A stretch of 64,000 nucleotides of DNA from Candidatus Omnitrophota bacterium (lineage in GTDB: Bacteria > Omnitrophota > Gorgyraeia > Gygaellales > Profunditerraquicolaceae): positions 76,766-140,765 of the forward strand of contig JAQURC010000001.1 in the NCBI GenBank assembly GCA_028715785.1, written 5' to 3'. Below the pieces are notes generated by a model. The model made no database searches. It was given only the letters and a program-made list of their open reading frames with translations, and was not told the DNA's origin. Made by a program: the position numbers and the translations under genes. This document shows positions 1-64,000 of this stretch, one piece after another. Numbering within the stretch: position 1 is the stretch's first letter; each line of letters begins with the position of its first letter.

Positions 1-2
1 CC

Positions 3-101
3 GGCAAGCCTATGGGCAAGGTTATCCACGATTGCCTGATTGAGGCGGGGCGTTATATCGCCCAAAATGTACCGTTAAGTTATTATAACACCCCGCGCTA
101 A
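3..101 (+). CDS. 3' end (C-terminal ~32 aa) of an upstream gene truncated by the window edge; ends ...YYNTPR*
   Basis: Open frame 3 from the window start to TAA at 99-101. The last codons lie inside the first copy of the CACCCCGCGC repeat element. Confidence 0.4.
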   Translation, partial: GKPMGKVIHDCLIEAGRYIAQNVPLSYYNTPR

Positions 102-142
102 TAACGTATTGCGCGGGCCTGCCCTTTTGGGCAAAAATTAAG
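87..142 (+). repeat. Structured intergenic repeat, degenerate copy A
   Basis: AACACCCCGCGCTAATAACGTATTGCGCGGGCCTGCCCTTTTGGGCAAAAATTAAGG, upstream of the Thx-like ORF. Confidence 0.55.
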
Positions 143-150
143 GTGTAGAT

Positions 151-231
151 ATGGGAAAAAGAAAACGCAGGGGAAAGCTTAACTGGCGTTCCAAGAAAGC
201 TAATAAAGGCAGAAAACCTAACCTAGGTTAA
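151..231 (+). CDS. Very basic 26-aa protein MGKRKRRGKLNWRSKKANKGRKPNLG; putative ribosomal protein bTHX-like
   Basis: ATG at 151 with an AAGGTG RBS 8 nt upstream. Composition and the RRGK[IL]xWR pattern resemble Thx (GKGDRRTRRGKIWRG...). It is too short for the ORF track. Confidence 0.35.
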   Translation: MGKRKRRGKLNWRSKKANKGRKPNLG

Positions 232-241
232 ATTCCTGTAT

Positions 242-988
242 ATGGTTTTATTCTGGATCTTAGCCGGCACCTTCTTAGTCAGCCTTATATCCTTAGTGGG
301 AATTTTTACTCTGGCGCTAAAGGATGATCTGCTGCATAAACTCCTTTTTTGCCTCATTGGTTTCTCGGCAGGGGCGCTCATCGGCAGCGCCTTTTTGCAC
401 ATCCTTCCGGAATGTTTAGAAAACAATAAAAGCACCACAGTTTTTTCCTACCTGATCCTGGGAATCATAATTTTTTTCCTTATGGAGAGGTATTTACACT
501 GGAGGCATTGTCATGAGGAAGGCGGTGCTTGCCAGACCCATTCCTTTACTTATCTGAACCTGGTAGGGGACGGATTCCATAATTTTATTGATGGTATGGT
601 AATCGCCGCAAGTTTCATTGTTTCTTTAAAACTCGGGCTGGTCACGACTCTGGCAATTATACTGCATGAAATTCCCCAGGAGCTGTGCGATTTTGCCGTC
701 CTGGTTTACGGCGGTTTTACCAAGAGGAAGGCGCTTTTGTTTAATTTTGCTTCGGCGCTTATGGCGGTAATCGGGGCGGTTACAGGCTATTTTATAACCG
801 ATCTTAGCAAGAGTTTTTTGAATTTCATCCTTCCTTTTACCGCCGGCGGCTTTATTTATATCGCGACCAGCGATTTGATCCCGGAACTGCATAAAGAAAA
901 CGACCTTAAGCGCTCGACTGCCGCTTTTTTTGCCTTCTTGCTCGGTATAGTATTTATGGCGCTGGCAAAAAATTTCTTACCCGAGTAG
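242..988 (+). CDS. zupT: ZIP family divalent metal (Zn/Fe) transporter, ZupT-like
   Basis: HNFIDGMVIAASF and LHEIPQELCDFAVL ZIP signature motifs; multi-TM protein of 248 aa. Confidence 0.75.
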   Translation: MVLFWILAGTFLVSLISLVGIFTLALKDDLLHKLLFCLIGFSAGALIGSAFLHILPECLENNKSTTVFSYLILGIIIFFLMERYLHWRHCHEEGGACQTHSFTYLNLVGDGFHNFIDGMVIAASFIVSLKLGLVTTLAIILHEIPQELCDFAVLVYGGFTKRKALLFNFASALMAVIGAVTGYFITDLSKSFLNFILPFTAGGFIYIATSDLIPELHKENDLKRSTAAFFAFLLGIVFMALAKNFLPE

Positions 989-1000
989 TTATTATTTTAT

Positions 1001-1981
1001 ATGAAAATAAAAGCATTGGCTTTGATTTCCGGGGGCCTGGATAGTTTATTGTCGGCAAAGCTGGTCCATGACCAGGGAGTGGAGGTCATCGGGGTACATT
1101 TTAAAATCCCTTTTTGCAAGTTAAACATAAGAAAGGTTTTTCCCGATATCGGCATAGAAATAATCGAAGTTGACTTAAGCCAAGAGTTCCTTAAGCTCAT
1201 CGAAGAGCCCTGTTATGGCTTTGGCGCGAACATGAACCCTTGTATCGATTGCAAGATCCTTATGTTCAGCAAGGCCAGAGAGTTGATGAGCCGGATGGGA
1301 GCAAAATTCGTCATTACCGGTGAAGTGCTTGGACAGCGTCCGATGTCCCAGAATAAACAAGCCCTGAAGTTGATTAAGCGGCAAAGCGGGCTTGATGATT
1401 TATTGCTGCGCCCGCTATCGGCGAAGTTTTTTCCGCCCAGCCTGGCTGAAAAAGAGGGCTGGGTTAAAAGAGAAGAGCTGTTTAATTTTAACGGCCGCCG
1501 GCGCACTGCGCAGATGCAGCTGGCTAAAGACCTGGGGCTTCTAAAATACTCAACACCTGCCGGAGGGTGCCTGTTGACCGACCCTTGTTTTTGCAGGAGG
1601 CTGCAAGAGCTTCTGTCGCATAAAGAATTGGACCTGGATAATCTGGCGCTTTTAAAAGTAGGCAGGCATTTTCGCATAGGCAATAATGCCCGGCTTGTTG
1701 TCGGCAGAGAGAAAGATGAAAATGACCTGCTTATGCGTTTAGCCAGGCCGGGGGATTATTTGTTCGGCCCGCAAAAGGATCTGGCCGGGCCTACGGCATT
1801 AGCCAGGGGTCTAATTACTCCGGAATTAACTTTTTTAGCTTCAGAGATAACCTCTGCTTATACTGATGCCGTCGGCTTAAAAGAAATAGAGGTGCTCTAT
1901 CGGCAGGTCCCTGCGGCAAAAGATAATATGCATAAGATACTCCATGTGTCCAAAAGCAGGTTTGCGCATTTATTAATATGA
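1001..1981 (+). CDS. PP-loop ATP pyrophosphatase of the ThiI/MnmA/TtcA sulfurtransferase class with a C-terminal Cys-rich extension
   Basis: N-terminal SGGLDS PP-loop. NPCIDCKILMF resembles the MnmA NPCVRCNQFIKF motif. ITGEVLGQRPMSQ resembles the ThiI TGESLGQVASQ motif. Additional Cys cluster GGCLLTDPCFC. Confidence 0.6.
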   Translation: MKIKALALISGGLDSLLSAKLVHDQGVEVIGVHFKIPFCKLNIRKVFPDIGIEIIEVDLSQEFLKLIEEPCYGFGANMNPCIDCKILMFSKARELMSRMGAKFVITGEVLGQRPMSQNKQALKLIKRQSGLDDLLLRPLSAKFFPPSLAEKEGWVKREELFNFNGRRRTAQMQLAKDLGLLKYSTPAGGCLLTDPCFCRRLQELLSHKELDLDNLALLKVGRHFRIGNNARLVVGREKDENDLLMRLARPGDYLFGPQKDLAGPTALARGLITPELTFLASEITSAYTDAVGLKEIEVLYRQVPAAKDNMHKILHVSKSRFAHLLI

Positions 1982-2982
1982 AAGAAGCTTTACTTTATAC
2001 CCGGCTAGACGGCCTAAGCGTGCATTGCCAGCTCTGCGCGCATAGCTGTAAAATCCAGGAAGGTAAATTCGGTTTTTGCGGGGTACGGCAGAACATCGAA
2101 GGCGCCCTTTACACGCATAATTATGGCAAGCTGGTAGCGGTAAACATAGACCCGGTTGAGAAAAAACCGCTTTTTCATTTTCTTCCCGGGACAACCGCCT
2201 TTTCTATCGCCAGCGCGGGGTGTAATTTCCGCTGCGGCTTTTGCCAGAATTGGCAGATTTCCCAGCTGGATTTTATTAATCAGCAGCCTCCGGGAGAAGA
2301 TTTTAGCCCTGATAAGGTCGTAAAACTGGCTAAGCAGAATAATTGTAAAAGCATCGCTTATACTTATACCGAGCCGACGATTTATTTTGAGTTTGCTTTA
2401 GAGGCGGCGGTATTGGCCAAAAAAGCGGGACTGGCTAATATATTTGTTACCAACGGTTATATGAGCCCTCAAGCAATTGCTTTGCTCAAGCCATATTTAG
2501 ACGCCGCTAATGTGGATTTAAAGTTTTACAAGGAGAGTTCTTATCAGAAGATTTGCGCCGCAAAACTGGCGCCTGTTTTGGATTCTATCAAGCGGTTATA
2601 CGCTGCCGGAGTTTGGATTGAGATTACGACCTTGGTAATTCCCGGTGAAAATGATTCCCCGGAAGAATTATCCGGGATCGCGAAATTTATCGCCGGAATA
2701 AGTAAAAACATCCCCTGGCATGTTTCTGCTTTTCACGCGGATTATAAGTTTAGCGCTTATCCAAACACACCCGAACAGACTCTCAAGCTGGCCTATGATT
2801 TGGGCAAAAGCAGCGGGTTGCTTTATGTGTATGCCGGCAATGTTTATGGTTGGGGCCAGGATACTTCCTGCGGCCAATGCAAAAGGGCCGTTATTAAAAG
2901 AGAAGGGTTCGATATAACCGAGTCCAATCTTGCGGGCAATAAATGCGTATTTTGCCAGGCAGTCTTGCCCGGAGTTTTTTAG
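1978..2982 (+). CDS. AmmeMemoRadiSam-system-type radical SAM enzyme (PflA-like activase fold)
   Basis: N-terminal CQLCAHSCKI motif (C-x2-C-x-H-x-C) plus the radical SAM motif CNFRCGFCQNW. Overlaps the stop of the preceding PP-loop gene by 4 nt. Confidence 0.7.
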   Translation: MKEALLYTRLDGLSVHCQLCAHSCKIQEGKFGFCGVRQNIEGALYTHNYGKLVAVNIDPVEKKPLFHFLPGTTAFSIASAGCNFRCGFCQNWQISQLDFINQQPPGEDFSPDKVVKLAKQNNCKSIAYTYTEPTIYFEFALEAAVLAKKAGLANIFVTNGYMSPQAIALLKPYLDAANVDLKFYKESSYQKICAAKLAPVLDSIKRLYAAGVWIEITTLVIPGENDSPEELSGIAKFIAGISKNIPWHVSAFHADYKFSAYPNTPEQTLKLAYDLGKSSGLLYVYAGNVYGWGQDTSCGQCKRAVIKREGFDITESNLAGNKCVFCQAVLPGVF

Positions 2983-3157
2983 TTTGAGTTGATTTTCTAG
3001 GCTAAAATTGGGCTAAAGATTAGTATTGACAGCCTTAACCGCCGGGTTTAAAATAATTTAGAAACTTAAGCTAACTTACAATTGTCCTTATAAATAAAAC
3101 AATAAAGGCATATACTTTCACGGCCTAAATTGGCGCCTTAAAGGGCGCCAAAAAATT

Positions 3158-3832
3158 ATGGTAGATAAAAATAACCGGCTTGACCCTAAAAAGTGCATTG
3201 TTTTTTTTGATTTTGACAATACCATCGCCACCTGCGATGTTTTTGATAATATGCTTTTGCTTTTTTCCAAAGATGACCGCTGGGTGGAACTGGAGAAAAG
3301 ATGGAAGAGCGGCAGGATCGGCTCAAAGACCTGCCTGGAGGGCCAGCTCCGCGGCATGGATTTAAGTAACAAGACGCTGGATGCCTATCTGCCCAAGATA
3401 AAACTGGATCCTTATTTTAAGCAGGTTTATAAGTTTCTGCAGGCCAAAAAAATCAAAGCCTTTGTTTTGAGCGATAACTACGACTACATAATTAACCGGG
3501 TTTTAAAGATCAACCGCATAAACAAACTTAAAGTTTACGCCAATAAGTTGCGTTTTTCCAAGGGCGAAGTGATTACGGAATATCCTTTCAAGGATAAAGA
3601 CTGCCAGATCTGCGCGCATTGTAAAACAAAAAACCTTCTGGAAAAAGCGCCCAAAAATTCCACAATAATTTATGTCGGCGACGGTGAATCCGATGCCTGC
3701 CCGGCAAAATACGCCCAGGTTGTATTTGCCAAGGACCATCTGCTCCGGCATCTCAAAGAAAGCAAGCTGGATTACATGGCTTTTAATAACCTAAAAGACG
3801 TGCTTATTTATTTAAAAAGGAAACTGATATGA
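3158..3832 (+). CDS. HAD-IB family phosphatase, MtnX-like
   Basis: DFDNTIA HAD motif I, a GDGESD motif, and a CQICAHCK Cys cluster as in MtnX-type phosphatases. Confidence 0.55.
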   Translation: MVDKNNRLDPKKCIVFFDFDNTIATCDVFDNMLLLFSKDDRWVELEKRWKSGRIGSKTCLEGQLRGMDLSNKTLDAYLPKIKLDPYFKQVYKFLQAKKIKAFVLSDNYDYIINRVLKINRINKLKVYANKLRFSKGEVITEYPFKDKDCQICAHCKTKNLLEKAPKNSTIIYVGDGESDACPAKYAQVVFAKDHLLRHLKESKLDYMAFNNLKDVLIYLKRKLI

Positions 3833-5244
3833 GCCCAAAACAGTTGACCAAAACAGCTAAAAACAAAAAGGTTTTTACCCGGGATGAACTTTTGGACCTT
3901 GAGGCAAGATACTGTTCATGGGGGGATACGGTGCATTATGCCGAGAAGCTCGATATATTTAAGAGCGCTCAAGGCAGCTATCTTTATGACCGCCAGGGCA
4001 CGGAGTATTTGGATTTACAGATGTGGTATTCGGCGGTTAATTTCGGTTACCGGAATGTGCGTTTGAATGAGGCCCTAAAAAAACAGATCGATACCCTGCC
4101 GCAGCTGGCTTGCCAGTATCTGCACGAGGAGAAGATCCATCTGGCTGCAAAATTAGCGCAGAAAAACCAGTGTACCTTCGAAGAAAAAGGGAGGATCCAT
4201 TTTAATGTCGGAGGCTCAAGCGCCCTGGAAGATTCATTAAAGTTAGTGCGCAATCATACCGGCAGGAGCCTGGTTTTTGCTTTTATGGGCGGCTATCACG
4301 GCAGGACGCTGGCGGCTTCGGCGATCACCTCAAGCTTCAGGTACAGGGAACGCTTCGGCCATTTCGGCGACCGGGCGATGTTTGTGCCTTATCCTTATTG
4401 TTTCAGGTGCCCGTATGATAAAAAAAGGGATTTTTGCGATTTATATTGCCTCAAGCAATTTGAAAGGCTTTTTGAGACCGAATATTATTCGGTGGTAAAC
4501 AAGAAGAATAACAAATGTGAATTTGCCGCCTTCTACGCCGAAGCAATCCAGGGCACCGGCGGTTATATTGTCCCGCCCCAGGAATATTATGCGGGATTAA
4601 AAAACATCTTGGACCGTTACGGGATCCTTTTTGTCGACGATGAGATACAGATGGGGTTTTTCCGCACGGGTAAGTTCTGGGCGATCGAGCATTTTAATAT
4701 TACTCCGGATATAATCGTTTTTGGCAAGGCGCTGACCAACGGGTTAAATCCCATCAGCGGAGTCTGGGCTAAAGAGAAGCTTATTTCACCGGATGTTTTT
4801 CCCCCGGGCTCAACCCACGCTACATTTTCATCCAATCCTCTGGGCACTGCCGCCGGCCTGGAAGTGATGAAATTGATCGAGGAATCCGATTTTTCTGCCT
4901 CGGTCCCCAAAAAAGGCCGCTATTTTATCGCCCAGCTTAAGAAATTACAGAAAAAATATCCGCAGATCGGCGATGTGGACGGAATTGGCCTGGCCTTAAG
5001 GGTAGAGATATGCGAAAAGGACGGCTATACTCCGAATAAGGAGCTTACCGATAAGATCGTGAACCTGGGATTAAGCGGATCCTTGAATGTCAGGGGAAAG
5101 CGCCGGGGCCTGATCCTGGATGTGGGAGGCTATTATAAAAATGTCTTTACCATCGCCCCGTCATTTTATATCACCGAAGAAGAGATCGACCTGGGGGTTG
5201 AGCTTTTTGAAGAGGCCTTAAACAGGGCGCTTAAAAAATCATAA
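3829..5244 (+). CDS. Class-III (omega) PLP-dependent aminotransferase
   Basis: 471 aa with typical AT-III features (GGSSALE..., FGK lysine region FGKALTNG). Start overlaps the upstream stop. Confidence 0.7.
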   Translation: MSPKQLTKTAKNKKVFTRDELLDLEARYCSWGDTVHYAEKLDIFKSAQGSYLYDRQGTEYLDLQMWYSAVNFGYRNVRLNEALKKQIDTLPQLACQYLHEEKIHLAAKLAQKNQCTFEEKGRIHFNVGGSSALEDSLKLVRNHTGRSLVFAFMGGYHGRTLAASAITSSFRYRERFGHFGDRAMFVPYPYCFRCPYDKKRDFCDLYCLKQFERLFETEYYSVVNKKNNKCEFAAFYAEAIQGTGGYIVPPQEYYAGLKNILDRYGILFVDDEIQMGFFRTGKFWAIEHFNITPDIIVFGKALTNGLNPISGVWAKEKLISPDVFPPGSTHATFSSNPLGTAAGLEVMKLIEESDFSASVPKKGRYFIAQLKKLQKKYPQIGDVDGIGLALRVEICEKDGYTPNKELTDKIVNLGLSGSLNVRGKRRGLILDVGGYYKNVFTIAPSFYITEEEIDLGVELFEEALNRALKKS

Positions 5245-5253
5245 GAATCCACT

Positions 5254-6183
5254 ATGCTGGATAAAGGCACCCGCGTTTTGAATTTCGATAACAGCATTAT
5301 TGCCCAACCCAAACTCCTTAGCCGCTATCCGGCAGAAATTATTGATTTTACAGACTTGGCTCCTTCTGCCCGGCTTTATATCTCAAGGGCCCTGCGCGGG
5401 AAAATCCTGGATTCTCTTGCCCCGGGAGAAAAAAAATATCCTGTTTTTCTGGGCTCAGGTGATTTTCATCATATCAGCGAAATATTAATCAGCCAAATTA
5501 ATGAGCCTGCCTGTTTGATCGTATTTGATTTCCATCCGGACTGGGATGTCCTGCCTCCCCGTTTTGCCTGCGGCTCCTGGGTAAGCGAGGCTCTAAAAAA
5601 CAAAAATATTTCTAAATGCATACTTATCGGCGCCGGCTCCGATGATTTATCCAGCCCGGCATTACAGACGGCCAACCTTGGCGCTTTGGCCGGTAATCGC
5701 CTGGAGGTTTATCCTTACAGCCATAAACCAGCTAGCGTTTATTTCAGGGGCGTTGCGCAAAACCGCTCGATTACGGTCCAAAAAGGAATTTTTTCAAATA
5801 AAATCATCTGGCACCAGTTGGAGAAAGAGGACTTAACCGCCTTTACCCTGGGATTGATCAAGGGCCTGCCCGAGCGAAAAGTTTATATCTCAATCGATAA
5901 AGATTGCCTAAAAAAAGATTTTGCCTTGACCAATTGGGAAGAAGGCCTTTTGCGTCTGGACCAACTCTTGGCCATGCTGAAGCTGATGCGGGAAAATTTG
6001 GATATAATTGGTTTAGATGTGGCAGGCGACTATTCTGTCCCGCTGGTTTTAAACAAAATAAAGTCGGTTATTTCAAGGCTGGATCATCCTAAAAAATTTT
6101 CTGCAAAAAATTACCCTGCTGATTTGATTTCTTCGGTAAATGAACAAACTAACCTTATGATCCTTGCCGAGGTCTTTCCCTAA
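5254..6183 (+). CDS. Divergent arginase/agmatinase (ureohydrolase) family protein
   Basis: Degenerate ureohydrolase metal-binding motifs GSGDFHHIS, DFHPDWD and SIDKDCL. Confidence 0.4.
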   Translation: MLDKGTRVLNFDNSIIAQPKLLSRYPAEIIDFTDLAPSARLYISRALRGKILDSLAPGEKKYPVFLGSGDFHHISEILISQINEPACLIVFDFHPDWDVLPPRFACGSWVSEALKNKNISKCILIGAGSDDLSSPALQTANLGALAGNRLEVYPYSHKPASVYFRGVAQNRSITVQKGIFSNKIIWHQLEKEDLTAFTLGLIKGLPERKVYISIDKDCLKKDFALTNWEEGLLRLDQLLAMLKLMRENLDIIGLDVAGDYSVPLVLNKIKSVISRLDHPKKFSAKNYPADLISSVNEQTNLMILAEVFP

Positions 6184-7043
6184 GCTTTATATTTTTCAAA
6201 AAAATCCGCTGTTATCTGCGCGACTTTATCTCTTTCCTGGTCCGCGGTAATAATGTGATAAGAATTTTCCAGAAAGAATATTTCTTTTTCCCGGGAGTTC
6301 ACGTGGTCGCGGATATAGAAAGAGTTCTTGGGGCTGGTTACGTCATCATCCCTGGCCTGCATCAGCTGGATAGGAGTGGTTATATTTTTAAGTATGGAGA
6401 TTACTTTTTTTGAGAGCAGGTAATTTTGATACATGCAGGCAACCGGGATTACCGGATAACCGTAAAGGTGGACCTTGCTGTAATCGAAGAGCCCGGCTTC
6501 CTTGTAAAAATTTTCTATTTTTGACCTTAAGCGCTCATTTTTTATCCCGTAAGGGTATTCTTCTTTGAAGTAGAGCCAGTATTTTAACGGCATCCTGTAA
6601 ACTATGGGTAAAAGCATCCTGGATTTAGGGTTGCCCCATCCGTCAAAAAATAGCGTGGGGGAAAAGCAGTTCAGCGCCTTTACTTTTTTAGGGAATTCAT
6701 AAGCAAGCAGGATCCCGATCAGGGCGCCAAAAGATAATCCGGCTACGAAGATATTTTCATGCTTATCGGCGTATTTAATAAATTCATCGCGTACGGAGCG
6801 ATAAAGTTCTTGCCAGGATGTCCGTTTAAGGCAGGAGATGGATTTATTGTGATTGGCCATAAGCGGGGCTGCCACGGAAAATCCCTGTTTATTCAGGCGC
6901 TGGGCGATTGAGCTCATTTCTTTGGCCGTGCCGGTAAGCCCATGAATCAGGAAGCAGAGATTTTTGTCTCCGGGCAGGAAAAAGCCGGTATCAGGTATAT
7001 CGGTAATCGAACGCCGGTCTTCTTTTAGTGAAAAAATTACCAT
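6180..7043 (-). CDS. Alpha/beta hydrolase (esterase/lipase-like)
   Basis: GLSFG nucleophile elbow (GxSxG), HGLTG oxyanion region; 287 aa. Confidence 0.6.
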   Translation of the reverse strand: MVIFSLKEDRRSITDIPDTGFFLPGDKNLCFLIHGLTGTAKEMSSIAQRLNKQGFSVAAPLMANHNKSISCLKRTSWQELYRSVRDEFIKYADKHENIFVAGLSFGALIGILLAYEFPKKVKALNCFSPTLFFDGWGNPKSRMLLPIVYRMPLKYWLYFKEEYPYGIKNERLRSKIENFYKEAGLFDYSKVHLYGYPVIPVACMYQNYLLSKKVISILKNITTPIQLMQARDDDVTSPKNSFYIRDHVNSREKEIFFLENSYHIITADQERDKVAQITADFFEKYKA

Positions 7044-7053
7044 ATTTCCTTTC

Positions 7054-8274
7054 TTAAATTTCTTTTAGTTTATTGATTATATTCTTCAGGTCAGTTTCTT
7101 TTAAAAAGCCGCTGGTGCTTAAGGTCATTGTTCTTTCTGCCAGCAGGCGGCTATTCGGGCAATCCGCAGCCGGGATAATATTTTTTAAATAAGCGTAATC
7201 TGTAATAGCGTGCAAGTATACCCTGGATATTCCCAGTCCGGAATTACTGAAAGCCTGCAGGGCCAAATCTCTTTTTTGCCGGTCATTAAAAATAAGGGTT
7301 AAATACGGGTAGCTTGCTTTTGTTTGCGGTAGTTCAGTGATAGGCTTAACCCCTGGAATATCGGTCAACCCTTTTAGATAAATACCCGCTTTTTTCCTCT
7401 GCTCATTTATTCTTTCGTTTAAGTACGGGAAATTGAGATGCCCGATATATTCCCTAAAAGTTGAAACCCTGTGCACGGGGAAATCAGGATCAAAATATTC
7501 TCCCATTGCCCTTATCGGATCATTGCGTATCCGCCAGAATATCTGGGGGAGCCTGAAGGCAAACCAAAACAACCCCGGCCGGTAAAAAATGCCATAAGCA
7601 AAAAGCTCGGCGATTTTTAGGCATTCGGACCGGCCATCCCGGTTCATAATTTCTTCGAAGGTCTCTTTTAAAATCCGGGCATGCTCGGGCCGGTTGGCTA
7701 CGGCTATGCCGCCTTCATAGATACTCAGCCCTTTGCCCCGGCAGAGGCTAAAGAATGAAAATTCTCCCCAAGAACCTGTTTTTTTACCGCGGTATTGTGC
7801 GCCTAAACTCTGCGCGCAATCTTCGATAATAAAAGCATCCTTGGCTTGGGCGATCTCTCTTAATGCGTCAAGATCTATCGGCAGGCCTCCAATATGGCCG
7901 GCTAATATCGCCAAAATATCGTGGTCCTCTTTACAAATACTCTTAAGTTTATTTATATCAAAATCAAAGTTAAACGCGTTTGTATCGCAGGCCTTGATAT
8001 TAAGGCCTGCCCTTTTAATCGCCAAAGGTATCAACGGGCAGATAAAAGCCGGGATAATTACGGTTTTTTTGCCGGAAAGTTTTTTCAGGGTTTCCAGGAT
8101 CAGGTAGAATGCGGCGGTCCCCGAATAAGTAAGCAAGGCGCTTGATGCGCCAAGGTAGTTTTTAAAGTCTTCTTCCAATAATCCCGCGGGGTGTTTTTTA
8201 AAAGAGGAGAAGATCAAACTTTTGATTGTCAGCGGCCAACCCGCGGTTGGCGGGATCTCTCGTAGGATGCTCAA
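7054..8274 (-). CDS. DegT/DnrJ/EryC1/StrS family PLP-dependent sugar aminotransferase (ArnB/PglE-like)
   Basis: 406 aa with DegT-family organisation; same strand and 10 bp from the downstream hydrolase. Confidence 0.7.
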   Translation of the reverse strand: MSILREIPPTAGWPLTIKSLIFSSFKKHPAGLLEEDFKNYLGASSALLTYSGTAAFYLILETLKKLSGKKTVIIPAFICPLIPLAIKRAGLNIKACDTNAFNFDFDINKLKSICKEDHDILAILAGHIGGLPIDLDALREIAQAKDAFIIEDCAQSLGAQYRGKKTGSWGEFSFFSLCRGKGLSIYEGGIAVANRPEHARILKETFEEIMNRDGRSECLKIAELFAYGIFYRPGLFWFAFRLPQIFWRIRNDPIRAMGEYFDPDFPVHRVSTFREYIGHLNFPYLNERINEQRKKAGIYLKGLTDIPGVKPITELPQTKASYPYLTLIFNDRQKRDLALQAFSNSGLGISRVYLHAITDYAYLKNIIPAADCPNSRLLAERTMTLSTSGFLKETDLKNIINKLKEI

Positions 8275-8345
8275 ATTTTAATTCCTTTTCTGTTATCCAA
8301 TTTATCTATTTTATGCTAAAATAAACGGAAATTCAAGCTAACTCT

Positions 8346-9467
8346 ATGCCTAAAATCAGCTGCCGGGTATTTGATAATATAAACAGGATCGACGAAAAAG
8401 ATTGGGATGCTGTTTTCGGGGATATCCCGGAGGGCTATCCTTTTTATAAGGCGTTGGCTAATTCCGAACTTCCCGATTTTGCATTTTATTATTTGGTTAT
8501 TTATCGCGATGCCGAAGTTGTGCTTATTGCCCCGTTATTCAGCGCTGATTTTAACCTGGATATTGCCGTAGAAGGCCGGGTTTCCAAAGTCATTAAATTT
8601 ATCCGTAAATTTTTTCCGCGTTTTTTGATTTTAAAGACGCTTTTTTGCGGCACGCCTTTCGGAGAGTATGGGGTTTTGGGGATCAGGCAGGATTTCCAGG
8701 ATGACCCCGGGGCCATCCCGTTGTTATTAGCGGGCATAAAAGATTTAGCCGTTAAAATCAATGCCCCGCTGGTAATTTTTAAGGATTTTTTAAAGCAGGG
8801 CACGCTGTTTTTAGATGCTTTAACCCGGCAAGGGTATTCTAAAGTAAAAAGTTTTCCCACCGTACTTTTGGATCTTAATTTTGCCTCTTTTGAAGATTAT
8901 CTTAAAAGCTTAGGGAGCTCTACCCGCAAGAGTTTAAAGAAGAAGCTAAAACAGGCATACAGCCGGGGCAGGATAGAGGTTAAGGTGTACCAAGATATTA
9001 ACGGCCAGATTGACCAGATCGCCAAACTTTATGAAAATACTTACCGCGAAGGCCCGACTAAATTTGAGCGCTTAAACCAGAAATTTTTTCTGCAGGCCGC
9101 CCATGATCTATATCCGCATACCCGTTTTTTCCTCTACTATGTGGACGGTAAATTGGCCGCCTTTAATCTTTGTTTTGTCTATCGGGATTTACTTATTGAT
9201 AAATTCATCGGTTTCGACTATGATGTATCCAATTATTACCATTTATATTTTGTCAGCTGGGCTTATAATATCAGATGGTGCATAGATAATTCCCTGCGTT
9301 ATTATCATCCGGGCCAGACCGATTATGAACCCAAGATCAGGCTTGGCGGCGAGATTATCCCGCTTTACGCTTACTTAAAACATAAAAACATATTTTTTAA
9401 TCTGCTGCTCAAATTACTCATTCCAATTTTTAAGCCTGAGAATTTTGATGAGTATATCGGGGAGTAA
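8346..9467 (+). CDS. GNAT-fold FemAB/BioF2-like acyl(aminoacyl)transferase
   Basis: 373 aa with overall similarity to the FemAB-like Acetyltransf_6 family; divergent from the DegT gene. Confidence 0.4.
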   Translation: MPKISCRVFDNINRIDEKDWDAVFGDIPEGYPFYKALANSELPDFAFYYLVIYRDAEVVLIAPLFSADFNLDIAVEGRVSKVIKFIRKFFPRFLILKTLFCGTPFGEYGVLGIRQDFQDDPGAIPLLLAGIKDLAVKINAPLVIFKDFLKQGTLFLDALTRQGYSKVKSFPTVLLDLNFASFEDYLKSLGSSTRKSLKKKLKQAYSRGRIEVKVYQDINGQIDQIAKLYENTYREGPTKFERLNQKFFLQAAHDLYPHTRFFLYYVDGKLAAFNLCFVYRDLLIDKFIGFDYDVSNYYHLYFVSWAYNIRWCIDNSLRYYHPGQTDYEPKIRLGGEIIPLYAYLKHKNIFFNLLLKLLIPIFKPENFDEYIGE

Positions 9468-9472
9468 AAGCG

Positions 9473-9889
9473 ATGTTTAAGAAGAAAATTACCCCAAGAA
9501 TGTTGGCGGTGCTTATTTCTACGGACGTGCTGGAAACTTTTACGCACCTATTTTTCAAGAAAAGCGCTTTGCCTGAAAGCGCGCTGCAGATCGATAATTT
9601 AGCCGGAGCGTTAATTTTTCTCAAAGCCGTTTTTTCCTCGCCTTTTTTATGGTGCGGGCTGGTTATGGTTTTTTTGGTTTTTATCATCTGGTCAACCATC
9701 CTTTCCAGGATAGATTTAAGCGTTGCTGTAGCGGTGTGCAGTTTCAGTTATATCCTGGTCCCGGTGACCTCCGTTGTCTTCTTAAACGAAAAGATCAGTA
9801 TTTTAAGATGGCTGGGGATAGTCTTCATCTTGATCGGGATTATTTTTGTTGCCGCAAGCAGCAAAGAAAAAATAGAGGGCCGCTTATGA
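9473..9889 (+). CDS. Small EamA/SMR-like membrane protein, ArnE-like flippase subunit
   Basis: 138 aa with 4 TM segments; tandem with a paralog. Confidence 0.5.
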   Translation: MFKKKITPRMLAVLISTDVLETFTHLFFKKSALPESALQIDNLAGALIFLKAVFSSPFLWCGLVMVFLVFIIWSTILSRIDLSVAVAVCSFSYILVPVTSVVFLNEKISILRWLGIVFILIGIIFVAASSKEKIEGRL

Positions 9890-10269
9890 AGGCGAATTTG
9901 TTCTTCATTCTTTCTTTAATTGCCTTGACCAGTATTTGCGACACCATCAGCCAGATTTTTTTAAAATCCACGATTAACTCGTTGAGTTTTAATTTCTCCT
10001 GGCATCTAATTAAATTTTTCAGGTTCATCCTTAAAATTATGCTGGCACCCCTGGTTTGGCTGGGCCTATTTTTCAGCATAACCTCTTTATGCGTTTGGTT
10101 ATTCGTCCTCTCCAAGGCGGACCTCAATTTCGCCTTTTCCGCCGACAGCATGCACTATATTTTTATCGCCCTGGCCGCTAAGTTTTTCTTAAGAGAAAAA
10201 GTCGGCTGGCAGCGCTGGCTGGGGATATTATCCATAATCGCGGGAATAGTTTTTGTGAGCTTAAGCTAA
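9886..10269 (+). CDS. Small EamA/SMR-like membrane protein, ArnF-like flippase subunit
   Basis: ATG at 9886 overlaps the upstream TGA (ATGA). 128 aa with 4 TM segments. The track ORF 9649-10269 is an N-terminal over-extension in the same frame. Confidence 0.5.
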   Translation: MKANLFFILSLIALTSICDTISQIFLKSTINSLSFNFSWHLIKFFRFILKIMLAPLVWLGLFFSITSLCVWLFVLSKADLNFAFSADSMHYIFIALAAKFFLREKVGWQRWLGILSIIAGIVFVSLS

Positions 10270-10347
10270 GCCCCTATTTAATTTTTTCTTGACAAATGAT
10301 ACTAACATGGTATCATATAATCTATAGATCAAAGGAGGTGATTGAGT

Positions 10348-10431
10348 ATGGATATCACGGTTAAATATATGCTCAGGCCGGTGGCGCATTGTAAAGAGGG
10401 TTGCAGTAAATTGTCCCGGGCAAGACGATAA
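10348..10431 (+). CDS. 27-aa upstream small ORF/leader peptide MDITVKYMLRPVAHCKEGCSKLSRARR
   Basis: Strong AAAGGAGGTGA RBS 7 nt upstream. Followed by a CGGGCA...TGCCCG hairpin and a T-run. Confidence 0.3.
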   Translation: MDITVKYMLRPVAHCKEGCSKLSRARR

Positions 10432-10472
10432 ACTGCCCGCTCGTTTTTATAGAATATCTTAGGAGTGTATTT

Positions 10473-10865
10473 ATGAAACTGATTACCAGGAATACCGATT
10501 ATGCTTTGCAGGCGCTTTGCTATCTGTCAAAGCACCGGGAGGTTGTAACGGTAGATGAGTTGGTCAAAAAACTCGGTGTGCCGCGGCCGTTTATGCGCAA
10601 GATCCTTCAGCGGTTAAATAAAGAAAGGATCTTAGGGTCTTATAAGGGCCAGGGAGGAGGTTTTAAGCTTGCGGTCCCCCCCGCAAAAATTTTTATAATC
10701 AAGATAATGCGTATTTTTCAAGGCAAGGTGGGTTTAAACGGCTGTTTTTTAAAAAAAGATATCTGTCCGAATAAAGGCAGGTGTGTTTTACGCAAAAAGA
10801 TCCACGCTATTGAAAATAATGTTGTTAAGCAGCTTAGGGAGATAAATATTGCCGCTTTAATTTAG
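10473..10865 (+). CDS. Rrf2 family transcriptional regulator (IscR/NsrR-like)
   Basis: N-terminal MKLITRNTDYALQALCYLS, typical of Rrf2 HTH proteins. Confidence 0.8.
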   Translation: MKLITRNTDYALQALCYLSKHREVVTVDELVKKLGVPRPFMRKILQRLNKERILGSYKGQGGGFKLAVPPAKIFIIKIMRIFQGKVGLNGCFLKKDICPNKGRCVLRKKIHAIENNVVKQLREINIAALI

Positions 10866-10872
10866 GAAAAGT

Positions 10873-11466
10873 ATGGCTAAGAGAAAAATTATCAATATTG
10901 ATGAAGAGAAATGTAATGGATGCGGCCTGTGCATACCCAACTGCCCGGAGGGTGCAATTCGGATCATTGATAAGAAAGCCCGGTTAATCAGTGATTTATT
11001 CTGTGACGGCCTGGGCGCCTGCCTTGGTTATTGCCCGCAAGGGGCAATTAGCATAGAAGAAAGGGAGGCTGCTCCGTATGATGGGAAAAAAGTAAACATT
11101 GGTTCTGGGCTGTGCCAATGGCCGATACAGCTGTGTCTTGTGCCGGCACATGCCCCATACTTTGAAGGGGCGGATGTTTTAATTTCCGCTGATTGCGTGC
11201 CGTTTGCCTACGCTGATTTTCATCAGGATTTATTAAGAAATAAAATTCTTCTGGTTGGTTGTCCCAAGTTTGATGATATATCTCTATACCGAGAAAAGCT
11301 CAAGCAGATATTTACGGAAAATAATATTAAATCCGTAACCTGCGCGCACATGGAGGTCCCTTGTTGTTTTGGCTTGCTTCCCGTAATTAATGCAGCGCTT
11401 AAAGGGTCGGGTAAGAAGATACCGTTTGAGGATATTACTATTAGTATTAAAGGAAAGAAGGTTTGA
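10873..11466 (+). CDS. 4Fe-4S ferredoxin-domain protein
   Basis: CNGCGLCIPNCPEGAI and CDGLGACLGYCPQGAI cluster motifs. Confidence 0.7.
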   Translation: MAKRKIINIDEEKCNGCGLCIPNCPEGAIRIIDKKARLISDLFCDGLGACLGYCPQGAISIEEREAAPYDGKKVNIGSGLCQWPIQLCLVPAHAPYFEGADVLISADCVPFAYADFHQDLLRNKILLVGCPKFDDISLYREKLKQIFTENNIKSVTCAHMEVPCCFGLLPVINAALKGSGKKIPFEDITISIKGKKV

Positions 11467-11575
11467 TGTTTGATAAGTGTTGCGGCTCAAGTAAAAAGCA
11501 GTTGCTATCCTGCTTACTTTGTTGTACCTTAATATTAAAGGAAGATTTAAAGCAAACATAAAAAAGGAGGCAAAG

Positions 11576-11917
11576 ATGTGTATGGTAAGGTTATCGCATT
11601 TGATGGCCGTTGTGCCGATCTCGCTCCTATTGACCGTAAGTTTTTTTGTCCTTTTTGTGATGCGCAAGATTGAAGATAAAGCCCTTAAAACCTTTGGCTA
11701 TGTGGTAATTAGTTTCCTTTGGCTGGCGGCGCTGGTTGTGTTTTCAGGCGCGGTTTATAAGACGGCTAAAGGCGCTATGGCAATGAAATGTATGATGCAT
11801 AAAGGCGGCATGCCGGCTATGGTTATGCCTGAAAAAGGCCCGCTCCCTAAAGATGATAAAAAGCCCGCTGCCCCCAAAGGCGAGGCTAACAAAGGGATTA
11901 TTTTTAAAGCCCAATAG
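11576..11917 (+). CDS. Small membrane protein (2 TM) with a Lys/Pro-rich C-tail; unknown function
   Basis: AAGGAGG RBS before ATG 11576. The track ORF from 11519 is over-extended. Confidence 0.4.
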
Positions 11918-11948
11918 TTGGTTTAGCGGATATGTTCGGGAGGGCAAA

Positions 11949-12110
11949 ATGAGCAAATATAAATGTCTGGTTTGCGGCTATATTTATGACCCCGGCGCAG
12001 GGGATCCGGATAATGGGATTGCCCCCGGGACTAGTTTTGAAGACCTGCCGGATACCTGGGTTTGCCCTGAATGCGGGGTGGGCAAGGACCAGTTTGAAAA
12101 AATAGTTTGA
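11949..12110 (+). CDS. rub: Rubredoxin
   Basis: [10 protein letters not shown]...[13 protein letters not shown], two CxxCG knuckles. GGGAGGG RBS. The track ORF from 11853 is an upstream over-extension. Confidence 0.9.
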
Positions 12111-12138
12111 TTGGTATGTGTTATCGCGGCGGATAAGA

Positions 12139-12843
12139 ATGCCCGTAGAAATCAGAGCCAAGATAAAAGAAATTATCCAGCGCAATTATAACGTAAAGAG
12201 TTTTCGCCTGGAGGTTCCCGGCACCCTGGATTTTAAAGCCGGCCAGTTCCTGTCGGTTGAGCTTGAAAATAATCCAAAATTTAGAAGATACCTTTCTATC
12301 TCCAGCTCTCCGACTGAAAAATGCCATTTGGAATTTACCAAGAAACTGACCCAGAGTGATTTTTCCAAGGCGCTGAATAATCTAAAAGCAGGCGATCAAG
12401 TTAGCATCGAGTATCCCTTTGGGAAATTTATCCTGGATGAATCTTTGGCCAAGGTTGCTTTTTTGTCCGGAGGCATAGGAATTACTCCTGTCCGCAGTAT
12501 CTGTAAATACGCGGTTGATAAAAATTTGGGCATCGATATGGTGCTGGTTTATTCTAACCGGTCGGTGCGGGATATAGTTTTTAAGGATGATTTTGACGCT
12601 ATGGCCAAGAGTTATCCTTCTTTGAAAATCGCGCATGTCCTGTGTGAGACCGAAACCGGCTTTAAATGCACTGTCGGCCTGATTAACAGCAGCGTAATCA
12701 GGAATGAAATCCCGGATTATCGGGAGAGAAAGTTTTATCTTTGCGGCCCGCCGCAGATGGTCGAGGCGATGCGTAAGATACTGGTTGAGGAGATGGGTTT
12801 AAATAGCGGCAGGATTATTACCGAGAATTTTCAGGGCTATTAG
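12139..12843 (+). CDS. FAD/NAD(P)-binding oxidoreductase (FNR-like reductase; probable rubredoxin/FDP reductase partner)
   Basis: FNR-like beta-barrel and NAD-binding motifs (RxYS-like RYLSISS, GGIGITP). Start could alternatively be GTG 12118. Confidence 0.6.
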   Translation: MPVEIRAKIKEIIQRNYNVKSFRLEVPGTLDFKAGQFLSVELENNPKFRRYLSISSSPTEKCHLEFTKKLTQSDFSKALNNLKAGDQVSIEYPFGKFILDESLAKVAFLSGGIGITPVRSICKYAVDKNLGIDMVLVYSNRSVRDIVFKDDFDAMAKSYPSLKIAHVLCETETGFKCTVGLINSSVIRNEIPDYRERKFYLCGPPQMVEAMRKILVEEMGLNSGRIITENFQGY

Positions 12844-12910
12844 CACCCCGCGCTTAAAGGAGTTGCGCGCCTGCCTGCCGGCAGGGGTGTGCCTTACTGG
12901 CAAGGAGGAA
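12844..12910 (+). repeat. Structured intergenic repeat, copy B
   Basis: CACCCCGCGCTTAAAGGAGTTGCGCGCCTGCCTGCCGGCAGGGGTGTGCCTTACTGGCAAGGAGG, immediately 5' of the fprA ATG. Confidence 0.7.
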
Positions 12911-12913
12911 ATT

Positions 12914-14101
12914 ATGGCGGCGCTAGAAATATTACCGGGCATATATTCGGTGGGAGTAGTAGATTGGAATGTGCGTAATTTCCACGGGCATACTTATACC
13001 ACCCGGAGGGGCTCGACTTACAACGCCTACCTGATTATCGATGAGAAAATTGCCCTTGTCGATACCGTTTATACCCCATTTTCTGAAGAATTGATCAATA
13101 ACATCAAAGAAGTTGTCCCTCTGGGAAAGATCGACTATATTATCGCCAATCATGTTGAGGTTGATCACTCCGGGGCCTTGCCCAGCATCATGGCGCTTTG
13201 CTCCAAAGCCAGGATTTTAGGTACCGCCAAATGCAAGGAAGGGCTTTACCGGCATTATTACCAAAACTGGAATTTTCAAACCGTTAAGACGGGAGATAAG
13301 TTAGAATTAGGTCGGCGCACCCTTAATTTTATCGAGGCTCCGATGATCCATTGGCCGGATAGCATGTTCACTTATTGCCCGCTTGATTCCCTGCTCATGC
13401 CTAATGACGCCTTTGGCCAGCATTTCGCCACCGCCGAGCGGTTTGACGACCAGGTTGATCAATGCGCGCTAATGGAAGAGGCAGAGGAGTATTATGCCAA
13501 TATCCTTTGGCCGCTTAATTCCGTAATTTCAAGGAAGATCCAGGAGATACAGAAATTAAATGTACCGATTAAAATGATCGCCCCCAGCCACGGGATTATC
13601 TGGCGTAAGGACCCGGCTAAGATAATCAACGCCTATCGTTCCTGGAGCGCGGGGGATACCAAAAATAAAGCGGTGGTTGTTTATGAGACGATGTGGGGGG
13701 CAACTGATAAGATGGCTAAACAAATAGCCCAAGGCATAGCCAGCCAAGGCATAGAAGTCAAACTTTATAATATCGCGGAAACCGACCGTACCGAGGTAAT
13801 TACGCAGATGTTATCGGCCAGAGGTTTTCTTTTTGGTTCCTCCACCCATGATAATGATATGCTGCCCAATATTGCCGCATTCCTGGAAATAGTCAAAGGC
13901 TTAAAACCTAAGGGCAGGCAGATTAGTTTCTTTGGTTCTTATGGCTGGGCCGGCGGGGCAGTTGGCGAGATGCAGGAGCTGCTCAAAGATAGCGGGGCGG
14001 ATTTTACTATCCCCGGCATAGCTTTTAAATATGTCCCTGATCAGGCCGAATTGGAGAGCTGTTTTGAATTTGGCAGCAAATTTGCCAAAATCTTGAAATG
14101 A
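12914..14101 (+). CDS. fprA: Flavodiiron protein (FprA/ROO; O2/NO reductase)
   Basis: Metallo-beta-lactamase-like N-domain with HVEVDHSG plus a C-terminal flavodoxin domain. ATG 12914 follows the AAGGAGG of the repeat element. Confidence 0.8.
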   Translation: MAALEILPGIYSVGVVDWNVRNFHGHTYTTRRGSTYNAYLIIDEKIALVDTVYTPFSEELINNIKEVVPLGKIDYIIANHVEVDHSGALPSIMALCSKARILGTAKCKEGLYRHYYQNWNFQTVKTGDKLELGRRTLNFIEAPMIHWPDSMFTYCPLDSLLMPNDAFGQHFATAERFDDQVDQCALMEEAEEYYANILWPLNSVISRKIQEIQKLNVPIKMIAPSHGIIWRKDPAKIINAYRSWSAGDTKNKAVVVYETMWGATDKMAKQIAQGIASQGIEVKLYNIAETDRTEVITQMLSARGFLFGSSTHDNDMLPNIAAFLEIVKGLKPKGRQISFFGSYGWAGGAVGEMQELLKDSGADFTIPGIAFKYVPDQAELESCFEFGSKFAKILK

Positions 14102-14568
14102 AAAAGATCCCCGCCGAAATTATTAATTTTTTAGGCGCCCAGGATTTTGTGATAATCTCTTCCATAGACAAAGCCGGTTTTCCCCATAGTTCATGCAAGG
14201 CGATAATCAGGATAGACCAGGCCGGCAGGATTTTTTTGGTGGATCTTTACCATGGGGCAACCTGTGAGAATATAAAAGCTAACCCGCGAATAAGCATTAG
14301 CGCCGTTGATGAGCATAAGTTTGCCGGCTATTGCCTTAAAGGCAGGGGAGAAATTATGTCCGGTAACAATATCAGCCAGGAGATCATTAAAATCTGGGAG
14401 GATAATATTACCGGCCGGCTGGCAAAAAGATTGTTGAAGAACTTGTCCGGAGACAGGGGCCACGGCCATCATCCCGAAGCCAGCCTGCCGCATCCCAAAC
14501 ATATTATCGTAATTAAAGTGGAAGAGATAGTTGACCTTGCTCCGGTCCATTTGAGAAAGGAAAAATAA
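14098..14568 (+). CDS. Pyridoxamine 5'-phosphate oxidase-like FMN-binding family protein
   Basis: PNPOx-like split-barrel pattern over 156 aa. Confidence 0.5.
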   Translation: MKKIPAEIINFLGAQDFVIISSIDKAGFPHSSCKAIIRIDQAGRIFLVDLYHGATCENIKANPRISISAVDEHKFAGYCLKGRGEIMSGNNISQEIIKIWEDNITGRLAKRLLKNLSGDRGHGHHPEASLPHPKHIIVIKVEEIVDLAPVHLRKEK

Positions 14569-14569
14569 T

Positions 14570-14806
14570 ATGGCCAAGAGCGTGATAGTCTATAGTACTC
14601 CGACTTGCCCCTGGTGCATCCGGGTCAAACAGTTTTTAAAAGAGAACAACATATTATTTTTAGATTGGGATGTGTCCGTTGATCAGGCCGCCGCGGATGA
14701 GATGATCAAGAAGAGCGGCCAGATGGGGGTGCCGGTGCTGGATATCGACGGACAGATTATCGTGGGGTTTGATAAAGAAAAAATTAAAGCAGCTTTAGGA
14801 GTATAA
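14570..14806 (+). CDS. Glutaredoxin-like protein (YruB/NrdH-like)
   Basis: YSTPTCPWC thioredoxin-fold active site; 78 aa. Confidence 0.75.
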   Translation: MAKSVIVYSTPTCPWCIRVKQFLKENNILFLDWDVSVDQAAADEMIKKSGQMGVPVLDIDGQIIVGFDKEKIKAALGV

Positions 14807-14822
14807 GTTATATTTTGTACTC

Positions 14823-14972
14823 AGGACTTTGTCGCGTGCGAAATTTTTCGCCGTCTGCTGCTGTTTACGACTCACTCTCGGACTGACTTACGTTGTAAGA
14901 ATGTCCTCCGTTCGTCGTAATTCCTTGCACACAGTTGCCGAAAAATTTCTAATTGCACGTTTACAAAGTCCT
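14823..14972. repeat. ~150-bp element bounded by ~30-bp imperfect inverted repeats (MITE-like or double operator)
   Basis: AGGACTTTGTCGCGTGCGAAATTTTTCG at 14823-14850 is the reverse complement of CGAAAAATTTCTAATTGCACGTTTACAAAGTCCT at 14939-14972 apart from small indels. Confidence 0.5.
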
Positions 14973-14994
14973 TCGACAAAATATGATTAACATT

Positions 14995-15906
14995 ATGCAT
15001 ATCTACGATTTGATTATTATCGGGGCAGGGCCGGCGGGAATTACCGCCAGTGTTTATGCCGCCAGGAAAAAATTGGATTTTCTGGTGGTTAGCCTGGATA
15101 TCGGCGGCCAGACCGCCTGGAGCGGGGATATCGAAAATTATACGGGATACCAGTTCATTACCGGACCGGAATTGACCCAGAAGTTCCAAGAGCATATGCG
15201 TAAATACGATATTGCCTTAAAAGAAAATGAAGAGGTTTTAGGGCTTGAGAAAACCGGCGAGATATTTTTAGTCAAGACCAGTAAGGCGGATTATCAGGCC
15301 CATAGCGTGATCATTGCTTCCGGAAAAAAATCCAGGGAGCTGGGGGTCCCGGGGGAGAAAGAATTCAAGAATCGCGGCCTGACATATTGCGCTACCTGCG
15401 ACGGCCCGTTATTTACGGGCAAAGTTGTGGCGGTAATCGGGGGCGGAAACTCGGCGCTGGATGCTGCCCTGCAGCTGATGAAAATCGCCAAACATGTCTA
15501 TATTATCAATAATACCGGCCGGCTGGCCGGGGATGCGATCATGCTCCAAAAGGCGCAGGAAGCCGGCAACGTTACAATTTTAAATAATCATCAGGTCAGC
15601 GCTGTCTTGGGAGATAAATTTGTCCGCGCGATTAAAATCAAGAATAAGGATCAGGAAAAAGAGTTGGCCGTCGAAGGGGTATTTGTGGAGATCGGGCTTA
15701 TTCCCAACTCCGGGTTCCTTAAGGATATAGAAAAGAACGCGGCAAATGAGATAAATATAAATTTATCTAACCAGACCAATGTCCCTGGGGTATTTGCCGC
15801 AGGCGACGTAACCAATGTTTTAGAGAAGCAGATTATTATTGCCGCAGGCGAAGGATCGAAGGCTGCCTTGAGCGCCTTCCGTTACCTGGCCCAGAAAAAA
15901 TTTTAG
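14995..15906 (+). CDS. trxB: Thioredoxin-disulfide reductase
   Basis: IIIGAGPAG FAD motif and CATCDG redox-active disulfide. An alternative start lies at 14983. Confidence 0.85.
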   Translation: MHIYDLIIIGAGPAGITASVYAARKKLDFLVVSLDIGGQTAWSGDIENYTGYQFITGPELTQKFQEHMRKYDIALKENEEVLGLEKTGEIFLVKTSKADYQAHSVIIASGKKSRELGVPGEKEFKNRGLTYCATCDGPLFTGKVVAVIGGGNSALDAALQLMKIAKHVYIINNTGRLAGDAIMLQKAQEAGNVTILNNHQVSAVLGDKFVRAIKIKNKDQEKELAVEGVFVEIGLIPNSGFLKDIEKNAANEININLSNQTNVPGVFAAGDVTNVLEKQIIIAAGEGSKAALSAFRYLAQKKF

Positions 15907-15971
15907 AAAATAAGTTGTGGGGAATCCAGGTGATGGTACAATAAGTCAAAAATTAGGAGGAGGAAAATAAA

Positions 15972-16193
15972 ATGAGAGACAGGATTGAAAAAGCGTTAGA
16001 TAAGGTCAGGCCGATGCTGGCCGCAGACGGCGGGAATGTCGAGTTGGTCGAGGTTACCAGTGATGGGATAGTCAAGTTGAGGTTAAAAGGAAGCTGCGGG
16101 TGCTGTCCGATGAGCTCGATGACCTTAAAGATGGGGATTGAAAAGATCTTAAGGCAGGAAGTCCCGGAAATCAAAGAAGTCATCGCTTTATAG
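15972..16193 (+). CDS. NifU-like (Nfu) Fe-S cluster scaffold/carrier domain protein
   Basis: GGNVELVEV...GSCGCCPMS NifU C-terminal-domain motif. Confidence 0.8.
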
Positions 16194-16206
16194 AAGAAAT
16201 TTTCCA

Positions 16207-17010
16207 ATGATTCTTCGAGATAAGCTGGATTTTCTTAAACGCAAAATTTGCGGATACAAATCCTGCGTAGTAGCGTTCTCCGGAGGACAGGACAGCGCTT
16301 TTTTGCTTAAAGCTTGTTCGCTGGCGCTGCCGGCAGATAGGATATTGGCGGTGACGGCAGTTTCTGCCACTTATCCGCAGGCAGAGCTGGCCAAGGCAAA
16401 AATACTGGCTAAAGATGTCGGGGTAAGGCTCAAAGTAATCAATACCCGCGAGCTGGACAATAAAAAGTTTGCCGCTAACCCCATTAAACGCTGCTATTTT
16501 TGCAAAAAGGAACTTTTTTCAAAATTAATCGCGATTGCCAGGCAGAATAAGTTAGATTCTGTTCTGGAGGCAAGCAACATTACCGATAAAAAAGATTATC
16601 GTCCGGGAAATATTGCTAAAATCGAGCTTAAAATAAAGTCGCCTTTAATGGAGACCGGTTTTAGCAAAGAAGATATCCGTAAATTAAGCAGGAGGATGGG
16701 GCTTTCCAGTTGGAATAAACCCAGTCTGGCCTGCCTTGCTTCGCGCATACCTTACGGCACTAAAATTACCGCCAAGCTGCTTAAGCGTATTGATCAGGCG
16801 GAGGAATATTTGATCGGCTTGGGTTTTAAGCAGGTGCGCTTACGCCATTATAACGGGCTCTGCCGCATTGAAGTGGATAAAAAAGATATGCCGCGCCTGT
16901 TAAAGAAACGCCAGGCGGTAGTTGAGCGCTTAAAAGATTTAGGGTATAATTATATTACTTTAGATTTAGAAGGGTATCGGCAGGGAAGTTTAAACGAGGT
17001 AATCAGATGA
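16207..17010 (+). CDS. LarE-family PP-loop ATP-dependent sulfur transferase (TIGR00268-like)
   Basis: AFSGGQDS PP-loop and PSLACLASRIPYG, which matches the LarE catalytic SCLASR cysteine motif. Confidence 0.65.
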   Translation: MILRDKLDFLKRKICGYKSCVVAFSGGQDSAFLLKACSLALPADRILAVTAVSATYPQAELAKAKILAKDVGVRLKVINTRELDNKKFAANPIKRCYFCKKELFSKLIAIARQNKLDSVLEASNITDKKDYRPGNIAKIELKIKSPLMETGFSKEDIRKLSRRMGLSSWNKPSLACLASRIPYGTKITAKLLKRIDQAEEYLIGLGFKQVRLRHYNGLCRIEVDKKDMPRLLKKRQAVVERLKDLGYNYITLDLEGYRQGSLNEVIR

Positions 17011-18176
17011 AAAAAATATATTTAGATTACGCGGCAACTACGCCAACTGACCCGGAAGTTATGGCGGCGATGGAGCCGTATTATTTTGAGAGATTCGGCA
17101 ATGCCTCCAGCCTTCACGCCTACGGCCAGGAGGCCAAGAAGGCCCTTGAGGATAGCCGCCAGACGCTGGCGGATTTTATCGGGGCAAAACCCGAAGAGAT
17201 TGTTTTTACCTCAGGCGGCACGGAATCGGATAATTTCGCGCTTTTGGGCGCGGCGTACGCGCTGGAAAAAAAAGGCAATCACATCATTACTTCGGCAATT
17301 GAGCATCACGCGATTACCGAGCCGGCAAAATTCCTGGAGAAAAAAGGGTTTAAGGTTACTTATCTGGGCGTGGATAAAGACGGACTGGTTTCCGGCGATG
17401 ATTTAAAAAAGGCGATCACGGATAAAACTATTCTCATCAGCGTTATGCACGCCAATAACGAGATCGGCACGCTGCAGCCGATCGATCAATTGGGAAAAAT
17501 TGCCAAAGAGAAAGGGATTTATTTCCATACCGACGCGGTGCAGACGCTTGGGCATATCCCGATAAACGTGGACCAGCTCAATGTCGATCTTTTGTCGCTT
17601 TCTGCTCATAAGTTTTACGGCCCAAAAGGAGTAGGCGCTTTATATATCCGAAAAGGCACGCGTTTAGAAACATTCCTGCGCGGCGGAGACCAGGAAAGAG
17701 GCCGGCGCGCTTCCACGCATAATACCACCGGCATCGTCGGTTTAGCCAAGGCAATTGAGCTTTGCCAAAAAACAATGGAGAGTGAAATTAAATTTCAGAG
17801 CGCTTTGCGCGACCGGCTGATTAAAGAGATTCCCCTTAAGGTTCCCGAAGTCAGGCTTAACGGGCATCCGCAAAAGCGCCTGCCGAATAATGTGAATTTT
17901 TCGATTAAATACATCGAGGGTGAGTCAATGCTTTTGAGCTTGGATATGCTGGGGATTGCCTGCTCCACCGGCTCAGCCTGCACCTCCAGCTCTCTTGAGC
18001 CTTCGCATGTTTTATTGGCAATTGGTTTAGACCATGCGACTGCGCACGGCTCCCTAAGGATAACCCTCGGCCGTTTTACCCGCGAAAGCGATATCGATTA
18101 TTTTCTGGAGAAATTACCCCTGGTTGTGCAAAAGCTGCGCGCCATGTCCCCGCTTTATGAGAGAAAAAATCCTTGA
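17007..18176 (+). CDS. iscS: Cysteine desulfurase (NifS/IscS family)
   Basis: SAHKFYGPKG PLP-lysine motif and a C-terminal catalytic Cys loop GSACTS. Confidence 0.85.
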   Translation: MKKIYLDYAATTPTDPEVMAAMEPYYFERFGNASSLHAYGQEAKKALEDSRQTLADFIGAKPEEIVFTSGGTESDNFALLGAAYALEKKGNHIITSAIEHHAITEPAKFLEKKGFKVTYLGVDKDGLVSGDDLKKAITDKTILISVMHANNEIGTLQPIDQLGKIAKEKGIYFHTDAVQTLGHIPINVDQLNVDLLSLSAHKFYGPKGVGALYIRKGTRLETFLRGGDQERGRRASTHNTTGIVGLAKAIELCQKTMESEIKFQSALRDRLIKEIPLKVPEVRLNGHPQKRLPNNVNFSIKYIEGESMLLSLDMLGIACSTGSACTSSSLEPSHVLLAIGLDHATAHGSLRITLGRFTRESDIDYFLEKLPLVVQKLRAMSPLYERKNP

Positions 18177-19113
18177 TTACTTAAACAAAAAACACGATTA
18201 TCTCTCCGGCGATGAAATCAGCCGGAACCTGGGAATCAGCCGCCAGGGTTTATGGAAACATATCCAGGAATTAAAAGATTCCGGTTATGAAATAGTTGCT
18301 GTCCCGCATTTAGGGTACCGGCTTGAGTCCAGCCCTGACCGGCTTTTCCCTTTTGAAATTTCACGCAATCTGCATACGAAATTTATCGGTAAGAAAATCC
18401 ATTATTTTGATTATTTGGCTTCCACGATGAATCTGGCGATGCAGTTGGGTATGCAGGGGGCTGGCGATGGGGCGCTGGTATTGGCGGAGTCGCAGACCAA
18501 GGGTCGCGGCAGATTAGGTAGGAGCTGGTTTTCTCCAAAATACAAAGGGATTTACCTTTCTTTAATTTTAAGGCCAAAGCTTGCTCCGGCGGTTTCCCCG
18601 ATTTTAACGCTGCTGAGTGCGGTGAGCATCTGCGAGGCGGTAAAAAATGTTGCCGGCTTGGACGCGCAGATTAAATGGCCCAACGATGTATTCATCCATA
18701 ATAAAAAATTTGCCGGCATACTTACCGAGATGAATGCCGAGGTGGATAAAGTTAATTTTGTAGTCATCGGTATCGGTTTGAATGTCAATAATGATAAAAA
18801 ATCTTTAATTACTCAAGCGACTTCGTTAAAAGAGCAGCTTGGCCATCCGGTGAGCCGTCTTATGCTGTTGCAGGAGCTCTTGCGCCGGATAGAGAATAAT
18901 TATTTTCTCTTAGAGGATAAGGGGAGCAAGGTTATCATCGATAAGTGGCGTAATTTCAGCTCTACTTTAGGCAGGCACGTTAAGGTTTATTGCCAGGACA
19001 AGCATATCGAAGGATGCGCCGTGGATATCGACCATGATGGCGCCCTGCTTGTCCGCAAAGCCTCCGGGATCATCCAAAAGATCTCCAGCGGTGACGTCAT
19101 GCATTGCCGATAA
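18157..19113 (+). CDS. birA: Bifunctional biotin-protein ligase / bio operon repressor BirA (with N-terminal HTH)
   Basis: HTH (ISRNLGISRQGLWKHIQEL) plus the GRGRLGRSW biotin-binding motif. The track ORF from 18124 is over-extended; ATG 18157 fits. Confidence 0.85.
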   Translation: MREKILDYLNKKHDYLSGDEISRNLGISRQGLWKHIQELKDSGYEIVAVPHLGYRLESSPDRLFPFEISRNLHTKFIGKKIHYFDYLASTMNLAMQLGMQGAGDGALVLAESQTKGRGRLGRSWFSPKYKGIYLSLILRPKLAPAVSPILTLLSAVSICEAVKNVAGLDAQIKWPNDVFIHNKKFAGILTEMNAEVDKVNFVVIGIGLNVNNDKKSLITQATSLKEQLGHPVSRLMLLQELLRRIENNYFLLEDKGSKVIIDKWRNFSSTLGRHVKVYCQDKHIEGCAVDIDHDGALLVRKASGIIQKISSGDVMHCR

Positions 19114-19289
19114 TAAATTCAATGAATAATGGGACCGTTTCTATAGCATAGACAGTGTATGTAATCTCATTAATACCAGGAGATTACGAAACAAATATTT
19201 TAGATTCAAATAGTTTTCGTTAGATTTAGCCTTTTCTTGCGTCAATTGGGCTAGGAGAAGATTCTACTAACGCAAGAGGGGAGGAGCAT

Positions 19290-19526
19290 ATGGAAACAAA
19301 AATAGCGGTATTCAGAGGCAAAGAAGTACGCAAAACCATTCATAAGAATGAATGGTGGTTTGTGATCATTGATGTTGTCGCTGTTCTTACGGATTCAGTG
19401 CAGTCCGATGGGTATATAAAGGATATGCGCAGAAGAGACCCGGAATTATCGAAAGGGTGGGGGCAAATTGCCACCCCCCTTTTGATTAAGACGGCAGGAG
19501 AGTTTCAACACGTGAAAATTATTTAA
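19290..19526 (+). CDS. Bro-N/DinD (DNA-damage-inducible protein D)-like small protein, phage-associated family
   Basis: NEWWFVIIDVVAVL core and DPELSKGWGQ resemble Bro-N/DinD. GGGGAGGAG RBS. Confidence 0.45.
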   Translation: METKIAVFRGKEVRKTIHKNEWWFVIIDVVAVLTDSVQSDGYIKDMRRRDPELSKGWGQIATPLLIKTAGEFQHVKII

Positions 19527-19669
19527 AGGGGCCGCAAGATAAGAGGTTTTTAAAGTAGGTAAAAACTATGGGACGCTTCGGGTTTTTAAAAAAGATGAGT
19601 AGTGATAAATAGCCGTTTCTATTTTTTTCGGTAATTAAAATTCCAACAATTTAGAAGGAGGGTTTAAAA

Positions 19670-19930
19670 ATGCCTAGAAAACCGAAATTCAGGCCGGTAA
19701 TTACGCGGGTAAAACTTAATCCAGAGCAGGCGGTGTTGTCGTGTAATTGTTATTATCTCGGAAAACAAGATTCAATTTCATTGGCTTGGCGTACTGACAT
19801 AGTTCCGTTACAAACGGGGTGGTGCGTAGGCGGTTTTAAGTCGCTTGCTCCTTATGGGCGTTGTGATAGTCATACGAAGGGTCGGTATGCAGTAACTGGT
19901 GATTATGAAGTAGCCTCCGCAAATAGTTAA
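19670..19930 (+). CDS. Cys-rich 86-aa hypothetical protein (orphan)
   Basis: Strong AAGGAGGG RBS. SCNCYY...C...C pattern. No family recognised. Confidence 0.4.
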   Translation: MPRKPKFRPVITRVKLNPEQAVLSCNCYYLGKQDSISLAWRTDIVPLQTGWCVGGFKSLAPYGRCDSHTKGRYAVTGDYEVASANS

Positions 19931-20019
19931 ATTCTTTTGAGAATTCCGGGGACATAATATTTATTTCAAAAGATAAGCAGCTGAAACAAATAAATAGAAC
20001 TGTTTCCCTGATTTTGCTA

Positions 20020-20049
20020 TGTAAACCGTTAAATAAAATTAAGTTGACA
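20020..20049. promoter_or_regulatory. Candidate BirA operator (bioO) overlapping the bio promoter -35
   Basis: TGTAAACC-N15-GTTGACA imperfect inverted repeat, matching the TGTnAACC-N14-16-GGTTnACA type. TTGACA 20044-20049, then 17 nt, then TATACT 20067-20072. Confidence 0.5.
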
Positions 20050-20110
20050 ATATCTCAGCTCTTTTCTATACTGAAATCATATGAGCTGGGATTTTTTTAT
20101 AAAGGATACT

Positions 20111-21028
20111 ATGGAAAAGAAAGCTATCGCTAAACTTTTGGAATTGCCTTTGGCTGAGCTTATCGGTAGGGCCGATAAGGTAAGAAAGCAGTTTGCCGGC
20201 AACAGGGTGGAATTATGCAATATACTCAACGCCAAGTCGGGTTTATGCCCCGAGGATTGCAAATTTTGCGCCCAATCCGCCAGGCATAAGACCGGCAGCC
20301 AGGCCTATCCTCTTAAAAGCAAAGCAGAGATGCTGGAAGCCGCCCGGCGCGCCAAAGTAATCGGCGCGGAGAGATTCGATATTGTGACCAGCGGGGATAA
20401 ATTGTCTAAGGAAGATTTTGGCGTGATTGTCGATGCGATTAAGGAAATAACCAGGGAGGTTAAAATCAAGACCTGCGCTTCGCTGGGGAGCATGGGGGAT
20501 AAAGAGTTCTCTCTGCTTAAAGCAGCAGGGCTTTCCCGTTATCACCATAATATCGAAAGTTCTCCCCGGTTTTTTGCCAAGATAGTTTCCACGCATACCT
20601 TTGAAGATAGGTTAAAGACGATTAAGGCGGCAAAGCGCGCCGGTTTAGAGGTTTGTTCCGGAGGTATCATCGGCATGGGTGAAACAATGGAGGACAGGAT
20701 TGAAATGGCGCTGATATTAAAAGAGTTAGATGTTGACTCTGTCCCCCTGAATATTTTAGTTCCGATACCCGGAACCCCGTTGGGAAACAATACGGTTTTG
20801 TCTTGCCAGGAAGTAATCCGGACTATCGCGATCTTCAGGATTATCTTGAAAGATAAAATAATAAAAATTGCCGCCGGCCGGGAATCGCTATTCAAAGATT
20901 TTCAGGCTTTAGGGTTTATGGCCGGAGCAAACGGCATGCTGATCGGCGGGTATCTGACGATTAAAGGAAGATCCGTGGAAGAGGACCGCAACCTGGTTAG
21001 CCAGATTGAGAAATTATGGCAGGCATAG
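20111..21028 (+). CDS. bioB: Biotin synthase (radical SAM)
   Basis: CPEDCKFCAQS radical SAM motif. ATG 20111 is preferred (AAGGA RBS); the track start 20081 has no RBS. Confidence 0.9.
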   Translation: MEKKAIAKLLELPLAELIGRADKVRKQFAGNRVELCNILNAKSGLCPEDCKFCAQSARHKTGSQAYPLKSKAEMLEAARRAKVIGAERFDIVTSGDKLSKEDFGVIVDAIKEITREVKIKTCASLGSMGDKEFSLLKAAGLSRYHHNIESSPRFFAKIVSTHTFEDRLKTIKAAKRAGLEVCSGGIIGMGETMEDRIEMALILKELDVDSVPLNILVPIPGTPLGNNTVLSCQEVIRTIAIFRIILKDKIIKIAAGRESLFKDFQALGFMAGANGMLIGGYLTIKGRSVEEDRNLVSQIEKLWQA

Positions 21029-22167
21029 AAGAATTTTTAAAAGAACGGCAGGAGCAGGGATTGTTCAGGAGATTAAAACCCGCCTCTTTGCGTTTAGGCG
21101 GCAAAATTTATTTTGGAAATAAAGAATATGTCGATCTCTCCTCCAATGATTATCTGGGATTATCCGGCCATCCGGAACTTAAAAAAGCGGTAATCGAGGC
21201 AACAGGCAAATTTGGTTCAGCCAGTTGCGCTTCCCGATTATTAAGCGGTGATTCAGAATTATTCCATGAGTTAGAAGACGCGGTAGCCAAATTCAAGGGC
21301 AAAGAAGCGGGGCTGGTCTTTAATTCCGGTTATCAAGCAAATGTTGGTATCATTAGCTCTCTTTTTACAAGAGGGGATTGTATTTTCTCCGATCGTCTTA
21401 ATCACGCCAGCATTATTGATGGGATACTTTTATCGCAGGCAAAAATCTTTCGTTTTCAGCACAATGATCCCGGGCACCTGGAGGCGCTTTTAAAAAAAGA
21501 AAGAGCTAAATTCAAAAACGCCCTAATTATTACTGAATCAATTTTTAGCATGGATGGGGATCGGGCTGTGCTAAAAGAGCCGGTGGGATTAAAAGAAAAA
21601 TATAATTGCCGGATAATGGTTGATGAGGCACACGCAACCGGGATTTTTGGAGAGAACGGAAGCGGAGTAGTTGAAGAGGAGGGGTTAAGCGCCCAAGTAG
21701 ATTTGATTATGGGTACCTTTAGCAAGGCCTTAGCCGGTTTCGGCGCTTACCTGGCTACTTCCAAAAATATTGCCGATTATCTAGTCAATACCTGCAGGAG
21801 TTTTATCTATTCTACCGCCTTGCCTCCGGCGGTGATCGCCTCTAATTTAGCCAGCCTTAAATTGGTTAAGGATGAGCCGCATCGGCGCAAAACACTTTTG
21901 TCTTTGGCTAAAATGTTACGCGATAAATTGCAAGAAAAAGGTTTTTCCCCCAAAGGCGCCTCACAAATTATCCCGTTAATCCTGGGGGATAATTTAAGGG
22001 CGGTTGAATTTGCCAAAAAAGTCCAAGAGCGGGGTTATTGGGCCTTACCCGTAAGGCCTCCGACCGTGCCCGCCGGGCAGGCGCGCTTAAGGCTCTCTTT
22101 AAGTTATGATCATAACCAAGAAACCTTAAATAAACTAATCGATGTCATCTCTGCAATCAGAATTTGA
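21016..22167 (+). CDS. bioF: 8-amino-7-oxononanoate synthase
   Basis: Class-II aminotransferase-like AONS features (GTFSKALAGFG PLP lysine). Confidence 0.85.
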   Translation: MAGIEEFLKERQEQGLFRRLKPASLRLGGKIYFGNKEYVDLSSNDYLGLSGHPELKKAVIEATGKFGSASCASRLLSGDSELFHELEDAVAKFKGKEAGLVFNSGYQANVGIISSLFTRGDCIFSDRLNHASIIDGILLSQAKIFRFQHNDPGHLEALLKKERAKFKNALIITESIFSMDGDRAVLKEPVGLKEKYNCRIMVDEAHATGIFGENGSGVVEEEGLSAQVDLIMGTFSKALAGFGAYLATSKNIADYLVNTCRSFIYSTALPPAVIASNLASLKLVKDEPHRRKTLLSLAKMLRDKLQEKGFSPKGASQIIPLILGDNLRAVEFAKKVQERGYWALPVRPPTVPAGQARLRLSLSYDHNQETLNKLIDVISAIRI

Positions 22168-22843
22168 ATTCCGCGACCGGGGTTTTAAGGATACCCTGGT
22201 TCTTGTTCCCGGCTGGGCAACTGACTGGCGGATATTTGATGGATTGGAATTAGATTATAATTACCTTTTGCCGACCAAGCTGGATACCGTTGATTTTAAC
22301 CGGCAGCTTTTAAACCGGATGGAGCAACTTAAAATCAGCAAGGTGTCTGTCTTCGGTTTTTCCTTAGGCGGGTTTTTAGCAACCGAGTTTGCCCATGCCT
22401 ATCCTGAGAAAATTACCAAACTTATTCTTGCCGGCGTGCGCAAGCGTTATGATCCGCAATTATTGGAAAATATTAGAATCCAAATTCGCGCGGATCGGCG
22501 GCCATGGCTTTATAAATTCTATCTTAATTGTTTTTCCAGGGCGGATACGAGCGGCAGGGCGTGGTTTAGGAAGAATTTGTTAAAAAGTTATTTGGATAAG
22601 TTAAGCTCCGATGAGTTAATCCAAGGGTTGGATTATTTAGCCAGCCAGGTATTAAACCTTGAGCTTCTGAAAAGTATAAGAGATATCAGCGTATTCCATG
22701 GCCGTGATGACCTGATCGCGCCGGTTAAGGATGCTTTAGAGATCCAAGCGCATTTACCGCAGGCGAAATTTACGCTGCTTGCGGATAGAGGGCACCTGTT
22801 TTTCTTGGACGGGAATTTTAGGGAGAGATTCTACAATGGATAA
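22142..22843 (+). CDS. bioH: Pimeloyl-ACP methyl ester esterase (BioH-like alpha/beta hydrolase)
   Basis: LVLVPGWATDWRIFD and GFSLGG nucleophile; located between bioF and bioC. Confidence 0.7.
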   Translation: MSSLQSEFEFRDRGFKDTLVLVPGWATDWRIFDGLELDYNYLLPTKLDTVDFNRQLLNRMEQLKISKVSVFGFSLGGFLATEFAHAYPEKITKLILAGVRKRYDPQLLENIRIQIRADRRPWLYKFYLNCFSRADTSGRAWFRKNLLKSYLDKLSSDELIQGLDYLASQVLNLELLKSIRDISVFHGRDDLIAPVKDALEIQAHLPQAKFTLLADRGHLFFLDGNFRERFYNG

Positions 22844-23600
22844 ATCCAGCATTGCCGATAATTTTTCCCGTTACGCCCATCTTTACGATAGATATGCCGC
22901 TGTGCAGAACCAGGCCGCCTTTGAGCTGGCAAGCTCTTTAAAAAACAATAATTTTTCCAAGATCCTGGAGCTGGGATGCGGCACAGGTAATTATACGCTG
23001 ATACTGCGGCAGAAATTTAAAGACGCAAGGATCAGGGCGCTGGATATTTCAGAGGAGATGATTTCTGTCGCGCAAAACAAATTAAAGAATGAAGATATCG
23101 AATTTATGGTTGCCGACGCGGAAAGACCAATCCCGGATAAGGATTTTGACCTGATTACCTCCAACGCCTGTTTCCAGTGGTTGAATGATTTAGGCAAAGC
23201 CTTGCGGGGATACGCGAAATCGCTGCGCAGGGGAGGCTTAGCCTGTTTTTCAATATTCGGGCCGCGGACTTTTTGTGAATTGGATGCGGCCTTAAAAAGC
23301 GTCCTGCAAGAAAGCCGCCCGGATTCGGCTTATTTTTGTAACCGCGCCGGCCTCAAGGAAACGCTTAAAGATAATTTTAAATCCGTAAAGATAAATGAGG
23401 TTTGTTATAAAGAGAGTTTTGGCAGCCTTAAAGGGTTATTGGAGAAAATAAAATATTCGGGGATAAGGGGAAACGGTTTAAACAGGAAAGTTTATTTTAG
23501 CCGCGGGTTGTTAGCAAGATTAGAAAAGGCGTATTTGGATAAATTCCAGGGGATTGGCGCTACTTATCAGGTATTTTTTTGCCGGGGAGAAAAACGATGA
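22836..23600 (+). CDS. bioC: Malonyl-ACP O-methyltransferase
   Basis: FSRYAHLYDRYAAVQ and LELGCGTGNYT SAM-binding motif. Confidence 0.8.
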   Translation: MDKSSIADNFSRYAHLYDRYAAVQNQAAFELASSLKNNNFSKILELGCGTGNYTLILRQKFKDARIRALDISEEMISVAQNKLKNEDIEFMVADAERPIPDKDFDLITSNACFQWLNDLGKALRGYAKSLRRGGLACFSIFGPRTFCELDAALKSVLQESRPDSAYFCNRAGLKETLKDNFKSVKINEVCYKESFGSLKGLLEKIKYSGIRGNGLNRKVYFSRGLLARLEKAYLDKFQGIGATYQVFFCRGEKR

Positions 23601-24274
23601 AAGGTATATTTGTTACCGGCACGGATACCGGCGCAGGTAAATCCATAATCACCGGTCTTTTGGCGAAATATTTACGGGAAAAAGAGCGCAAGGTTATAAC
23701 CCAAAAATGGGTGCAGACCGGCAGCCGCTTTAGCGCGGATATTAATCTGCATCTTAAAATCATGGGCGTATCTAAAGGCGCAATCAAAGAGCATCTGGAT
23801 TGCGTTTGCCCTTACATATTTAAACTGCCTGCCTCCCCGCATTTAGCCGCCAAGGCCGAAAATAAAAAAATCAAGATCGCCAGGATCAAACAAAGCTTTA
23901 AATTGTTATCTTCAAAATTCGATTTTGTGGTTGTGGAAGGCACCGGCGGAGCGTTGGTCCCGGTTGACGAAAAACGTTTGGTAATTGATATTGCCAAAGA
24001 GCTTGGCCTGCCGGTATTGGTGGTAGCGCAAAATAAATTAGGGGCGATAAACCATATCCTGATGACTATTGAAGTTTTAAAACAGAGAAGGATGAAAATT
24101 TTAGGCATCGTATTCAATAATTGTCCAGGCCAGGATAAATTGATCCTTCGGGATAATCCGGAGATTGTAAGAAAAATTACCAAACAAAAGATACTTGGTG
24201 TTTTACCCTGGAATAAGAGGCTGGATTTATTATACAAAAAATTTTTACCGATATCCGCAAAAATAATTATATGA
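23597..24274 (+). CDS. bioD: Dethiobiotin synthetase
   Basis: MKGIFVTGTDTGAGKS P-loop typical of BioD. Confidence 0.85.
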   Translation: MKGIFVTGTDTGAGKSIITGLLAKYLREKERKVITQKWVQTGSRFSADINLHLKIMGVSKGAIKEHLDCVCPYIFKLPASPHLAAKAENKKIKIARIKQSFKLLSSKFDFVVVEGTGGALVPVDEKRLVIDIAKELGLPVLVVAQNKLGAINHILMTIEVLKQRRMKILGIVFNNCPGQDKLILRDNPEIVRKITKQKILGVLPWNKRLDLLYKKFLPISAKIII

Positions 24275-25611
24275 AAGATTGGCTGGGCACAGACTTAAAA
24301 CATATTTGGCATCCTTACACTCAGATGAAGGAGGCGTTGGCACTACCGCCGGTTTTAATTGAAAGAGCCAAAGGAATCAAGCTTTATGACGCAGAAAGCA
24401 ACTTTTATTATGATACTATCTCAAGCTGGTGGTGCAATGTCCACGGGCATAACCATCCGCGGATAAAAGCAGCGGTTAAAAAACAGCTTGATGTTTTGGG
24501 GCACGTGTTGTTTGCCGGTTTTACCCATAAACCGGCGATTGAACTTGCCAGTAAGCTCATCTCCCTTACGAAAAACAAATTTAACCGGGTATTTTTTTCG
24601 GATAACGGTTCAACCAGCGTTGAGGTAGCGTTAAAGATGTCATTTCAATATTGGCAGAATACCGGCCGGAAGAGAAAGGCCAAGTTTGTTTCCCTTGATC
24701 ACGGCTATCACGGAGACACAATTGGCACGATGAGCGTAAGCGGCCTGGATCTTTTTAACGCGGTATTTTCTCCTTTATTGTTTTTATCATATAAAGTACC
24801 GTCTCCTTATTGCTACCGTTGCCCGATGAAAAAAGAGAGGATTACTTGCGCGCTTGATTGCCTCAAACCGTTGGAGAAATTACTTAAGGAGAAACACGCA
24901 GAGATCTGCGCTTTGATCATTGAGCCTTTGGTAATGGGCGCGGCAGGAATGATTATTTATCCCAAAGAATATTTAGAAAAAGCCGCCGCTTTAGCCAAAA
25001 AATACAAAATTCATCTTATATTAGATGAGGTGGCTGTCGGTTTTGGCCGCACCGGCAAAATGTTTGCCTATGAGCATACACCCGGGATCAAGGTGGATTT
25101 CCTCTGTCTCTCTAAGGGCATAACTTCCGGATATCTCCCCTTGGCCGTAACTTTGACTACGGAAGAGGTATTCCGCCGGTTTTACGGGGATTATGAAAAA
25201 AGAAAGACATTTTTCCACGGCCACACTTATACCGCTAATCCGATTTCCTGCTCTGCCGGCTTGGCGAGCTTGAGTATTTTTAAAGAAGAAAAAACATTGG
25301 CAAAAGTAAGCAAGTTAATGCCTTTTTTTCATCGGGAGCTGGAAAAATTCCGGGACCTGGCTCTGGTCGGAGATGTGCGCTATATCGGATTTATCGGAGC
25401 AATAGAATTGGTTAAAAATAAAAAGACCAAACAGGGCTTTGGGCTTAAAAGAAGGCTGGGTTTGGAAGTTTATAAGCGCGGGCTCAAAGAGAATCTTGTG
25501 CTCAGGCCGTTAGGTGATATAATTTATTTGTTTTTGCCGCTTTGTACTTCTAAAGCGGAGATCGAGGATATTTTAAAAAGGACTTATACAATAATCGAAT
25601 CATTATCTTAA
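24271..25611 (+). CDS. bioA: Adenosylmethionine-8-amino-7-oxononanoate aminotransferase
   Basis: Class-III aminotransferase in the bio operon; WHPYTQM N-terminus typical of BioA. Confidence 0.85.
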   Translation: MKDWLGTDLKHIWHPYTQMKEALALPPVLIERAKGIKLYDAESNFYYDTISSWWCNVHGHNHPRIKAAVKKQLDVLGHVLFAGFTHKPAIELASKLISLTKNKFNRVFFSDNGSTSVEVALKMSFQYWQNTGRKRKAKFVSLDHGYHGDTIGTMSVSGLDLFNAVFSPLLFLSYKVPSPYCYRCPMKKERITCALDCLKPLEKLLKEKHAEICALIIEPLVMGAAGMIIYPKEYLEKAAALAKKYKIHLILDEVAVGFGRTGKMFAYEHTPGIKVDFLCLSKGITSGYLPLAVTLTTEEVFRRFYGDYEKRKTFFHGHTYTANPISCSAGLASLSIFKEEKTLAKVSKLMPFFHRELEKFRDLALVGDVRYIGFIGAIELVKNKKTKQGFGLKRRLGLEVYKRGLKENLVLRPLGDIIYLFLPLCTSKAEIEDILKRTYTIIESLS

Positions 25612-25627
25612 GAAAGGCGCAAGGGTT

Positions 25628-25918
25628 ATGTTTATTCACAGCGTATTATTTGAAATTGAACCTAAAGAAGTGGCCAAGTACCGTAAAGACAGCCTGATGT
25701 GGGCGCGTCAGGCTAAAAAATCCAATGGTTTCCTCTCCTATAACACGATGCAGCGCTACGGCTTTAAAAACCAGTATGCCTCGGTTTATCAATGGATAAA
25801 AAAAGCTGACCACGACCGTTTTATGCGTAAATACCATGATTGGCTGGTAAGCAAATCCAGCGCCAAAGTTAAAGTCCTGGGTTACTATAATCTTAAGGCA
25901 ATAGATAAATTGATATAG
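25628..25918 (+). CDS. ABM (antibiotic biosynthesis monooxygenase/Dabb)-like small protein
   Basis: 96 aa with a ferredoxin-like ABM pattern. Confidence 0.35.
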   Translation: MFIHSVLFEIEPKEVAKYRKDSLMWARQAKKSNGFLSYNTMQRYGFKNQYASVYQWIKKADHDRFMRKYHDWLVSKSSAKVKVLGYYNLKAIDKLI

Positions 25919-26018
25919 ATTTTCTTGCGCACTTCTGCCGAAAATCTTCTAATTGTACCTTCAGCTGTAATTCGCGAATGGAAAAAAGCTGCTTAATATC
26001 TTTTATTTGAGGAGAACA

Positions 26019-26597
26019 ATGATGAAGGCCAGGGAAAGCGGGATGCCCGAGCGTGATATGTGGGAAAAGTTTTTTAACCCCGCAAAGATTTTAGCTACGC
26101 TTGGCCTAAACAGCCAGACGGTTGATGTGGCGGAGTTTGGTTGCGGCTATGGTACGTTTACGATCCCCGCCGCCAAGGTTATCAAAGGCAAAATCTACGC
26201 GCTGGATATTGAGCCGGATATGATTCGTATTACCAATGAAGAAGTCAAAAAACATGGCTTAAACAATGTGCGGATAACACTGCGTGATTTTATAGCGGAA
26301 GGTTCCGGCCTTTCCGACGAAAGTGTTGACTATGTAATGCTCTTTAATATTCTTCATCTCGAGAAACCAACAGTGCTTATTCATGAAGCAAAGCGGGTTT
26401 TAAAAGATGGCGGCAAACTTGGGATTATCCATTGGAATTACGATCCTAAGACACCGAGGGGTCCTTCAATGGATATCCGGCCTAAGCCGGAGCAATGTAT
26501 CAAATGGGCTGAAAGTGCCGGGTTTAGCAATCCGGTTAGATATGATTTAAAACCATATCATTATGGGATCGTGCTTACGAAAGGAGCTTCAAGATGA
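26019..26597 (+). CDS. Class I SAM-dependent methyltransferase
   Basis: VAEFGCGYGTF glycine-rich SAM motif. GAGGAG RBS before ATG 26019. Confidence 0.7.
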   Translation: MMKARESGMPERDMWEKFFNPAKILATLGLNSQTVDVAEFGCGYGTFTIPAAKVIKGKIYALDIEPDMIRITNEEVKKHGLNNVRITLRDFIAEGSGLSDESVDYVMLFNILHLEKPTVLIHEAKRVLKDGGKLGIIHWNYDPKTPRGPSMDIRPKPEQCIKWAESAGFSNPVRYDLKPYHYGIVLTKGASR

Positions 26598-26914
26598 AGA
26601 TAGGGGTGATCATTTCAAGTAACGATGCCGAAACTTGCTGGAATGTCCTTCGGTACGCAAACTTCTGCCTTGGGCAGAAAGATCAGGTGAAGGTATTTCT
26701 TATGGGGAAAGGTGTTGAGTACCAGCAGATAAGTACCGAGAAGTTCAACACGATTGAGCAGGCGGAGAAATTGCTTCAGGCCGGCGGTAAAATACTAGCC
26801 TGCGGAACGTGCGTCAAATTCCGGAATCAGGAAGGCACGGAAATGTGCCCGATTAACACGATGAAAGATATGTACGAGATTATCAAGGAAAGTGACAAGG
26901 TAGTTACTTTCTAA
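26594..26914 (+). CDS. DsrE/DsrF-like family protein
   Basis: MKIGVIISSND...KVFLMGKGV DsrE-like fold signature with a CGTC motif. Confidence 0.55.
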   Translation: MKIGVIISSNDAETCWNVLRYANFCLGQKDQVKVFLMGKGVEYQQISTEKFNTIEQAEKLLQAGGKILACGTCVKFRNQEGTEMCPINTMKDMYEIIKESDKVVTF

Positions 26915-26929
26915 CTCGTTAAATTTATA

Positions 26930-26957
26930 TTGACAAACCGCGAAAATAGTATATACT
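26930..26957 (+). promoter_or_regulatory. sigma70-type promoter of cspA, followed by a long (~125 nt) 5' UTR
   Basis: TTGACA 26930-35, 16-nt spacer, TATACT 26952-57. UTR contains a CCGTAAGG...CCTTACGG hairpin. Confidence 0.5.
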
Positions 26958-27083
26958 TTATAACGTAGTGAGCAAGGGAGTAGAAGTCTTGAACCGTAAG
27001 GAGAAAGAATGACACGCCTTACGGTTTTTTGTTTTACTCCTTGTTTTGGCTATAATTTTAGTGGAAAGGAGGAAGTAAAGAAA

Positions 27084-27284
27084 ATGGCAAAGGGTAAAGT
27101 AAAGTGGTTTTCCAATCAAAAGGGATATGGTTTTATTACTCCTGAGAACGGCGCTGATGTATTCGTGCATCACACCGCGATCCAGGGTGAAGGCTATAAG
27201 ACCTTAGAGGAGGGCCAAGAGGTCGAATTCGACATCGAAAAAGGTCCTAAAGGTGAACAAGCTACTAAAGTAGTGAAGTTATAA
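27084..27284 (+). CDS. cspA: Cold shock protein (CspA family)
   Basis: [21 protein letters not shown]1 motif and [11 protein letters not shown]2 motif. Confidence 0.95.
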
Positions 27285-27304
27285 CCTAATCAGGAAAACA
27301 GAAA

Positions 27305-27336
27305 GGGCCCGGCACAAAATGCTGGGCCTTTTTTGT
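27305..27336 (+). terminator. Rho-independent terminator
   Basis: GGGCCCGGCA...GCTGGGCC hairpin followed by TTTTTTGTTT. Confidence 0.7.
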
Positions 27337-27361
27337 TTAAAATCGTGGTAGAATAAAAAAC

Positions 27362-28438
27362 ATGAAAAAGTTCGCAGCGGTAGCCATGAGCGGCGGAGTG
27401 GATTCTTCGGTAGCCGCGGCTTTATTAAAGGAGCAAGGGTATGAGGTAGTCGGCCTGACCATGTGTTTTAACTTGGCGGAAAAGGACGGCAAAAAACCCA
27501 GTTGCTGCGGTTTAACCGGAATTGAGGATGCCCGGCGGGTCTGCCAAAAGCTGGGAATCCGGCATTATGTTATCAATTTGGATAAAGATTTTTCCCGGGA
27601 TGTAATCCAGGATTTTTATCAGGAATACCTAAGCGGCAGGACTCCCAACCCCTGCGTTCGCTGCAATCAGTTCATCAAATTCGGTATTTTACTTAAAAAG
27701 GCGCTTGGGCTGGGCGCCAAATTCTTAGCCACCGGCCATTACGCCAGGATTGTCAGATCAAAGCCAGGGTATCTGCTTAAAAAAGCCAGGGACCTTAAAA
27801 AAGATCAATCCTATTTTTTATACCGTTTAAACCAGGAACAACTAAAACACATAATTTTCCCGTTAGGCAATTTTACTAAATCCAAAGTCAGGGAGAAGGC
27901 CAGGGGCCTTGGGCTCAATGTGGCGGAAAAACAGGATAGCCAGGAGATTTGTTTCCTGCCGGACGGAAAACACGGGGATTTGATCAAGGCCAAAGGTTTA
28001 AGCCGTGTTGGGACAGGCGAGTTGGTGGATAAAGAAGGGAATATCCTTGGGCAGCATCAGGGAATAGCATTTTATACTATCGGCCAGCGCCATGGATTGG
28101 GGGTTGCCAAGGGGTATCCGCTGTATGTCACGCGGATTAATGCCAAAGCCAACCGGATTACCGTGGGCAAACGGCAGGAGGCTTATAAAAGCGGATGCAT
28201 TATAAGAGAAGGGCATTTTTTGGGCAAGCCTTTTAAAAAGAAGGTTGAGATAAAGGTAAGGATACGCTATAATCATAAAGAAATGCCGGCAGTTGTTTAT
28301 CCGGATAAAAAAGCATTGAAGGTAATTTTTAAGCAGCCGCAGTTTGCCATCACGCCCGGCCAATCCGCGGTCTTCTATGATAAAGATATAGTTCTAGGCG
28401 GAGGAATAATCCAAAAGGTTATTGATAAAAATGATTAA
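27362..28438 (+). CDS. mnmA: tRNA-specific 2-thiouridylase
   Basis: SGGVDSSV PP-loop and NPCVRCNQFIKF catalytic Cys motif. Confidence 0.9.
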   Translation: MKKFAAVAMSGGVDSSVAAALLKEQGYEVVGLTMCFNLAEKDGKKPSCCGLTGIEDARRVCQKLGIRHYVINLDKDFSRDVIQDFYQEYLSGRTPNPCVRCNQFIKFGILLKKALGLGAKFLATGHYARIVRSKPGYLLKKARDLKKDQSYFLYRLNQEQLKHIIFPLGNFTKSKVREKARGLGLNVAEKQDSQEICFLPDGKHGDLIKAKGLSRVGTGELVDKEGNILGQHQGIAFYTIGQRHGLGVAKGYPLYVTRINAKANRITVGKRQEAYKSGCIIREGHFLGKPFKKKVEIKVRIRYNHKEMPAVVYPDKKALKVIFKQPQFAITPGQSAVFYDKDIVLGGGIIQKVIDKND

Positions 28439-29348
28439 GGAAGATAAGGAATTAGTCGCCAAGATCAAAGAGTTAAAGAAAAAACGCAATGCCATAATCC
28501 TGGCGCATAACTACCAGTTGCCGGAGGTCCAGGATATCGCCGACTTCCGCGGGGATTCCCTTGAGCTTTCGCGGATGGCCGCCAAAACCGACGCAAAAGT
28601 AATTGTTTTCTGCGGGGTTTATTTTATGGCCGAGACCGCTTCCATTCTTTCTCCGGATAAATTAGTAATTATGCCGGATATATCCGCCGGATGCCCGATG
28701 GCCAATATGATGACTGCCGCTGACCTGAGGAAGCTAAAAGCCGAGCATCCCCGGGCAGTAGCCGTAGGTTACGTGAATACTTCGGCGCAGGTGAAAGCGG
28801 AGCTGGATTATTGCTGCACTTCGACTAATGCCGTGGCGGTAATCAACTTTTTAAAGAATGAGAAAGAAATAATTTTTGTCCCGGATAAATACCTGGCTGA
28901 TTATGTTTCCAAGAAGAGCGGCAGAAAATTAATCACCTGGCACGGTTTTTGCCCGACGCACGTTAAGATATTGCCGGAGGATTTAAAAAGAGAGAAAAAA
29001 TTCCACCCTAAGGCCAAGGTGATGGTGCATCCGGAGTGCCTGCCCTCTGTAGTGGCATTGGCGGACGCGGTATTATCTACCAGCCAGATGGCTAAATATG
29101 CCAGGGAAAATCCGGCCAAAGAGTTTATCGTCGGCACGGAAGCGGGGCTGGTTTACCGCCTAAAGCAGGATAATCCGGATAAGGAATTTTATTTAGCCAG
29201 CGAACGGGCGGTGTGCCCGAACATGAAACGCACCACGCTGGAAAAAGTGTTCTGGTCTCTGGAGGACCTGAAGGAAGAGGTTAAGGTCCCTGAAAATATC
29301 AGAGCAAAAGCGTACCTGGCTATTGAGCGCATGTTAAAGATTGTTTAA
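28422..29348 (+). CDS. nadA: Quinolinate synthase
   Basis: ILAHNYQLPEVQDIADFRGDS typical of the NadA N-terminus. Confidence 0.85.
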   Translation: MIKMIKEDKELVAKIKELKKKRNAIILAHNYQLPEVQDIADFRGDSLELSRMAAKTDAKVIVFCGVYFMAETASILSPDKLVIMPDISAGCPMANMMTAADLRKLKAEHPRAVAVGYVNTSAQVKAELDYCCTSTNAVAVINFLKNEKEIIFVPDKYLADYVSKKSGRKLITWHGFCPTHVKILPEDLKREKKFHPKAKVMVHPECLPSVVALADAVLSTSQMAKYARENPAKEFIVGTEAGLVYRLKQDNPDKEFYLASERAVCPNMKRTTLEKVFWSLEDLKEEVKVPENIRAKAYLAIERMLKIV

Positions 29349-29971
29349 TGAATATCCCGATCGTCTTTGAAGATGATTGGCTGCTGGTGGTTAATAAGCC
29401 TGCCGGCCTATTGAGTGTTCCCACACCCAAAAACGAACCGCGTACTTTGACCAGCATCTTAAACCAGGATGTTCAAGAGAGAGGATTAAAATACCGGCTT
29501 TATCCTTGCCACCGCCTTGACCGGGAAACTTCAGGGTTGGTGATTTACGCTAAATCCCAGAGCATTGAATCAAAAATGGCGGATGCTTTCAGGAGCAGGC
29601 AGGTAAATAAAAAATATATTGCCTTTGTGCATGGGAAATTAGCGCATCCGCAAGGGGCTATCGCTTCTGCCATCGAGGGCAAAAGCGCGCTTACGAAGTA
29701 CAAGGTTATGCAGGAAAAAAATAATTACAGCGTAGTTGAGGTTTCTCCGGTCACCGGCAGGACGAATCAGGTCCGGATCCACTTCAAGAGTATCCAGCAT
29801 CCCTTAGTGGGAGAGGATAAGTTTATTTTCCGCAAGGATTTTGCTTTACGGGCAAAACGGGTCTGCCTGCACGCTAAATATTTAGAGTTTAGGCATCCTA
29901 TAACCGGTAAAATTGTGGCGGTTTGCGCGCCTCTGGCCGCAGATATGCAAAAGTTTTTGGAAGATCGCTAA
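29348..29971 (+). CDS. RluA-family pseudouridine synthase (short form)
   Basis: HRLDRETSGLV catalytic Asp motif. Confidence 0.8.
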   Translation: MNIPIVFEDDWLLVVNKPAGLLSVPTPKNEPRTLTSILNQDVQERGLKYRLYPCHRLDRETSGLVIYAKSQSIESKMADAFRSRQVNKKYIAFVHGKLAHPQGAIASAIEGKSALTKYKVMQEKNNYSVVEVSPVTGRTNQVRIHFKSIQHPLVGEDKFIFRKDFALRAKRVCLHAKYLEFRHPITGKIVAVCAPLAADMQKFLEDR

Positions 29972-29986
29972 TTTTAGGGGGACCTA

Positions 29987-30757
29987 ATGCACATATTGGT
30001 TGTCTTGATTTTTGGTATTGTCGAGGGGATTACGGAGTTTTTGCCTGTTTCTTCGACCGGCCACTTAATGCTGACCGCCAAACTTCTGCGGATCAGCCAA
30101 TCGGAATTTATCAAAAGTTTTGAAATCGCTATCCAGCTGGGGGCAATACTTGCGGTGGTCGTTCTGTATTGGGATAGGCTGATGAAGAGCCGGGAGATTT
30201 GGAAACGCTTGGCGGTTGCTTTTTTGCCCGCGGCCCTGATCGGGGCCCTGTTTTATAAAATGATCAAAAGATATCTTTTGGGCAATAATGAAGTGGTGCT
30301 CTGGTCCTTGTTTATCGGCGGGTTATTTTTGATTATCTTTGAGTTGCTGCACCGCGAAAAGAAAGACGCGGTTGAAGAGTTGTCCGCTGTTTCTTATCCG
30401 CAGGCATTGGTTATTGGTCTGTTTCAATCGGTAGCGATGGTCCCGGGAGTTTCCCGGGCCGCGGCTACGATTATCGGCGGGCTGGTTGTGGGGCTAAAAA
30501 GAAAAACTATTGTTGAGTTTTCATTCCTTCTGGCGATACCCACGATGCTGGCGGCAACGGCTTTGGATCTTTTTAAAAGCGCCCAAGTTTTTAAACCGGA
30601 GCAGTTTGTTTCTTTGGGGACAGGTTTTATCGTCTCATTTTTGGTGGCCCTTGCCGCGATTAAGTTTTTGCTCAGCTTTATCAAGCGCCACAGTTTTGTC
30701 GCTTTCGGGGTATACCGCGTAATTATCGCTTTGGTATTTTGGTCAATACTGAAGTAA
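29987..30757 (+). CDS. uppP: Undecaprenyl-diphosphate phosphatase
   Basis: GITEFLPVSSTGHL signature. Confidence 0.9.
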   Translation: MHILVVLIFGIVEGITEFLPVSSTGHLMLTAKLLRISQSEFIKSFEIAIQLGAILAVVVLYWDRLMKSREIWKRLAVAFLPAALIGALFYKMIKRYLLGNNEVVLWSLFIGGLFLIIFELLHREKKDAVEELSAVSYPQALVIGLFQSVAMVPGVSRAAATIIGGLVVGLKRKTIVEFSFLLAIPTMLAATALDLFKSAQVFKPEQFVSLGTGFIVSFLVALAAIKFLLSFIKRHSFVAFGVYRVIIALVFWSILK

Positions 30758-30770
30758 ACGGAGGAACGAC

Positions 30771-31688
30771 ATGAGTATTATCGTGTTAGGCACAGTGGCA
30801 TTAGACAGCGTAAAGACTCCTTTTGGCAGGCGTAAAGAATTACTGGGAGGTTCAGCGGCGCATTTTTCCATGGCCGCCCGGCTTTTTACCAAAGTCAACC
30901 TGATTGCCATTGTCGGCAGTGATTTTCCGAAGAAGCACATTGTCTTCTTGAGGAGCAAGGGGATAAACCTTAGTTCTTTGGTGACGGATAGCGGCAAGAC
31001 ATTCCGATGGGAAGGCGAATATAAGGGGGATTTGAATTCCGCGCTCACTTTAAATACCGAATTGGGCGTACTTTCGGTATTTAAACCGCAGGTGTCTGAA
31101 GAGCAGCGTAAAATCGAAAACATATTTTTAGCCAACGTTGACCCGGATATCCAGGAGCATCTTTTGCGCAAAATGCATTCCCCGAAATTAGTCGGTTTAG
31201 ACAGTATGAATTATTGGATTAATACTAAGCGTAAGGAATTGATCAAACTGCTTAAGCTTATCGATATTTACGTGGCCAACGATCAGGAGGCCAGGGATTT
31301 ATCGGGAGAAACCAATTTGATTAAGGCGGCCAGGCGCCTGTCTTCCTTTGGCCCTAAAATGGTGCTGATTAAAAAAGGGGAGCACGGGGTTTTATTTTAC
31401 AGCCGGTCTTTACATGCCTCAAGCGGCCCTGTTTTTTCTCTCCCGGCATATCCGGTTGAGAAGGTGATCGACCCTACGGGGGCAGGGGATACTTTTGCCG
31501 GGGGGTTTATGGGTTATCTGGCAAAGAGCGGCAAGATAAATTCTTCGGCAATAAAGAAGGCATTGGCTTACGGGACAGTGGCGGCTTCTTTTAACGTGGA
31601 AGATTTTGGCCTGTATCGGACAAGCAAGCTTGTCCCGCAAGATTTAGAAAGGCGCTTGATTAAATTCAAGAGCTGTTTTTCATTTTAA
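30771..31688 (+). CDS. PfkB-family carbohydrate kinase
   Basis: DPTGAGDTFAGGF ATP-binding signature. Confidence 0.7.
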   Translation: MSIIVLGTVALDSVKTPFGRRKELLGGSAAHFSMAARLFTKVNLIAIVGSDFPKKHIVFLRSKGINLSSLVTDSGKTFRWEGEYKGDLNSALTLNTELGVLSVFKPQVSEEQRKIENIFLANVDPDIQEHLLRKMHSPKLVGLDSMNYWINTKRKELIKLLKLIDIYVANDQEARDLSGETNLIKAARRLSSFGPKMVLIKKGEHGVLFYSRSLHASSGPVFSLPAYPVEKVIDPTGAGDTFAGGFMGYLAKSGKINSSAIKKALAYGTVAASFNVEDFGLYRTSKLVPQDLERRLIKFKSCFSF

Positions 31689-31719
31689 TCCTTTAACACC
31701 CCGCGCAAGGAGGAAAATT

Positions 31720-32172
31720 ATGTTGGCAGAAAAGATTTTTGACGATTATAAAGAGGCGATGAAGGCCAGGGATACTTTGAAGAGTTCGGTTTTGAGTTTT
31801 TTGCGCGCGGATATGCTTAATTTGGCAACCGCCAAGAAAAAAGATAAACTGGATGATGCCGAAATTATTACCGTAATCAAGAAACAAATAAAACAGCGCC
31901 AGGATTCTATCGAACAATTCACCAAAGGCGCAAGGTTGGATGCGGCGGAAAAAGAGAAAAAGGAATCAGAGATCCTGAAAAGCTATTTACCCGCGGAAAT
32001 GCCGGTTGAGGAGATCAAGCGTTTGATTGAAGAAGCGGTTGCGGCAACCGGAGCAAGCGGCATGAAAGATATGGGCCGGCTGATGAAGGAGCTGACGGTA
32101 AAGATCGCCGGAGGGGCTGACGGAAAGCTGGTCAGCGATTTGGTAAGGCAAAGATTAAGCACTCCTTCCTAA
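31720..32172 (+). CDS. yqeY: GatB/YqeY domain protein
   Basis: Full-length similarity to the YqeY pattern (150 aa). Preceded by the short form of the CACCCCGCGC element. Confidence 0.7.
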   Translation: MLAEKIFDDYKEAMKARDTLKSSVLSFLRADMLNLATAKKKDKLDDAEIITVIKKQIKQRQDSIEQFTKGARLDAAEKEKKESEILKSYLPAEMPVEEIKRLIEEAVAATGASGMKDMGRLMKELTVKIAGGADGKLVSDLVRQRLSTPS

Positions 32173-32187
32173 AAGAAAGCCCGAAAT

Positions 32188-33381
32188 ATGTTTTCTTCGT
32201 TACAGGTTAAATATTTTCGTATCTATTGGCTGGGGATGTTCGTATCTTTGATCGGCACCTGGATACAAACCGTAGCCCAAAGCTGGCTGGTGTTTGAGTT
32301 AACCAGTTCCGCGTTTCTTTTAGGGGTGGTTGGCTTTTTAGGTTCAATACCCATGTTTGTGCTTTCCTTATTCGGAGGGGTGTTGGCCGATCGGGTGAAT
32401 AAAAGGAATATTCTGATCTTTACCCAGGTAACTTTTATGTTCCTGGCTTTTTTACTGGCGGTCCTGACGCAATTCAAACTTATCACTCCGCCACAAATCA
32501 TGTTCATCGCTTTGTTTAACGGGATAGTAATGGCCTTTGACGCTCCGGCCAGGCAGTCGATAGTGGTGGAGCTGGTCGGTAAAAAACATCTTTTTAACGC
32601 CATCGCGTTAAACTCGGTGGCTTTTAATTCCTCGCGGATCATCGGCCCGGCTATTGCCGGCGTGTTGGTTTCGGTAATCGGGATGAGCGGCTGTTTTTAC
32701 CTAAATGGAATTAGTTTCCTGGCGGTGATCATTGCCCTCTTTTGCATTAGGCTGGGAACAGGCGCAGCGCGCAGCAGCAATTCAGCGCTGAAAGACCTTA
32801 GAGAAGGGTTGGTTTTTATCAAGGGCCATCCGCTTATTTTAGCTCTAGTGAGCATGGTGGCGGCGATGAGCCTTTTTGGTATTTCTTATGTGATACTGAT
32901 GCCGGTTTTTGTCAACCATGTGCTGCACTCCGGAGTAAAAGGTTTAGGTATATTGATGTCCAGCGCGGGGTTTGGGGCTTTGATCGGAGCTTTAATTCTG
33001 GCCCGGCTGGGGGATTTTAAATATAAGGGGAGGCTCCTGGTAGGCTCGGCATTCCTGTTTTCCTTATCGCTGATAATTTTTTCATTATCTAAAAATTACG
33101 CTTTATCCGTTTTCTCTTTGATTCTTATAGGATGCACCAGCGTTATTCCGATTGCCTTGATCAATACCTTACTGCAAATTAACGTGCCGGATGCATTTCG
33201 CGGCAGGGTAATGAGCCTTTTTATGATTACTTTTGCCGGAATTATGCCTTTTGGAAATTTGATTTCTGGAAGCCTGGCGCAGTCATTGGGGGTATCGGCG
33301 GCTCTTTTTTTCTGCGGCCTGATTTGCCTGATATTGTTTACGTTGATTAATTTTGTATTTTCAGGGCTGAAAGAGTTATAA
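32188..33381 (+). CDS. MFS transporter
   Basis: 12 predicted TM segments; MFS motif GxLaDRxgrR-like (GGVLADRVNKRN). Confidence 0.75.
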   Translation: MFSSLQVKYFRIYWLGMFVSLIGTWIQTVAQSWLVFELTSSAFLLGVVGFLGSIPMFVLSLFGGVLADRVNKRNILIFTQVTFMFLAFLLAVLTQFKLITPPQIMFIALFNGIVMAFDAPARQSIVVELVGKKHLFNAIALNSVAFNSSRIIGPAIAGVLVSVIGMSGCFYLNGISFLAVIIALFCIRLGTGAARSSNSALKDLREGLVFIKGHPLILALVSMVAAMSLFGISYVILMPVFVNHVLHSGVKGLGILMSSAGFGALIGALILARLGDFKYKGRLLVGSAFLFSLSLIIFSLSKNYALSVFSLILIGCTSVIPIALINTLLQINVPDAFRGRVMSLFMITFAGIMPFGNLISGSLAQSLGVSAALFFCGLICLILFTLINFVFSGLKEL

Positions 33382-33505
33382 ATTTCAGTTGATTTATTCG
33401 CATATTTTGCTAGAATTATTGTTGGCAAGGAGGTGAACTGAATTCCGGTAATTCTTCCAAAATAACAAAACGCCATAATAATAAATTTTAGAGAGGAGAG
33501 TAGAT

Positions 33506-33952
33506 ATGAAAAGGTTATTGGGTTTAGGGGCGGTGGTTTTGATGTTAGCGGCAGTATCCGGTTGCGGTAAGAAACAGGAAGCAGAGGAGTTGCAGCCGAT
33601 TACCATGGAGTCTTTAAGTACGCCCGGCAGCCCGATTACGGCTATGCCGGACATAAAGCCCCAAGAAGTTAAACCTTTGGCCGCTCCAGCGGTTACCCAA
33701 GCCAAAGAACTTGTGCCTGTTCCGCCCCAAGGGCCTTATAAACCCGCGGGCATGGAAATCCAGACTGCTTTAAAGAATGCCGGTTTCTACACCGGTACTA
33801 TCGACGGAAAAATCGGCCCCAAGAGCAAGAAGGCGATCGAAAATTTTCAAACCGCAAACGGCCTTAAAGCCGACGGAAAAGTGGGCCCGAAGACCTGGGA
33901 AGCCTTAAGTAAGCATTTAAGCGCCGCAGCCGAGCCTGCCAAGAGGAGATAA
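33506..33952 (+). CDS. Lipoprotein with peptidoglycan-binding (PG_binding_1) domain
   Basis: Signal peptide with lipobox AVSGC. YTGTIDGKIGPKSKKAIENFQTANGLKADGKVGPKTWEAL PG-binding repeat. Confidence 0.7.
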   Translation: MKRLLGLGAVVLMLAAVSGCGKKQEAEELQPITMESLSTPGSPITAMPDIKPQEVKPLAAPAVTQAKELVPVPPQGPYKPAGMEIQTALKNAGFYTGTIDGKIGPKSKKAIENFQTANGLKADGKVGPKTWEALSKHLSAAAEPAKRR

Positions 33953-33991
33953 CGGAAAATTTTAAATTTTGTTTTTTAAGTTTAAAAAGAA

Positions 33992-34026
33992 GATCCCAAT
34001 GTAAAATATTGGGATTTTCTTTTTTA
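33992..34026 (+). terminator. Rho-independent terminator
   Basis: ATCCCAAT...ATTGGGAT hairpin plus a T-run. Confidence 0.7.
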
Positions 34027-34048
34027 CGGTGGTATAATATAAATTCAT

Positions 34049-35266
34049 ATGAAGAAATTTCCGCTAAATTTCCTTTGGGGCGCCGCAACTTCAGCGCATC
34101 AGGTCGAAGGCCAAAACATTCATAATGATTGGTGGCTGGCTGAGCAGAACCTTGCTTTAAAAGAAGCTTCAGGCAGCGCCTGCCGGCATTATGAACTTTA
34201 CGCGCAGGATTTTGCGATCGCCAAGGAGCTTGGCCACAATTGCCACCGTTTTTCCATAGAGTGGAGCCGTATTGAGCCGCAGGAAGGAGAATTTGACGCC
34301 TCCCAGATCGAACATTACCGTAAAGTTATTTTTGAATTGAAGAGCAGGGGGATTGAACCGGTAGTTACCCTGCATCATTTCACCAATCCTGCCTGGTTCA
34401 GCCAAAAAGGCGGCTGGACTAAATCCAATCTCCGGAAATATTTTTTGCGTTTTGTAGATAAAATAGTCAAAGAGTTTGCCGCGCAGGTAAAATTCTGGAT
34501 AACCATCAATGAGCCCCTGATTTATTCATCGCATTCGTATCTATTGGGCGTCTGGCCTCCCAAGGAGTGTTCGCTGTTTAAGACTGCCAAAGTGACATTT
34601 AATATGGCCGGCGCCCATATAAAAGCTTACCGTATCATCCATAAAATTTATCAGGAAAAATCCTTAGAGAAGCCCATGGTCAGTATCGCGGCTAATTTAC
34701 AGGCATTTGAAATTTGCCAGCCGACATTGAAGAATAAATTGGCCCTGTATTTACGGCATAAGTTATATAATCTTTATTTCATCGAAAAGCTTTTACGTAA
34801 AAAGTCCCTGGATTTTATCGGGATCAATTATTACGGCAGGAATCTTGCGGATGTGCGCAGCTGGAAGATAAGGAGTCTATTGCTGGATACCTGCAGTTAT
34901 AACCATCATCCCTTACGTAAGAATTCTTTAGGCTGGGATATTTACCCGCAGGGTCTCTGCAAGCTTTTAATGTCCCTTAAGCGGTATAATCTTCCGATTA
35001 TGATTACCGAAAACGGCATCTGTACCGAAGATGACGATTTAAGATGGGATTATATCCGGGAGCATCTGGAGCAGATACATCAGGCTATGGAGCGGGGGGT
35101 TGAAGTTTTAGGTTATATTTACTGGTCGCTGATAGACAATTTCGAATGGGATAAGGGGTTTAGCCCGCGTTTTGGCCTGGTGCAGGTGGATTATCAAAAT
35201 CAAAAACGCACAATCAGGGAAAGCGCAAAAAAACTCGCGCGGGTCTGCCAAAGCGGTGAAATTTAA
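34049..35266 (+). CDS. Glycoside hydrolase family 1 (beta-glucosidase/6-phospho-beta-glycosidase-like)
   Basis: FLWGAATSAHQVEG N-terminal signature, TINEP acid/base motif, ITENG nucleophile motif. Confidence 0.85.
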   Translation: MKKFPLNFLWGAATSAHQVEGQNIHNDWWLAEQNLALKEASGSACRHYELYAQDFAIAKELGHNCHRFSIEWSRIEPQEGEFDASQIEHYRKVIFELKSRGIEPVVTLHHFTNPAWFSQKGGWTKSNLRKYFLRFVDKIVKEFAAQVKFWITINEPLIYSSHSYLLGVWPPKECSLFKTAKVTFNMAGAHIKAYRIIHKIYQEKSLEKPMVSIAANLQAFEICQPTLKNKLALYLRHKLYNLYFIEKLLRKKSLDFIGINYYGRNLADVRSWKIRSLLLDTCSYNHHPLRKNSLGWDIYPQGLCKLLMSLKRYNLPIMITENGICTEDDDLRWDYIREHLEQIHQAMERGVEVLGYIYWSLIDNFEWDKGFSPRFGLVQVDYQNQKRTIRESAKKLARVCQSGEI

Positions 35267-37270
35267 ATGGAACCTAAAGACAAAGAATTTATCATCAAAG
35301 AACTGCCGTTTTTCTCCGGCCTGGGTAAGGCGGAACTTGCGGTAATTTACGCCAAGAGCCGGATTGTTGAATACCGCAAAGGCCGGATTATTTATGAAGA
35401 AGGTTCGGCTCCGAGCGGTTTTTATTATATTATCTCAGGACGGGTGCAGATTTATGCCAAAGATAAAGACGGCAAACAATCGATCCTGGAGTATCTGCAC
35501 CGCGGTAAATATTTCGGCATTATTTCCCTGCTGACTAACGAAACGCATTCGGTTACCAGTGTTGCGATAAATGATTGTTCGATATTGGTGATCGATAAAG
35601 AAGATTTTGATTCTGTATTAGAAGGCATCCCGCACCTGGCTGTCGACTTAAGCCGCACATTAAGCCGCCGCCTTAAACGCAAAGATGTCCATCAGAAAAA
35701 GATCTTCGAGAGCACGGTTATTTCGGTTTTTAGTTCCTATGCGCAGGCAGGCAAAACCATCTATGCTTTGAATTTGGGATTAAGCCTTAATCGTGAAACC
35801 CATAAATCGGCAATCATTTTAGATATTTTGTCCAAAGAAAAGATCCATACTTTACCGGACAAGCTGGAAATCCAGCAGCCGCCTATTTTTGACCTGTCCT
35901 CCAGCGAAGAAATTTATGCCCTGCCGAAAGACTTCGTCTTAAGAAGCAGCTTTGGCATCGACCTGTTTTGTTTTTATTACGAGGAAAATAACGACGCCTG
36001 CCTTAAGCGGTTAATCGAAATATTAAGTATTTTGGTTAATGATTACCATTATATCCTTTTAGACCTGCCCGCGGCGATGGACCAGTCGATTATCAGCATG
36101 CTTAACCAGTCGGACTTTATCCACATCTTAAGCAGCCCGGACCCGGTGGACTTAAAGCGCACCAATAATCTCGTTAGCCGGCTTAAAACAGATTTTAATT
36201 TTGATCCCCAGAAGATCAAGACCATTGTCAATGAATATAAGTTAGCCAGGATTAATTATAGCGACCAGCTGGAAATCCTGGGGCAGGATATTTTTGCCAC
36301 CATCCCTAAAATAGAATTCAACGCCCCAGCCCGCCTGATTATCGATGAGCCTGATTGCGAATATTCCAAGGCAGTCAGGCGGATTGCCCGGCATTTGGGA
36401 GATTGTCTTGTGGGTTTGGTCCTGGGAGTGGGAGTGGGGTATGGTTTTTGCCATGTCGGAGTATTAAAGGTTATCGAAGAAGAGAAGATCCCGATTGATG
36501 TGATTGCCGGTTCCAGTATCGGCGCCCTTATCGCCAGCCTATGGGCTATCGGCAAGAATAGCCGGGAGATCCTGGAGATTACCCGTGAGTTCAGGGAGCC
36601 CAAGCATATCTGGGGATTAGTCGACATAACTTTTCCGCGGCTGGGTTTTCTCAAAGGCAATAAATTATACCGTTTCCTGAAGAAGCATCTCGGAGATAAG
36701 ACTTTTTATGACGTGAAGCTTCCTTTAAAAGTAATTGCCAGCGATGTGCACCGGAAGGAGCCTAAGATTTTAGACAAAGGCCCTCTGGTTGATGCTATAA
36801 TGGCGAGTTGTTCGATGCCCGGGGTATTTACCCCTTTTAAATTCAGGGAAGAAATACTTTTTGACGGCGGAGTAACCTATCCTTTGCCTACCGAGCCGCT
36901 GATGCAGATGGGGGTAAAAAAGATTATCGCGGTAAACGTTACTCCGTCGCGGGAGGATATTTTAAAACAGTTAAAAAAGCTAAAGGAAGGGGTTTCTTCC
37001 GGCAATGCTGTTGAAAAAAAGCGCCCGGGTTTTTTGGCCAGGTTCAAGCGCCTCTTTAGCCTGAATATCGTGGATATTATTTTTAGCAGTGTCGAGGTGC
37101 TGCAGTCTGAGGTAGCCAGGCGCGAAGGGGAGCTGGCGGATATCGTTTTACATCCGGATACCGCAGGTTTATTCTGGCTGGAATTACATCGGGCCGATGA
37201 ATTCGCCAAACGCGGAGAGGCTGAAGCGCGTAAGCATCTGAATGAAATCCGGCGATTGATAAATGAATAA
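35267..37270 (+). CDS. Cyclic-nucleotide-binding domain + central domain + patatin-like phospholipase (NTE-like)
   Basis: N-terminal CAP/cNMP-binding beta-barrel; central region with a degenerate P-loop-like AQAGKT; patatin motifs GLVLGVGVGYG, GSSIGA (GxSxG) and DGGV. Confidence 0.7.
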   Translation: MEPKDKEFIIKELPFFSGLGKAELAVIYAKSRIVEYRKGRIIYEEGSAPSGFYYIISGRVQIYAKDKDGKQSILEYLHRGKYFGIISLLTNETHSVTSVAINDCSILVIDKEDFDSVLEGIPHLAVDLSRTLSRRLKRKDVHQKKIFESTVISVFSSYAQAGKTIYALNLGLSLNRETHKSAIILDILSKEKIHTLPDKLEIQQPPIFDLSSSEEIYALPKDFVLRSSFGIDLFCFYYEENNDACLKRLIEILSILVNDYHYILLDLPAAMDQSIISMLNQSDFIHILSSPDPVDLKRTNNLVSRLKTDFNFDPQKIKTIVNEYKLARINYSDQLEILGQDIFATIPKIEFNAPARLIIDEPDCEYSKAVRRIARHLGDCLVGLVLGVGVGYGFCHVGVLKVIEEEKIPIDVIAGSSIGALIASLWAIGKNSREILEITREFREPKHIWGLVDITFPRLGFLKGNKLYRFLKKHLGDKTFYDVKLPLKVIASDVHRKEPKILDKGPLVDAIMASCSMPGVFTPFKFREEILFDGGVTYPLPTEPLMQMGVKKIIAVNVTPSREDILKQLKKLKEGVSSGNAVEKKRPGFLARFKRLFSLNIVDIIFSSVEVLQSEVARREGELADIVLHPDTAGLFWLELHRADEFAKRGEAEARKHLNEIRRLINE

Positions 37271-37285
37271 TTTTATGGAGGAATC

Positions 37286-37759
37286 ATGAAAGTTAATCTG
37301 CGGTTTGTTTTGGCTGTTTCGGGCTGCCTGTTATCCACTGTTTTGTCAGGATGCGCAACGATTAAAGAAGCAGGCAAAGGTTTTGCCGGCGTATCCACTC
37401 AAGTCCTGGAAGAGAAACGCAAGGATGCTTTGAAAAAATCTTTTGCCTTAGACCATAATGGCTGCTACGCCAAGGTAAAGGATATCTTGGGCCAGAAAGA
37501 TAAGGAGTCATACATATATGCGGAGGATCCCGGGAAAAAGATGATCGCCATTTATCTTTCTCGGGAAGACACTACTCCCGTAGGAATATTTTTTACCGAG
37601 GAAACAGGGGCCAGTACCTTGATTGAAATATCCAGCCCCAGCATTTATGCTAAAGAGGAAATCGCCAACAGGATATTTACCGGTATTGATATATTCCTAA
37701 AACCTAAAGTTATTGAGGAGAAAAAAACCGATGGTAAAGAAGAAATTATCAATCAATGA
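37286..37759 (+). CDS. Lipoprotein, unknown function
   Basis: Signal peptide with lipobox LSGC; 157 aa. Confidence 0.5.
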   Translation: MKVNLRFVLAVSGCLLSTVLSGCATIKEAGKGFAGVSTQVLEEKRKDALKKSFALDHNGCYAKVKDILGQKDKESYIYAEDPGKKMIAIYLSREDTTPVGIFFTEETGASTLIEISSPSIYAKEEIANRIFTGIDIFLKPKVIEEKKTDGKEEIINQ

Positions 37760-38039
37760 TTTAATTAAGGAATGCCACCGTGTTGCCAAAAGCAAGGGGT
37801 GGTGGGAGGATGAGCGTAATGACGGTGAGTTGATTGCGCTGATGCATTCTGAATTATCCGAGGCGCTGGAGGCAATGCGCGGCCATGGCCAAGAAAATAA
37901 TCTTGCGGAGGAACTGGCGGATTGCTGTATCCGCATATTTGATTATTGCGGCTCGCGGAAGATAGATCTGGAAAAAGCGTTACTAAAGAAAATCGAATAT
38001 AATAAAACCCGTCCTTACCGGCACGGGAAAAAGTTCTAA
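37731..38039 (+). CDS. MazG-like nucleotide pyrophosphohydrolase domain protein
   Basis: ELSEALEAMR...EELADCCI EExxE/D metal-binding pattern of the all-alpha NTP-PPase family. Confidence 0.55.
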   Translation: MVKKKLSINDLIKECHRVAKSKGWWEDERNDGELIALMHSELSEALEAMRGHGQENNLAEELADCCIRIFDYCGSRKIDLEKALLKKIEYNKTRPYRHGKKF

Positions 38040-38051
38040 TCAGGAGGAATA

Positions 38052-38285
38052 ATGCCATACGATAGCAGTTTGGACGCGCAGGTCTTTACGCGTTTTTGGG
38101 AGAATGATTCCGGAAAAGTTGTGGTCAGCGTTTATTCTTATAACAATGGCCCTAAAAAAGTTCAGCTTGTCAGAGAGATAAAAGATAAAAACGGCGAATA
38201 TGCTTTTGCCAAACTTGGCCGGCTGACTAAAGAAGAAGCGCAAGGCGTATTGCCGTTGATCCAGGAAGCGCTTAAAAATATGTAA
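38052..38285 (+). CDS. PC4/YdbC-like ssDNA-binding small protein
   Basis: KVVVSVYSYNNGPKKVQLVREIKDKNGEYAFAKLGRLTKEEAQ matches the bacterial PC4-like fold pattern. Confidence 0.4.
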   Translation: MPYDSSLDAQVFTRFWENDSGKVVVSVYSYNNGPKKVQLVREIKDKNGEYAFAKLGRLTKEEAQGVLPLIQEALKNM

Positions 38286-38290
38286 GGATT

Positions 38291-39850
38291 ATGGGGAAAA
38301 CCAAGAGGGAGAATTGGGGATCACGCCTGGGAATTATTATGGCCGTGGCCGGTTCAGCCATCGGCTTGGGTAATTTCCTGCGTTTCCCGGCAAAAGCCGC
38401 GGCAAACGGCGGGGGAGCTTTCATGATCCCCTATTTTATTTCACTGCTTCTTTTAGGCATTCCTCTGATGTGGATTGAATGGACCCTGGGCCGTTACGGA
38501 GGGGGTTTTGGACACGGCACTGCCCCGGGAATATTCCATAGCATCTGGCAGAAGAACCGTTTCATCAAATATTTCGGAGTAATCGGCATATTCGGCCCGC
38601 TGGTTATTTTTATCTACTATATCTTTATTGAATCCTGGACGCTGGCTTACAGTTCTTTTGCGTTAACAGGCAAATACACCGTTTTGGCGGATCAGCAATC
38701 CCTGCGCCATTTTTTGACCGGTTTTCAGGGCCTGGAAAAAAATCAGTATTTTAACGGCATCGGGACCGCCTACGCCTTCTTTTTAATTACTTTCTTGTTA
38801 AATGTTTGGGTAATTTTTTATGGGATAAAGGGCGGGATAGAAAAACTTTGTAAATGGGCAATGCCGCTTTTATTTGTTTTTGGTTTAGTGCTTATGGCCA
38901 GAGTATTGACATTGGGCACCCCGGATTTAAGCCGGCCGGCTTGGAATGTGTCGGGAGGTTTTGGTTTTTTATGGAATCCGGATTTTTCCGCGCTTAAATC
39001 CGCCAAGGTTTGGCTTGAGGCAGCCGGACAGATATTTTTTACCTTAAGCGTGGGGATAGGCGTGATCCTTACTTACGCCAGCTATTTAAAAAAAGCCGAC
39101 GATGTCGTGCTTTCAGGGACGACAGCTTCGATGACCAATGAATTTGCCGAGGTTATTTTGGGCGGAAGCATCATTATCCCGGCGGCTTTTGTGTTTTTTG
39201 GCCCGGCAGATATTAAATCCATCGCCCAGTCAGGGGTATTTAATTTGGGTTTTGTAACTATGCCCTTGGTTTTGAATAAACTTCCAATGCCTGAGTTATT
39301 TGGATTTTTCTGGTTCTTTTTATTATTTTTAGCCGGGATAACTTCTTCAGTTTCACTGGCCCAGCCGGCAGTGGCATTTCTGGAGGATGAGTTCAATATC
39401 AACCGTAAACGGGCGGTTTCCATATTTAGCATAGTTTCGTTCATATTGTGCCAGCCGGCAATATTCTTCCTGGGCCGGGGAGTAGTGGATGAATTGGATT
39501 TTTGGGGCGGCACATTTTTTCTGGTAGTCTTTGCTGCAATTGAGACCATATTATTTGCCTGGGTATTTGGCATGGATCGCGCCTGGGAGGAAATACATCA
39601 GGGCGCGGATATGGCTATACCTAAGATTTACAAATTTATCATCAAGTATATTACCCCTTTATTTTTATTTATTATATTAGGGGTGTGGTTTGCGCAGCAG
39701 TGGCTGCCGATAATAATCATGCAAAATGTGCCCCAGGCGGATAAGCCGTTTATTTTTTGTACGCGTTTGGGTTTATTGCTTGTATTTATAACTCTGGCAG
39801 TTTTGGTAAAGATTGCCTGGAGAAAAAGAAGGTTAAGGCAGGGGGGATAG
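38291..39850 (+). CDS. Sodium-dependent transporter of the neurotransmitter:sodium symporter (NSS/SNF) family
   Basis: ENWGSRLGIIMAVAGSAIGLGNFLRFP NSS signature; about 12 TM segments. Confidence 0.9.
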   Translation: MGKTKRENWGSRLGIIMAVAGSAIGLGNFLRFPAKAAANGGGAFMIPYFISLLLLGIPLMWIEWTLGRYGGGFGHGTAPGIFHSIWQKNRFIKYFGVIGIFGPLVIFIYYIFIESWTLAYSSFALTGKYTVLADQQSLRHFLTGFQGLEKNQYFNGIGTAYAFFLITFLLNVWVIFYGIKGGIEKLCKWAMPLLFVFGLVLMARVLTLGTPDLSRPAWNVSGGFGFLWNPDFSALKSAKVWLEAAGQIFFTLSVGIGVILTYASYLKKADDVVLSGTTASMTNEFAEVILGGSIIIPAAFVFFGPADIKSIAQSGVFNLGFVTMPLVLNKLPMPELFGFFWFFLLFLAGITSSVSLAQPAVAFLEDEFNINRKRAVSIFSIVSFILCQPAIFFLGRGVVDELDFWGGTFFLVVFAAIETILFAWVFGMDRAWEEIHQGADMAIPKIYKFIIKYITPLFLFIILGVWFAQQWLPIIIMQNVPQADKPFIFCTRLGLLLVFITLAVLVKIAWRKRRLRQGG

Positions 39851-39852
39851 AA

Positions 39853-39960
39853 ATGAAATTTGCAGGATGGGTTTTCCTGATTTTTTCCTGGGGATTAATT
39901 ATCGGGCTAGCCGCTTTCTGTTTTATCAAAGTTTTTTCAAAAAACACCCCGCGCTTATAA
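39853..39960 (+). CDS. MetS-like single-TM microprotein partner of the NSS transporter
   Basis: 35 aa, MKFAGWVFLIFSWGLIIGLAAFCFIKVF. ATG 3 nt after the NSS stop. C-terminus NTPRL* is encoded by the repeat element. Confidence 0.5.
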   Translation: MKFAGWVFLIFSWGLIIGLAAFCFIKVFSKNTPRL

Positions 39961-40014
39961 GGAATTGCGCGCCTGCCTGCCGGCAGGCAGGGGTATGCCC
40001 TTGTGGGCAAGGAG
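39943..40014 (+). repeat. Structured intergenic repeat, copy D
   Basis: AACACCCCGCGCTTATAAGGAATTGCGCG, then CCTGCCTGCCGGCAGGCAGG (a 20-bp perfect palindrome), then GGTATGCCCTTGTGGGCA, then AGGAG. Other copies at 87-142 and 12844-12910; short form at 31695-31713. Confidence 0.7.
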
Positions 40015-40019
40015 CTAAG

Positions 40020-40403
40020 ATGAAAAAATTTTTATCATTAGGTTTGGGGTTAATGCTGCTGGTATCAGTTTACGGGTGCGCGCCTCTGATTATCGGGGCA
40101 GCCGCGGGCGGTTTGGGCGCATACGCGATAAGCAAAGATACTGTGCAGGGGGATACCGATAAGAATTATGAAGCGCTTTGGGAATCAGCTTTAAATGTTT
40201 CCAGGACATACGGATTAATCCAGCAGGAGAATGCCGGAACCGGTTACATTGAATTGGGGGCGCAGTCCACTAAAGTCTGGATAAAATTAGTCCGCCTGAC
40301 CCAGGCGACGACCCGGGTTAAGGTCTCTGCGCGTAAATACCATTTCCCGAATATGGAGCTGGCCCAGGATATTTTTGTCAAGATTATTACAGGCGCAAGA
40401 TAA
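40020..40403 (+). CDS. Lipoprotein, unknown function
   Basis: Signal peptide with lipobox VYGC. The track ORF from 39867 is an over-extension into the repeat element. Confidence 0.5.
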   Translation: MKKFLSLGLGLMLLVSVYGCAPLIIGAAAGGLGAYAISKDTVQGDTDKNYEALWESALNVSRTYGLIQQENAGTGYIELGAQSTKVWIKLVRLTQATTRVKVSARKYHFPNMELAQDIFVKIITGAR

Positions 40404-40478
40404 GAGTTTTTTTGTATTTCCCCCTTTTCTTTTCGGGGAATTTGTGTACAATATAACAAAAGCTTAAAATACTATTTA

Positions 40479-40501
40479 GCCGAGATAGCTCAGTGGTAGA
40501 G
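40479..40501 (+). repeat. 23-nt direct repeat identical to the 5' end of tRNA-Phe (attachment-site scar, attL-like)
   Basis: GCCGAGATAGCTCAGTGGTAGAG is identical to 41784-41806 and then diverges into a non-tRNA sequence. Confidence 0.7.
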
Positions 40502-40854
40502 TGTAGGGTAAATGCTCTAACCTATTGAAATAAATCGACTTAGTTTTTTGAGCGTAGCGAAAAAAGTAGCAAAAAACAGAGATTTTACCAGAAAACTATG
40601 GGAATATAAATGTCAGAAGGTTGATAGAAGCAGATAAAAGTGGGAAAAAAATTAACAAAATTAATAAAAAAATACTTGACAAAATTGTTGACAATATAAT
40701 TTATAATGTTAAGATAAGACATGCTTAATACTATAGCGAGCCCCGGAATTACCCGAGGCTATTATTGTCTATAGGAGGAAGCGCTTTCATTTTTATTCCT
40801 AATTAGTGGTTTTTTAAGTATTAAAGTGATATACTTAAAGTGAGGTAAAACAAA

Positions 40855-41037
40855 ATGGCAAGACCAATTCAACCTACCCCAATTTTAAAAGGTAATGACG
40901 CAAAAGTATTTCTAGAAGACTTAGATAATACTAAACCGTCTCCCGCTGTTTATCAGTATTTGGAGAAGTGTCAGCGTCTTTACGAACATTTTCAAACCCT
41001 GATAGTAGCCCATCATCATGGACGTGGATCCGTCTAA
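40855..41037 (+). CDS. Short DUF1778/TacA-like antitoxin (C-terminal toxin-neutralising part)
   Basis: ...DAKVFLEDLDNTKPSPAVYQYL resembles the TacA/DUF1778 C-terminus. Overlaps the toxin gene by 20 nt. Confidence 0.4.
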   Translation: MARPIQPTPILKGNDAKVFLEDLDNTKPSPAVYQYLEKCQRLYEHFQTLIVAHHHGRGSV

Positions 41038-41557
41038 ATTAGAACCCCGGTTATTAACGTTAGAAGCTCGATTAGAAGATTTTGATTGTGGTGATGTCGA
41101 CTTAAATGAATTTCTTTTACGAGATGCTTTAACCTACCAAGATCAATATTTAGCAAAAACAACCCTATTATATTTCGGTTCTAAGCTAGTTGGCTATTAT
41201 ACACTATCTTGTGATGCCATCAGACTTGATGTTAGTGAAAAGAATTTTTTTCATAGAAGAAAACAAATTAAAAGTTATCCTGCTATAAAAATTGCAAGAA
41301 TAGCTTTCATAAAGGATTGCCAGAATAAAGGATGTGGAAGCCTAATATTAGAAGTCGTAAAGGGGTTTGTTCATAAGATTAATAAGGAAGGAGCCGGCTG
41401 TAGATTTATAACTGTTGATGCTTATTCTGAGAGGAAAGAATTCTATCTGAAACGTGGATTTAAGTATAATATCCATAAAGATTATAAAGAGAATGCGCAT
41501 CCAAGTTTAAGGTTTGATGTTTGGACTTGGCTTCATAAATCTACAGGTAGTGAATAA
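41018..41557 (+). CDS. GNAT-family acetyltransferase toxin (TacT/AtaT/KacT-like)
   Basis: 179 aa with a GNAT fold; the GCGSLILEVV / RFITVDAY acetyl-CoA-binding region is typical of tRNA-acetylating TA toxins. Sits on an AT-rich islet. Confidence 0.55.
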   Translation: MDVDPSKLEPRLLTLEARLEDFDCGDVDLNEFLLRDALTYQDQYLAKTTLLYFGSKLVGYYTLSCDAIRLDVSEKNFFHRRKQIKSYPAIKIARIAFIKDCQNKGCGSLILEVVKGFVHKINKEGAGCRFITVDAYSERKEFYLKRGFKYNIHKDYKENAHPSLRFDVWTWLHKSTGSE

Positions 41558-41783
41558 TTATTTATCTTGCAGAATAGATTATATGTGATATAATTCCTTC
41601 CGTTGTTACCTTAAACTAATTTTTATTTATTAGTAAATTTGAGTAAATCATAGTAGGGAGCGCTCTCTTAGAGCGCGTATATTTTCTGTCTTTTTACTGT
41701 AGCTAAATAGTAGCTATTAATTTGGAAAAAGCCAGAAAAGAGCTAAAAAAATTATTGTAACTCATTGGTATTAAAAGACTTTC

Positions 41784-41855
41784 GCCGAGATAGCTCAGTG
41801 GTAGAGCGCGGCCCTGAAAAGGCCGGCGTGGGGGGTCCGATTCCCTCTCTCGGCA
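41784..41855 (+). tRNA. tRNA-Phe (GAA)
   Basis: Cloverleaf: acceptor GCCGAGA/TCTCGGC, anticodon loop CTGAAAA, T-loop TCCGATT; no encoded CCA. Confidence 0.85.
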
Positions 41856-41865
41856 TAAAAAAATG

Positions 41866-41900
41866 AAAAAGCCAATTCTATTTTTTAGAATTGGCTTTTT
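41866..41900. terminator. Bidirectional rho-independent terminator between tRNA-Phe and the convergent csp
   Basis: GCCAATTCTA-TTTTTT-TAGAATTGGC, a 10-bp perfect stem flanked by A- and T-runs. Confidence 0.8.
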
Positions 41901-41911
41901 CTGCGTGAAAC

Positions 41912-42112
41912 TTATATCTTTTTTACGTTGGTTGCCTGGTCGCCTTTGGGCCCTTGAGTAACCTCAAATTCAACTTCATCGCCTTCTGCCAAAGATTTAT
42001 ATCCATCTCCAACGATAGCGCTGAAATGGATGAATACATCCTTGCCGTCTTCAGAAGTAACAAAGCCGTAACCTTTCTGGTTGCTGAACCACTTTACCTT
42101 GCCTTTTGCCAT
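41912..42112 (-). CDS. Cold shock protein (CspA family), second copy
   Basis: [18 protein letters not shown]...; GGAGGAGG RBS on the minus strand. Confidence 0.95.
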
Positions 42113-42334
42113 TTCTGTTTCTCACCTCCTCCGAGAGTAAAAAAAATCCGCAAAGCAGGATTGACTTTTTGTTCTGCCTTACGGTTTGTCGATAAAACTG
42201 ATCAATTTCTTTGTTTCTCCTCTTAAAATTAGCCTGGTTTTAATTTACCATGATTTAACGGCTTGTCAATCATTTTTTGGCCCTAAGTGAGTGGTTGACT
42301 ATTAGTTAGGAATTGATATAATATTGGGCAAATT

Positions 42335-42407
42335 GCCGATGTAGCTCAGTTGGTAGAGCAGGACTTTCGTAAAGTCAAGGTCGGTGGTTCGATTCCACTC
42401 ATCGGCT
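42335..42407 (+). tRNA. tRNA-Thr (CGT)
   Basis: GCCGATGTAGCTCAGTTGGTAGAGC... anticodon loop TTCGTAA; very similar to E. coli tRNA-Thr(CGU); T-loop TTCGATT. Confidence 0.8.
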
Positions 42408-42422
42408 TAAATTTTATAACGT

Positions 42423-43676
42423 ATGGCCAGGTTCCGCGAAGTTTTAAAAAATCGTAACTTTTTTTTATTATGGCTTGGGCAAATTATCTCCCAGATGGGG
42501 GACAGGCTGGGGCAAATGGCTTTGATCGGGTTTGTTTACCTGCGATCGCCGGGCTCAACACTGCAGATTGCCAAAATCCTGTCTTTTACCATCATCCCGG
42601 TATTTCTTATCGGGCCTTTAGCCGGAGTTTATGTGGATCGTTGGGACAGGCGCAAGACAATGTATATCTGCGACTTCCTGCGCAGCCTGTTGGTTTTAGC
42701 CATCCCCTTGTTCCTATTTTACGCTAAGAATTTAACCTTGATTTACCTGCTTATTTTTATTGCTTTTTCTATCGGCAGATTTTTTGTACCGGCGAAACTC
42801 TCCATTATTCCGGATTTAGTGGATAATAAGGACCTGCTGGTCGCTAACACCCTGATTAACACTTCCGGGATGATCGCGGCGGTCTTGGGGTTTGGAATAA
42901 GCGGGGTGCTGGTAGAGAAACTTGGGGCCAAGAGCGGTTTTTATCTGAACTCCCTGACTTTTCTGGTTTCGGCGGCATTTATTTTTCTGATCTCCAAGAA
43001 ATTTACCGCGGCGCCAAGCTTTGAGGAGGTAGGCAAAGAGATCGTTGAGGTAATCAGGAAATCCGTTTTTCAGGAGATTAAAGAGGGCATTCTTTATTTT
43101 ATCCATACCAAGGATATCCGTTTTACCGCCGCGATTATCTTTGCGCTTTGGTCGGCATTAGGCTCGGTTTATGTAGTGATTATTGTTTTTGTGCAAAAGA
43201 CATTGCATTCGGCAACCAAGGACCTGGGGCTCTTGGTGATGTTTCTGGGGATCGGTTTGTTCCTGGGTTCTTTGGTTTATGGGAAATTCGGGCAGCGCAT
43301 CTCGCATTACAAAATCATTTTTGTTTCCCTGGTCCTCAGTGGTATAATGTTGACCATCTTTGCCCTGGGGATACATTATTTTCCTGTTTTTCTCCTGGCC
43401 GCGCTCCTGGCTTTGTGCTTAGGGTTGATTGTTTCCCCGATCATGATCGCCGCCAATACCATTATCCATAATGTCAGCGACAATGAAATGCTGGGCAAAA
43501 TTTTCAGTTCCCTTGAGATAGTTATGCACCTGGGGTTTATTTTATTTATGTTTATCAGCAGTATCCTTGCCGAAAAGTTTTCGCCTTTATTGATCCTGGT
43601 TAGCGTCGGTTCCCTGTTAAGTTTACTGGGCTTAGTAAGCCTGTTTCTTAATCGAAAGGTAGCATGGTTAGATTAG
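42423..43676 (+). CDS. MFS transporter
   Basis: 12 TM segments; GDRLGQMALIGFVYL-type N-terminal MFS motif. Confidence 0.75.
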   Translation: MARFREVLKNRNFFLLWLGQIISQMGDRLGQMALIGFVYLRSPGSTLQIAKILSFTIIPVFLIGPLAGVYVDRWDRRKTMYICDFLRSLLVLAIPLFLFYAKNLTLIYLLIFIAFSIGRFFVPAKLSIIPDLVDNKDLLVANTLINTSGMIAAVLGFGISGVLVEKLGAKSGFYLNSLTFLVSAAFIFLISKKFTAAPSFEEVGKEIVEVIRKSVFQEIKEGILYFIHTKDIRFTAAIIFALWSALGSVYVVIIVFVQKTLHSATKDLGLLVMFLGIGLFLGSLVYGKFGQRISHYKIIFVSLVLSGIMLTIFALGIHYFPVFLLAALLALCLGLIVSPIMIAANTIIHNVSDNEMLGKIFSSLEIVMHLGFILFMFISSILAEKFSPLLILVSVGSLLSLLGLVSLFLNRKVAWLD

Positions 43677-44932
43677 TGGAAAACAAGCATTATTCGGAAA
43701 ACAAGGCAATCGAAAAATTGCCGCTTCCTCAAAAGGTATACCTGCCTTTAATCCAGCATCTGGGAAAGATCTGTAACCCTGAAGTAAAAACCGGTGATAC
43801 GGTCAGGCTTGGGCAGAGGATTGCCGGTGTTGCATCCCATGTCTCTGCGCCGATCCATGCTTCGATATCGGGAAGGGTGACTGCTATACAGGATTGGCCG
43901 CACCCTGTTTTGGGCCGGGCCAAGGCGGTTGTGATCGAAGGGGACGGCAGGGATGATCATTTTCTATTCGGCCTGAAAGGCCAGCAGGAAATAGATAAGC
44001 TTACTGCGCAGGATATCCGCAAAATTGTTCTGGATGCCGGGATCGTGGGTATGGGCGGGGCAAGTTTCCCTACGCATATAAAACTTAATCCTCCGCAGCC
44101 GGTAGATGTTTTGATTATTAACGGCGCGGAGTGTGAGCCGTATTTAACCGCGGATGCCAGGCTAATGGTTGAGAAGACCGCGGAAATATCCTTAGGCATT
44201 ACTTTAGTCGCCAGGTGTTTAGGGGTGCAAAAAATTTATATCGGGATAGAGGAAAATAAGCCGGAAGCGATCAAGGCTTTCTCCAAAATTTCCGGTATCC
44301 AGGTTAAAGTTTTAAAATCGGAATATCCTCAGGGCGGAGAGAAGCAATTAATTCAAAATATATTAGGTAGGCAGATTCCCCGCGCTAAGCTGCCTTTTGA
44401 TATCGGCGTTGTGGTTCAAAACGTAGCTACAATTTATGCGATTTATGAAGCGGTTTATAAAGGCAAGCCTTTAATCGAACGGATCGTTACGGTTACCGGA
44501 AGCTGCGTGCAAAATCCCAAGAACCTGCTGGTGCGCTTAGGCGCGCCTATCAAGAATTTGATTGAATTTTGCGGGCCACTTAAGGAGGAGCCGGCAAAAA
44601 TTATTATCGGCGGGCCGATGATGGGCATTGCCCAATATGCGGATGAGGTGCCTATAATCAAATCCAGCGGCGGCCTGTTGCTGATGAATAAAAAAGAGGC
44701 TAGAGTTTTAGAGGAGGATCCTTGCATCCGCTGCGCGGCCTGCGTTCGCGGCTGCCCGGTAGGGTTAGAGCCTTGCCAGATTAATTTAGCTTCCGAGAAA
44801 ACCCTTTGGAGCTTAGCTAGAGAGTACGGCGCCCTTGATTGCATCGAATGCGGCATCTGTAATTTTGTTTGCCCTGCTAAACGCAGGTTATTGCAGACGA
44901 TTAAGAGGGCAAAGTTAGAGGTAACCAAATAA
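43664..44932 (+). CDS. rnfC: Rnf electron transport complex subunit C
   Basis: NADH/FMN-binding region plus two ferredoxin motifs, CIRCAACVRGCP and CIECGICNFVCP. Confidence 0.85.
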   Translation: MVRLVENKHYSENKAIEKLPLPQKVYLPLIQHLGKICNPEVKTGDTVRLGQRIAGVASHVSAPIHASISGRVTAIQDWPHPVLGRAKAVVIEGDGRDDHFLFGLKGQQEIDKLTAQDIRKIVLDAGIVGMGGASFPTHIKLNPPQPVDVLIINGAECEPYLTADARLMVEKTAEISLGITLVARCLGVQKIYIGIEENKPEAIKAFSKISGIQVKVLKSEYPQGGEKQLIQNILGRQIPRAKLPFDIGVVVQNVATIYAIYEAVYKGKPLIERIVTVTGSCVQNPKNLLVRLGAPIKNLIEFCGPLKEEPAKIIIGGPMMGIAQYADEVPIIKSSGGLLLMNKKEARVLEEDPCIRCAACVRGCPVGLEPCQINLASEKTLWSLAREYGALDCIECGICNFVCPAKRRLLQTIKRAKLEVTK

Positions 44933-44933
44933 G

Positions 44934-45464
44934 ATGAAAGAAATGTTCCGTTATGGTTTTATTCTGGCGCTTATTTGCACGATTGCTGCCGGCTTATTGG
45001 CCGCAGCTAACGCGCTTACCCGCCCTAAAATTTTTGCTCAAGCCCAATTAGAAGAGCGGGCAGGGCTTAAGGAGGTTATGCCGGCTGCAGCCGGGTTTAA
45101 GGCAGTTAAGCCGGAGGCGGATAAGGAAATATTGTATTATAAAGCATTCGATAGCCAGGATAAGTTAATCGGTTTTGTTTTTAAGGCCAGCGGAAAAGGT
45201 TATTCCAGCATGGTTGAAACTCTGGTGGGGGTCTTCCTCGATGATAAAATCAGCGCTATAAAAGTCATTTCTCAAAATGAGACCCCGGGTTTAGGGGTGC
45301 GCATAACCGAAAATAAATTTACCGGACAATTCAGTAACCGCAATAGCTTGGATTTATCCGGAGTGCAGGTAATCGCCGGGGCGACGATCTCCAGCCGCGC
45401 GATAATAAATTCCGTAATGAAAAAGGCGCGGGAAATAAAAGAGTTGATAAAAAATGAAAAATAA
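44934..45464 (+). CDS. rnfG: Rnf complex subunit G (FMN-binding)
   Basis: FMN_bind domain with SGATISS (covalent FMN Thr/Ser motif); N-terminal TM. Confidence 0.75.
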   Translation: MKEMFRYGFILALICTIAAGLLAAANALTRPKIFAQAQLEERAGLKEVMPAAAGFKAVKPEADKEILYYKAFDSQDKLIGFVFKASGKGYSSMVETLVGVFLDDKISAIKVISQNETPGLGVRITENKFTGQFSNRNSLDLSGVQVIAGATISSRAIINSVMKKAREIKELIKNEK

Positions 45465-46395
45465 CCTTATCGTTTCAGGCTCTCCGCATATTCACAAAGA
45501 AGAATCCATCTCCCGGATTATGTGGACAGTGGCAGCCAGCCTGGTTCCCGCCGGTATTGCCGGTGTGATTATCTTTGGGTTGGATGCCCTTTGGGTTACC
45601 TTGGTTGCGGTTATTGCCGCGGTGTTAACTGAACTGGTATTTGAAATATGGGGCAAAAAAAAGATTACGGCCTTAGACGGCTCGGCTGTAATTACCGGCA
45701 TAATATTAGCCTTTAATCTTCCGCCGAATGTGCCGCTGTGGCTGCCGATAGTCGGCGCGGTATTTTCGATTGCCATTGGCAAACAGGTTTTTGGCGGTAT
45801 CGGCCAGAATATTTTTAATCCGGCGTTAGTCGGCAGGGTTTTTCTGATGGCCTCTTGGCCAAAATACATGACTACTTTTGCCAAGCCGTTTAGCTGCGAT
45901 GCCGTAACCGGAGCCACTCCTCTGGCGCTGCTTAAAGAAGGCAAGCTGCTCGAACATATCTCGTATCTGGATTTGTTTTTGGGCAAGCGCGGCGGATGTA
46001 TCGGTGAAGTTTGCATTCTGGCATTATTGGTTGGGGCCGCGATACTTTTAATTAGGGGCTATATCACTTGGCATATACCGGCAACTTATATTTTTACTAC
46101 CGCCGCCTTTACCTATATTTTTGGAGCCCCGCAGCTTTTTGGCGGCGATTGGTTATTCCATATATTAAGCGGCGGATTGATCCTGGGGGCATTTTTTATG
46201 GCTACCGATTATGTGGCTACGCCTTTGACTGCCCGGGGTCAGTTGATTTTTGGCGTAGGGTGCGGCCTGCTTACGGCGATCATCCGGCTTTGGGGAGGGT
46301 ATCCTGAAGGGGCTTCCTACGCCATATTGATGATGAACGCGGCAACGCCATTTATTGACCGTTATACCAAAAACAGGATTTACGGGACAAGATGA
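45454..46395 (+). CDS. rnfD: Rnf complex subunit D
   Basis: NqrB/RnfD-family polytopic membrane protein with a GGIGQNIFNPAL motif. Confidence 0.8.
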   Translation: MKNNLIVSGSPHIHKEESISRIMWTVAASLVPAGIAGVIIFGLDALWVTLVAVIAAVLTELVFEIWGKKKITALDGSAVITGIILAFNLPPNVPLWLPIVGAVFSIAIGKQVFGGIGQNIFNPALVGRVFLMASWPKYMTTFAKPFSCDAVTGATPLALLKEGKLLEHISYLDLFLGKRGGCIGEVCILALLVGAAILLIRGYITWHIPATYIFTTAAFTYIFGAPQLFGGDWLFHILSGGLILGAFFMATDYVATPLTARGQLIFGVGCGLLTAIIRLWGGYPEGASYAILMMNAATPFIDRYTKNRIYGTR

Positions 46396-46985
46396 AAAAT
46401 TTCATTAAAGAATTTACTAAAGGCATAATCCGGGAGAATCCCACGTTTGTTCTGGTTTTGGGGTTATGTCCGACGCTGGCAGTATCCGTATCGGTAGTTA
46501 ACGGCATCGGCATGGGGATTGCCGCCACCTTCGTGCTTCTGGGCTCAAGTTTAATTGTTTCATTGGTCAGGGATTTTATTCCCGATAAGATCCGCATACC
46601 ATGTTATATCGTCATCATTGCTACCTTCGTTACCATCGCCGAATTATGCATGAAGGCTTACAGCCCGGTATTGGACCGGGCCTTGGGTATTTATGTCCCG
46701 CTGATCGTGGTTAACTGCATAGTTTTAGGCCGGGCGGAGGCATTTGCCTGCAAGAACAATTTCAGGAGCTCATTCTGCGACGGTTTAGGTATGGGGGTAG
46801 GTTTTACTTTGGCGCTCATTCTTATTTCGGCGATCCGGGAATTTTTGGGCTCAGGCCGGATATTAGGGCATACTCTGATCAAGGGGTTTGAGCCGGTATT
46901 TGTTTTTGGCATGCCTTCAGGGGCTCTTTTAGTCATTGGTTTATTGCTGGGATTCTTTAACCTTTTAAAGAATAGGAAAACATGA
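46392..46985 (+). CDS. rnfE: Rnf complex subunit E
   Basis: NqrD/RnfE family; LGLCPTLAV motif. Confidence 0.8.
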   Translation: MKNFIKEFTKGIIRENPTFVLVLGLCPTLAVSVSVVNGIGMGIAATFVLLGSSLIVSLVRDFIPDKIRIPCYIVIIATFVTIAELCMKAYSPVLDRALGIYVPLIVVNCIVLGRAEAFACKNNFRSSFCDGLGMGVGFTLALILISAIREFLGSGRILGHTLIKGFEPVFVFGMPSGALLVIGLLLGFFNLLKNRKT

Positions 46986-47590
46986 ACCTTCAGGAATTTC
47001 TGACCATATTTATTTCCGCGGTATTTATTTATAATGTTATCCTTTCGCGTTTCTTGGGGCTGTGCTCTTTTATCGCCATCTCTAAAGAGACTAGGCCTGC
47101 GCTGGCGATGAGCTCGGCGGTAATGTTCGTTATTGTGATGTCCTCTGCGATTACCTGGTTTGTTTACCGTTTTCTGCTTATACCGTTTAATCTTACTTAC
47201 CTGCGCACCATTTCATTTATTTTAGTCATTGCCGCTTTTGTGCAGTTTGTGGAGATGGTGATTAGAAAGGTCAGTCCGCAGCTTTACCGGGCATTCGGAA
47301 TTTATCTGCCTTTGATTACCGTAAACTGCGCGGTATTAGGCGTGGCAGTATTAAATATCGATATGTTTTTTATGAATGGTAAGGCAGTGGCGGGGAGTTT
47401 TTATTATTCTGTTTTTCAGGGAGTGTGTGTGGGTTTAGGGTATACTTTGGCGATGCTTTTAATGTCCGGGATAAGGGAGAGGCTGGAGCTTTGCAATATT
47501 CCCAGGTCCTTAAAGGATTTTCCCCTGGCTTTTATCATCGCTTCGATTTTAAGTTTAAGTTTTATGGGTTTTAGCGGGTTCAAATTTTAA
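46982..47590 (+). CDS. rnfA: Rnf complex subunit A
   Basis: NqrE/RnfA family; paralog of RnfE with an FLGLC motif. Confidence 0.8.
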   Translation: MNLQEFLTIFISAVFIYNVILSRFLGLCSFIAISKETRPALAMSSAVMFVIVMSSAITWFVYRFLLIPFNLTYLRTISFILVIAAFVQFVEMVIRKVSPQLYRAFGIYLPLITVNCAVLGVAVLNIDMFFMNGKAVAGSFYYSVFQGVCVGLGYTLAMLLMSGIRERLELCNIPRSLKDFPLAFIIASILSLSFMGFSGFKF

Positions 47591-47591
47591 G

Positions 47592-48383
47592 ATGATGGAA
47601 ATCTTGATTGCCATATTGGTTTTAGGTTCTCTGGGGCTGTTGTTTGGCATAGGCCTGGCGATTGCCTCAAAGAAATTAGCGGTCCAGGTAAATCCAAAAC
47701 TGGAAGAAATAAGCCGTCTGTTGCCCGGGGCAAATTGCGGGGCATGCGGAAATCCCGGATGTTTTGGTTTTGCCGAAAACCTGATTGCGGGCAAAACTAC
47801 TTTAGAAAAATGCCGGGTCTGCAATGAAGAGGTAAAAGAAAGGATTGCCAAGATCCTGGGGTTGACTATTGAGAAACAAACTAAAAAGATCGCCACTTTG
47901 CATTGTAACGGCGGCATAAGAGTTAAGGATAAATATGTGTATGATGGCGTCGATGATTGTATTGCCGCAAACCTGGTTTTAGGCGGGCAGAAGGCCTGCG
48001 TCTATGCCTGTCTTGGTTTTGGCACCTGCGCCAAGGCTTGCCCGTTTGGGGCCATTACAATGTCAGCCGAAAAGCTGCCGGTAGTGGATAAAGTCAAGTG
48101 CCGCTCTTGCAATAAATGCGTATTGGCCTGCCCAAAGAAATTATTTTCGCTGGTATCCGTAACTTATCCTGTTTATGTGGCCTGCAGCTCGCATGATTTA
48201 GGCAGGGATGTGAAGATCGTTTGCCCTGTGGGCTGTATCGCCTGTAAATTATGCGAGAAGACCTGCAGGTTCGATGCCATACATGTCATCGATAACCTGG
48301 CGGTCATCGATTACCACAAATGCACTTCCTGCAAAGAGTGCGTTGCGGTTTGCCCCACTAAAACCATAAGGATAAGAGAATGA
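47592..48383 (+). CDS. rnfB: Rnf complex subunit B (polyferredoxin)
   Basis: N-terminal TM, a CGACGNPGC motif and several 4Fe-4S CxxCxxCxxxCP motifs. Confidence 0.8.
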   Translation: MMEILIAILVLGSLGLLFGIGLAIASKKLAVQVNPKLEEISRLLPGANCGACGNPGCFGFAENLIAGKTTLEKCRVCNEEVKERIAKILGLTIEKQTKKIATLHCNGGIRVKDKYVYDGVDDCIAANLVLGGQKACVYACLGFGTCAKACPFGAITMSAEKLPVVDKVKCRSCNKCVLACPKKLFSLVSVTYPVYVACSSHDLGRDVKIVCPVGCIACKLCEKTCRFDAIHVIDNLAVIDYHKCTSCKECVAVCPTKTIRIRE

Positions 48384-48994
48384 GTAAGACAGGGGTAAAT
48401 TTAGCGGTATTTGCCTCTGGTTTCGGGAGTAATTTTTCGGCAATCGTTAAAGCGGTAAAACAGAATAAGATTAAAGCCAAGTCGGTAATTCTGGTTTGCG
48501 ATAAACCCGGGGCTTTGGTAATTAAGCGGGCGCAAAAAGCTAAAATCCGGGTAATTCTGATCAGGCGCGAAGATTTTACCAGCCGCGCTGATTTTGAGGA
48601 AGCGATAATCCAAAGATTAAGAAACTATAAGATAAATTTAATTGCTTTAGCCGGATTTATGCGCATACTCAGCGCCTCTTTTGTAAAGCTTTACCGCAAC
48701 CGCATCATGAATATCCACCCGTCGCTGCTCCCGGATTTTAAGGGGGCTTGCGCGATCAAAGACGCTTTTAATCATCAAGCGGCCTCAACCGGGGTTACGG
48801 TGCATTTTGTTGATGAAGAAGTGGACAGCGGGCCGATTATTCTGCAGCAGGAAGTAGCGATAACCAAAAAGGATACTTTGGTTTCACTTGAGAAGAAAAT
48901 CCATTCCGTAGAGCATAAGCTTTATCCTGAGGCAATCAGATTATTTATTAGCGGTAAATTAAGATTAAAAGACGGCAGGGTTTGCCGGAGTTAA
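48380..48994 (+). CDS. purN: Phosphoribosylglycinamide formyltransferase
   Basis: LAVFASGFGSNFSAI and HPSLLP motifs. Confidence 0.85.
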   Translation: MSKTGVNLAVFASGFGSNFSAIVKAVKQNKIKAKSVILVCDKPGALVIKRAQKAKIRVILIRREDFTSRADFEEAIIQRLRNYKINLIALAGFMRILSASFVKLYRNRIMNIHPSLLPDFKGACAIKDAFNHQAASTGVTVHFVDEEVDSGPIILQQEVAITKKDTLVSLEKKIHSVEHKLYPEAIRLFISGKLRLKDGRVCRS

Positions 48995-49001
48995 GCAGGG
49001 T

Positions 49002-49889
49002 TCACTCTTTAGAATTGGCAAATACTGCTTTTTGGTTAAGGATAGCTTTTGCCCCGGTTGCCAAATTCGTTATTTCCGCGAGGTTAAAATCCTTAAATCC
49101 ATAGGCATCCAGAGTATAGGCGATTATTTTTAAAACTTCTTTATCGATATCCGCGTTTTTTTCGACTTCCGGTTTCTGGAATTTTAATTTTATCCGGCCC
49201 TGGATCTGATCGGCGATAAATTCTTCCAAGGTTATATCCCGGTAATCCAGGTGGTTACCTCCCTTATCGCCGATAATTTGCGCTGAAATCGCCGTGTCCT
49301 GGATAATGCGGTGCTGGTATTCGCTCTGGGAGATCAGCCCGTAGGACAGTTTCTTTAAATCCATCAAATGAAAAACCTGTTTTATCTCTAAACCGTTCTT
49401 GATATCCGAAGTAACTATGCAGAAAAATATAGGTTTGTCCTTTTTCGAGTTATCCATGCTAAAAAGCACCCTGCGGATAACCTGCAGCACATTAAAGATC
49501 TTTTCATTAACGGATTTGTCTATTGCTACCTCCTGCTGTCTTTCCTTCTCCGCAGTAGGCTTAACAAGATAATTGACTTTTAAAACCTTTTCACCAAGAG
49601 AGTTCTTTTGGTCTTCCAGTAAGAACCTTTCGATGTACTTCTGCGGCTGGGCAGGTTTAGAAATTATATTTTCAAGCGGCAGATATACCCAAAGAGTACT
49701 GCCGGCCAGCCGGGTTGAGAGGTCAAGCTTGTATTCTTTTTTAGAGATATCTTTGACTGCCTGGGTTATGTCTTCTTTTAAAAATGACGGGCTGACTGAA
49801 GAGTTACAGGCGGATAAGAATAAGACCAGGGGAAGGATTTTAAGGCCGGTTTTTACCAAACTCTTTGAAAATAGCTTCGATTTCATCAT
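49002..49889 (-). CDS. Lipoprotein, unknown function
   Basis: Signal peptide with lipobox LSAC. Start overlaps the end of the FtsH-like gene on the same strand. Confidence 0.5.
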   Translation of the reverse strand: MMKSKLFSKSLVKTGLKILPLVLFLSACNSSVSPSFLKEDITQAVKDISKKEYKLDLSTRLAGSTLWVYLPLENIISKPAQPQKYIERFLLEDQKNSLGEKVLKVNYLVKPTAEKERQQEVAIDKSVNEKIFNVLQVIRRVLFSMDNSKKDKPIFFCIVTSDIKNGLEIKQVFHLMDLKKLSYGLISQSEYQHRIIQDTAISAQIIGDKGGNHLDYRDITLEEFIADQIQGRIKLKFQKPEVEKNADIDKEVLKIIAYTLDAYGFKDFNLAEITNLATGAKAILNQKAVFANSKE

Positions 49890-51489
49890 AGTTAAGTTCG
49901 TCTTTTGCTACCAGTTCTTTGGCCAGGGCGTCCATGAGGGGCTCTTCTTTTTTAAGCAGCTTGGTTACTTCTTCAAGGCAGGTATTTAATATATCCTGGA
50001 CATCGGCATCGAGCTTGGCTTTGATATCTTCGGATATTTTATCGACAATCTCCCAGTTGCCCAAAAGCCCGCTTTTGCCCATACCGCAAACCCAGACCAT
50101 ATTGTGGGCATGGTGCATGGCGCTGGAGAAATCTCCGTATACGCCGCTGGTTGTGGCGTTATATTTAATTTTTTCGGCAGCGTATGAACCAAGGCTGATT
50201 TTTATTTTAGCCAGCAGGTCATTGGAATCTTCGATGAAAATATCTTCTCTCTCCGGGATCCAGGTTGCCCCGCCGGTTGGCCCGCGCGGAGTAATGGTAA
50301 TTTTAAAGACATCTTTAGAAGGAGCAAGTATATAGGTGACGATGGCATGTCCTGCTTCATGATAGGCAGTCTGCCATTTTTCTTTTTCGCTTAACCTGAC
50401 CCGGCGTTTTATGCCCAAAGCGATCCTTTCCCGCGCTTCATCGATCTCTTTCATCGAAACCAATGGATTTTGATTGCGCACGGTAATTAAGGCGGCTTCA
50501 TGCACGATATTGGCAATATCTGCCGGGGTTTGGCCCACGGTAATGCGCGCCAGACGGTCGATCTTTACATCCTGGGCGTCATATTTTATGTTCCTTAAGT
50601 AATAGGCAAAGAGTTTGGCGCGGTCCTCAAGGTTCGGTTTGTCCACGATGATCTTGCGGTCAAACCTGCCTGGCCTAAGCAGCGCTTGGTCAAGGTAGGT
50701 TTCCAGGGCGTTGGTAGCGCCGATTAAAATAATATTATAATCTTTGTCTTTTAAGCCGTCCATTTCCACCAGTAACTGGTTTAAAGTAGTATTATGTTCG
50801 GTGGTCCCGCCAAAGCCGCGGTCCATAGAGCGTTGCGCGCCGATAGCATCGATTTCATCGATAAAGATGATACAGCCGCCTTCAAGTTCGGCCAGCTGCT
50901 GGGCCCTTTTAAAAAGAGAGCGCACGCGCCCGGCGCCTACGCCGACAAACATCTCCACAAATTCCGAACCGGACATGGAAATAAAAGGAAGTTTGGTTTC
51001 CGTGGCGATTGCCTTGGCCAGGTAAGTTTTTCCGCAGCCCGGCGGCCCCAGCATAAGGATGCCTTTTAGGATTTTTCCTCCGATACGCTGGAGGCTGACG
51101 CGGTCGGTGATCAGCTTAACCACTTCCAGGGCTTCTTGTTTGGCTTCATCCATTCCGATAACATCATTCCAGGTAATCCCGATATTGGCTCCGGCAACGG
51201 ATTTTTTACTGGTTTGGGAAAATGAAGAAGCCCCGCGTTTAAAATAGAGCCAATACATTAAATACGTGTAAACAAAACCGAAGATCAGGGCCATGATAAT
51301 CTGCAGGTATAACTGCAGGGGGATCATTGCCAGTTGTGATTGCCTAAGATAAGATTCAGATTCATTCCAGGCGCGCATCCCGATAAAGACAAGGATAACC
51401 AAAGATATGGTCAGGGCGGCCAGGAAAACAAAAAGGAGGGCCTTTAACCAGTGCAGCTTTACGTAGAATCTAAGTTTCTTCCAGTTCAT
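49840..51489 (-). CDS. FtsH-family AAA+ Zn-metalloprotease, short N-terminal form lacking the periplasmic domain
   Basis: Two closely spaced TM helices; Walker A GPPGCGKT; SRH; HEAGHAIV zinc-binding motif. Confidence 0.8.
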   Translation of the reverse strand: MNWKKLRFYVKLHWLKALLFVFLAALTISLVILVFIGMRAWNESESYLRQSQLAMIPLQLYLQIIMALIFGFVYTYLMYWLYFKRGASSFSQTSKKSVAGANIGITWNDVIGMDEAKQEALEVVKLITDRVSLQRIGGKILKGILMLGPPGCGKTYLAKAIATETKLPFISMSGSEFVEMFVGVGAGRVRSLFKRAQQLAELEGGCIIFIDEIDAIGAQRSMDRGFGGTTEHNTTLNQLLVEMDGLKDKDYNIILIGATNALETYLDQALLRPGRFDRKIIVDKPNLEDRAKLFAYYLRNIKYDAQDVKIDRLARITVGQTPADIANIVHEAALITVRNQNPLVSMKEIDEARERIALGIKRRVRLSEKEKWQTAYHEAGHAIVTYILAPSKDVFKITITPRGPTGGATWIPEREDIFIEDSNDLLAKIKISLGSYAAEKIKYNATTSGVYGDFSSAMHHAHNMVWVCGMGKSGLLGNWEIVDKISEDIKAKLDADVQDILNTCLEEVTKLLKKEEPLMDALAKELVAKDELNYDEIEAIFKEFGKNRP

Positions 51490-51572
51490 AATCTTCCTCT
51501 GCCTGTTTGCCGACGGTTAGCCATGCCGGGATTTTTTAAGACGAACACTTAAAAAATAACATATCCGCTACC

Positions 51573-51617
51573 TTAAGTCAAACCTTTTCTTGACTTAAGA
51601 GTTTTTGAAGGTATAAT
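51573..51617 (+). promoter_or_regulatory. eno promoter with a 9-bp perfect inverted repeat overlapping the -35
   Basis: TTAAGTCAA-N8-TTGACTTAA; TTGACT 51590-95, 16 nt, TATAAT 51612-17. Confidence 0.5.
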
Positions 51618-51653
51618 TATTAAGTTGTCAAATTTTCTAAAACTTATTATTAG

Positions 51654-52931
<1,278 letters not shown>

Positions 52932-53213
52932 ATGCTTTCTACGCTGAGAAAGTCATTCTGGCTTTTTGGGTTTACAGTTTTGCTCCTGGTTTTATTCCTG
53001 CCGGGTTATACAAAGCTGCAGGAATCAAGGATCAAGAATCGCAAGCTGGAAGAGAATTTCCGTAAGATGGCAGTTGATAATTACCTCTTGCAGGAAGAGC
53101 TCAAGCGGATTGAAAATGATCCGGTTTATCAGGAGAAGATCGCCCGGGACAAGATGGGTGTGGTAAGAAAAGGGGAGATCCCGATTAAGATCTTCTCCGA
53201 GAAGAAAAGATAA
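52932..53213 (+). CDS. ftsB: Septum formation initiator FtsB/DivIC-like
   Basis: N-terminal TM, coiled coil, and a PVYQEKIARDKMGVVRKGE C-terminal motif. Confidence 0.7.
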   Translation: MLSTLRKSFWLFGFTVLLLVLFLPGYTKLQESRIKNRKLEENFRKMAVDNYLLQEELKRIENDPVYQEKIARDKMGVVRKGEIPIKIFSEKKR

Positions 53214-53269
53214 AGTTTCGCTTTTTTAAAGCGATCAATGGTATAATATAGTTGTTCTTTAAAAAGTTT

Positions 53270-53346
53270 CGCGGGGTGGAGCAGCCTGGTAGCTCGCAAG
53301 GCTCATAACCTTGAGGTCATGCGTTCAAATCGCATCCCCGCAACCA
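53270..53346 (+). tRNA. Initiator tRNA-fMet (CAT), CCA encoded
   Basis: CGCGGGGTGGAGCAGCCTGGTAGCTCG is identical to the 5' half of E. coli tRNA-fMet; C1:A72 mismatch; anticodon loop CTCATAA; ends CAACCA. Confidence 0.85.
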
Positions 53347-53350
53347 ACTA

Positions 53351-53378
53351 AACCCGCTTTAAAAGGCGGGTTTTTTTG
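53351..53378 (+). terminator. Rho-independent terminator after tRNA-fMet
   Basis: ACCCGC...GGCGGG hairpin plus TTTTTTT. Confidence 0.6.
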
Positions 53379-53416
53379 TTATTAATTTTTTAATTAAGAT
53401 GATATAATTAAAACCC

Positions 53417-54271
53417 ATGAGCCCGCAGAGAGTCTTAAAAACAAAAATCGGGGAGATGTTAATCGAGCGCGGATTAATATCCAAAGAGCAGCTGGATGCA
53501 GCGCTGGCGCAGCAGAGAGAAAAAGGCGGCTACATCAGCCAGCATCTTATATCCTTAGGTTTTGTAAGTGAAATACATATAGCCGAATGTCTTGCCAGCC
53601 AATATGGCTTTGCATATTTACCTTTAGACAGGTATCAAATAACCCCTCAAACGTTAAAAACTATACCATTTAAATTAATTAATATTTATTCCCTCCTCCC
53701 TGTAGAGAAGGGAAGGAATTCTTTAGATGTAGTTATGGCCGATCCTTTGAATGAAGGCGTTATCGATATGCTTAAACATATTACCGGCTGCGATATCGAA
53801 GTTTTTATCAGCACATACAGCCAGATAAGGCAGGCAATAGATATTTATTTTCCCGTTGAAATACAAGAAGCCAGCCTCGGTAAACTTGATGCGGCGGAAT
53901 TGGTTAAAGAGGATATGCTTGAATCGTTCATCCAGGTCAAGGATTACGGCGGCAGGGAAAAGAGGAGATATAAAAGGAAGGATGTGGATTTGGATATGGT
54001 CTATTTCCTGCAAAACAAAAGTTATAAGGCAAGAATAAAAAATATCAGCTACGGCGGGCTTTTATTTATCTCTGAATTGTTTATCCCTATAGAAAAAAAT
54101 ATATATACCAATATCGTGTGCAAAATCCTTACGCAGGACGTGGATATCAACGCGGTAGTCCAGGTGATCAGGGTGGAAAAGACAGGAGAAACCCAGTATA
54201 GCATCGCGGGCTTTTTTAATTTTATCACCGATGACGACAGGAAAAAGATCACATTATTGCTGCAGCATTAA
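53417..54271 (+). CDS. T2SSE_N/MshEN-like N-terminal domain fused to a C-terminal PilZ domain (c-di-GMP-binding protein)
   Basis: N-terminal LIERGLISKEQLDAALAQQ...LIPFKLIN pattern of GSPII_E_N/MshEN. C-terminal RRYKRKDV...NISYGGL PilZ motifs. Confidence 0.6.
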   Translation: MSPQRVLKTKIGEMLIERGLISKEQLDAALAQQREKGGYISQHLISLGFVSEIHIAECLASQYGFAYLPLDRYQITPQTLKTIPFKLINIYSLLPVEKGRNSLDVVMADPLNEGVIDMLKHITGCDIEVFISTYSQIRQAIDIYFPVEIQEASLGKLDAAELVKEDMLESFIQVKDYGGREKRRYKRKDVDLDMVYFLQNKSYKARIKNISYGGLLFISELFIPIEKNIYTNIVCKILTQDVDINAVVQVIRVEKTGETQYSIAGFFNFITDDDRKKITLLLQH

Positions 54272-54372
54272 ATAAACATTCTTTTACTATCTTTTGATAT
54301 TAGTGATATAATTTGGGTAAAGTTATCAGGGCTTTTTATGGAGTTAACAGGAGACCGGAGGGGCCCCCTGAG

Positions 54373-54786
54373 ATGATTAACAGAAGAAATTATGTGCGCT
54401 ATATTATGGAGGTAAAGGTATCTATCAAGACCGAAGGAGATGCTCCCAAAACCATGGTCGGAGAGGTATTGGATCTTAGTTCTATAGGATGGGGGGCTAT
54501 TTTTAAAGAAAATATTGCCATAAATACCATTATTCAGTTTGATTTAACCTCAAATTTTTTGGATGGGCATCTGGAAGGCAAGGCTAAAATCGTCCACGTG
54601 AGCCAGCAGAGAGAATCCGGCGGTAAAGGTTTCAGGATAGGCGTGGAATTTATCCAAGCCGATAAAGGGATTGTTTCCAGATTTATCAGCGAGAAACAAA
54701 GGATAGCCCGGCAGGAGCAAATAAGGGTTCTGGAGGCAGAAAGAAAAAAGCAGCAATCGCAAGGTTCAGATATCGGGCCTTTCTAG
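54373..54786 (+). CDS. Stand-alone PilZ domain protein
   Basis: RRNYVRY...DLSSIGWGA (RxxxR / D-x-S-x-GG). GGAGG RBS. The track start 54313 lies inside the -10 region TATAAT. Confidence 0.6.
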   Translation: MINRRNYVRYIMEVKVSIKTEGDAPKTMVGEVLDLSSIGWGAIFKENIAINTIIQFDLTSNFLDGHLEGKAKIVHVSQQRESGGKGFRIGVEFIQADKGIVSRFISEKQRIARQEQIRVLEAERKKQQSQGSDIGPF

Positions 54787-54832
54787 CTGCAGGCAGCATA
54801 TAAATAAAAGAATCGCTTAGCAGGGATGGAAG

Positions 54833-55114
54833 GATGAGAAAAGTCCTTGTTTTATTGTGTTTAGGATGAATCGGATGCGCTACAGCCGCAAAGGAAGCCC
54901 CGGTAGCTCCGGTATTTAGTGAAGGGGAGATAGACAAGAGCATATCCACTTTTAGCCAAACAATAAGAAACAACCTCAACTATGCGGGGGATTATTTTTA
55001 TAAGAATAACTATGGGCTATGCTGGCAGGATGTCTATAAAGCACAGTCATTAGGTTTGAACTTTAGCGCCAATTTTCTTGCATCATTGAGAAAATTTTCG
55101 GGAAGACAAGAGTA
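54833..55114 (+). pseudogene. Small putative lipoprotein interrupted by an in-frame TGA at 54866-54868 inside the signal peptide
   Basis: GGAAGG RBS; MRKVLVLLCLG-TGA-IGCATAAKEAP... continues in the same frame to TAG 55112-55114. An x-I-G-C lipobox is restored if TGA derives from TTA (Leu). Confidence 0.35.
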
Positions 55115-55152
55115 GATCCCTCCGGTGGACGTAAGCAAGCTAAAAATAAACA

Positions 55153-57819
55153 ATGAGAAATAATAATTTATATCTATTCACGGATGAGCGGGGGAGCTTT
55201 AGGTCATCCTCCGCGGATAAGATAAAAAGCCTGTATTTACCGCTTTGTAACCAAGCTTTAATGTCATCTATTTCTCCGGATTTAGGCGGAGATATAAAAA
55301 GCGGCCAGAATAGTTTTTTGCTTGAGCCGGTTTCCAGGATCGATCTTTCTCTATCCAGGGCTTCCAGGAATTTCTGGGTCTATATCAATCAAGATAAAAT
55401 CTGGTCGGCCACCGGTGTCTCTAAAAACCTAAAACAGATCCAAGAGGATAAATTTACGCTGGAAGCCGGCCAGCTTTGGCAGCGGATCAGCCGGGAAAAT
55501 AGAAATATCGGTTTAAAATCCACGATTTTGTCTTTTGTACCCACGGGCCCCGATGCGTTGGAGGTGATGCAGGTCAGCCTTACCAATATAAGCAAAAAAA
55601 AGATCAGCTTTATTCCTTGCGCGGCGATACCTTTATACTGCCGCAGCGCCGATAATTTACGGGATCACCGCCAGGTAACCGCACTGCTTACCAGAATTAA
55701 AGAAGATAAGTACGGTATTAAAGTCAAGCCGACATTGCTTTTTGATGAATCCGGCCATAAGCCGAATAATACAGTTTATTTTGCGGCTGCTTGCGATAAT
55801 AAGGGGAAACCCGCGCGGTATATGTATCCTACCCAAGAGATGTTCTGCGGAGAGTCCGGAGACCTGGAAGCCCCGGAAGCTGTTTTTAAAAACAAGCTTC
55901 CCCGAAAAATACCGATACAGGGTAAAGAGCCGATGGCGGCCATGCGTTTTGCCGAAGTCAGCCTGTTGCCCGGAGCCCGGGCAACATATGTTATTGTTAC
56001 GGGGCTAAGCCAGAAGGATTGCAACTTAAGCTCTCTAATAAGCAAATTCGGCCAAAGTAAAAAAATAGATGCGCATTTTGAACAAACTAAAAATTTTTGG
56101 CAGGAGCAGTCTAAGCTGTTGGATGTTTCCAGCGGCAATAAGCATTTTGATAATTGGCTGCGCTGGGTAAATATCCAGCCGGTTTTAAGAAAGATCTTCG
56201 GCTGTTCATTCCTGCCCGATTTTGATTATGGAAAAGGCGGCCGGGGATGGCGCGACCTCTGGCAGGATTGCCTGGGGCTTATTTTAAATAATCCGCAGCC
56301 GGTGCGGCAGCTTTTAATCGATAATTTTTGCGGGGTCAAGATCGATGGCTCTAACGCCACGATTATCGGTAAAAAACCGGGTGAATTTATCGCTGACCGT
56401 AATAATATCAGCCGGGTATGGATGGACCACGGAGTCTGGCCTTTGCTTACCCTGGATTTGTATATTCAGGAAACAGGAGACCTGGGAATTTTATTTGAAC
56501 ATGCCACTTATTTTAAGAACCATCAAATAAACCGCGCCCAAGGTATTGATTATCAATGGAACGCTTCTTACGGGAACAAGCTTAAGACAAAATCCGGGAA
56601 AATTTATCAAGGCACTATATTTGAGCATCTGTTGGTGCAAAACCTGGTGCAATTTTATAATGTTGGCGCGCATAACCATGTCCGATTAGAAGGCGCGGAT
56701 TGGAATGACGGCTTGGATATGGCCAAAGAGCATGGAGAAAGCGTGGCTTTTTCTGCGATGTACGCCCAAAATCTTTCGACTTTAGCGCAACTGGCGCTTA
56801 AATGCAATGGAAAAGGTCTGGATGCTGCCGAAGAATTAAAAATTTTACTCGCTGATTTTAATTATCAGGACATCGCCCAGAAACATAAGCTGCTGGAAAA
56901 ATATTTTTCTAAAACTAAAGAAAATATTTCCGGCAAAAAAATTCGCCTGGATGCGGCGGTATTGAGCCGTAACTTAAATAAAAAATCTCTTTGGATGAAA
57001 AAACATATTCAGGAAAGCGAGTGGCTGAAAGAAGGGTTCTTTAACGGATATTACGATAATCGCAAGAACAGGGTCGACGGCAAAAGAGGAAATCTCTTGC
57101 GGGTGAATTTGGCCTCCCAGGTGTTTCCGATTATGAGCGGTGTAGCCAGGCCCGGGCAAACAAAGAAAATTTTAGCCAATGTCTACCGGTATCTATATGA
57201 TACTTCTTTAGGCGGAATTCATCTGAACACTGATTTTAAGAAAGAGCAGCATGATTTAGGCCGGGCGTTTTCTTTTGCTTACGGAGATAAAGAAAATGGC
57301 GCGGTGTTTAGCCACATGGTAGTGATGTTTGCTTATGCTTTATATAAACAGGGTTATTCCCAAGAAGGGTGGAGGGCTTTAAGTTCGCTATATAAAATGG
57401 CCGCCAATACCGCGCGCAGCAAGATTTATCCCTGCCTGCCGGAATATTTTGACCTTACTGGTCGGGGAATGTATAGTTATCTTACCGGCTCAGCAAGTTG
57501 GTTTACGCTTACTTTGCTTACCCAGTCATTTGGGGTCAGGGGGCTTGATGGCGACCTGCTTATTGAGCCAAAGCTTTCCAGTGAACAATTCAAATCCTCT
57601 GATAAAATAAGCATCAGCCGTGTTTTTGCCGATAGAAACTTAAAAATAGTTTTCCTGAATCCCAAGCGCCTGGGGGCGGAAAAATACCGGATCAAGCGTT
57701 TCCTGCTCAACACGGAACAGCTCCCGATTGAAGAAGCTACGCGGATAGTTGTGTCCAGAGAAGTTATCGCCATCCTGCCGAAAAATAAGTTCAATATATT
57801 GGAAGTCTATTTAGGATAA
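55153..57819 (+). CDS. GH94-like glycoside phosphorylase (cellobiose/chitobiose phosphorylase superfamily)
   Basis: 888 aa; GGRGWRDLWQDCLG and EGADWNDGLDM motifs characteristic of GH94 catalytic (alpha/alpha)6 domains. Confidence 0.5.
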   Translation: MRNNNLYLFTDERGSFRSSSADKIKSLYLPLCNQALMSSISPDLGGDIKSGQNSFLLEPVSRIDLSLSRASRNFWVYINQDKIWSATGVSKNLKQIQEDKFTLEAGQLWQRISRENRNIGLKSTILSFVPTGPDALEVMQVSLTNISKKKISFIPCAAIPLYCRSADNLRDHRQVTALLTRIKEDKYGIKVKPTLLFDESGHKPNNTVYFAAACDNKGKPARYMYPTQEMFCGESGDLEAPEAVFKNKLPRKIPIQGKEPMAAMRFAEVSLLPGARATYVIVTGLSQKDCNLSSLISKFGQSKKIDAHFEQTKNFWQEQSKLLDVSSGNKHFDNWLRWVNIQPVLRKIFGCSFLPDFDYGKGGRGWRDLWQDCLGLILNNPQPVRQLLIDNFCGVKIDGSNATIIGKKPGEFIADRNNISRVWMDHGVWPLLTLDLYIQETGDLGILFEHATYFKNHQINRAQGIDYQWNASYGNKLKTKSGKIYQGTIFEHLLVQNLVQFYNVGAHNHVRLEGADWNDGLDMAKEHGESVAFSAMYAQNLSTLAQLALKCNGKGLDAAEELKILLADFNYQDIAQKHKLLEKYFSKTKENISGKKIRLDAAVLSRNLNKKSLWMKKHIQESEWLKEGFFNGYYDNRKNRVDGKRGNLLRVNLASQVFPIMSGVARPGQTKKILANVYRYLYDTSLGGIHLNTDFKKEQHDLGRAFSFAYGDKENGAVFSHMVVMFAYALYKQGYSQEGWRALSSLYKMAANTARSKIYPCLPEYFDLTGRGMYSYLTGSASWFTLTLLTQSFGVRGLDGDLLIEPKLSSEQFKSSDKISISRVFADRNLKIVFLNPKRLGAEKYRIKRFLLNTEQLPIEEATRIVVSREVIAILPKNKFNILEVYLG

Positions 57820-57823
57820 AAAT

Positions 57824-57869
57824 AAAGGGGACGGTTCTATTTTTCCTAGAACCGTCCCCTTTATTTTTT
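57824..57869. terminator. Strong bidirectional rho-independent terminator (repeat module, copy 1)
   Basis: AAAGGGGACGGTTCTA-TTTTTCC-TAGAACCGTCCCCTTT, a 16-bp perfect stem, then ATTTTTT. Confidence 0.85.
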
Positions 57870-57871
57870 GC

Positions 57872-57900
57872 TTTACAATATATGCTAATGCCGTTATAAT
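57872..57900 (+). promoter_or_regulatory. sigma70-type promoter of hisG
   Basis: TTTACA, 17 nt, TATAAT. Confidence 0.5.
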
Positions 57901-57937
57901 AAATTTTGTTGTTGTTTTAACTAAAGAGGAAAATTAG

Positions 57938-58822
57938 ATGAAAGAGAAAGTTTTAAAATTAGGGCTCCCTAAGGGCAGCCTCCAGGAATCTACTTTTAGG
58001 ATGCTCAAGAAGGCCGGATTCAACGTGAACCTTCCCAGCTCGCGTTCTTATATCCCGTCGATAGATGATGTCGAAATTCAGGCAACCTTGCTGCGGGCTC
58101 AGGAGATGTCGCGCTATGTCCAGGACGGGGCCCTTGATTGCGGGATTACCGGCAATGACTGGATTCTGGAGAATAAATCCGATGTCGTCAGGATCGCGGA
58201 CTTAACTTATTCCAAGCAGAGCTTAAATAAAGTCCGGTGGGTTTTAGCCGTGCCGCAGGATTCCGGGATAAAAAAGGTCAAAGATTTAAACGGAAAGCGG
58301 GTGGCCACCGAATTGGTCAATGTCGCCAAAGATTATTTCCGGAAAAATAAAGTTAAAGTGGAGGTGGAGTTTAGCTGGGGGGCAACGGAGGTCAAGGTTA
58401 GCGCGGGGCTGGTTGACGCCATTGTCGAACTTACCGAAACCGGCAGCTCCTTAAGAGCCAATAAATTAATCGAGATTGCCACGCTTTGCGAGTCGATCAC
58501 CCAGCTTATCGCCAATAAAAGCGCTTATCAAGATAGTTGGAAGAGGGCCAAAATGGAGCAGATCGCCCTGCTTTTAAAAGGGGCAATCGCCGCCGAGGAA
58601 AAAGTCGGCTTAAAGATGAATGTAAAAAAAGAGAATCTTAAGGCAGTTATAGCCAGGCTGCCGGCATTAAAAAAACCCACGATTTCCGGTTTAAGCGATG
58701 ACGGTTGGTTTGCCATTGAGACAATTATAGACGAGAAAGTTGTGCGGGTGCTTATTCCCGCCTTAAAAGCGGCAGGCGCTTGCGGGATTATCGAATACCC
58801 GTTGAATAAAGTTATTTATTAA
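57938..58822 (+). CDS. hisG: ATP phosphoribosyltransferase (long form with C-terminal regulatory domain)
   Basis: [13 protein letters not shown]-terminus; 294 aa. Confidence 0.85.
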
Positions 58823-58840
58823 TTAAGGAGAGAAATAGTT

Positions 58841-58951
58841 ATGCCTTGCGGAAAGAAAAGAAAGAGACAGAAGATTAAAACCCATAAGCGTAAGAAATTA
58901 CGCCGTCGTCTTCGTCACTTGAAGAAAAGAGCCTGGGGCGGTAAAGGTTAA
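58841..58951 (+). CDS. Ribosomal protein bS22-like (AURKAIP1/COX24 family), 36 aa
   Basis: MPCGKKRKRQKIKTHKRKKLRRRLRHLKKRAWGGKG matches the bS22 KHRKLLRRTR-type basic motif. GGAGAG RBS. Too short for the ORF track. Confidence 0.5.
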   Translation: MPCGKKRKRQKIKTHKRKKLRRRLRHLKKRAWGGKG

Positions 58952-58955
58952 ACCC

Positions 58956-59933
58956 TTGAATTCTAAATATCTTATCAGTGTAATCTGCCTTTGTCTTGCA
59001 TTGGCCCTGGCGGCTTATCCTGCAGGAGCCTCAAATACAGATAGCGATGAAGCTAGAAGTCTAAGCCACTATATCCTGGGGGTTTATTATGACGACCTGG
59101 GGGATTTAGATGAGGCGATCCAGGAATATAAAAAAGCCCTTGCAGCCAATCCAAACAGCGCTTTATTACACTTAAATCTGGCATCAGTTTTCATTAAGAA
59201 AGACCAGGCGGCCCTGGCCATTGAGCAGCTTAAAGAGTCTATCGGGCTTGCTCCCGAAGCCATTGAGCCGCATGTGATCTTGGCCCTGGTTTACGCGGCG
59301 CAAAATAAAGCGGACCTGGCCACCCAGGAATATACGTTTGCGCTTAAAAATGCCGTTCAACTTGAACCCAAGAATATTGAAATTTACAAAAGCTTGGGCG
59401 TAATCTACCTGCAGCAGAAGAAGCTCAAGGAAGCCGAAGGAATTTTTAAGTTGATCACGGGTATGGACCCGGCGGACCCGCAGGCGCATTTTTATTTAGG
59501 CAGTATTTATTTTGATTTAAAAGATAATCCTTCCGCAGAAAAAGAGCTTAACGCCGCGTTAAAATTAAAGCCGGATTATCATGAAGCCTTGAATTTCCTG
59601 GGCTATTTTTATCTGGAACAGGATAAAAATATTAATCGGGCAGGACAGCTGATCAGGAAGGCTTTGGTTTTTGAGCCGGAGAACGGCGCTTATATTGACA
59701 GCCTGGGATGGTTTTATTACAAAAAAGGCAAATTTAAAGAAGCCTTGCGCGAGTTGGAAAAAGCAGCTTCCTTGTTAAGCGACCCGACGGTATATGACCA
59801 TCTGGGAGACGCTTACCTTAAGTTAGGTAACCGGGATAACGCGAAGTTAAACTGGGAGAAATCCCTGAAATTAGATTCCACGCAGGAAAATATAAAATCA
59901 AAACTGCTTAAGCTTACCGATAATGGCAAATAA
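58956..59933 (+). CDS. TPR-repeat lipoprotein
   Basis: Signal peptide plus multiple TPR units (AxxxYxxAL... patterns). Confidence 0.65.
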   Translation: MNSKYLISVICLCLALALAAYPAGASNTDSDEARSLSHYILGVYYDDLGDLDEAIQEYKKALAANPNSALLHLNLASVFIKKDQAALAIEQLKESIGLAPEAIEPHVILALVYAAQNKADLATQEYTFALKNAVQLEPKNIEIYKSLGVIYLQQKKLKEAEGIFKLITGMDPADPQAHFYLGSIYFDLKDNPSAEKELNAALKLKPDYHEALNFLGYFYLEQDKNINRAGQLIRKALVFEPENGAYIDSLGWFYYKKGKFKEALRELEKAASLLSDPTVYDHLGDAYLKLGNRDNAKLNWEKSLKLDSTQENIKSKLLKLTDNGK

Positions 59934-60744
59934 ACAATTAACAATAGAGGAGTTAGAAGCCAAGGCCAAAGGGATTCGGCGTTTGATTATTCAAATGCTG
60001 GCCAAGTCCGGTTCAGGGCATCCCGGCGGCAGCCTCTCGGCCGCGGATTTAATCACCGCGCTGTATTTTAATGTCTTACGTTTTAATCCCCGGGACCCGC
60101 GCTGGCCGGATCGCGATCGTTTTCATATGTCTAAAGGTCACTGTTGCCCGCTTTGGTACGCGGTATTGGCCCAAACCGGTTACTTTCCGGAAGAAAAATT
60201 ATTTACTTTGCGGCAATTAGGTTCAATCCTTCAGGGGCATCCTGACCGTAAAACGCCGGGCGTTGAGTCGGCCTCCGGTTCGCTTGGCCAGGGCCTTTCG
60301 ATTGCGTTAGGGATGAGCCTGGCCGCAAGAATAGATAAAAAAGATTACCGGGTTTACGTTTTATTAGGTGATGGAGAGATCCAGGAGGGTAATATCTGGG
60401 AGGCAGCGATGGCAAGCGGGCATTTTGGCTGCAGTAATATTTGCGCTATCCTGGATGCCAACGGCTGCCAGATCGACGGAAGGTGCGAGGATATCATGGG
60501 CCTTGAGCCTTTGGCGGCTAAATGGCAGGCCTTTGGCTGGCATGTCCTGGAGATCAACGGCCATGATATGCGCCAGATTTTAGCGGCTTATGAGCAAGCC
60601 AAAACAATTAAAGATAAGCCGACAATAATTATTGCCCGCACGGTTAAAGGCAAAGGCGTATCGTTTATGGAAGGGGTAGTTGGTTTTCATGGACGGGCAC
60701 CTACCCAGGAAGAGGCCCAGAGGGCTTTAAAGGAATTGGAATAA
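59923..60744 (+). CDS. Transketolase, N-terminal (TPP-binding) subunit of a split enzyme
   Basis: GHPGGSLSAADL and GDGEIQEG TPP-binding motifs. Confidence 0.85.
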   Translation: MANKQLTIEELEAKAKGIRRLIIQMLAKSGSGHPGGSLSAADLITALYFNVLRFNPRDPRWPDRDRFHMSKGHCCPLWYAVLAQTGYFPEEKLFTLRQLGSILQGHPDRKTPGVESASGSLGQGLSIALGMSLAARIDKKDYRVYVLLGDGEIQEGNIWEAAMASGHFGCSNICAILDANGCQIDGRCEDIMGLEPLAAKWQAFGWHVLEINGHDMRQILAAYEQAKTIKDKPTIIIARTVKGKGVSFMEGVVGFHGRAPTQEEAQRALKELE

Positions 60745-61670
60745 TGGCAGAGCAACTTTTTCAGCGGGATATTTACGGCCAAACTTTAGTTAAGCTGGGT
60801 TCAGTGAATAAAGAGATTGTGGTTTTGGATGCCGATTTATCCAGCTCTACCCGCACCAATCTTTTTGCCCGGAAATTTCCGGATAGATTTTTTAATTTCG
60901 GCGTAGCCGAACAGAACATGATGGCGACCGCGGCGGGATTAGCCAGCTGCGGCAAGACGGTTTTTGTTTCCACCTTTGCCGTGTTTGCTTCCGGCCGCGC
61001 CTGGGACCAGGTAAGGCTGGCGATAAGCTATAATAATTTTGATGTCAAGATTGTCGCCACCCATGCCGGAATTACCGTCGGCCCGGATGGCGCCAGCCAC
61101 CAGGCCTTAGAGGATATCGCCTTAATGCGCGCTCTGCCGAACATGAATATTATCGTCCCCTGCGACGGGCCCCAGACGGCTGAAGCGGTGGAGGCCGCGG
61201 CAAATCATCCCGGGCCTTTTTATGTCCGTTTAGGCAGGTCCAAAGTCGCCACCATCGAGAATAAGGGTGAATTTAAATTTGGCCAAGCCCAGGTGATTTC
61301 CGAGGGTAATGATGTTGCGATTATTGCCTGCGGCATTATGGTTTCGGAGGCGTCTTTGGCAGTCAAGAATTTAGCTCAACAAGGCATAAAAGCGCGCCTG
61401 ATCAATATGCATTCGATTCGGCCCCTGGATAATGACGTTATCCTTAAAGCGGCAAAAGAAACCAAGCTGATTATTGTTTGTGAAGAGCATAATATTATTG
61501 GAAGTTTAGCTTCCAGCATAGATGAGGTAGTCGCGGAGAATTTTCCGGTGAAAGTGATCCGCGTAGGCATTCGTAATCGTTTTGGCCAATCGGGGGAACC
61601 GCAAGAACTTCTAAAAGAATATAATCTGAGCAGCGCGGATATTGAGAAAGCGGTCCTGGCTAATATATAA
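60744..61670 (+). CDS. Transketolase, C-terminal (pyrimidine-binding) subunit
   Basis: FNFGVAEQNM motif; start overlaps the upstream stop (ATGGCAG). Confidence 0.85.
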   Translation: MAEQLFQRDIYGQTLVKLGSVNKEIVVLDADLSSSTRTNLFARKFPDRFFNFGVAEQNMMATAAGLASCGKTVFVSTFAVFASGRAWDQVRLAISYNNFDVKIVATHAGITVGPDGASHQALEDIALMRALPNMNIIVPCDGPQTAEAVEAAANHPGPFYVRLGRSKVATIENKGEFKFGQAQVISEGNDVAIIACGIMVSEASLAVKNLAQQGIKARLINMHSIRPLDNDVILKAAKETKLIIVCEEHNIIGSLASSIDEVVAENFPVKVIRVGIRNRFGQSGEPQELLKEYNLSSADIEKAVLANI

Positions 61671-61674
61671 AAAC

Positions 61675-61699
61675 AAAGGGGACGGTTCTGTTTTTCCGC
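61675..61699. repeat. Second copy of the terminator module AAAGGGGACGGTTCTrTTTTTCC, with a degenerate 3' arm
   Basis: 25 nt shared with 57824-57848 (one mismatch). The downstream arm GCCGCCTAG does not complement the 5' arm. Confidence 0.6.
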
Positions 61700-61725
61700 C
61701 GCCTAGTTTTAAATGAGCACTCTTA

Positions 61726-62598
61726 TTGCCGTTGGTTATTAAATCCTTCGCTAAGTTAAATCTTTACCTGCAAATCCTGAATAAACGCAAGGATAATTTT
61801 CATAATTTAAATACTTTATTTTGCCGCATTGACTTAGCCGACACGCTGATATTAAAAAAACGTAAAGACGGTTTGGTTAAGATCAGGTGTAGGCATCCGG
61901 ATGTACCTGTTGATAAAACCAATCTCTGTTGGCGCGCCGCTGAGTTATTAAAGCGGGAGTTTAGGTTAGATTTTGGAATAGATATTGAGATTAGGAAACG
62001 AATCCCGGTTGGCGCGGGTTTAGGCGGGGGTTCTTCCAATGCCGCCGCTGTCCTCTTGGGGTTAAACCGGTACTGGAACCTGAATTTATCCAAGGCAAGG
62101 TTAGTAAAATTAGGGGCTAAAATAGGCAGTGATGTTCCGTTCTTTCTCTATGATACAAAGTTTGCTTTAGGAAGCCGGCGCGGAGATAAAATTGAACCGC
62201 TAACTTCTTTAGGTAAACTCAAGCTTTGGTTTATACTGGTTTATCCCAAAATCAAGGTTTCGACGCCCCGGATTTATCAGGAATTCGATGTTTTTTCTGG
62301 GTTGACAAGGACGCGGTGTAATGTTAAAATATTGACTTCTGAGTTACTGCAAAAAGGCAAAGCATTCAACGCCCAATGCCTGATCAACGATTTAGAAATT
62401 GTTACGACCAGTCTTTATCCTGTAGTTAACCAGGTTAAAAAAGCGCTTTCCGGCATAGGTTTAGAAAAAATAATGATGTCCGGAAGCGGGCCGGCAGTAT
62501 TTGCGCTCTGTAACGGCCGTAAACAGGCCCAGGATTTAAGCGGGGGATTGCGTAAAACGCATAAGTCCTGGCAGGTTTTTGTAAGTTCTACGGTTTAA
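61726..62598 (+). CDS. ispE: 4-diphosphocytidyl-2-C-methyl-D-erythritol kinase
   Basis: KSFAKLNLYLQIL N-terminus and a PVGAGLGGGSSNAAA GHMP kinase motif. Confidence 0.85.
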   Translation: MPLVIKSFAKLNLYLQILNKRKDNFHNLNTLFCRIDLADTLILKKRKDGLVKIRCRHPDVPVDKTNLCWRAAELLKREFRLDFGIDIEIRKRIPVGAGLGGGSSNAAAVLLGLNRYWNLNLSKARLVKLGAKIGSDVPFFLYDTKFALGSRRGDKIEPLTSLGKLKLWFILVYPKIKVSTPRIYQEFDVFSGLTRTRCNVKILTSELLQKGKAFNAQCLINDLEIVTTSLYPVVNQVKKALSGIGLEKIMMSGSGPAVFALCNGRKQAQDLSGGLRKTHKSWQVFVSSTV

Positions 62599-62616
62599 CA
62601 ATCAGGGAGGCCGGTG

Positions 62617-63021
62617 ATGGAGACGACTGAAGTCAGGGTGATATTAAAGGATTCTCCGGATAAGAAATTGAAGGCGTACGCCACGGTTACTTTTGATAAT
62701 GTTTTTGTGGTCAGGGATATTAAGGTGATTGAGGGCAGCACGGGTTTATTTATTGCCATGCCCTCCCGTAAAGTAAAGCACTCCTGTCCCAAATGCGCCT
62801 TTAAAAATGAATTGCGCAGTAAATATTGCAACCAGTGCGGAGCGCCTTTGCCGGTTGAAACTAACCTGCAGCGCGGTGAAGAGGCGTCCAGCAGCCAGGC
62901 CGAGCATAAAGATATCGCCCATCCGATAACGCAGTCGTTTCGGGAAAATTTGCAGAAAAAAGTTTTAGAGGCTTACGCGCAGGAGAAGGCCAAGGTGCAG
63001 ACCGTTTCTACCTTGGGGTAA
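62617..63021 (+). CDS. spoVG: SpoVG with a C-terminal zinc-ribbon extension
   Basis: EVRVILKDSPDKKLKAYATVTFDNVFVVRDIKVIEGSTGLFIAMPSRK SpoVG core, plus CPKC...CNQCG zinc ribbon. GGGAGG RBS before ATG 62617. Confidence 0.8.
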   Translation: METTEVRVILKDSPDKKLKAYATVTFDNVFVVRDIKVIEGSTGLFIAMPSRKVKHSCPKCAFKNELRSKYCNQCGAPLPVETNLQRGEEASSSQAEHKDIAHPITQSFRENLQKKVLEAYAQEKAKVQTVSTLG

Positions 63022-63024
63022 TTT

Positions 63025-63095
63025 TGGGACGTCGTCCAATGGTAGGACATCAGAATTTGGGTCTGACTATCATGGTTCGAATCCATGCGTCCCAG
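63025..63095 (+). tRNA. tRNA-Gln (TTG)
   Basis: U1:A72 acceptor TGGGACG/CGTCCCA, D-stem GTCC/GGAC, anticodon loop ATTTGGG, T-arm CATGG-TTCGAAT-CCATG, discriminator G. Confidence 0.75.
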
Positions 63096-63218
63096 TGATC
63101 AATATTATGGGGGACGTCCTCCGTGGGGACACCCCTTACAGGAAAAGATTTAATTTAGTTAGTAATATAATGGTTACGGTGTGATAGGGTGTCCCCTTTT
63201 GGGACGTCCCCCTTGAAT

Positions 63219-64000
63219 ATGAAAAAAGAGATCGCGGTAATAATTTTAGCGGCAGGCAAAAGCACGCGGATGAAATCCGAGCTGCCTAAGGTGCTGCATC
63301 CGCTTTGCGGCAGGCCGATGCTCGGTTATGTTTTGGATCTAGTGGCCGGTTTAAAACCAAAACAGGTGGTCGCGGTTTTAGGGCATAAACATGAGCTGGT
63401 GCGTAAAATTATCCCTAAAGGGGCCAAAATAGCCATCCAGAAGAAACTTAGCGGAACAGCCGAGGCGGTCAAAGCCGGGCTGTCGGCTTTAAAAGGTTTT
63501 AAAGGCACGGTGCTTGTCCTTTACGGAGATAACCCTCTTCTGAAAAAGGAGACGCTGAAAAAACTCCTGGACTACCATTTAGAGAATAATGTCGATACCA
63601 CCTTATTGACCGCAAAACTCAAGAAGCCTTTTGGGTATGGCCGGATTATGCGCGATAAATATTCCAGCATCTGCGGCATCGTCGAAGAAAAAGACGCCGA
63701 TGAGGTGCAGCAAGATATCAAAGAGATCAATACCGGTATTATGGTTTTTAAAAAAGACAGCTTGGAAGGCAATTTAAAATATATCCGGCCGAATAACCGC
63801 AAAAAAGAATATTATTTAACCGACATCATCGAAATTTTAGCTAAAAATGATTATCTGGTTGACGGGGTCAAAGCCGAAGACGCTCAGGAAGTTTTGGGGA
63901 TCAATACCCGCGCTGAATTAGCCAAGGCAAATTCCCTTATGCAAAAAACCATCAATGATAAATTAATGCAGGACGGCGTGACTATTTTGGACCCCGCATC
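63219..64000 (+). CDS. glmU: Bifunctional GlcNAc-1-P uridyltransferase / GlcN-1-P acetyltransferase, N-terminal part (continues beyond the window)
   Basis: MKKEIAVIILAAGKSTRMKSELPKVLHPLCGRPML matches the GlmU N-terminus. Open to the window end, so absent from the ORF track. Confidence 0.8.
   Translation, partial: MKKEIAVIILAAGKSTRMKSELPKVLHPLCGRPMLGYVLDLVAGLKPKQVVAVLGHKHELVRKIIPKGAKIAIQKKLSGTAEAVKAGLSALKGFKGTVLVLYGDNPLLKKETLKKLLDYHLENNVDTTLLTAKLKKPFGYGRIMRDKYSSICGIVEEKDADEVQQDIKEINTGIMVFKKDSLEGNLKYIRPNNRKKEYYLTDIIEILAKNDYLVDGVKAEDAQEVLGINTRAELAKANSLMQKTINDKLMQDGVTILDPA

Follow-up and report, generated by a model that had tools for sequence, protein, structure and literature searches.

The locus at positions 1001–2982 of the window, the whole 64-kb stretch of Omnitrophota DNA that was analysed, is tentatively read as a co-expression unit of two genes that is specific to one clade, is selectively maintained and encodes two predicted Fe-S enzymes, most likely both acting on tRNA. 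We place the probability of this reading at roughly 45%. The upstream gene encodes a PP-loop protein of the ThiI/NFACT-R type and the downstream gene a radical SAM (rSAM) enzyme of the AmmeMemoRadiSam family, and the pair usually lies behind metal-uptake genes, ZIP and/or FeoB. Each family has already been described; the new element is their pairing, which is specific to one clade of uncultured Omnitrophota and selectively retained within it. Gene structure, family membership, key residues and adjacency were observed directly in the window and in homologous loci, and the features concerned are as follows.

242..988, + strand: gene for a ZIP-family metal transporter (Pfam Zip, 161.5 bits), separated by 12 nt from the PP-loop gene that follows it
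1001..1981, + strand: PP-loop gene, 326 aa; ThiI-like PP-loop ATPase with C-terminal NFACT-R_2 (DUF814-type) domain
1028..1045, + strand: SGGLDS, PP-loop ATP-pyrophosphatase signature, residues 10–15; conservation of at least 90% across 144 family representatives
1241..1252, + strand: C81-I-D-C84, forming the CxxC part of CXXC+C; putative [4Fe-4S] ligands
1493..1513, + strand: GRxRxxQ motif, G165-R-R-R168-T-A-Q171; specific to ThiI+DUF814 proteins (PMC4075521)
1568..1570, + strand: C190 within GGCLLTD, the invariant third cysteine; putative third cluster ligand
1661..1954, + strand: NFACT-R_2 domain of the PP-loop protein, residues 221–318 (PF18297, 51.8 bits against a GA of 26.9)
1978..1981, + strand: ATGA stop/start overlap of the two genes, 4 nt, from the sequence
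1978..2982, + strand: rSAM gene, 334 aa; AmmeMemoRadiSam-family radical SAM enzyme with PflA/activase-like core
2026..2079, + strand: N-terminal motif C17-x2-C20-x-H22-x-C24...C34; probable auxiliary metal or Fe-S site
2221..2244, + strand: C82-x3-C86-x2-C89, radical SAM [4Fe-4S]/SAM-binding motif; invariant in 88 sequences
2869..2955, + strand: C-terminal C298-x2-C301 ... C323-x2-C326; zinc-ribbon-like or second auxiliary cluster site
3026..3054, + strand: sigma-70-like promoter match TTGACA-17-TAAAAT (11/12), the best in the region, in the 175-nt gap 3' of the rSAM gene

The junction reads TTA ATA TGA with the rSAM ATG nested inside, and this overlap indicates translational coupling of the two genes. 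Both reading frames and their 4-nt overlap, as called by the sequence-only reading, correspond to real genes. Across the 77 homologous loci that could be tested, the junction is a 4-nt overlap in 46 and a 1-nt overlap in 9, the remainder being gaps of no more than 88 nt. Overlaps of 4 nt also join unrelated genes in the same compact genome (for example at 3829, 14098 and 17007), and the frequency of such junctions in the window favours a rival account in which the two proteins are independent housekeeping enzymes. The PP-loop protein would then make 4-thiouridine (s4U), the rSAM would fulfil the usual role of its family together with AMMECR1 and MEMO encoded elsewhere in the genome, and the adjacency would be an inherited accident, fixed because of genome compaction and of a gene overlap that makes separation costly. 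We consider this account possible but rather unlikely, for reasons that lie in the history of the junction and are given below.

The PP-loop protein is 100% identical to an NCBI protein from an Omnitrophica MAG that is named ThiI, and it matches the Pfam families ThiI (38.4 bits, GA 20.5, residues 4–139) and tRNA_Me_trans (32.4 bits). It is not a standard ThiI, scoring 38.5 bits against a TIGR00342 cutoff of 264.5, nor is it an MnmA, the relevant models (TIGR00420, PRK00143) giving 29–32 bits against cutoffs of 237–284; the organism's own MnmA, complete with three domains, is encoded at 27362..28438. The ThiI+DUF814/NFACT-R family and canonical THUMP-ThiI are described as excluding each other in their distribution (PMC4075521), and no THUMP-ThiI gene was found within the 64-kb window. 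The PP-loop and NFACT-R_2 domains fill all 326 residues, with neither a THUMP nor a rhodanese domain and no further Pfam match, and NFACT-R_2 is predicted to be an RNA-binding module in place of the THUMP domain of canonical ThiI. The AF2 model of the protein has a pLDDT of 88.4, and Foldseek relates its N-terminal half to MnmA, ThiI and LarE and its C-terminal half to FBPS (5h3w) and RqcH (8s1u_H); neither the PP-loop protein nor the rSAM has a close homologue among solved structures. The family-defining NFACT-R_2 domain had been overlooked in the sequence-only reading.

These properties are those of the ThiI+DUF814/NFACT-R family, for which a function as an alternative synthase of 4-thiouridine in tRNA has been predicted (Burroughs & Aravind 2014, PMC4075521). 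As in that family, the PP-loop domain is followed by a C-terminal DUF814/NFACT-R domain without THUMP or rhodanese, and the CxxC with an internal cysteine, the GRxRxxQ motif and two NFACT-R arginines are all present (PMC4075521). The arginines of that description correspond to R222, which precedes the strand 222–227, and R236, which precedes the helix 238–247, both of them conserved, while the conservation of G165, R166, R168 and Q171 reaches at least 90% across 144 representatives of the family. The protein had been proposed to be an MnmA-like/ThiI-like hybrid; the motifs cited for this, NPCIDCK and TGEVLGQ, do exist, but they occur in a typical ThiI+DUF814/NFACT-R member that carries GRxRxxQ and CXXC+C. 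The genomic setting differs, however, from that described, in which TusA is the sole conserved neighbour (PMC4075521): TusA is missing here, where no gene of that size fits among the ZIP, PP-loop and rSAM genes, and an AmmeMemoRadiSam rSAM, an association not in that paper, is coupled to the PP-loop gene. The same study linked NFACT proteins with AMMECR1 in archaea (PMC4075521).

C81, C84 and C190 are present in 100% of the 76 clade members and of the 144 family representatives compared. The additional cysteine cluster that had been suggested for GGCLLTDPCFC does not survive this comparison: C196 and C198 are conserved in 1% and 10% of the family representatives and in 30% and 1% of the clade, and C71 is likewise not conserved, which leaves only C190, besides C81 and C84, as invariant. 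A further cysteine, C39, is kept mainly in the clade (88%, against 17% family-wide). The invariant triad marks ThiI/NFACT-R proteins as probable Fe-S enzymes. [quoted passage not shown] Both proteins combine a PP-loop catalytic domain with the CXXC+C triad and lack rhodanese, and the TtuI mechanism would fit the PP-loop protein. They differ in that TtuI has N-terminal NFLD/THUMP domains, whereas the PP-loop protein has a C-terminal NFACT-R domain, and in the spacing from CXXC to the third cysteine (106 residues, against 80 in MmTtuI). We predict, from these residues and domains, that the PP-loop protein is a [4Fe-4S]-dependent tRNA uridine thiolase, that is, an s4U synthase. The family is large (896 clusters at E ≤ 1e-30), and its neighbours in other phyla are sulfur and Fe-S genes, namely MnmA, LarE-like, NifU and ThiS/F/G/H.

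The rSAM is a full-length member of TIGR04337, 'AmmeMemoRadiSam system radical SAM enzyme' (334.5 bits, cutoff 220; residues 8–334 aligned with model positions 5–333 of 349), and the C-x2-C-x-H-x-C motif for which it had been noticed is present. Its score lies in the same range as the 327–352 bits of Memo/AMMECR1-linked TIGR04337 homologues. In PP-loop-linked, Memo-linked and solo members alike, the four cysteines of the N-terminal motif are invariant, with H22 at 83–100%, as are C298, C301, C323 and C326. The match to Pfam Radical_SAM is 83.9 bits, a YmcF-like match is weak (20.4 bits, under GA), and a single-sequence AF2 model reached a pLDDT of 38, too low to be of use. Neofunctionalisation of the rSAM was considered but found no support, as its TIGR04337 score and all of its Cys/His motifs agree with those of homologues linked to Memo, and no more than 5 positions are specific to the clade. 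With almost no clade-specific changes, the enzyme probably does the same job here as in lineages where it is unlinked.

What this job might be is touched on by its remoter relatives. The next-best NCBIfam matches are glycyl-radical activases (YjjW activase, PflA and NrdG), and the nearest solved relatives are MoaA and PflA only, at E about 1e-3. Such similarity, together with a translational coupling that would give near-equal output of both proteins, favours a role as a protein-directed activase or maturase comparable to PflA/NrdG, the target being the PP-loop enzyme here and AMMECR1 or MEMO in other lineages. The activase scores are, however, far under their cutoffs, no motif of the glycyl-radical type occurs in the PP-loop protein, whose family functions without an adjoining rSAM in other phyla, and no clade-specific co-variation was seen, which makes an activase highly improbable.

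The rSAM thus carries every family motif of its counterpart in the AmmeMemoRadiSam system (TIGR04335 AMMECR1-like protein A, TIGR04336 MEMO-like protein B and the TIGR04337 rSAM); unlike in that system, the invariant neighbour is a predicted PP-loop thiolase and adjoining AMMECR1 and MEMO genes are missing. No AMMECR1 or Memo match was obtained with Pfam among ORFs of at least 150 aa throughout the 64-kb window, or with HMMs built from verified sequences, in agreement with the absence already remarked upon. The HMMs, built from Pfam-verified probes, detected the positive controls (L140, L148 and L149) and found neither partner within about 10 kb of the pair in L001–L080, L090–L092 or L123. A motif regular expression had been negative but is blind to LigB-like Memo relatives, so HMMs were used instead, and the PP-loop-linked loci were still negative. 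The absence is nevertheless less unusual than had been thought: among 80 of the closest metagenomic homologues of the rSAM, AMMECR1 occurs in the flanks of only 3 and Memo/LigB in those of 6. That most close relatives also lack adjacent partners, and that the rSAM is indistinguishable from Memo-linked homologues, favours two independent enzymes.

The persistence of the junction speaks for a functional pair. In a sample of 80 species-representative genomes, the contig reached far enough in 77, and in all 77 the rSAM gene lies directly 3' of the PP-loop gene, with PP-loop protein identities of 48–78%. In divergent loci the rSAM adjacency is kept in 37/37, as against 13/36 for ZIP and 4/25 for the downstream HAD gene. 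FeoB and thiamine genes have been inserted or exchanged on either side of the pair and never between both genes, and the pairing was recovered from the rSAM side in four independent metagenome contigs (L090–L092 and L123). Both proteins have hundreds of homologues, and their adjacency is held far above background synteny. The pairing that was put forward is translationally coupled and co-inherited (77/77), and it outlasts the surrounding synteny. Against an inherited accident stand a junction kept in 37 of 37 divergent genomes while both flanking junctions are mostly broken, and insertions that flank the pair and never split it.

Outside the clade the picture is different. The PP-loop-linked rSAMs are monophyletic and the adjacency has a single evolutionary origin, so that it counts as about one event, plus one locus of another lineage (L141), in which a looser order, rSAM-Hpt-ThiI/NFACT-R, is seen. 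The pairing was found in 0 of 7 non-core loci, reached through six proteins (Thermodesulfobacteriota, Syntrophaceae, Nitrospirae, a divergent 'Omnitrophica' MAG and further metagenome lineages); apart from L141, neither family was found as the other's neighbour, and each has other neighbours. In one such locus (L089) the PP-loop gene lies beside an rSAM of a different family, of the BATS type. Unrelated neighbours in relatives, which had been named as an observation that would count against the pairing, are therefore seen in the distant relatives but not in the clade itself. The single origin and the lack of linkage in other phyla favour independent enzymes, and the independent near-linkage in L141 speaks against them.

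The flanks of the pair vary. ZIP directly adjoins the PP-loop gene in 21 of 24 close loci, and in many of the loci where it does not, a FeoB gene sits between the two; ZIP is probably in the same transcription unit as the pair but is not an obligate part of it. FeoB is directly upstream of the pair in 24 loci, while Thi4 (16 loci), ThiE (14) and an isochorismatase-family, nicotinamidase-like gene (17) are found downstream. Such neighbours favour an iron- and sulfide-dependent cofactor module, in which the ThiI-like enzyme would carry sulfur for the synthesis of thiazole or of another cofactor and the rSAM would perform a radical step. This is also favoured by a non-Omnitrophota locus (L088) with a ThiI/NFACT-R gene near ThiE-ThiS-ThiG-ThiH-ThiF, and by E. 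coli ThiI, which serves in making both s4U and thiazole. However, thiazole synthases of the prokaryotic Thi4 type rely on free sulfide and require neither ThiI nor ThiS, the NFACT-R domain suggests that the substrate is RNA, ThiS, ThiF and ThiG are absent from the window, and thiamine genes are absent from its sub-clade, where a HAD/aminotransferase block takes their place. A cofactor module is thus quite improbable.

That block comprises an HAD-IB MtnX-like phosphatase (TIGR01489, 102.5 bits; cutoff 81.55), an aminotransferase of class III and a protein with a weak match to the arginase fold (23.6 bits, GA 22), and so bears out the phosphatase, aminotransferase and ureohydrolase that had been listed, the last of them weakly. 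Membership of these genes in the system was rejected because they are adjacent in so few of the divergent loci; they form a separate, less conserved block, and the promoter match at 3026..3054 likely marks the start of this separate unit. Promoter and terminator counts in the region were not above shuffled expectation, and the only Rfam matches in the window were four tRNAs away from the pair, with no riboswitch or any further RNA element close to it.

For the cofactors, substrates and coupled chemistry of the two-gene unit acting on tRNA, we infer the following. The ThiI/NFACT-R protein would bind tRNA through its NFACT-R domain, and its SGGLDS PP-loop, as in the family at large, would use ATP to adenylate a uridine carbonyl, whose oxygen would be exchanged for sulfide held on the free iron of the C81/C84/C190 [4Fe-4S] cluster, in analogy to TtuI/TtuA. 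This is predicted to yield 4-thiouridine, probably at U8. The rSAM would cleave SAM at its C82/C86/C89 cluster to give a 5'-deoxyadenosyl radical and would then carry out the reaction of the AmmeMemoRadiSam family, for which modification of an RNA base has been the prediction since 2007. The gene overlap would keep both proteins co-expressed. Their partnership may lie at the level of the process, with the same RNA pool and possibly successive steps, rather than at that of an established complex or common intermediate.

A precedent, by analogy, exists in QueC and QueE, a PP-loop ATPase and an activase-like radical SAM enzyme of 7-deazaguanine synthesis. There too a PP-loop ATP-pyrophosphatase and a small PflA-like rSAM are co-encoded and serve one nucleobase-modification pathway; QueC, unlike the PP-loop protein, lacks a domain for RNA binding, and its product is a nitrile rather than a thiocarbonyl. 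Matches to QueE and QueC themselves are only marginal, that to QueC (27 bits) falling on other window proteins. A shared pathway is plausible for the two enzymes. As for the suggestion that they form an uncharacterised thiolation or modification system, a role in RNA modification is the most reasonable reading, but a shared substrate or system is unsupported by the data here. An extended version, in which the rSAM without AMMECR1/MEMO is a dedicated partner of the ThiI/NFACT-R protein and one and the same tRNA uridine is first thiolated and then undergoes a radical step to yield an undescribed thionucleoside derivative, seems improbable. If such sequential action were true, the entire AmmeMemoRadiSam family would have tRNA as its substrate, and the same would follow for AMMECR1 and MEMO.

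Conservation of AMMECR1 and MEMO1 extends from archaea to humans, and both have been linked to disease. The triad they form in prokaryotes with the rSAM was noticed in 2007. For the triad of AMMECR1, rSAM and dioxygenase a role in RNA modification was predicted (Balaji & Aravind 2007, PMC2034487); no experimental work on AmmeMemoRadiSam function or on ThiI/NFACT-R was found in the literature searched. A coupled pairing that is retained across dozens of species provides independent contextual support for an rSAM that acts on RNA, and is a modest new clue to RNA as the target of the AmmeMemoRadiSam rSAM family. Even if the pairing were only inherited synteny, annotation would gain, as neither MnmA nor canonical ThiI is a suitable name for these PP-loop proteins.

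No fusion of a PP-loop protein with an rSAM was seen among the best 150 family representatives, the long ones being fused to Fmt, HAD or TatC; one family representative carries a fused Met-tRNA formyltransferase module.

The PP-loop gene (ThiI/NFACT-R, a predicted tRNA thiolase) and the gene for an AmmeMemoRadiSam-family radical SAM enzyme (rSAM) overlap as follows.

1001..1981, + strand, PP-loop gene, ORF of 326 aa
1978..2982, + strand, rSAM gene, ORF of 334 aa

The junction sequence is TTA ATA TGA, with the rSAM ATG lying within it (4-nt ATGA overlap). A ZIP metal transporter gene ends 12 nt before the PP-loop gene, and the 175-nt gap 3' of the rSAM gene contains the region's best promoter-like match. 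Across the window (1..64000) nearly every gene is encoded on the + strand; GC skew stays positive and its cumulative curve climbs monotonically, which is what a leading-strand segment should show.

The PP-loop protein has 575 relatives in a scan that covered each GTDB species with one genome, and the best 80 of these 575 were used (48–78% identity; labelled in the records as nearly all Omnitrophota, with a few 'uncultured Planctomycetales' and one Margulisiibacteriota). An rSAM orthologue, 56–78% identical, directly follows the PP-loop gene in 77/77 loci where the contig continues, the other three being contig ends; the gene-neighbourhood check suggested by the sequence-only reading therefore finds the two genes co-inherited. 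With start positions inferred from alignments, the junction is a 4-nt overlap in 46/77 loci, a 1-nt overlap in 9/77 and a gap of at most 88 nt in the remainder. The main alternative, which we consider somewhat less likely than a functional unit, is that the enzymes are independent and the junction reflects frozen synteny, 4-nt overlaps being common in this compact genome. As a control for plain synteny, we used loci with PP-loop identity below 64%, where rSAM is adjacent in 37/37, ZIP directly adjacent in 13/36 (FeoB is often inserted in the others) and the MtnX-like HAD phosphatase gene adjacent in 4/25, with 15 loci lacking it. Across the loci compared, insertions and replacements occur on either side of the pair, never inside it. 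When an independent collection was searched with the rSAM instead, the PP-loop gene lay upstream in 4/4 homologues of at least 59% identity. PP-loop-linked rSAMs form one clade in a neighbour-joining tree, implying that the adjacency arose once. We tentatively propose (probability about 0.45) that the pair is a co-expression unit specific to this clade and maintained by selection, whose two Fe-S enzymes would act on the same substrate class, most likely tRNA. A second, looser association is found on an unrelated contig from another lineage (L141:4057-5995), where an rSAM 50% identical to that of the window, an Hpt-like phosphoribosyltransferase and a ThiI/NFACT-R gene cut by the contig end are tightly packed on one strand.

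The PP-loop sulfurtransferase domain recognized in the sequence-only reading is supported by Pfam (ThiI/tRNA_Me_trans type, residues 4–139), which also reveals a C-terminal NFACT-R_2 domain not seen there (residues 221–318; 51.8 bits against a GA of 26.9). Judged by sequence, this is the ThiI+DUF814 architecture, which is without THUMP and rhodanese domains and was predicted to act as an alternative synthase of tRNA 4-thiouridine (Burroughs & Aravind 2014; PMC4075521). Its diagnostic motifs, SGGLDS and CxxC plus an internal Cys, are present and conserved, as are GRxRxxQ (G165/R166/R168/Q171) and two arginines of the NFACT-R domain (R222 and R236). The family comprises 896 clusters at 50% identity (E ≤ 1e-30), and exactly three cysteines are invariant among 144 representatives, C81, C84 and C190, a triad matching the CXXC+C motif shown to bind a catalytic [4Fe-4S] cluster in archaeal TtuI (PMC9825150). 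C39 is conserved in 88% of the Omnitrophota clade versus 17% family-wide. C71, C196 and C198 are private to the window's protein and only C190 is invariant within GGCLLTDPCFC, so the cysteine cluster proposed earlier for this stretch is not a real feature.

The AlphaFold model, built with 39 homologues, is confident (pLDDT 88.4). Its N-terminal half matches the folds of MnmA, ThiI (2c5s, 4kr6) and other PP-loop enzymes, LarE and its [4Fe-4S] form included, and its C-terminal half the NFACT-R region of FBPS and RqcH; the solved structures searched held no close homologue. The protein is neither canonical ThiI nor MnmA, since it scores far under the cutoffs of both curated models and a genuine three-domain MnmA is encoded at 27362..28438. 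A 100% identical NCBI protein of a Candidatus Omnitrophota MAG is named 'tRNA 4-thiouridine(8) synthase ThiI', and the s4U function is a prediction. Fusion to a Met-tRNA formyltransferase-like module in one family representative (P0156) weakly suggests a link to tRNA; none of the representatives examined is fused to rSAM. Two others (P0203, P0241) carry N-terminal HAD domains, a HAD gene also lying 3' of the pair in the window, and a fusion to TatC (P0225) is probably a gene-calling artefact. All four tRNA genes of the window (Phe, Thr, Met, Gln) have U at position 8.

The rSAM scores 334.5 bits (cutoff 220) on TIGR04337, 'AmmeMemoRadiSam system radical SAM enzyme'; family members of three kinds score 332–345 (PP-loop-linked), 327–352 (Memo/AMMECR1-linked) and 351–359 ('solo'). 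Among 88 members of these three kinds, the CX3CX2C motif is invariant, as are four cysteines (C17, C20, C24, C34) of the N-terminal C-x2-C-x-H-x-C...C motif and C298/C301/C323/C326; H22 is conserved at 83–100%, and no more than five positions set the PP-loop-linked clade apart. By sequence the enzyme is a typical member of its family, and nothing points to an altered function. A lesser alternative is that it is a protein-directed activase; glycyl-radical activases are its second-best model matches, far under their cutoffs, and among solved structures only MoaA and PflA are related to it in sequence (E about 1e-3).

The reported absence from the window of the usual rSAM partners, AMMECR1 and Memo, is borne out by a Pfam scan of all window ORFs of at least 150 aa and by dedicated HMMs. 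The latter derive from AMMECR1, Memo and LigB-like sequences verified with Pfam; they recover three positive-control loci (L140, L148, L149) and match nothing in the window or any PP-loop-linked locus examined. Such absence is not unusual: in a set of 80 of the closest metagenomic homologues of the rSAM, only 3/80 have AMMECR1 and 6/80 Memo/LigB in their flanks. Their remaining neighbours are heterogeneous, the commonest being a class-I SAM methyltransferase of about 250 aa (Methyltransf_11), which adjoins an otherwise 'solo' rSAM in 10/80 loci (L121:5382-6140 and nine other metagenome loci).

No AmmeMemoRadiSam rSAM lies near ThiI/NFACT-R in the outside-clade loci examined (labelled Thermodesulfobacteriota, Syntrophaceae, Nitrospirae, a divergent 'Omnitrophica' MAG and other lineages). 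The contexts there are PALP-HcyBio-NIL/Fer4-MnmA-LarE-like-ThiI/NFACT-R (three times), MnmA-LarE-like-ThiI/NFACT-R, and ThiI/NFACT-R with NifU and NifU_N, with thiamine genes nearby or with unrelated genes; they favour sulfur transfer as the role of the PP-loop protein. In five such loci (L081-L083, L085, L089; Thermodesulfobacteriota, Syntrophaceae and others), three genes for PP-loop thiolation are clustered together, the middle gene, between MnmA and ThiI/NFACT-R, being a 50%-identical homologue of a window LarE-family sulfur transferase (TIGR00268, 307 bits) that overlaps a class-V cysteine desulfurase by 4 nt (16207..18176). Another lesser alternative, an iron/sulfide cofactor module, draws on FeoB upstream and Thi4/ThiE downstream in many relatives. 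In a divergent Omnitrophota sub-clade (L039-L080, L092; e.g. L043:7235-14456) the order is ZIP, FeoB, PP-loop, rSAM, isochorismatase/nicotinamidase-like, Thi4 and ThiE (FeoB in 24 loci, Thi4 in 16, ThiE in 14), placing iron uptake upstream of the pair and a sulfide/iron-dependent thiamine module downstream. Thi4 releases nicotinamide from NAD, so a neighbouring nicotinamidase would make sense.

In the preferred reading of a maintained two-enzyme unit, the PP-loop protein would adenylate uridine and then thiolate it via [4Fe-4S]-bound sulfide, while the rSAM would carry out its family's radical reaction. This fits two earlier in-silico predictions, one of RNA base modification by the AMMECR1/rSAM/dioxygenase triad (PMC2034487) and one of an archaeal link between NFACT proteins and AMMECR1 (PMC4075521). 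Both proteins are new members of families already described. Their invariant coupling in Omnitrophota appears unreported, since TusA is the sole conserved neighbour given for ThiI+DUF814 in the 2014 study (PMC4075521) and no report was found in the literature searched.

Downstream of the pair, 3158..9467 encodes a HAD-IB MtnX-like phosphatase, a class-III aminotransferase, a weak arginase-fold protein, an alpha/beta hydrolase, a DegT-type aminotransferase and a FemAB-like/GNAT protein. Conservation of the class-III aminotransferase is unusually high, at 79–93% identity in genomes whose PP-loop protein is about 50% identical. A second tRNA/rRNA-modification neighbourhood lies at 27362..30757, where the canonical three-domain MnmA precedes NadA (quinolinate synthase), an RluA-type pseudouridine synthase and BacA. 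At E ≤ 0.001, Pfam matches neither ORF 37286..37759 (157 aa) nor ORF 49002..49889 (−, 295 aa). The biotin cluster at 18124..25611 looks complete, with a BirA-like repressor/ligase, BioB, BioF, an alpha/beta hydrolase (BioH-like), a BioC-like methyltransferase, BioD and BioA. A group for oxygen/redox defence (ferredoxin-domain protein, FAD/NAD oxidoreductase, flavodiiron-type ODP+flavodoxin, PNPOx-like and thioredoxin-reductase-like proteins) and a six-gene Rnf complex occupy 10873..15906 and 43664..48383, respectively, and both fit an anaerobic, Fe-S-rich lifestyle.

Follow-up and report, generated by a model that had tools for sequence, protein, structure and literature searches.

A double-GNAT protein and two small EamA proteins at the core of an eight-gene unit: a candidate system for modifying and flipping a lipid

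The window analyzed here, a stretch of 64,000 nucleotides from Candidatus Omnitrophota, carries an eight-gene unit (positions 3158 to 10269) whose invariant core is a cytoplasmic double-GNAT protein together with two paralogous, half-size EamA proteins. We tentatively favor, at somewhat less than even confidence, a reading in which the unit is a split, non-orthologous analog of MprF and the Arn system: a lipid head group would be aminoacylated or acylated and then flipped. If so, the cell envelope would become more cationic or poorer in phosphorus. The unit is of interest because COG3146, the family of the double-GNAT protein, has no known function.

An eight-gene unit and its conservation

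A first-pass annotation had singled out a DegT-family aminotransferase, a Fem-like acyltransferase, two ArnE/ArnF-like membrane proteins, and an esterase. The open reading frames and Pfam matches bear out DegT, the GNAT, and the membrane pair as real genes, and profile matches confirm all of these family calls, but gene order in relatives places the set at the center of a larger unit. Specifically, three plus-strand genes had been overlooked, encoding a HAD-IB phosphatase of the MtnX/PHOSPHO1 type (3158 to 3832; 224 aa; TIGR01489), an atypical class-III PLP enzyme (3829 to 5244; 471 aa; PF00202), and a divergent ureohydrolase of the arginase/agmatinase superfamily (5254 to 6183; 309 aa; PF00491). 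The stop codon of the first overlaps the start codon of the second (ATGA). On the minus strand lie a cytoplasmic alpha/beta-hydrolase of the lysophospholipase/esterase type (Hydrolase_4; 6180 to 7043; 287 aa; PF12146) and a DegT/DnrJ/EryC1-family PLP enzyme (7054 to 8274; 406 aa; PF01041), which form one operon with the hydrolase as its second gene. The hydrolase gene falls just beyond the interval originally noted, 7054 to 10269.

As had been proposed, this operon diverges from that of the transferase, the two being separated by an AT-rich spacer of 71 bp (8275 to 8345) that we read as a divergent control region. Its minus strand has a sigma70-like match (8336 to 8308), and an Rfam search of it returned no element, neither a guanidine nor any other riboswitch. 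Downstream on the plus strand are the double-GNAT transferase with its Fem/MprF fold (8346 to 9467; 373 aa; COG3146, PF04339/PF13480) and two small membrane proteins, Eam1 (9473 to 9889; 138 aa; EamA/DMT, ArnF/ArnE-like) and its paralog Eam2 (9886 to 10269; 127 aa; ArnE, ArnF, and EamA matches). Overlapping stop and start codons had been reported throughout this operon. Eam1 and Eam2 do overlap (ATGA, 9886 to 9889), but the GNAT stop codon (9465 to 9467) and the Eam1 ATG (9473) are separated by 5 nt; likewise, the earlier length of Eam1 stands, while Eam2 is one residue shorter than the 128 aa given. Catalytic motifs are intact in all enzyme members of the unit.

The arrangement is far from chance. 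Among 80 genome loci sampled for synteny, all eight genes occur together in 22 and the tandem Eam pair in 41, and Eam1 lies directly 3′ of the GNAT gene in 45 of the 71 relatives with sufficient sequence. An EamA gene remains 3′ of the GNAT gene even in distant members of the family, which comprises 478 clusters at 50% identity (E ≤ 1e-30). Comparison of the loci identifies the HAD, class-III enzyme, ureohydrolase, and hydrolase (3158 to 7043) as recurring partners that accompany the core in Omnitrophota, Thermodesulfobacteriota, and Methylophilaceae. Gene order is either the same or rearranged; the genes are rearranged but still clustered in Thermodesulfobacteriota (loci L037, L043, and L046), in a second Omnitrophota group (L055 to L064), and in Methylophilaceae (L077 and L084).

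Fusions tie the same proteins together. Within the 148 best representative clusters, the GNAT is fused to EamA in 11 (including P0245, P0252, and P0261), to the ureohydrolase in two (P0354 and P0386), and to Hydrolase_4 in one (P0329); in P0301 it follows an AOS-type enzyme (PilZ-AOS[Aminotran_1_2]-GNAT). There are also minimal operons, one consisting of GNAT::ureohydrolase-EamA-EamA (L088/89) and another of AT3-HAD-hydrolase::GNAT-EamA-EamA (L091).

The transferase and its possible donors

The GNAT protein exceeded the Pfam cutoffs for FemAB_like (52 bits against 27) and Acetyltransf_6 (47 bits against 22). It matched 0 NCBIfam families, which covers OlsB and OlsF only if the library includes them, and a sequence search of solved structures returned no relative. 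In a Foldseek search with an AF2 model (pLDDT 84), the top matches were FemX (E = 4e-13), the aminoacyl-tRNA peptide synthases Sbb17 and Sba18, and the synthase domains of A-PGS, L-PGS, and MprF (E about 3e-9). TM-scores were moderate, at about 0.53 to 0.68 (up to 0.68 for Sbb17/Sba18), and tandem GNATs that bind acetyl-CoA were also among the matches; both points weigh against the reading that we favor.

Three residues are invariant (G102, E241, and K330). Lys330, near the C terminus, occupies a position comparable to that of the single catalytic lysines K305 in FemX and K329 in DhpH-C (PMC12945691). The protein shares its two-GNAT architecture and single invariant lysine in the C-terminal region with FemX/MurM, Orf11/Sbb17/Sba18, DhpH-C, PacB, and VlmA, and FemX/MurM and the natural-product aminoacyl-tRNA GNATs are its best structural matches. 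Unlike them, it always occurs with a membrane partner; identity to them is just 14 to 19%, its Pfam family is FemAB_like (PF04339) rather than FemAB, and its use of tRNA is putative.

MprF is an aminoacyl-phosphatidylglycerol synthase fused to a flippase, a 14-TM domain. The unit resembles MprF with AhyD, VirJ, or PesT in its logic of synthase, flippase, and hydrolase, in the double-GNAT synthase fold, in synthase-transporter fusions (here GNAT::EamA), and in a hydrolase encoded alongside, MprF-type synthases being known to share operons with hydrolases or esterases (PMC6103681). In contrast to MprF, our GNAT has no sequence-level match to LPG_synthase_C, the putative flippase is an unrelated pair of small EamA proteins, and PLP, phosphatase, and ureohydrolase enzymes are added. 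By this analogy, the GNAT would work on the inner side of the cytoplasmic membrane, attaching an amino-acid-derived group to a lipid head group. The simplest donor would be aminoacyl-tRNA, as for FemX, Sbb17, and MprF, and candidate acceptors are glycerolipids, precursors of lipid A, and amino sugars linked to polyprenyl phosphate. Counting against this, tRNA genes lay beside none of the 52 loci scanned.

In Methylophilaceae, ACP and FabF genes lie immediately upstream of the GNAT gene in one operon with overlapping ends (L077, L084, and L085); in L084 there is also a fatty-acid desaturase upstream and an OEP-MFP-RND set downstream. Furthermore, a KAS is the last gene of the HAD-AT3 operon in L037. 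The ACP/FabF genes point equally to an acyl-ACP donor, and because of them and the L037 KAS, such a donor or a purpose-built lipid gains favor. The GNAT could then be an aminolipid synthase like OlsB or OlsF, N-acylating a small amine or amino acid from acyl-ACP. The ureohydrolase and class-III enzyme would provide this substrate as ornithine or a diamine; alternatively, it would be an amino-alcohol phosphate whose phosphate the HAD removes later. A further acyl chain, O-linked, would come from the alpha/beta-hydrolase-fold protein, the phosphorus-free aminolipid would be flipped by the EamA pair, and RND/OEP proteins would carry it to the outer membrane. OlsF is a two-domain, bifunctional ornithine-lipid synthase, which the Hydrolase_4::GNAT fusion resembles, and P0301 puts the GNAT directly after an enzyme of a type that makes lipid amines. 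As with OlsB/OlsA and OlsF, an N-acyltransferase would work with a second, sometimes fused, acyl-handling domain, ornithine-type supply enzymes are at hand, and the product would be a phosphorus-free lipid containing an amino acid. We nevertheless regard this alternative as unlikely. Aminoacyl-tRNA enzymes rather than acyl-ACP enzymes lead the structural neighbors of the GNAT, ACP and KAS are missing from the window and from most Omnitrophota clusters, and the fab genes near the clusters of the second Omnitrophota group look like a housekeeping set beside recG. A fused and highly divergent ureohydrolase is not needed for free ornithine. OlsB and OlsF also differ in that no homology to their models was detected and in the Fem-type double GNAT and dedicated flippase pair found here.

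The paired membrane proteins

Eam1 passes the EamA cutoff of 28.2 bits (34.7 bits) and Eam2 falls slightly below it (26.6 bits). The two are paralogs that align over 120 aa at 30% identity (E = 2e-15), and their best NCBIfam matches are ArnF and ArnE (E = 1e-8 to 6e-9), at 36.5 bits to ArnF for Eam1 (cutoff, 99) and 35 bits to ArnE and 33.6 bits to ArnF for Eam2, in agreement with the original description of the pair. Orthologs of each remain distinct in all loci, with about 60% identity within a type and about 30% across types. By comparison with ArnE/ArnF, Eam1 and Eam2 may form a heterodimeric flippase.

Eam1 also weakly matches MdtJ/MdtI and other SMR models (E about 1e-3). This would suit a soluble cationic metabolite, such as a polyamine, a guanidino compound, or something aminocyclitol-like, that the PLP enzymes, together with the ureohydrolase and the GNAT, would produce and an MdtJI-like SMR heterodimer would export. 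A ureohydrolase with a class-III aminotransferase is typical of polyamine metabolism, inosose aminotransferases are among the nearest solved relatives of DegT, and some clusters adjoin RND/OEP exporters (L034, L050, L084, and L085). Yet the ArnE/ArnF matches are better than those to SMR exporters by 5 orders of magnitude, no locus encodes a cyclitol or sugar synthase, and the control region is without a riboswitch. A membrane-bound substrate is favored because the GNAT is fused to a membrane domain in 11 clusters and because genes for lipid and envelope functions lie nearby in some loci (ACP/KAS, PagL, ArnT-like, DedA, and CrtI-like genes), which makes the soluble product very improbable. The first-pass annotation had named generic SMR exporters, unlinked in relatives, as the outcome that would undo its proposal. 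The pair instead is dedicated to this system, accompanying the GNAT from phylum to phylum and in places forming fusions with it, and the GNAT::EamA, hydrolase::GNAT, and GNAT::ureohydrolase fusions therefore rule out that identity.

Partner enzymes

Of all partners of the GNAT, the alpha/beta-hydrolase (PF12146, E = 5.7e-20) is the most constant, occurring in 32 of 39 well-flanked loci; it has no signal peptide, and its catalytic motifs (HG, GLSFG, DD, and SYH) are kept in 55 orthologs. It might reverse the ester or amide homeostatically, as AhyD and PesT do for MprF-type enzymes, or add or remove a second acyl chain. Under the first of these roles, P0329 would join a synthase to the hydrolase that undoes its work, an odd arrangement that speaks against the reading that we prefer.

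The ureohydrolase barely exceeds its Pfam cutoff (PF00491, 23.6 bits; cutoff, 22), and a profile of 18 orthologs matches arginase 6vsu (E = 4.5e-5) as well as formimidoylglutamase and agmatinases. The family motifs DxHxD, SxDxD, and a downstream GxD align with D92/H94/D96, D215/D217, and D255, which, together with H72, are invariant in 18/18 orthologs. It would strip the guanidino group from the product or a precursor, in the manner of arginine-to-ornithine trimming.

The HAD surpasses its family cutoff (TIGR01489, 102.5 bits; cutoff, 81.55; Put_Phosphatase, E = 1.2e-13), keeps the motifs DFD, SD, GDGxSD, and CxxCxxCK in 33 orthologs, and accompanies the cluster in 28 of the 39 well-flanked loci, rearranged ones included. 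The class-III enzyme (PF00202, E = 1.6e-79) is 81 to 96% identical across Omnitrophota and 60 to 70% identical in Methylophilaceae and Desulfobacterota loci. Its closest solved relatives are a Pyrococcus Ala/Ser racemase and GABA-AT-like proteins, and its best NCBIfam matches are (acetyl)ornithine and GABA aminotransferases, which, with a ureohydrolase that could yield ornithine, suits the OlsB/OlsF-like alternative. The PLP lysine is present (FGK300), a conserved Thr441 replaces the C-terminal Arg kept in 5/5 best PDB relatives, and there is an additional conserved Cys set. We can only guess that the HAD and class-III enzyme, here joined by DegT, make or tailor an amine-bearing acceptor. The step order of the OlsB/OlsF-like alternative has a precedent in Campylobacter jejuni capsule amidation (Cj1435 to Cj1438), where a transaminase makes an amino-alcohol phosphate before amide formation and a HAD phosphatase step (PMC11800397). 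That order could be a template for the HAD and PLP enzymes; the C. jejuni system couples by an ATP-grasp ligase on a polysaccharide and lacks a GNAT, an EamA pair, and a ureohydrolase.

DegT, the Arn comparison, and envelope context

DegT (PF01041, E = 1.7e-40) starts with TTG behind an AAGGA ribosome-binding site and keeps its PLP lysine K181 and an EDCAQ motif in 48 orthologs. It had been labeled ArnB-like, but other family members are equally close or closer: PseC scores 93 bits against 60 for ArnB, all equivalogs are far under their cutoffs, and the PDB matches are led by Gln-scyllo-inositol transaminase and perosamine synthase, with ArnB at only 5e-10. The nearest solved relatives include enzymes that do not act on nucleotide sugars. 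DegT was found in 30 of the 39 well-flanked loci and is absent from L077, L084, L086/87, L088/89, and L091, Methylophilaceae operons among them. It is a dispensable, accessory, lineage-specific partner, and the proposed aminosugar, which rested on it, loses ground accordingly; the earlier interpretation as a whole is borne out in part.

The earlier statement that ArnA, ArnC, ArnD, and ArnT are missing holds for the ORFs scanned across 64 kb (Pfam scans of most ORFs 180 aa or longer; tblastn with the ArnT-like, GT2, YdjC, and PagL proteins of relatives). Neither GT2 nor GT-C was found among these ORFs or, in most loci, at a distance of up to about 8 kb. In relatives, envelope genes do appear. 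Locus L028 carries, on one strand behind a two-component system, GT2, a YdjC deacetylase, an ArnT-like GT-C, EamA, GNAT, Eam1, and Eam2, and L043 has ArnT-like genes on both flanks of the cluster. ArnT is the best NCBIfam match of one GT-C protein in each of these two loci (119 and 159 bits), the other ArnT-like gene of L043 being a second copy. A PMT_2-like gene occurs in L077, PagL adjoins the cluster in 5 loci, and OmpR-type two-component systems occur in at least 5. This company lends weight to the earlier idea of a cell-envelope system, although each of the envelope genes occurs in a minority of loci and none in this window, which counts against the lipid-flipping reading.

The same genes bear on an Arn-like variant, as first proposed, in which DegT would make an amino sugar bound to a nucleotide or polyprenyl carrier, the GNAT would aminoacylate its free amine, Eam1/Eam2 would flip it, and a GT-C encoded elsewhere would move the undecaprenyl-phosphate-linked product onto lipid A or some other glycan of the envelope. 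The L028 run has the layout of Und-P-HexN pathways of lipid A modification, known from Francisella (FlmF2/NaxD/FlmK) and Bordetella (LgmABC). The best fold matches include Sbb17/Sba18, which use aminoacyl-tRNA to acylate amino-sugar amines, and ArnE/ArnF are the best family matches of the small proteins. Both the Und-P-HexN pathways and gpgSDF, which yields GlcN-PG in Pseudomonas aeruginosa (PMC12713373), combine a glycosyltransferase, a deacetylase, and a flippase (with or without an ArnT-like enzyme) to produce a cationic lipid-borne amino sugar. However, the GT2/YdjC/ArnT-like set is found in one relative only, and those pathways are not known to include a Fem-like GNAT, a ureohydrolase, or the HAD/class-III pair. 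DegT is missing from operons that look complete (L077, L084, L086, L088, and L091), has no accompanying sugar-nucleotide dehydrogenase or oxidase, and belongs to a family that also acts on non-sugar ketones. We consider the variant improbable.

Like the Ara4N system (ArnB, ArnE/ArnF, and ArnT), the unit sets a DegT-family PLP enzyme beside a paralogous half-size DMT/EamA pair, with ArnT-family GT-C genes inside the cluster in L028 and L043 and two-component regulators nearby. Unlike that system, it misses the ArnB, ArnE, and ArnF equivalog scores by 3- to 10-fold, and the obligatory partner of its small proteins is a Fem-like GNAT that the Arn pathway does not have. Under the lipid-flipping reading, an ArnT-like GT-C could, in some lineages, hand the group on to lipid A. 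Additional envelope genes in relatives include an OpgB/LtaS-like sulfatase-domain enzyme (L046) and DedA (L037), and a CrtI-like gene was counted with their lipid and envelope context.

Extent and conservation of the unit

A scan with the GNAT alignment across one genome per GTDB species yielded 80 loci, against which the proteins of the window were then compared by tblastn. The conserved set consists of eight genes, all of which were recovered in 22 loci. In the window, it comprises a HAD-IB phosphatase (3158-3832), a class-III PLP enzyme (3829-5244), an arginase-like protein (5254-6183), an alpha/beta-hydrolase on the reverse strand (6180-7043; Hydrolase_4, E 6e-20), a DegT-family protein on the same strand (7054-8274; PF01041, E 1.7e-40), and, on the forward strand, a double-GNAT transferase of 373 aa (8346-9467; FemAB_like, 52 bits; Acetyltransf_6, 47 bits), hereafter GNAT. 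Directly after it come two small membrane proteins that match EamA: Eam1 (9473-9889; 138 aa) and Eam2 (9886-10269; 127 aa). With Pfam, we recovered all of the genes named in the first-pass annotation, namely, the DegT protein, an esterase, the Fem-like GNAT, and the two small EamA-type genes. The overlapping stop and start codons that it described are present between Eam1 and Eam2 (ATGA at 9886), but the stop of GNAT and the start of Eam1 lie 5 nt apart.

In the 39 loci flanked by 5 kb or more on either side, the most frequent partner of GNAT was the hydrolase (32 loci), followed by DegT (30), Eam1/2 (29), the HAD and arginase-like proteins (28 each), and the class-III enzyme (24). The gene order of the window is kept in about 35 Omnitrophota. 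In addition, the unit is rearranged yet still clustered in Thermodesulfobacteriota/"Deltaproteobacteria" MAGs (loci L037, L043, and L046), in a second Omnitrophota group in which GNAT is only about 35% identical (L055-L064), and in Methylophilaceae (L077 and L084).

Several adjoining genes were considered as members of the unit and set aside. A radical SAM gene (1978-2982), a ThiI-like gene, and ZIP keep their synteny in window-like (group 1) Omnitrophota alone and were left out because they are missing from the rearranged clusters. The downstream Rrf2/Fe-S genes have a strong promoter-like site of their own (10289-10316), and 2-3.5 kb of permease genes lie between them and Eam2 in relatives. 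An arsenic link, raised by ArsB-like and ArsP_1 permeases that follow Eam2 in relatives, was also rejected; these permeases look like mere neighbors, since they are absent from both the window and the rearranged clusters. Finally, Rfam returned no match in 1-12500 even at E <= 1 and thus offered no riboswitch clue to a ligand.

The core of the unit

We surveyed domain fusions in the 148 best representative clusters of the GNAT family. Fusions of GNAT with EamA were found in 11 of these clusters, with EamA at the C terminus in 10 (e.g., representative proteins P0245, P0252, P0261, and P0323) and at the N terminus in one (P0326). Two further clusters (P0354 and P0386) hold GNAT::ureohydrolase fusions whose C-terminal half is 27-29% identical to the arginase-like protein of the window (E 1e-34 to 1e-36), and one holds a Hydrolase_4::GNAT fusion (P0329; 35% identity to the window hydrolase). 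The remaining architectures were PilZ-Aminotran_1_2-GNAT (P0301) and GNAT-DUF4118.

Reduced operons show which genes stay together. L086/87 encode GNAT::EamA-EamA and, on the opposite strand, ureohydrolase-AT3-HAD-hydrolase (AT3 being the class-III enzyme) and then a histidine kinase and response regulator, without DegT. L091 carries AT3-HAD-hydrolase::GNAT-EamA-EamA on one strand and has neither DegT nor ureohydrolase, while L088/89 consist of GNAT::ureohydrolase-EamA-EamA and nothing else. Two distant GNAT members on short contigs have a small EamA gene immediately 3', and a still more distant member lies in a different context. From these fusions and minimal operons, the invariant core of the unit is GNAT with a pair of small EamA proteins, around which the ureohydrolase, the HAD/AT3/hydrolase trio, DegT, and ACP/KAS genes are modules in differing combinations. 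Furthermore, the repeated fusion of GNAT to a membrane domain indicates that its substrate is most likely membrane bound.

The P0301 fusion (L090, 5176-7977; 933 aa) joins a PilZ domain, a class I/II aminotransferase fold that is alpha-oxoamine-synthase-like, and a FemAB_like GNAT. Its neighbors include an outer-membrane Toluene_X channel, an amine-oxidase-like gene, and several sensor kinases. The locus could encode a lipid-amine pathway under c-di-GMP control.

Family and fold of GNAT

GNAT passes the cutoffs of both PF04339 (52.2 bits; cutoff, 27) and PF13480 (47.4 bits; cutoff, 22). By sequence, it matched no solved protein, whether as a single sequence or as a 38-sequence profile. An AlphaFold2 model built from 14 sequences (pLDDT 84, pTM 0.82) shows a double GNAT, and its Foldseek matches in the PDB were filled with tandem-GNAT proteins, led by Weissella FemX (E 4e-13). 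Other leading matches were Sbb17/Sba18, aminoacyl-tRNA-dependent peptide synthases solved with bound streptothrisamine (TM up to 0.68), a tandem GNAT of the clavulanate pathway, and the synthase domains of A-PGS, L-PGS, and MprF. The likeness to these last three is one of fold only (E about 3e-9, TM about 0.5-0.58), and no protein of the cluster had a Pfam or NCBIfam match to LPG_synthase_C (DUF2156) or to the MprF flippase domain.

Across 38 diverse members of the family, only G102, E241, and K330 are invariant. Fem-type aminoacyl-tRNA transferases rely on a lone essential lysine near the C terminus, K305 in FemX and K329 in DhpH-C (PMC12945691). K330 may be reminiscent of that residue in its placement near the C terminus. 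One GNAT fusion protein matched ATE_C faintly, below the cutoff (E 1e-4). No relevant tRNA gene adjoined the cluster in the 52 loci scanned.

The family is large, with 478 clusters (50% identity) at E <= 1e-30 and 3,961 at E <= 1e-3. JGI labels its members "predicted N-acyltransferase" (COG3146). The unit is built around a family without an experimentally known function. The only functional prediction for COG3146 that we found in the literature had been tested and invalidated (PMC3223725), and the argolaphos phosphonopeptide cluster holds two GNATs of this type (PMC8976061). Literature searches on the Pfam and COG identifiers returned nothing on function, nor did we find a description of this cluster or of what its GNAT family does; PDB codes 9BGP and 9BGR likewise returned nothing.

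Relationship of the EamA pair and DegT to the Arn pathway

Eam1 passes the EamA cutoff (PF00892; 34.7 bits; cutoff, 28.2), and Eam2 falls just under it (26.6 bits). Eam2 is nevertheless a clear paralog of Eam1 (30% identity, E 2e-15) and is related to EamA-positive orthologs. The best curated-family matches of both proteins were ArnE and ArnF (E 1e-8 to 6e-7): Eam1 scored 36.5 bits for ArnF and 29.6 for ArnE, and Eam2 scored 35.0 for ArnE and 33.6 for ArnF. The description of the pair as ArnE/ArnF-like therefore stands at the level of best family match but not of equivalog, as the cutoffs of ArnE (NF011625; 92 bits) and ArnF (NF002816; 99 bits) are far off. Judged by these scores, Eam1 and Eam2 belong to the same superfamily as ArnE/ArnF and are not their orthologs.

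We consider it very unlikely that the unit makes a soluble product for export by an SMR-like pair. SMR models did detect Eam1, and only Eam1, but feebly (MdtJ, 19.3 bits; MdtI, 17.8; EbrB, 16.7; cutoffs, 103-160; E about 1e-3). The first-pass annotation had named generic SMR exporters as the finding that would overturn its reading; instead, the Eam pair adjoins GNAT or is fused with it across phyla. This fixed pairing and repeated fusion with ArnE/F-like proteins provides a testable idea for GNAT, that is, a membrane-lipid head-group transferase with its own flippase.

DegT scores 139.8 bits for PF01041 (cutoff, 19.8), and an alignment of 48 orthologs shows K181 (within SLCRGKG) and EDCAQ conserved to 95% or more. 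Its earlier description as ArnB-like was not borne out. The ArnB equivalog PRK11658 gave 60.3 bits (E 1.2e-16) against a cutoff of 631, well short of orthology, and the PseC (93 bits), LegC, and WecE models scored equal to or above ArnB. Among solved structures, an inosose transaminase (E 3e-18) ranked ahead of ArnB (E 5e-10), and perosamine synthases were also among the nearest relatives. The reported absence of ArnA, ArnC, ArnD, and ArnT does hold among the window ORFs scanned, which contained no GT2, formyltransferase/decarboxylase fusion, polysaccharide deacetylase, or GT-C; purN (48380-48994) is a stand-alone formyltransferase. ArnT-family proteins were seen in relatives only, in L028 (119 bits) and L043 (159 bits), against a cutoff of 567. 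In a close relative, the Omnitrophica CG11 MAG (L010, 7664-7928), DegT is reduced to two short fragments and the other seven genes are intact, which fits a dispensable DegT or could be an assembly error.

Accessory enzymes

Ortholog alignments showed that catalytic motifs are intact in DegT, the hydrolase, the HAD protein, and the class-III enzyme. The hydrolase keeps HG, GLSFG, DD, and SYH. The HAD protein scores above the cutoff of TIGR01489 and keeps DFD, SD, GDGxSD, and CxxCxxCK, the last of which we take to be a motif of PHOSPHO1/MtnX-type phosphatases.

The arginase-like protein barely exceeds the cutoff of PF00491 (23.6 bits; cutoff, 22), and a single-sequence search of solved structures found nothing. 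A profile of 18 orthologs matched arginase (E 4.5e-5), formimidoylglutamase, and agmatinases, with the DxHxD, SxDxD, and GxD motifs of the family aligned to D92/H94/D96, D215/D217, and D255. These residues and H72, together the candidate ligands of a binuclear metal center, are invariant in the 18 orthologs. The protein missed the NCBIfam equivalogs (agmatinase, 17 bits; cutoff, 174-302), and a single-sequence AlphaFold2 model was too poor for use (pLDDT 44). From profile and motifs, we assign it as a very divergent member of the ureohydrolase superfamily, and its substrate is probably an unusual guanidino or amidino compound.

The class-III enzyme matches PF00202 with 267.9 bits and has the PLP lysine (FGK300), but reached no NCBIfam equivalog (best, 305 bits; cutoff, 552). 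Its conservation far exceeds that of its neighbors, with 81-96% identity across Omnitrophota (GNATs of the same group, 52-88%), and a database search with it returned only Omnitrophota proteins with generic names, at 81% identity or more. Among solved structures, it is closest to archaeal amino-acid racemases and GABA-AT-like proteins. The five best PDB relatives all retain the C-terminal arginine, the residue that contacts the carboxylate of the keto-acid partner in class-III aminotransferases; the window enzyme has a conserved Thr441 in its place and an additional conserved cysteine set (C191-x2-C194...C203-x3-C207). Given this conservation, these relatives, and the Thr441 and cysteine features, its type of reaction is uncertain; it is a member of the fold that may not be an ordinary transaminase.

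A candidate route to a modified lipid

Our tentative reading is that the unit adds an amino-acid-derived group to a lipid head group and then flips the product. From the observed families, conservation, fusions, and genomic context, we infer a donor, an acceptor, an order of steps, and the flipping itself. GNAT would first place the amino-acid-derived group on the lipid head group at the cytoplasmic face. The ureohydrolase might then trim a guanidino group from the lipid product or its precursor, for example, converting arginyl to ornithyl. A lipid-bound product makes most sense as its substrate because the enzyme is highly divergent and, in some relatives, fused to GNAT. Conversion on the lipid is proposed because, to our knowledge, no tRNA carries ornithine. 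Arginases that act after the peptide has been made are known for ribosomal peptides. In a third step, the alpha/beta-hydrolase would take off or transfer an ester-linked group; as a parallel, AhyD/PesT hydrolases are encoded together with MprF-type synthases (PMC6103681). The HAD protein and class-III enzyme, and here also DegT, would supply or tailor an amine-bearing acceptor, for which Campylobacter jejuni capsule enzymes, acting in the order PLP enzyme, amide formation, and HAD phosphatase, set a precedent (PMC11800397). Finally, Eam1/Eam2 would flip the product.

A bolder version, which we regard as unlikely, is that the COG3146/PF04339 double GNAT and the ArnE/F-like EamA pair are a second machine that aminoacylates and flips lipids, one that evolved independently and is analogous to MprF but made of other parts. 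In its fullest form, arginine from Arg-tRNA would be placed on a membrane or envelope lipid and turned into ornithine in place by a dedicated ureohydrolase, either fused or adjacent. If true, this would be a tRNA-dependent route to a lipid with a nonproteinogenic amino acid, as well as the first function for a family of unknown role that reaches proteobacteria and plants (At2g23390).

Genomic context in relatives

The neighbors of the cluster in relatives all belong to lipid or envelope biology; none of them lies within the window itself. In L028 (Thermodesulfobacteriota), a single strand encodes an OmpR-type regulator, a histidine kinase, DUF1232, GT2, a YdjC-family deacetylase, an ArnT-family GT-C for which ArnT was the best and only NCBIfam match, a small EamA, GNAT, Eam1, and Eam2. 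This locus is the best support for the acceptor put forward in the first-pass annotation, a polyprenyl-phosphate amino sugar. We consider that acceptor doubtful, however, given that GT2/GT-C genes are absent in most loci and DegT is dispensable. ArnT-family genes also occur at both ends of the cluster in L043, and that of L077 ends with a weakly PMT_2-like membrane protein of 600 aa. PagL-like lipid A deacylase genes adjoin the cluster in five Omnitrophota loci, in three different arrangements, while an OpgB/LtaS-like sulfatase-domain enzyme is found in L046 and a DedA protein in L037. Two-component systems flank the cluster in L028, L031, L037, L043, L077, and L086. Through its ArnT-like, PagL, and two-component neighbors, the unit is tied to known envelope-remodeling regulons.

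In the second Omnitrophota group (L055-L079), a CrtI/phytoene-desaturase-family FAD oxidoreductase, absent from the window, is encoded in the hydrolase operon upstream of GNAT (e.g., L064, 5395-6888; crtI_fam, 202 bits; cutoff, 238), a hint that the lipid substrate in this group is an isoprenoid or is unsaturated in some other way. Methylophilaceae operons run FA-desaturase, HAD, AT3, EamA, hydrolase, ACP, FabF, GNAT, and EamA, followed by OEP-MFP-RND; RND or OEP genes also adjoin GNAT in L034 and L050.

These ACP-FabF-GNAT operons, along with the hydrolase::GNAT fusion, speak for the main alternative, in which the architecture is the same but GNAT is an acyl-ACP-dependent N-acyltransferase as in OlsB/OlsF aminolipid synthesis. 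Yet neither GNAT nor its Methylophilaceae relative matched any NCBIfam family at E <= 0.01, hence no OlsB/OlsF model, and the resemblance to OlsB/OlsF is one of functional analogy only. We view this alternative as possible, if on the improbable side.

Two other readings were rejected. For a hopanoid (HpnI/HpnK/HpnO/HpnN-like) pathway, the YdjC protein of L028 gave equal scores with the HpnK and chitin disaccharide deacetylase models and reached neither cutoff, the adjoining GT-C matches ArnT only, and no cyclase or Hpn genes were seen. A phosphonate pathway had been suggested by side matches to phn_DUF6 and PbfA, but PEP mutase was present in no locus.

Returning to lipid aminoacylation, the unit would resemble the Arn, MprF, and Und-P-HexN systems by analogy: head groups are modified in the cytoplasm, a dedicated flippase moves the product, a periplasmic transferase may follow, and two-component systems exert control. 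The unit itself belongs to none of these systems. It falls outside Arn, MprF, and Ols since the ArnB, ArnE, and ArnF equivalogs fail and neither LPG_synthase_C nor an OlsB/OlsF model is matched. With MprF, it has in common the architecture of synthase plus flippase, although its membrane parts (EamA) are unrelated. A dedicated flippase for bacterial sphingolipids has not yet been identified (PMC11087976), and missing lipid flippases would have a clean model in a small EamA pair that is coupled to its synthase. More generally, an amine-adding envelope modification in Omnitrophota and other uncultured diderms would bear on cationic-peptide resistance, phosphorus economy, and contact with hosts or prey.

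Other features of the window

Upstream of the unit, a PP-loop ThiI-like protein (1001-1981), which carries an NFACT-R_2 RNA-binding domain, overlaps, at an ATGA, an AmmeMemoRadiSam-system radical SAM enzyme (1978-2982; TIGR04337, 334 bits; cutoff, 220). Neither of the partner genes, AMMECR1 and Memo, was seen next to the latter. About 21-24 loci of related Omnitrophota show the same two-gene pairing. Downstream, an oxidative/nitrosative-stress island (10289-15906) directly follows the cluster, behind a strong sigma70-like site (10289-10316). It encodes an Rrf2 regulator and 4Fe-4S, FNR-like reductase, flavodiiron, PNPOx-like, and thioredoxin-reductase-like proteins, to which relatives (L081) add a hybrid-cluster protein, desulfoferrodoxin, rubredoxin, and AhpC. 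A CitMHS/ArsB-like permease lies immediately 3' of Eam2 in 29 related loci, and 18 of the 29 have an additional ArsP_1 permease in the Eam2-Rrf2 interval (L002-L081; e.g., L081, 12013-14321). In the window, which has neither permease, about 200 bp separate Eam2 from Rrf2.

The remaining window ORFs that were scanned are housekeeping genes (biotin genes, MnmA, Rnf complex, PurN, FtsH, enolase, glycoside hydrolases, and transporters). A biotin set (BioB, BioF-like, and BioA-like; 20081-25611), a cNMP-binding patatin-like phospholipase (35267-37270), and a complete Rnf complex (43664-48383) are ordinary features. Between 40001 and 42400, GC content dips to 0.37, compared with about 0.45 elsewhere; the ORFs of this stretch are all short (179 aa or less), and it also contains two tRNA genes (41784-41855 and 42335-42407).

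Follow-up and report, generated by a model that had tools for sequence, protein, structure and literature searches.

A palindromic repeat of probable ERIC/REPIN-like kind between glutaredoxin-like and trxB-like genes of an Omnitrophota bacterium

The stretch of DNA analysed here (the window; 64,000 nucleotides of a Candidatus Omnitrophota bacterium contig) carries at positions 14810-14984 what is probably a copy of a dispersed, non-coding and non-autonomous palindromic repeat that is specific to Omnitrophota and nearest in kind to ERIC sequences and REPINs. We refer to this repeat as family A. The family is multi-copy and intergenic, and at individual spacers copies have been gained, lost or shortened by internal deletion. 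Its pairing is kept by compensatory changes, its copies are homogenised within genomes, and at orthologous sites they are conserved much more strongly than synonymous positions in the adjacent genes. Family A is apparently new as a family and ordinary in kind, of the REP/ERIC/MITE sort. ERIC/REPIN-like palindromic repeat is a better label for it than MITE, because we saw no target-site duplication, conservation is highest in the inner core and lowest at the termini, and no cognate IS turned up beside the copies.

The sequence-only reading had described a 150-bp element bounded by inverted repeats at 14823-14972. The arms and the hairpin were confirmed, but this span was too short: profile alignment and outer-arm pairing placed the real extent at 14810-14984 (~175 nt). 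The arm AGGACTTTGT at 14823-14832 is 100% complementary to ACAAAGTCCT at 14963-14972, the inner arms at 14840-14857 and 14932-14949 are 83% complementary, and the outer arms ATATTTTGT and ACAAAATAT extend the palindrome outward to 14810-14984. An nhmmer profile built from 21 copies aligned over its positions 2-184 to 14810-14983 of the window, with a score of 153. The features of the window are as follows.

14570..14806, plus strand: glutaredoxin-like gene (ORF list; Pfam Glutaredoxin on orthologues)
14810..14984, plus strand: full family A copy (Omnitrophota palindromic repeat), one long imperfect hairpin (nhmmer profile, folds and family alignments)
14810..14832, plus strand: outer left arm, made of ATATTTTGT, an ACTC bulge and AGGACTTTGT; it pairs with 14960-14984, and the family columns (helices 1 and 2) vary yet stay paired
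14833..14853, plus strand: left conserved core CGCGTGCGAAATTTTTCGCCG, with the 14-nt near-palindrome GCGAAATTTTTCGC inside (conservation of the core 20-mer)
14854..14935, plus strand: apical part, made of the stem TTTACG.../...CGTAA (conserved), the tip around CTTACG (variable) and CCTTGCACAC (family alignment)
14936..14959, plus strand: right conserved core TGCCGAAAAATTTC[TAATT]GCACG, in which the right-arm-only bulge TAATT occupies 14950-14954 (family comparison)
14960..14984, plus strand: outer right arm, made of TTTACAAAGTCCT, a TCG bulge and ACAAAATAT (arm pairing and fold)
14960..14987, plus strand: predicted promoter-like site at the junction of element and flank, TTTACA-16-TATGAT, its end lying 7 nt upstream of the ATG of trxB (10/12 consensus match)
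14995..15906, plus strand: trxB-like FAD-dependent oxidoreductase gene (303 aa), starting 10 nt past the element
25923..25967, plus strand: isolated right-arm fragment from a diverged family A subfamily (nhmmer profile positions 123-167 only, E 3e-7)

Compared with shuffled sequence, the hairpin at 14815-14980 gave z values of -6.7 on the plus strand and -7.3 on the minus strand. Over 14810-14984, the predicted RNA fold had an energy of -62.3 kcal/mol (z -8.2) and the DNA fold -37.5 kcal/mol (z -7.2). Each copy consists of two inverted, near-invariant cores (CGCGTGCGAAATTTTTCGCCG; TGCCGAAAAATTTC-TAATT-GCACG), an apical spacer that is less conserved, and variable, complementary outer stems. Folded as RNA or as single-stranded DNA, the complete unit would form a hairpin of ~60-70 base pairs, with a strand-specific bulge of 4-5 nt marking one arm.

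Motif and profile searches of Omnitrophota genomes and metagenomes revealed many additional copies at unrelated loci. The nhmmer profile returned 76 full-length matches (72 distinct sequences) together with truncated ones. In the genome collection, the right-arm motif was found in 19 copies from 7 Omnitrophota or unclassified MAGs, with at least 6 in one MAG and 5 in another, and the left-arm 20-mer detected 64 metagenome loci; orthologous and near-identical loci inflate these copy counts and the orientation counts given below. The length of the copies ranged from ~175 to 200 bp. Because the length of the tip varies by non-multiples of three, the family has no conserved reading frame. Internally deleted copies were present at other loci (L040 and L043), and variants with insertions of 14-20 nt were also observed. 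Neither arm pattern was found in viral contigs. At the Rfam gathering score, the window and 14 related loci matched only tRNAs and not the element, and at permissive settings (E up to 10) neither the window copy nor the L008 copy matched anything better than E 6. A literature search revealed no paper joining Omnitrophota with MITE or REP terms, and the core sequence matched only an unrelated E. coli PCR primer.

The two cores were highly conserved among the copies. The left-core 20-mer GCGTGCGAAATTTTTCGCCG was identical in 17 of 21 copies ascertained by the right arm only, and the right core carried at most one change in 45 of 51 copies ascertained by the left arm. A bulge of 4-5 nt (TAATT, TAAT, CAATT and similar) was seen in the right arm of all 51 left-arm-ascertained copies examined, and the matching position of the left arm was without insertion in 71 of 72 unique copies, the remaining copy giving no match to the pattern. 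Along the hairpin, the inner core was almost invariant, the outer stems were variable but compensated, the tip was variable, with at least two types in the family alignment, and the termini were the least conserved. Pairing was found in 96.3% of the alignment cells. Two-sided changes occurred at 18 pairs, compared with 5.9 +/- 1.6 in shuffles (0 of 500 as high) and 1-5 in slid controls; the pair 66/121 covaried, being GC in 13, AU in 5, UA in 2 and CG in 1. At loci in the tRNA cluster, which were taken as orthologous from their shared flanks, the outer arms differed between copies while complementarity was kept. G-U pairs were rare, and changes were almost all from Watson-Crick to Watson-Crick. 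The minus strand folded better, by ~9.6 kcal/mol, in 70 of 72 copies. A strand test based on G-U against A-C mismatches was discarded: the 134 G-T and 10 A-C counted on a poor 72-sequence alignment were not reproduced by per-copy folds, which contained 212 G-U pairs on the plus strand and 184 on the minus strand.

Copies within one genome were 92-98% identical and clustered by genome, not by locus. On comparing groups with an alignable flanking ORF, the identity of the element at orthologous sites was mostly 0.76-0.93, while that of third codon positions in the adjacent genes was mostly 0.37-0.79.

At the grx-trxB locus, the stop codon of the glutaredoxin-like gene lies 3 nt ahead of the element, and the trxB-like gene starts without a Shine-Dalgarno sequence. 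The trxB-like protein has 100% identity with P0001, an NCBI protein of 303 aa that comes from a Candidatus Omnitrophica MAG, and an exact-protein look-up returned no identical protein for the glutaredoxin-like product. Comparison of this spacer among relatives, a check proposed by the sequence-only reading, showed that the presence of the element varies between close relatives. The spacer is 188 bp long and contains the element in the window and in its closest relative (L001), whereas it measures 0-36 bp in L027, L028, L029, L002 and L004; the spacers of L002 and L004 keep only a 25-nt mini-hairpin composed of the outer arms, and that of L030 contains a different palindrome of ~80 nt. Placed on a protein tree, these states need at least two gains or at least three losses. 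The sequence-only reading had held that a random local palindrome would have no further copies and would be absent from orthologous spacers. Many further copies were found; most orthologous spacers do lack the inverted repeat, as is predicted of a mobile or unstable repeat.

Filled and empty grx-trxB sites revealed no target-site duplication, only an ambiguous overlap of 1-3 nt, (G)AC, and none was seen on comparing filled and empty CitMHS-Rrf2 spacers. We considered whether the outer arms were a widespread pre-existing target into which the core had inserted. The mini-hairpin pattern was uncommon in 276 kb of related sequence, non-orthologous copies share outer arms, and deletion derivatives with other breakpoints exist; this idea was therefore rejected. 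The mini-hairpin of L002 and L004 is probably a deletion remnant, an independent origin being less likely.

The right end of the element, together with its flank, could form a sigma-70-like promoter, and a leaderless trxB transcript is possible. The equivalent site of L001 reads CTTACA-16-TATAAT at the same position. We infer both the mover of the repeat and the local effect of the element on trxB; a very stable hairpin placed between grx and trxB would probably affect the processing or stability of the transcript.

The arm motif had also been reported to recur at 25924-25959. The shared motif was non-random, as TGCCGAAAANNTTCTAATTGNAC has just two matches in the window, at 14936 and 25936, where 0.02 would be expected by chance, but the site is not a second element, since it contains the right-arm core only. 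This fragment (25923-25967) lies ~50 nt upstream of a methyltransferase/DsrE-like gene pair and is absent in relatives without the pair. Its core, GCCGAAAATCTTCTAATTGTACCT(C/T)CAGC, as read from the alignment, is nearly identical to the right arm of a diverged full copy (L012).

All inspected copies were intergenic. Flanking genes ran in the direction of the element in 34 cases and against it in 9, upstream stop codons abutted or overlapped its left end, and one copy was situated inside a co-oriented tRNA cluster. The family is not redox-specific, since its neighbours were functionally unrelated and included tRNAs and pilin-like, msbA-like (ABC-transporter-like), lysS-like, uvrC-like and MFS-like genes. 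The element is likely to be transcribed along with neighbouring operons, because most copies are sense-oriented within or just after transcription units. Immediately after family A copies, a second family of long-hairpin repeats and a short third module often followed, in a fixed order. Flanks were not conserved among non-orthologous copies, and no recurrent direct repeat was detected in the flanks of 70 copies.

A general promoter function of the element was examined and rejected. A scan of both strands of 68 copies under strict sigma-70 criteria revealed no promoter-like site whose position was shared by five or more copies. The internal TTGCAC-17-TCTAAT is missing the A that is essential as the second base of the -10 box, and the terminal TTAACA-16-TATCTA is without the final T. 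Genuine promoters (TTGACA-17-TAAACT or TATACT) were located downstream of the repeats. No U-tract terminator followed the window hairpin.

Among ~520 ORFs within 2.5 kb of the copies, no transposase family recurred, and no autonomous parent element or cognate IS was identified beside them. Using an E. coli YafM sequence as a query, we detected a Y1/RAYT-like gene 85 nt from the copy at L062. Its Y1_Tnp protein exceeded the cutoff of 23 for Pfam PF01797, with 61.7 bits, and fell below the cutoff of 80 for NCBIfam REP_Tyr_transpos, with 69.3 bits. The association of this type of gene with family A did not recur, as three other independent loci of the protein family had no element within 3 kb. 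These three loci carry their own, different inverted repeats (GTAGACGC/GCGTCTAC), and the GTAGACGC repeats were not enriched away from those genes.

Family A was compared with known repeat systems. It resembles ERIC (~127 bp) in being an imperfect palindrome over its whole length, in lying in intergenic, transcribed regions near gene ends, in having tens of copies per genome that are present or absent between related genomes, with no known transposase, and in having variants with internal deletions and internal insertions. Wilson and Sharp reportedly described such ERIC variants in 2006. Unlike ERIC, family A is found in another phylum, is longer (175-200 bp), has a near-invariant inner core and a conserved one-sided bulge, and is clearly homogenised within genomes; the likeness is one of architecture only, and phylum and composition make sequence homology unlikely. 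ERIC alters mRNA decay when it is transcribed (PMC10969869).

The likeness to REPINs, whose features were taken from a published account (bioRxiv 10.1101/2021.07.10.451892), includes a hairpin of two near-invariant inverted units with a variable spacer or tip, genome-specific populations, apparent persistence at the same sites across related genomes and no target-site duplication. Each REP unit is defined by a palindrome of ~14 bp; in family A the left unit holds its own 14-nt near-palindrome, GCGAAATTTTTCGC, and the counterpart in the right core is interrupted by the TAATT bulge. Omnitrophota also have a Y1/RAYT-like gene family, with one member near a copy as described above. Family A differs in being about twice the usual REPIN length, in having extra paired outer stems beyond the conserved units, and in a core without the conserved GTAG or CGTC tag that is described next to REP (PMC3733652). 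GT(A/T/C)C stands before the core and CGTG after it, with CGTC in the window copy only. Family A does not consistently flank the RAYT-like genes that were examined, and these carry different repeats of their own.

Like Correia elements, family A is a small multi-copy inverted-repeat element near genes, with a promoter-like site at the junction of element and flank in the window copy. Correia elements end in defined terminal repeats of 26 bp and duplicate a TA target. Family A, unlike these, is without visible duplication, and its ends are the variable part. Sigma-70-like promoters at the ends of Correia elements and RNase III cleavage of their mRNA hairpins have been described, as have clustered and nested small repeats in pneumococcus (PMC10969869). 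The fixed order of family A, the second hairpin family and the third module recalls BIMEs and the pneumococcal BOX, RUP and SPRITE repeats; the Omnitrophota modules are unrelated to these in sequence and much longer than REP units. The asymmetric bulge in an imperfect palindrome is shared with integron attC sites. An attC identity is not supported: attC sites lie at the 3' end of mobile cassettes, in arrays beside an integrase, whereas family A copies are single, occur between housekeeping genes in conserved synteny and within a tRNA cluster, and formed no arrays at the loci inspected.

Of the three options given by the sequence-only reading, a MITE-like element came closest, in that the repeat is dispersed, multi-copy and variable in presence. 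A classical MITE, which would derive from a DDE-type IS by internal deletion, move through its terminal inverted repeats and make target-site duplications, is nevertheless unlikely. Small size, terminal inverted repeats, intergenic copies that are present or absent between relatives, and deletion and insertion variants are consistent with it, but the two filled and empty spacer comparisons gave no duplication, variable termini around a conserved internal core are the reverse of transposase-recognised terminal repeats, complementarity with compensatory changes runs along the whole length, and no transposase family recurs nearby. A small RNA gene that stands alone and has several copies in each genome would account for the very stable, conserved and covarying structure of ~180 nt; the promoter, terminator and Rfam searches above, the unconserved flanks of non-orthologous copies and the frequent overlap with upstream stop codons argue against it and make it very unlikely. 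The suggestion that the two window sites are operators for a redox-responsive regulator common to the grx-trxB and methyltransferase/DsrE loci had some appeal, as both sites are upstream of thiol- or sulfur-related genes and share a non-random motif, and relatives encode an Rrf2-family regulator in the same gene cluster. However, the same sequence stands beside tRNA, pilin-like, transporter-like and other unrelated genes, relatives keep the redox operon without the element, and the methyltransferase/DsrE pair and its motif are jointly absent from relatives. In addition, GATACTAATATGGTATC, which overlaps the TTGACA promoter of the Rrf2 operon, is a different palindrome and the likely Rrf2 operator. 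This reading is extremely improbable, and a tempting but wrong conclusion about a shared redox operator is thereby removed for the window.

A more serious, though still tentative, alternative to the palindromic repeat is a host-functional cis-acting RNA. The long double-stranded hairpin in operons and tRNA clusters might be a processing or 'punctuation' site (e.g. for RNase III) or a 3' stabiliser of the upstream message, with the core and bulge bound by protein. The predominance of sense orientation, the copy within the tRNA cluster, the left ends abutting stop codons, the compensatory changes, the conservation at orthologous loci far above synonymous sites and the invariant position of the asymmetric bulge are in line with such a role, and transcribed Correia and ERIC elements are targets of RNase III or RNase E (PMC10969869). 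Against it stand the rarity of G-U pairs, the more stable antisense fold, the ~1/5 of copies that are antisense to their neighbours, close relatives without the element at the same spacer and the lack of an Rfam match; moreover, the orientation bias could equally mirror a replication-strand bias of single-stranded-DNA transposition.

Returning to the ERIC/REPIN-like repeat, the core and bulge, folded in single-stranded form, would be recognised by a trans-acting host or transposase-like protein, which would copy, convert or maintain the repeats. Presence/absence patterns suggest mobility, and palindrome deletion could explain much of these patterns. An RNA element that benefits the host would be just as consistent with the strong conservation at orthologous sites and with the bias in orientation. 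It is possible, although doubtful, that family A is not a decaying selfish repeat and is instead half of a long-lived two-part system across much of Omnitrophota. In such a system, a strand-asymmetric hairpin with its invariant core and bulge would be read as a single strand by a dedicated, putative protein, which would copy or convert the hairpins and keep them at the ends of transcription units, where they would punctuate operons. Candidates for such a protein are an HUH/Y1-type enzyme working without terminal repeats or target duplications and an RNA-binding or processing factor. Genome-wise concerted evolution, conservation above synonymous sites and the two co-occurring structured repeat modules are compatible with a two-part system and are not proof of it. 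A partner protein, if one exists, would extend REPIN-RAYT-like associations between host and repeat to a new phylum and a new hairpin architecture.

Omnitrophota are uncultivated and mostly ultra-small, with compact genomes, for which persistent families of structured repeats of ~180 nt are unexpected ballast. Family A may serve as a metagenome marker for Omnitrophota, and it would introduce promoter and processing-site variation beside core genes such as trxB. It is also a likely source of contig breaks in MAGs and of mis-called small ORFs, such as the 53-aa ORF at 14829-14990.

The hairpin element between the glutaredoxin-like gene (grx) and trxB, at window 14810-14984, essentially certainly belongs to a dispersed palindromic repeat family of Omnitrophota, hereafter family A. 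The right-arm motif was searched for in a collection with a single genome for each prokaryotic species. Of the 22 loci that matched, 19 were in seven Omnitrophota or unclassified MAGs (six in one MAG, five in another and three in another). The other three, from Gastranaerophilales, Fluviicola and Acidobacteriota, were rejected as isolated chance matches with no surrounding element. A metagenome scan with a left-arm 20-mer, which has zero bases in common with the right-arm pattern, gave 64 further loci, and the two scans together revealed many copies beyond the one recurrence noticed in the sequence-only reading. An nhmmer profile recovered truncated copies and 76 full-length ones, among which 72 sequences were distinct. 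Viral contigs yielded no copy, Rfam held no matching family even at E up to 10, and we found no paper reporting such repeats in Omnitrophota.

A repeat search of the window detected inverted arms at 14823-14832 / 14963-14972 (10 nt, 100% complementary) and 14840-14857 / 14932-14949 (18 nt, 83%). Folded as RNA, 14815-14980 gave -57.8 kcal/mol (z -6.7) on the + strand and -63.6 kcal/mol (z -7.3) on the - strand, and the real fold was beaten or equalled by 0 of 200 shuffles. The interval 14810-14984 gave -62.3 kcal/mol (z -8.2) as RNA and -37.5 kcal/mol (z -7.2) as DNA, and the entire element is predicted to be a single long imperfect hairpin. A 23-nt motif common to a second site (25923-25967, upstream of a methyltransferase/DsrE-like gene pair) matched the window at 14936 and 25936 only, with 0.02 matches expected. 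The inverted arms and shared motif first read from the sequence are thus present beyond chance. The palindrome described at 14823-14972 is real, but its limits are not, as the profile aligns to 14810-14983, about 25 nt longer. A 53-aa ORF lying entirely within the element (14829-14990) is almost certainly spurious; such ORFs recur in other copies because the underlying DNA is conserved, and tip-length differences disrupt the frame.

The layout of family A was read from the alignment of its copies (A2) and a larger copy set. The outer stems comprise about 20 pairs, whose canonical form is GATATTTYGC-TCTC-GGGATATTGT opposite ACAATATCCC-TCG-GCAAAATATC, and differ among genomes and loci, yet complementarity is kept. 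The inner core is near-invariant (left, CGCGTGCGAAATTTTTCGCCG; right, TGCCGAAAAATTTC[TAATT]GCACGC): the left 20-mer was identical in 17 of 21 copies ascertained via the right arm only, and among 51 ascertained via the left arm only, 45 had one change or none in the right core. Each of the 51 examined copies ascertained via the left arm had a right-arm bulge of 4-5 nt (TAATT, TAAT, CAATT and similar). The corresponding place in the left arm was free of any insertion in 71 of 72 unique copies; in the last copy the pattern could not be found. The upper stem (GGTTTACG paired with CGTAAA) is conserved, and the tip that it closes, around CTTACG, is variable, with two types or more. Some copies carried 14-20 additional nt after CTTGCACAC, and two (L040 and L043, among the retrieved loci numbered L001 onwards) were internally shortened to about 88 nt.

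Over a 52-pair consensus hairpin, pairing was found in 96.3% of cells. Two-sided changes were observed at 18 pairs, compared with 5.9 +/- 1.6 in column shuffles; that count was not attained in any of 500 shuffles, and slid controls gave 1-5. Pair changes were nearly all from Watson-Crick to Watson-Crick, and G-U pairs were rare. Six copies between the same tRNA genes had mutually different outer arms that were still complementary (for example TTTGATAACCTGTGGT/ACCACAGGTTATCAAA and GACAACTTGCGGGCTT/AAGCCCTCAAGTTGTT), with the core unchanged. In per-copy folds the reverse strand was more stable in 70 of 72 copies (mean difference 9.6 kcal/mol), because its internal loops are rich in purines, those of the + strand in pyrimidines. 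These data suggest that a folded species, either RNA or single-stranded DNA and from either strand, is under selection.

In the window, the element begins 3 nt past the grx stop codon. The gene 3' of it starts with ATG at 14995, and its product is 100% identical to a 303-aa FAD-dependent oxidoreductase of a Candidatus Omnitrophica MAG. The surrounding redox cluster is conserved (Rrf2 - prismane - rubredoxin - AhpC - flavodiiron protein - PNPOx-like - Grx - TrxB - NifU). The sequence-only reading had listed a pair of redox-regulator binding sites, for a regulator shared by two loci, among its possible explanations. Every copy inspected was intergenic, and the neighbours were varied (tRNAs, many pilin-like genes, msbA-like, lysS-like, uvrC-like and MFS-like genes, and the Rrf2 operon); this diversity excludes a redox-specific role. 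A different palindrome, GATACTAATATGGTATC, overlaps the TTGACA promoter upstream of the Rrf2-prismane redox cluster and is a plausible putative Rrf2 operator distinct from the element; exact search did not find it in the window.

Positions of the GATACTAATATGGTATC palindrome
L001 3725-3760
L004 3135-3170
L011 about 6000-6040
L002 2725-2770

Judged by long flanking ORFs, 34 cases had both neighbours in the element's orientation, 9 had both opposed, 2 were divergent and 0 convergent; these counts are inflated by orthologous loci, but the bias is nevertheless seen at different loci. Commonly, 0-20 nt separated the left end from the upstream stop codon, which overlapped that end in several loci, as T|GATATTT.

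Recognisable promoters in these genomes were sigma-70-like and downstream of the repeats. The csp promoter was TTGACA-17-TATACT (window about 26930-27031), and those of the pilin-like genes were TTGACA-17-GGGTAAACT. The long csp leader has a conserved terminator-like hairpin (AACCGTAAGG...CCTTACGGTTTTTT), common to all relatives retrieved. Two promoter-like arrangements inside the element were rejected, as key -10 positions were wrong, and no promoter-like site occupied a fixed position in at least 5 of 68 scanned copies. The right arm of the window copy has TTTACA where TTAACA is usual, and with the flank it forms TTTACA-16-TATGAT (10/12 match). The L001 equivalent, CTTACA-16-TATAAT, ends 7 nt before the trxB ATG. 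A -10-like box (TATGAT, TATAAT or TATAGT) was found 5-7 nt before this ATG in the window, L001 and L027, and trxB had no Shine-Dalgarno sequence in the window (14982-14997), L001, L027 or other relatives. It would be a reasonable inference that this hybrid element/flank promoter-like site gives trxB a leaderless transcript.

Orthologous grx-trxB loci were fetched via TrxB homologues. The element was present only in the window and L001, and the relatives showed several other spacer states.

States of the grx-trxB spacer (percentages, TrxB identity to the window)
Window and L001 (93%): 188 bp, element present
L027/L028 (91%): 26 bp, no hairpin
L029 (90%): no spacer, grx and trxB overlap
L002/L003/L004 (87% and 85%): 36 bp, 25-nt mini-hairpin ATATCTTGC-ACTCAGG-GCAAAATAT
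L030 (83%): 87 bp (2914-3000), distinct palindrome of about 80 nt (AAATTTGCGGGTCC...ACCCGCAAATTT)

The mini-hairpin matches the outermost arms of the element, which stands out cleanly in the spacer alignment (A1) as a block of about 151 bp. Three flanking proteins gave the neighbour-joining tree ((L029, (L001, window)), ((L002, L004), L027)), with L030 outside. Given this tree and the presence/absence pattern, this one spacer would need two or more gains, or else three or more losses. In view of the other palindrome in L030, the spacer seems to be a hot spot where palindromes insert.

The arm motif reported to recur at 25924-25959 does share the right-arm core, but it is not part of a second full element: the second site aligns only to profile positions 123-167. 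Its variant AAAATCTTCTAATTGTACCTYCAGC also occurs in a diverged full copy, L012. In relatives found through an identical cold-shock protein (L096, L101, L102 and L104), a 96-aa ORF was directly followed by csp, without the methyltransferase/DsrE-like genes and without the motif. The second site is therefore a solo arm and, as gene pair and motif are both absent there, appears to belong to a lineage-specific insertion. The gene pair itself (26019-26914) is a block inserted in this lineage, or lost elsewhere.

Same-position copies across genomes were compared at sites after a 303-aa gene, after a CitMHS-like gene, and in the gap separating a 555-aa gene from one that is MFS-like. They were mostly 76-93% identical; in groups with an alignable flanking ORF, the adjacent genes were 37-79% identical at third and 80-95% at first and second codon positions. 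Copies grouped by genome and not by locus, with within-genome identity of 92-98%. For example, L020 was 98% identical to L008 of the same MAG, whereas L021, its counterpart at that position in a different genome, had another tip type. Same-position conservation together with grouping by genome points to concerted evolution or continuing turnover, plus sequence constraint.

A MITE-like element had been suggested, and family A is indeed a dispersed multi-copy repeat; unlike a classical MITE, it has no target duplication, its termini are variable and its interior conserved, and no parent IS was found. ERIC sequences, which include deletion and insertion variants, and REPINs are its best architectural matches. 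ERIC sequences are whole-length palindromes at gene ends with no known transposase (PMC10969869). REPINs consist of two conserved inverted units with a variable spacer between and form genome-specific, long-persisting populations (bioRxiv 10.1101/2021.07.10.451892). Family A differs from both in length, extra outer stems and an invariant one-sided bulge, and lacks a GTAG or CGTC tag. We file it as a new family of a known kind of repeat. It is probably non-autonomous, mobile and ERIC/REPIN-like; its mechanism of spread and its effect on trxB expression are inferred.

Clustering of about 520 ORFs near copies revealed no recurrent transposase. A tblastn search with an E. coli RAYT query identified a 228-aa ORF upstream of the L062 copy, at a distance of 85 nt, scoring 61.7 bits against Pfam Y1_Tnp (cutoff 23) and 69.3 bits against the NCBIfam REP-associated tyrosine transposase, under its cutoff of 80. 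Its family of Y1/IS200-like (RAYT-like) proteins, roughly 221-249 aa and most often 228 aa, is large in Omnitrophota (548 relatives at E up to 1e-10).

RAYT-like genes inspected
L062 795-1481
L106 3001-3672
L109 3001-3687
L112 406-1083

All four loci were bounded by their own short inverted repeats (GTAGACGC-like upstream, GCGTCTAC-like downstream), which were not enriched elsewhere, and the three further independent loci had no element within 3 kb. For these reasons the possible RAYT link to family A is only a lead. Short tandem repeats, e.g. CCGTAGAA or AATCGTAGG, were seen upstream of the RAYT-like genes.

Another long palindrome (GGGGGACGTCCTCCGTGGGGACACCC ... GGGTGTCCCCTTTTGGGACGTCCCCC) was observed at window 63109-63212, just past the tRNA at 63025-63095, and probably represents a second repeat family. 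A closely similar palindrome lies at L096 about 1690-1790, between the 96-aa ORF and csp. A hairpin repeat family of about 190 nt, AGCGGATGGCTTGGCTTGTTTC to GAAACAAGACAAGGCAGACGCT, occurs directly 3' of family A copies, with short deletion derivatives in L014, L017 and L011; it had no Rfam match and no window copy. Downstream of many family A copies, and ahead of the next gene's real promoter, is a third module (CTATAGCTAAAATCGACATTCGCTCCAAAACCAGCAGCCTAAGTGTAACGGA), which is conserved.

Repeats adjoining family A copies
About 190-nt AGCGGATGGCTTGGCTTGTTTC-GAAACAAGACAAGGCAGACGCT hairpin: L019 2055-2235, L024, L054, L071, L060, L093, L043 and others
CTATAGCTAAAATCGACATTCGCTCCAAAACCAGCAGCCTAAGTGTAACGGA module: L008 3123-3175, L086, L049, L061, L052, L040
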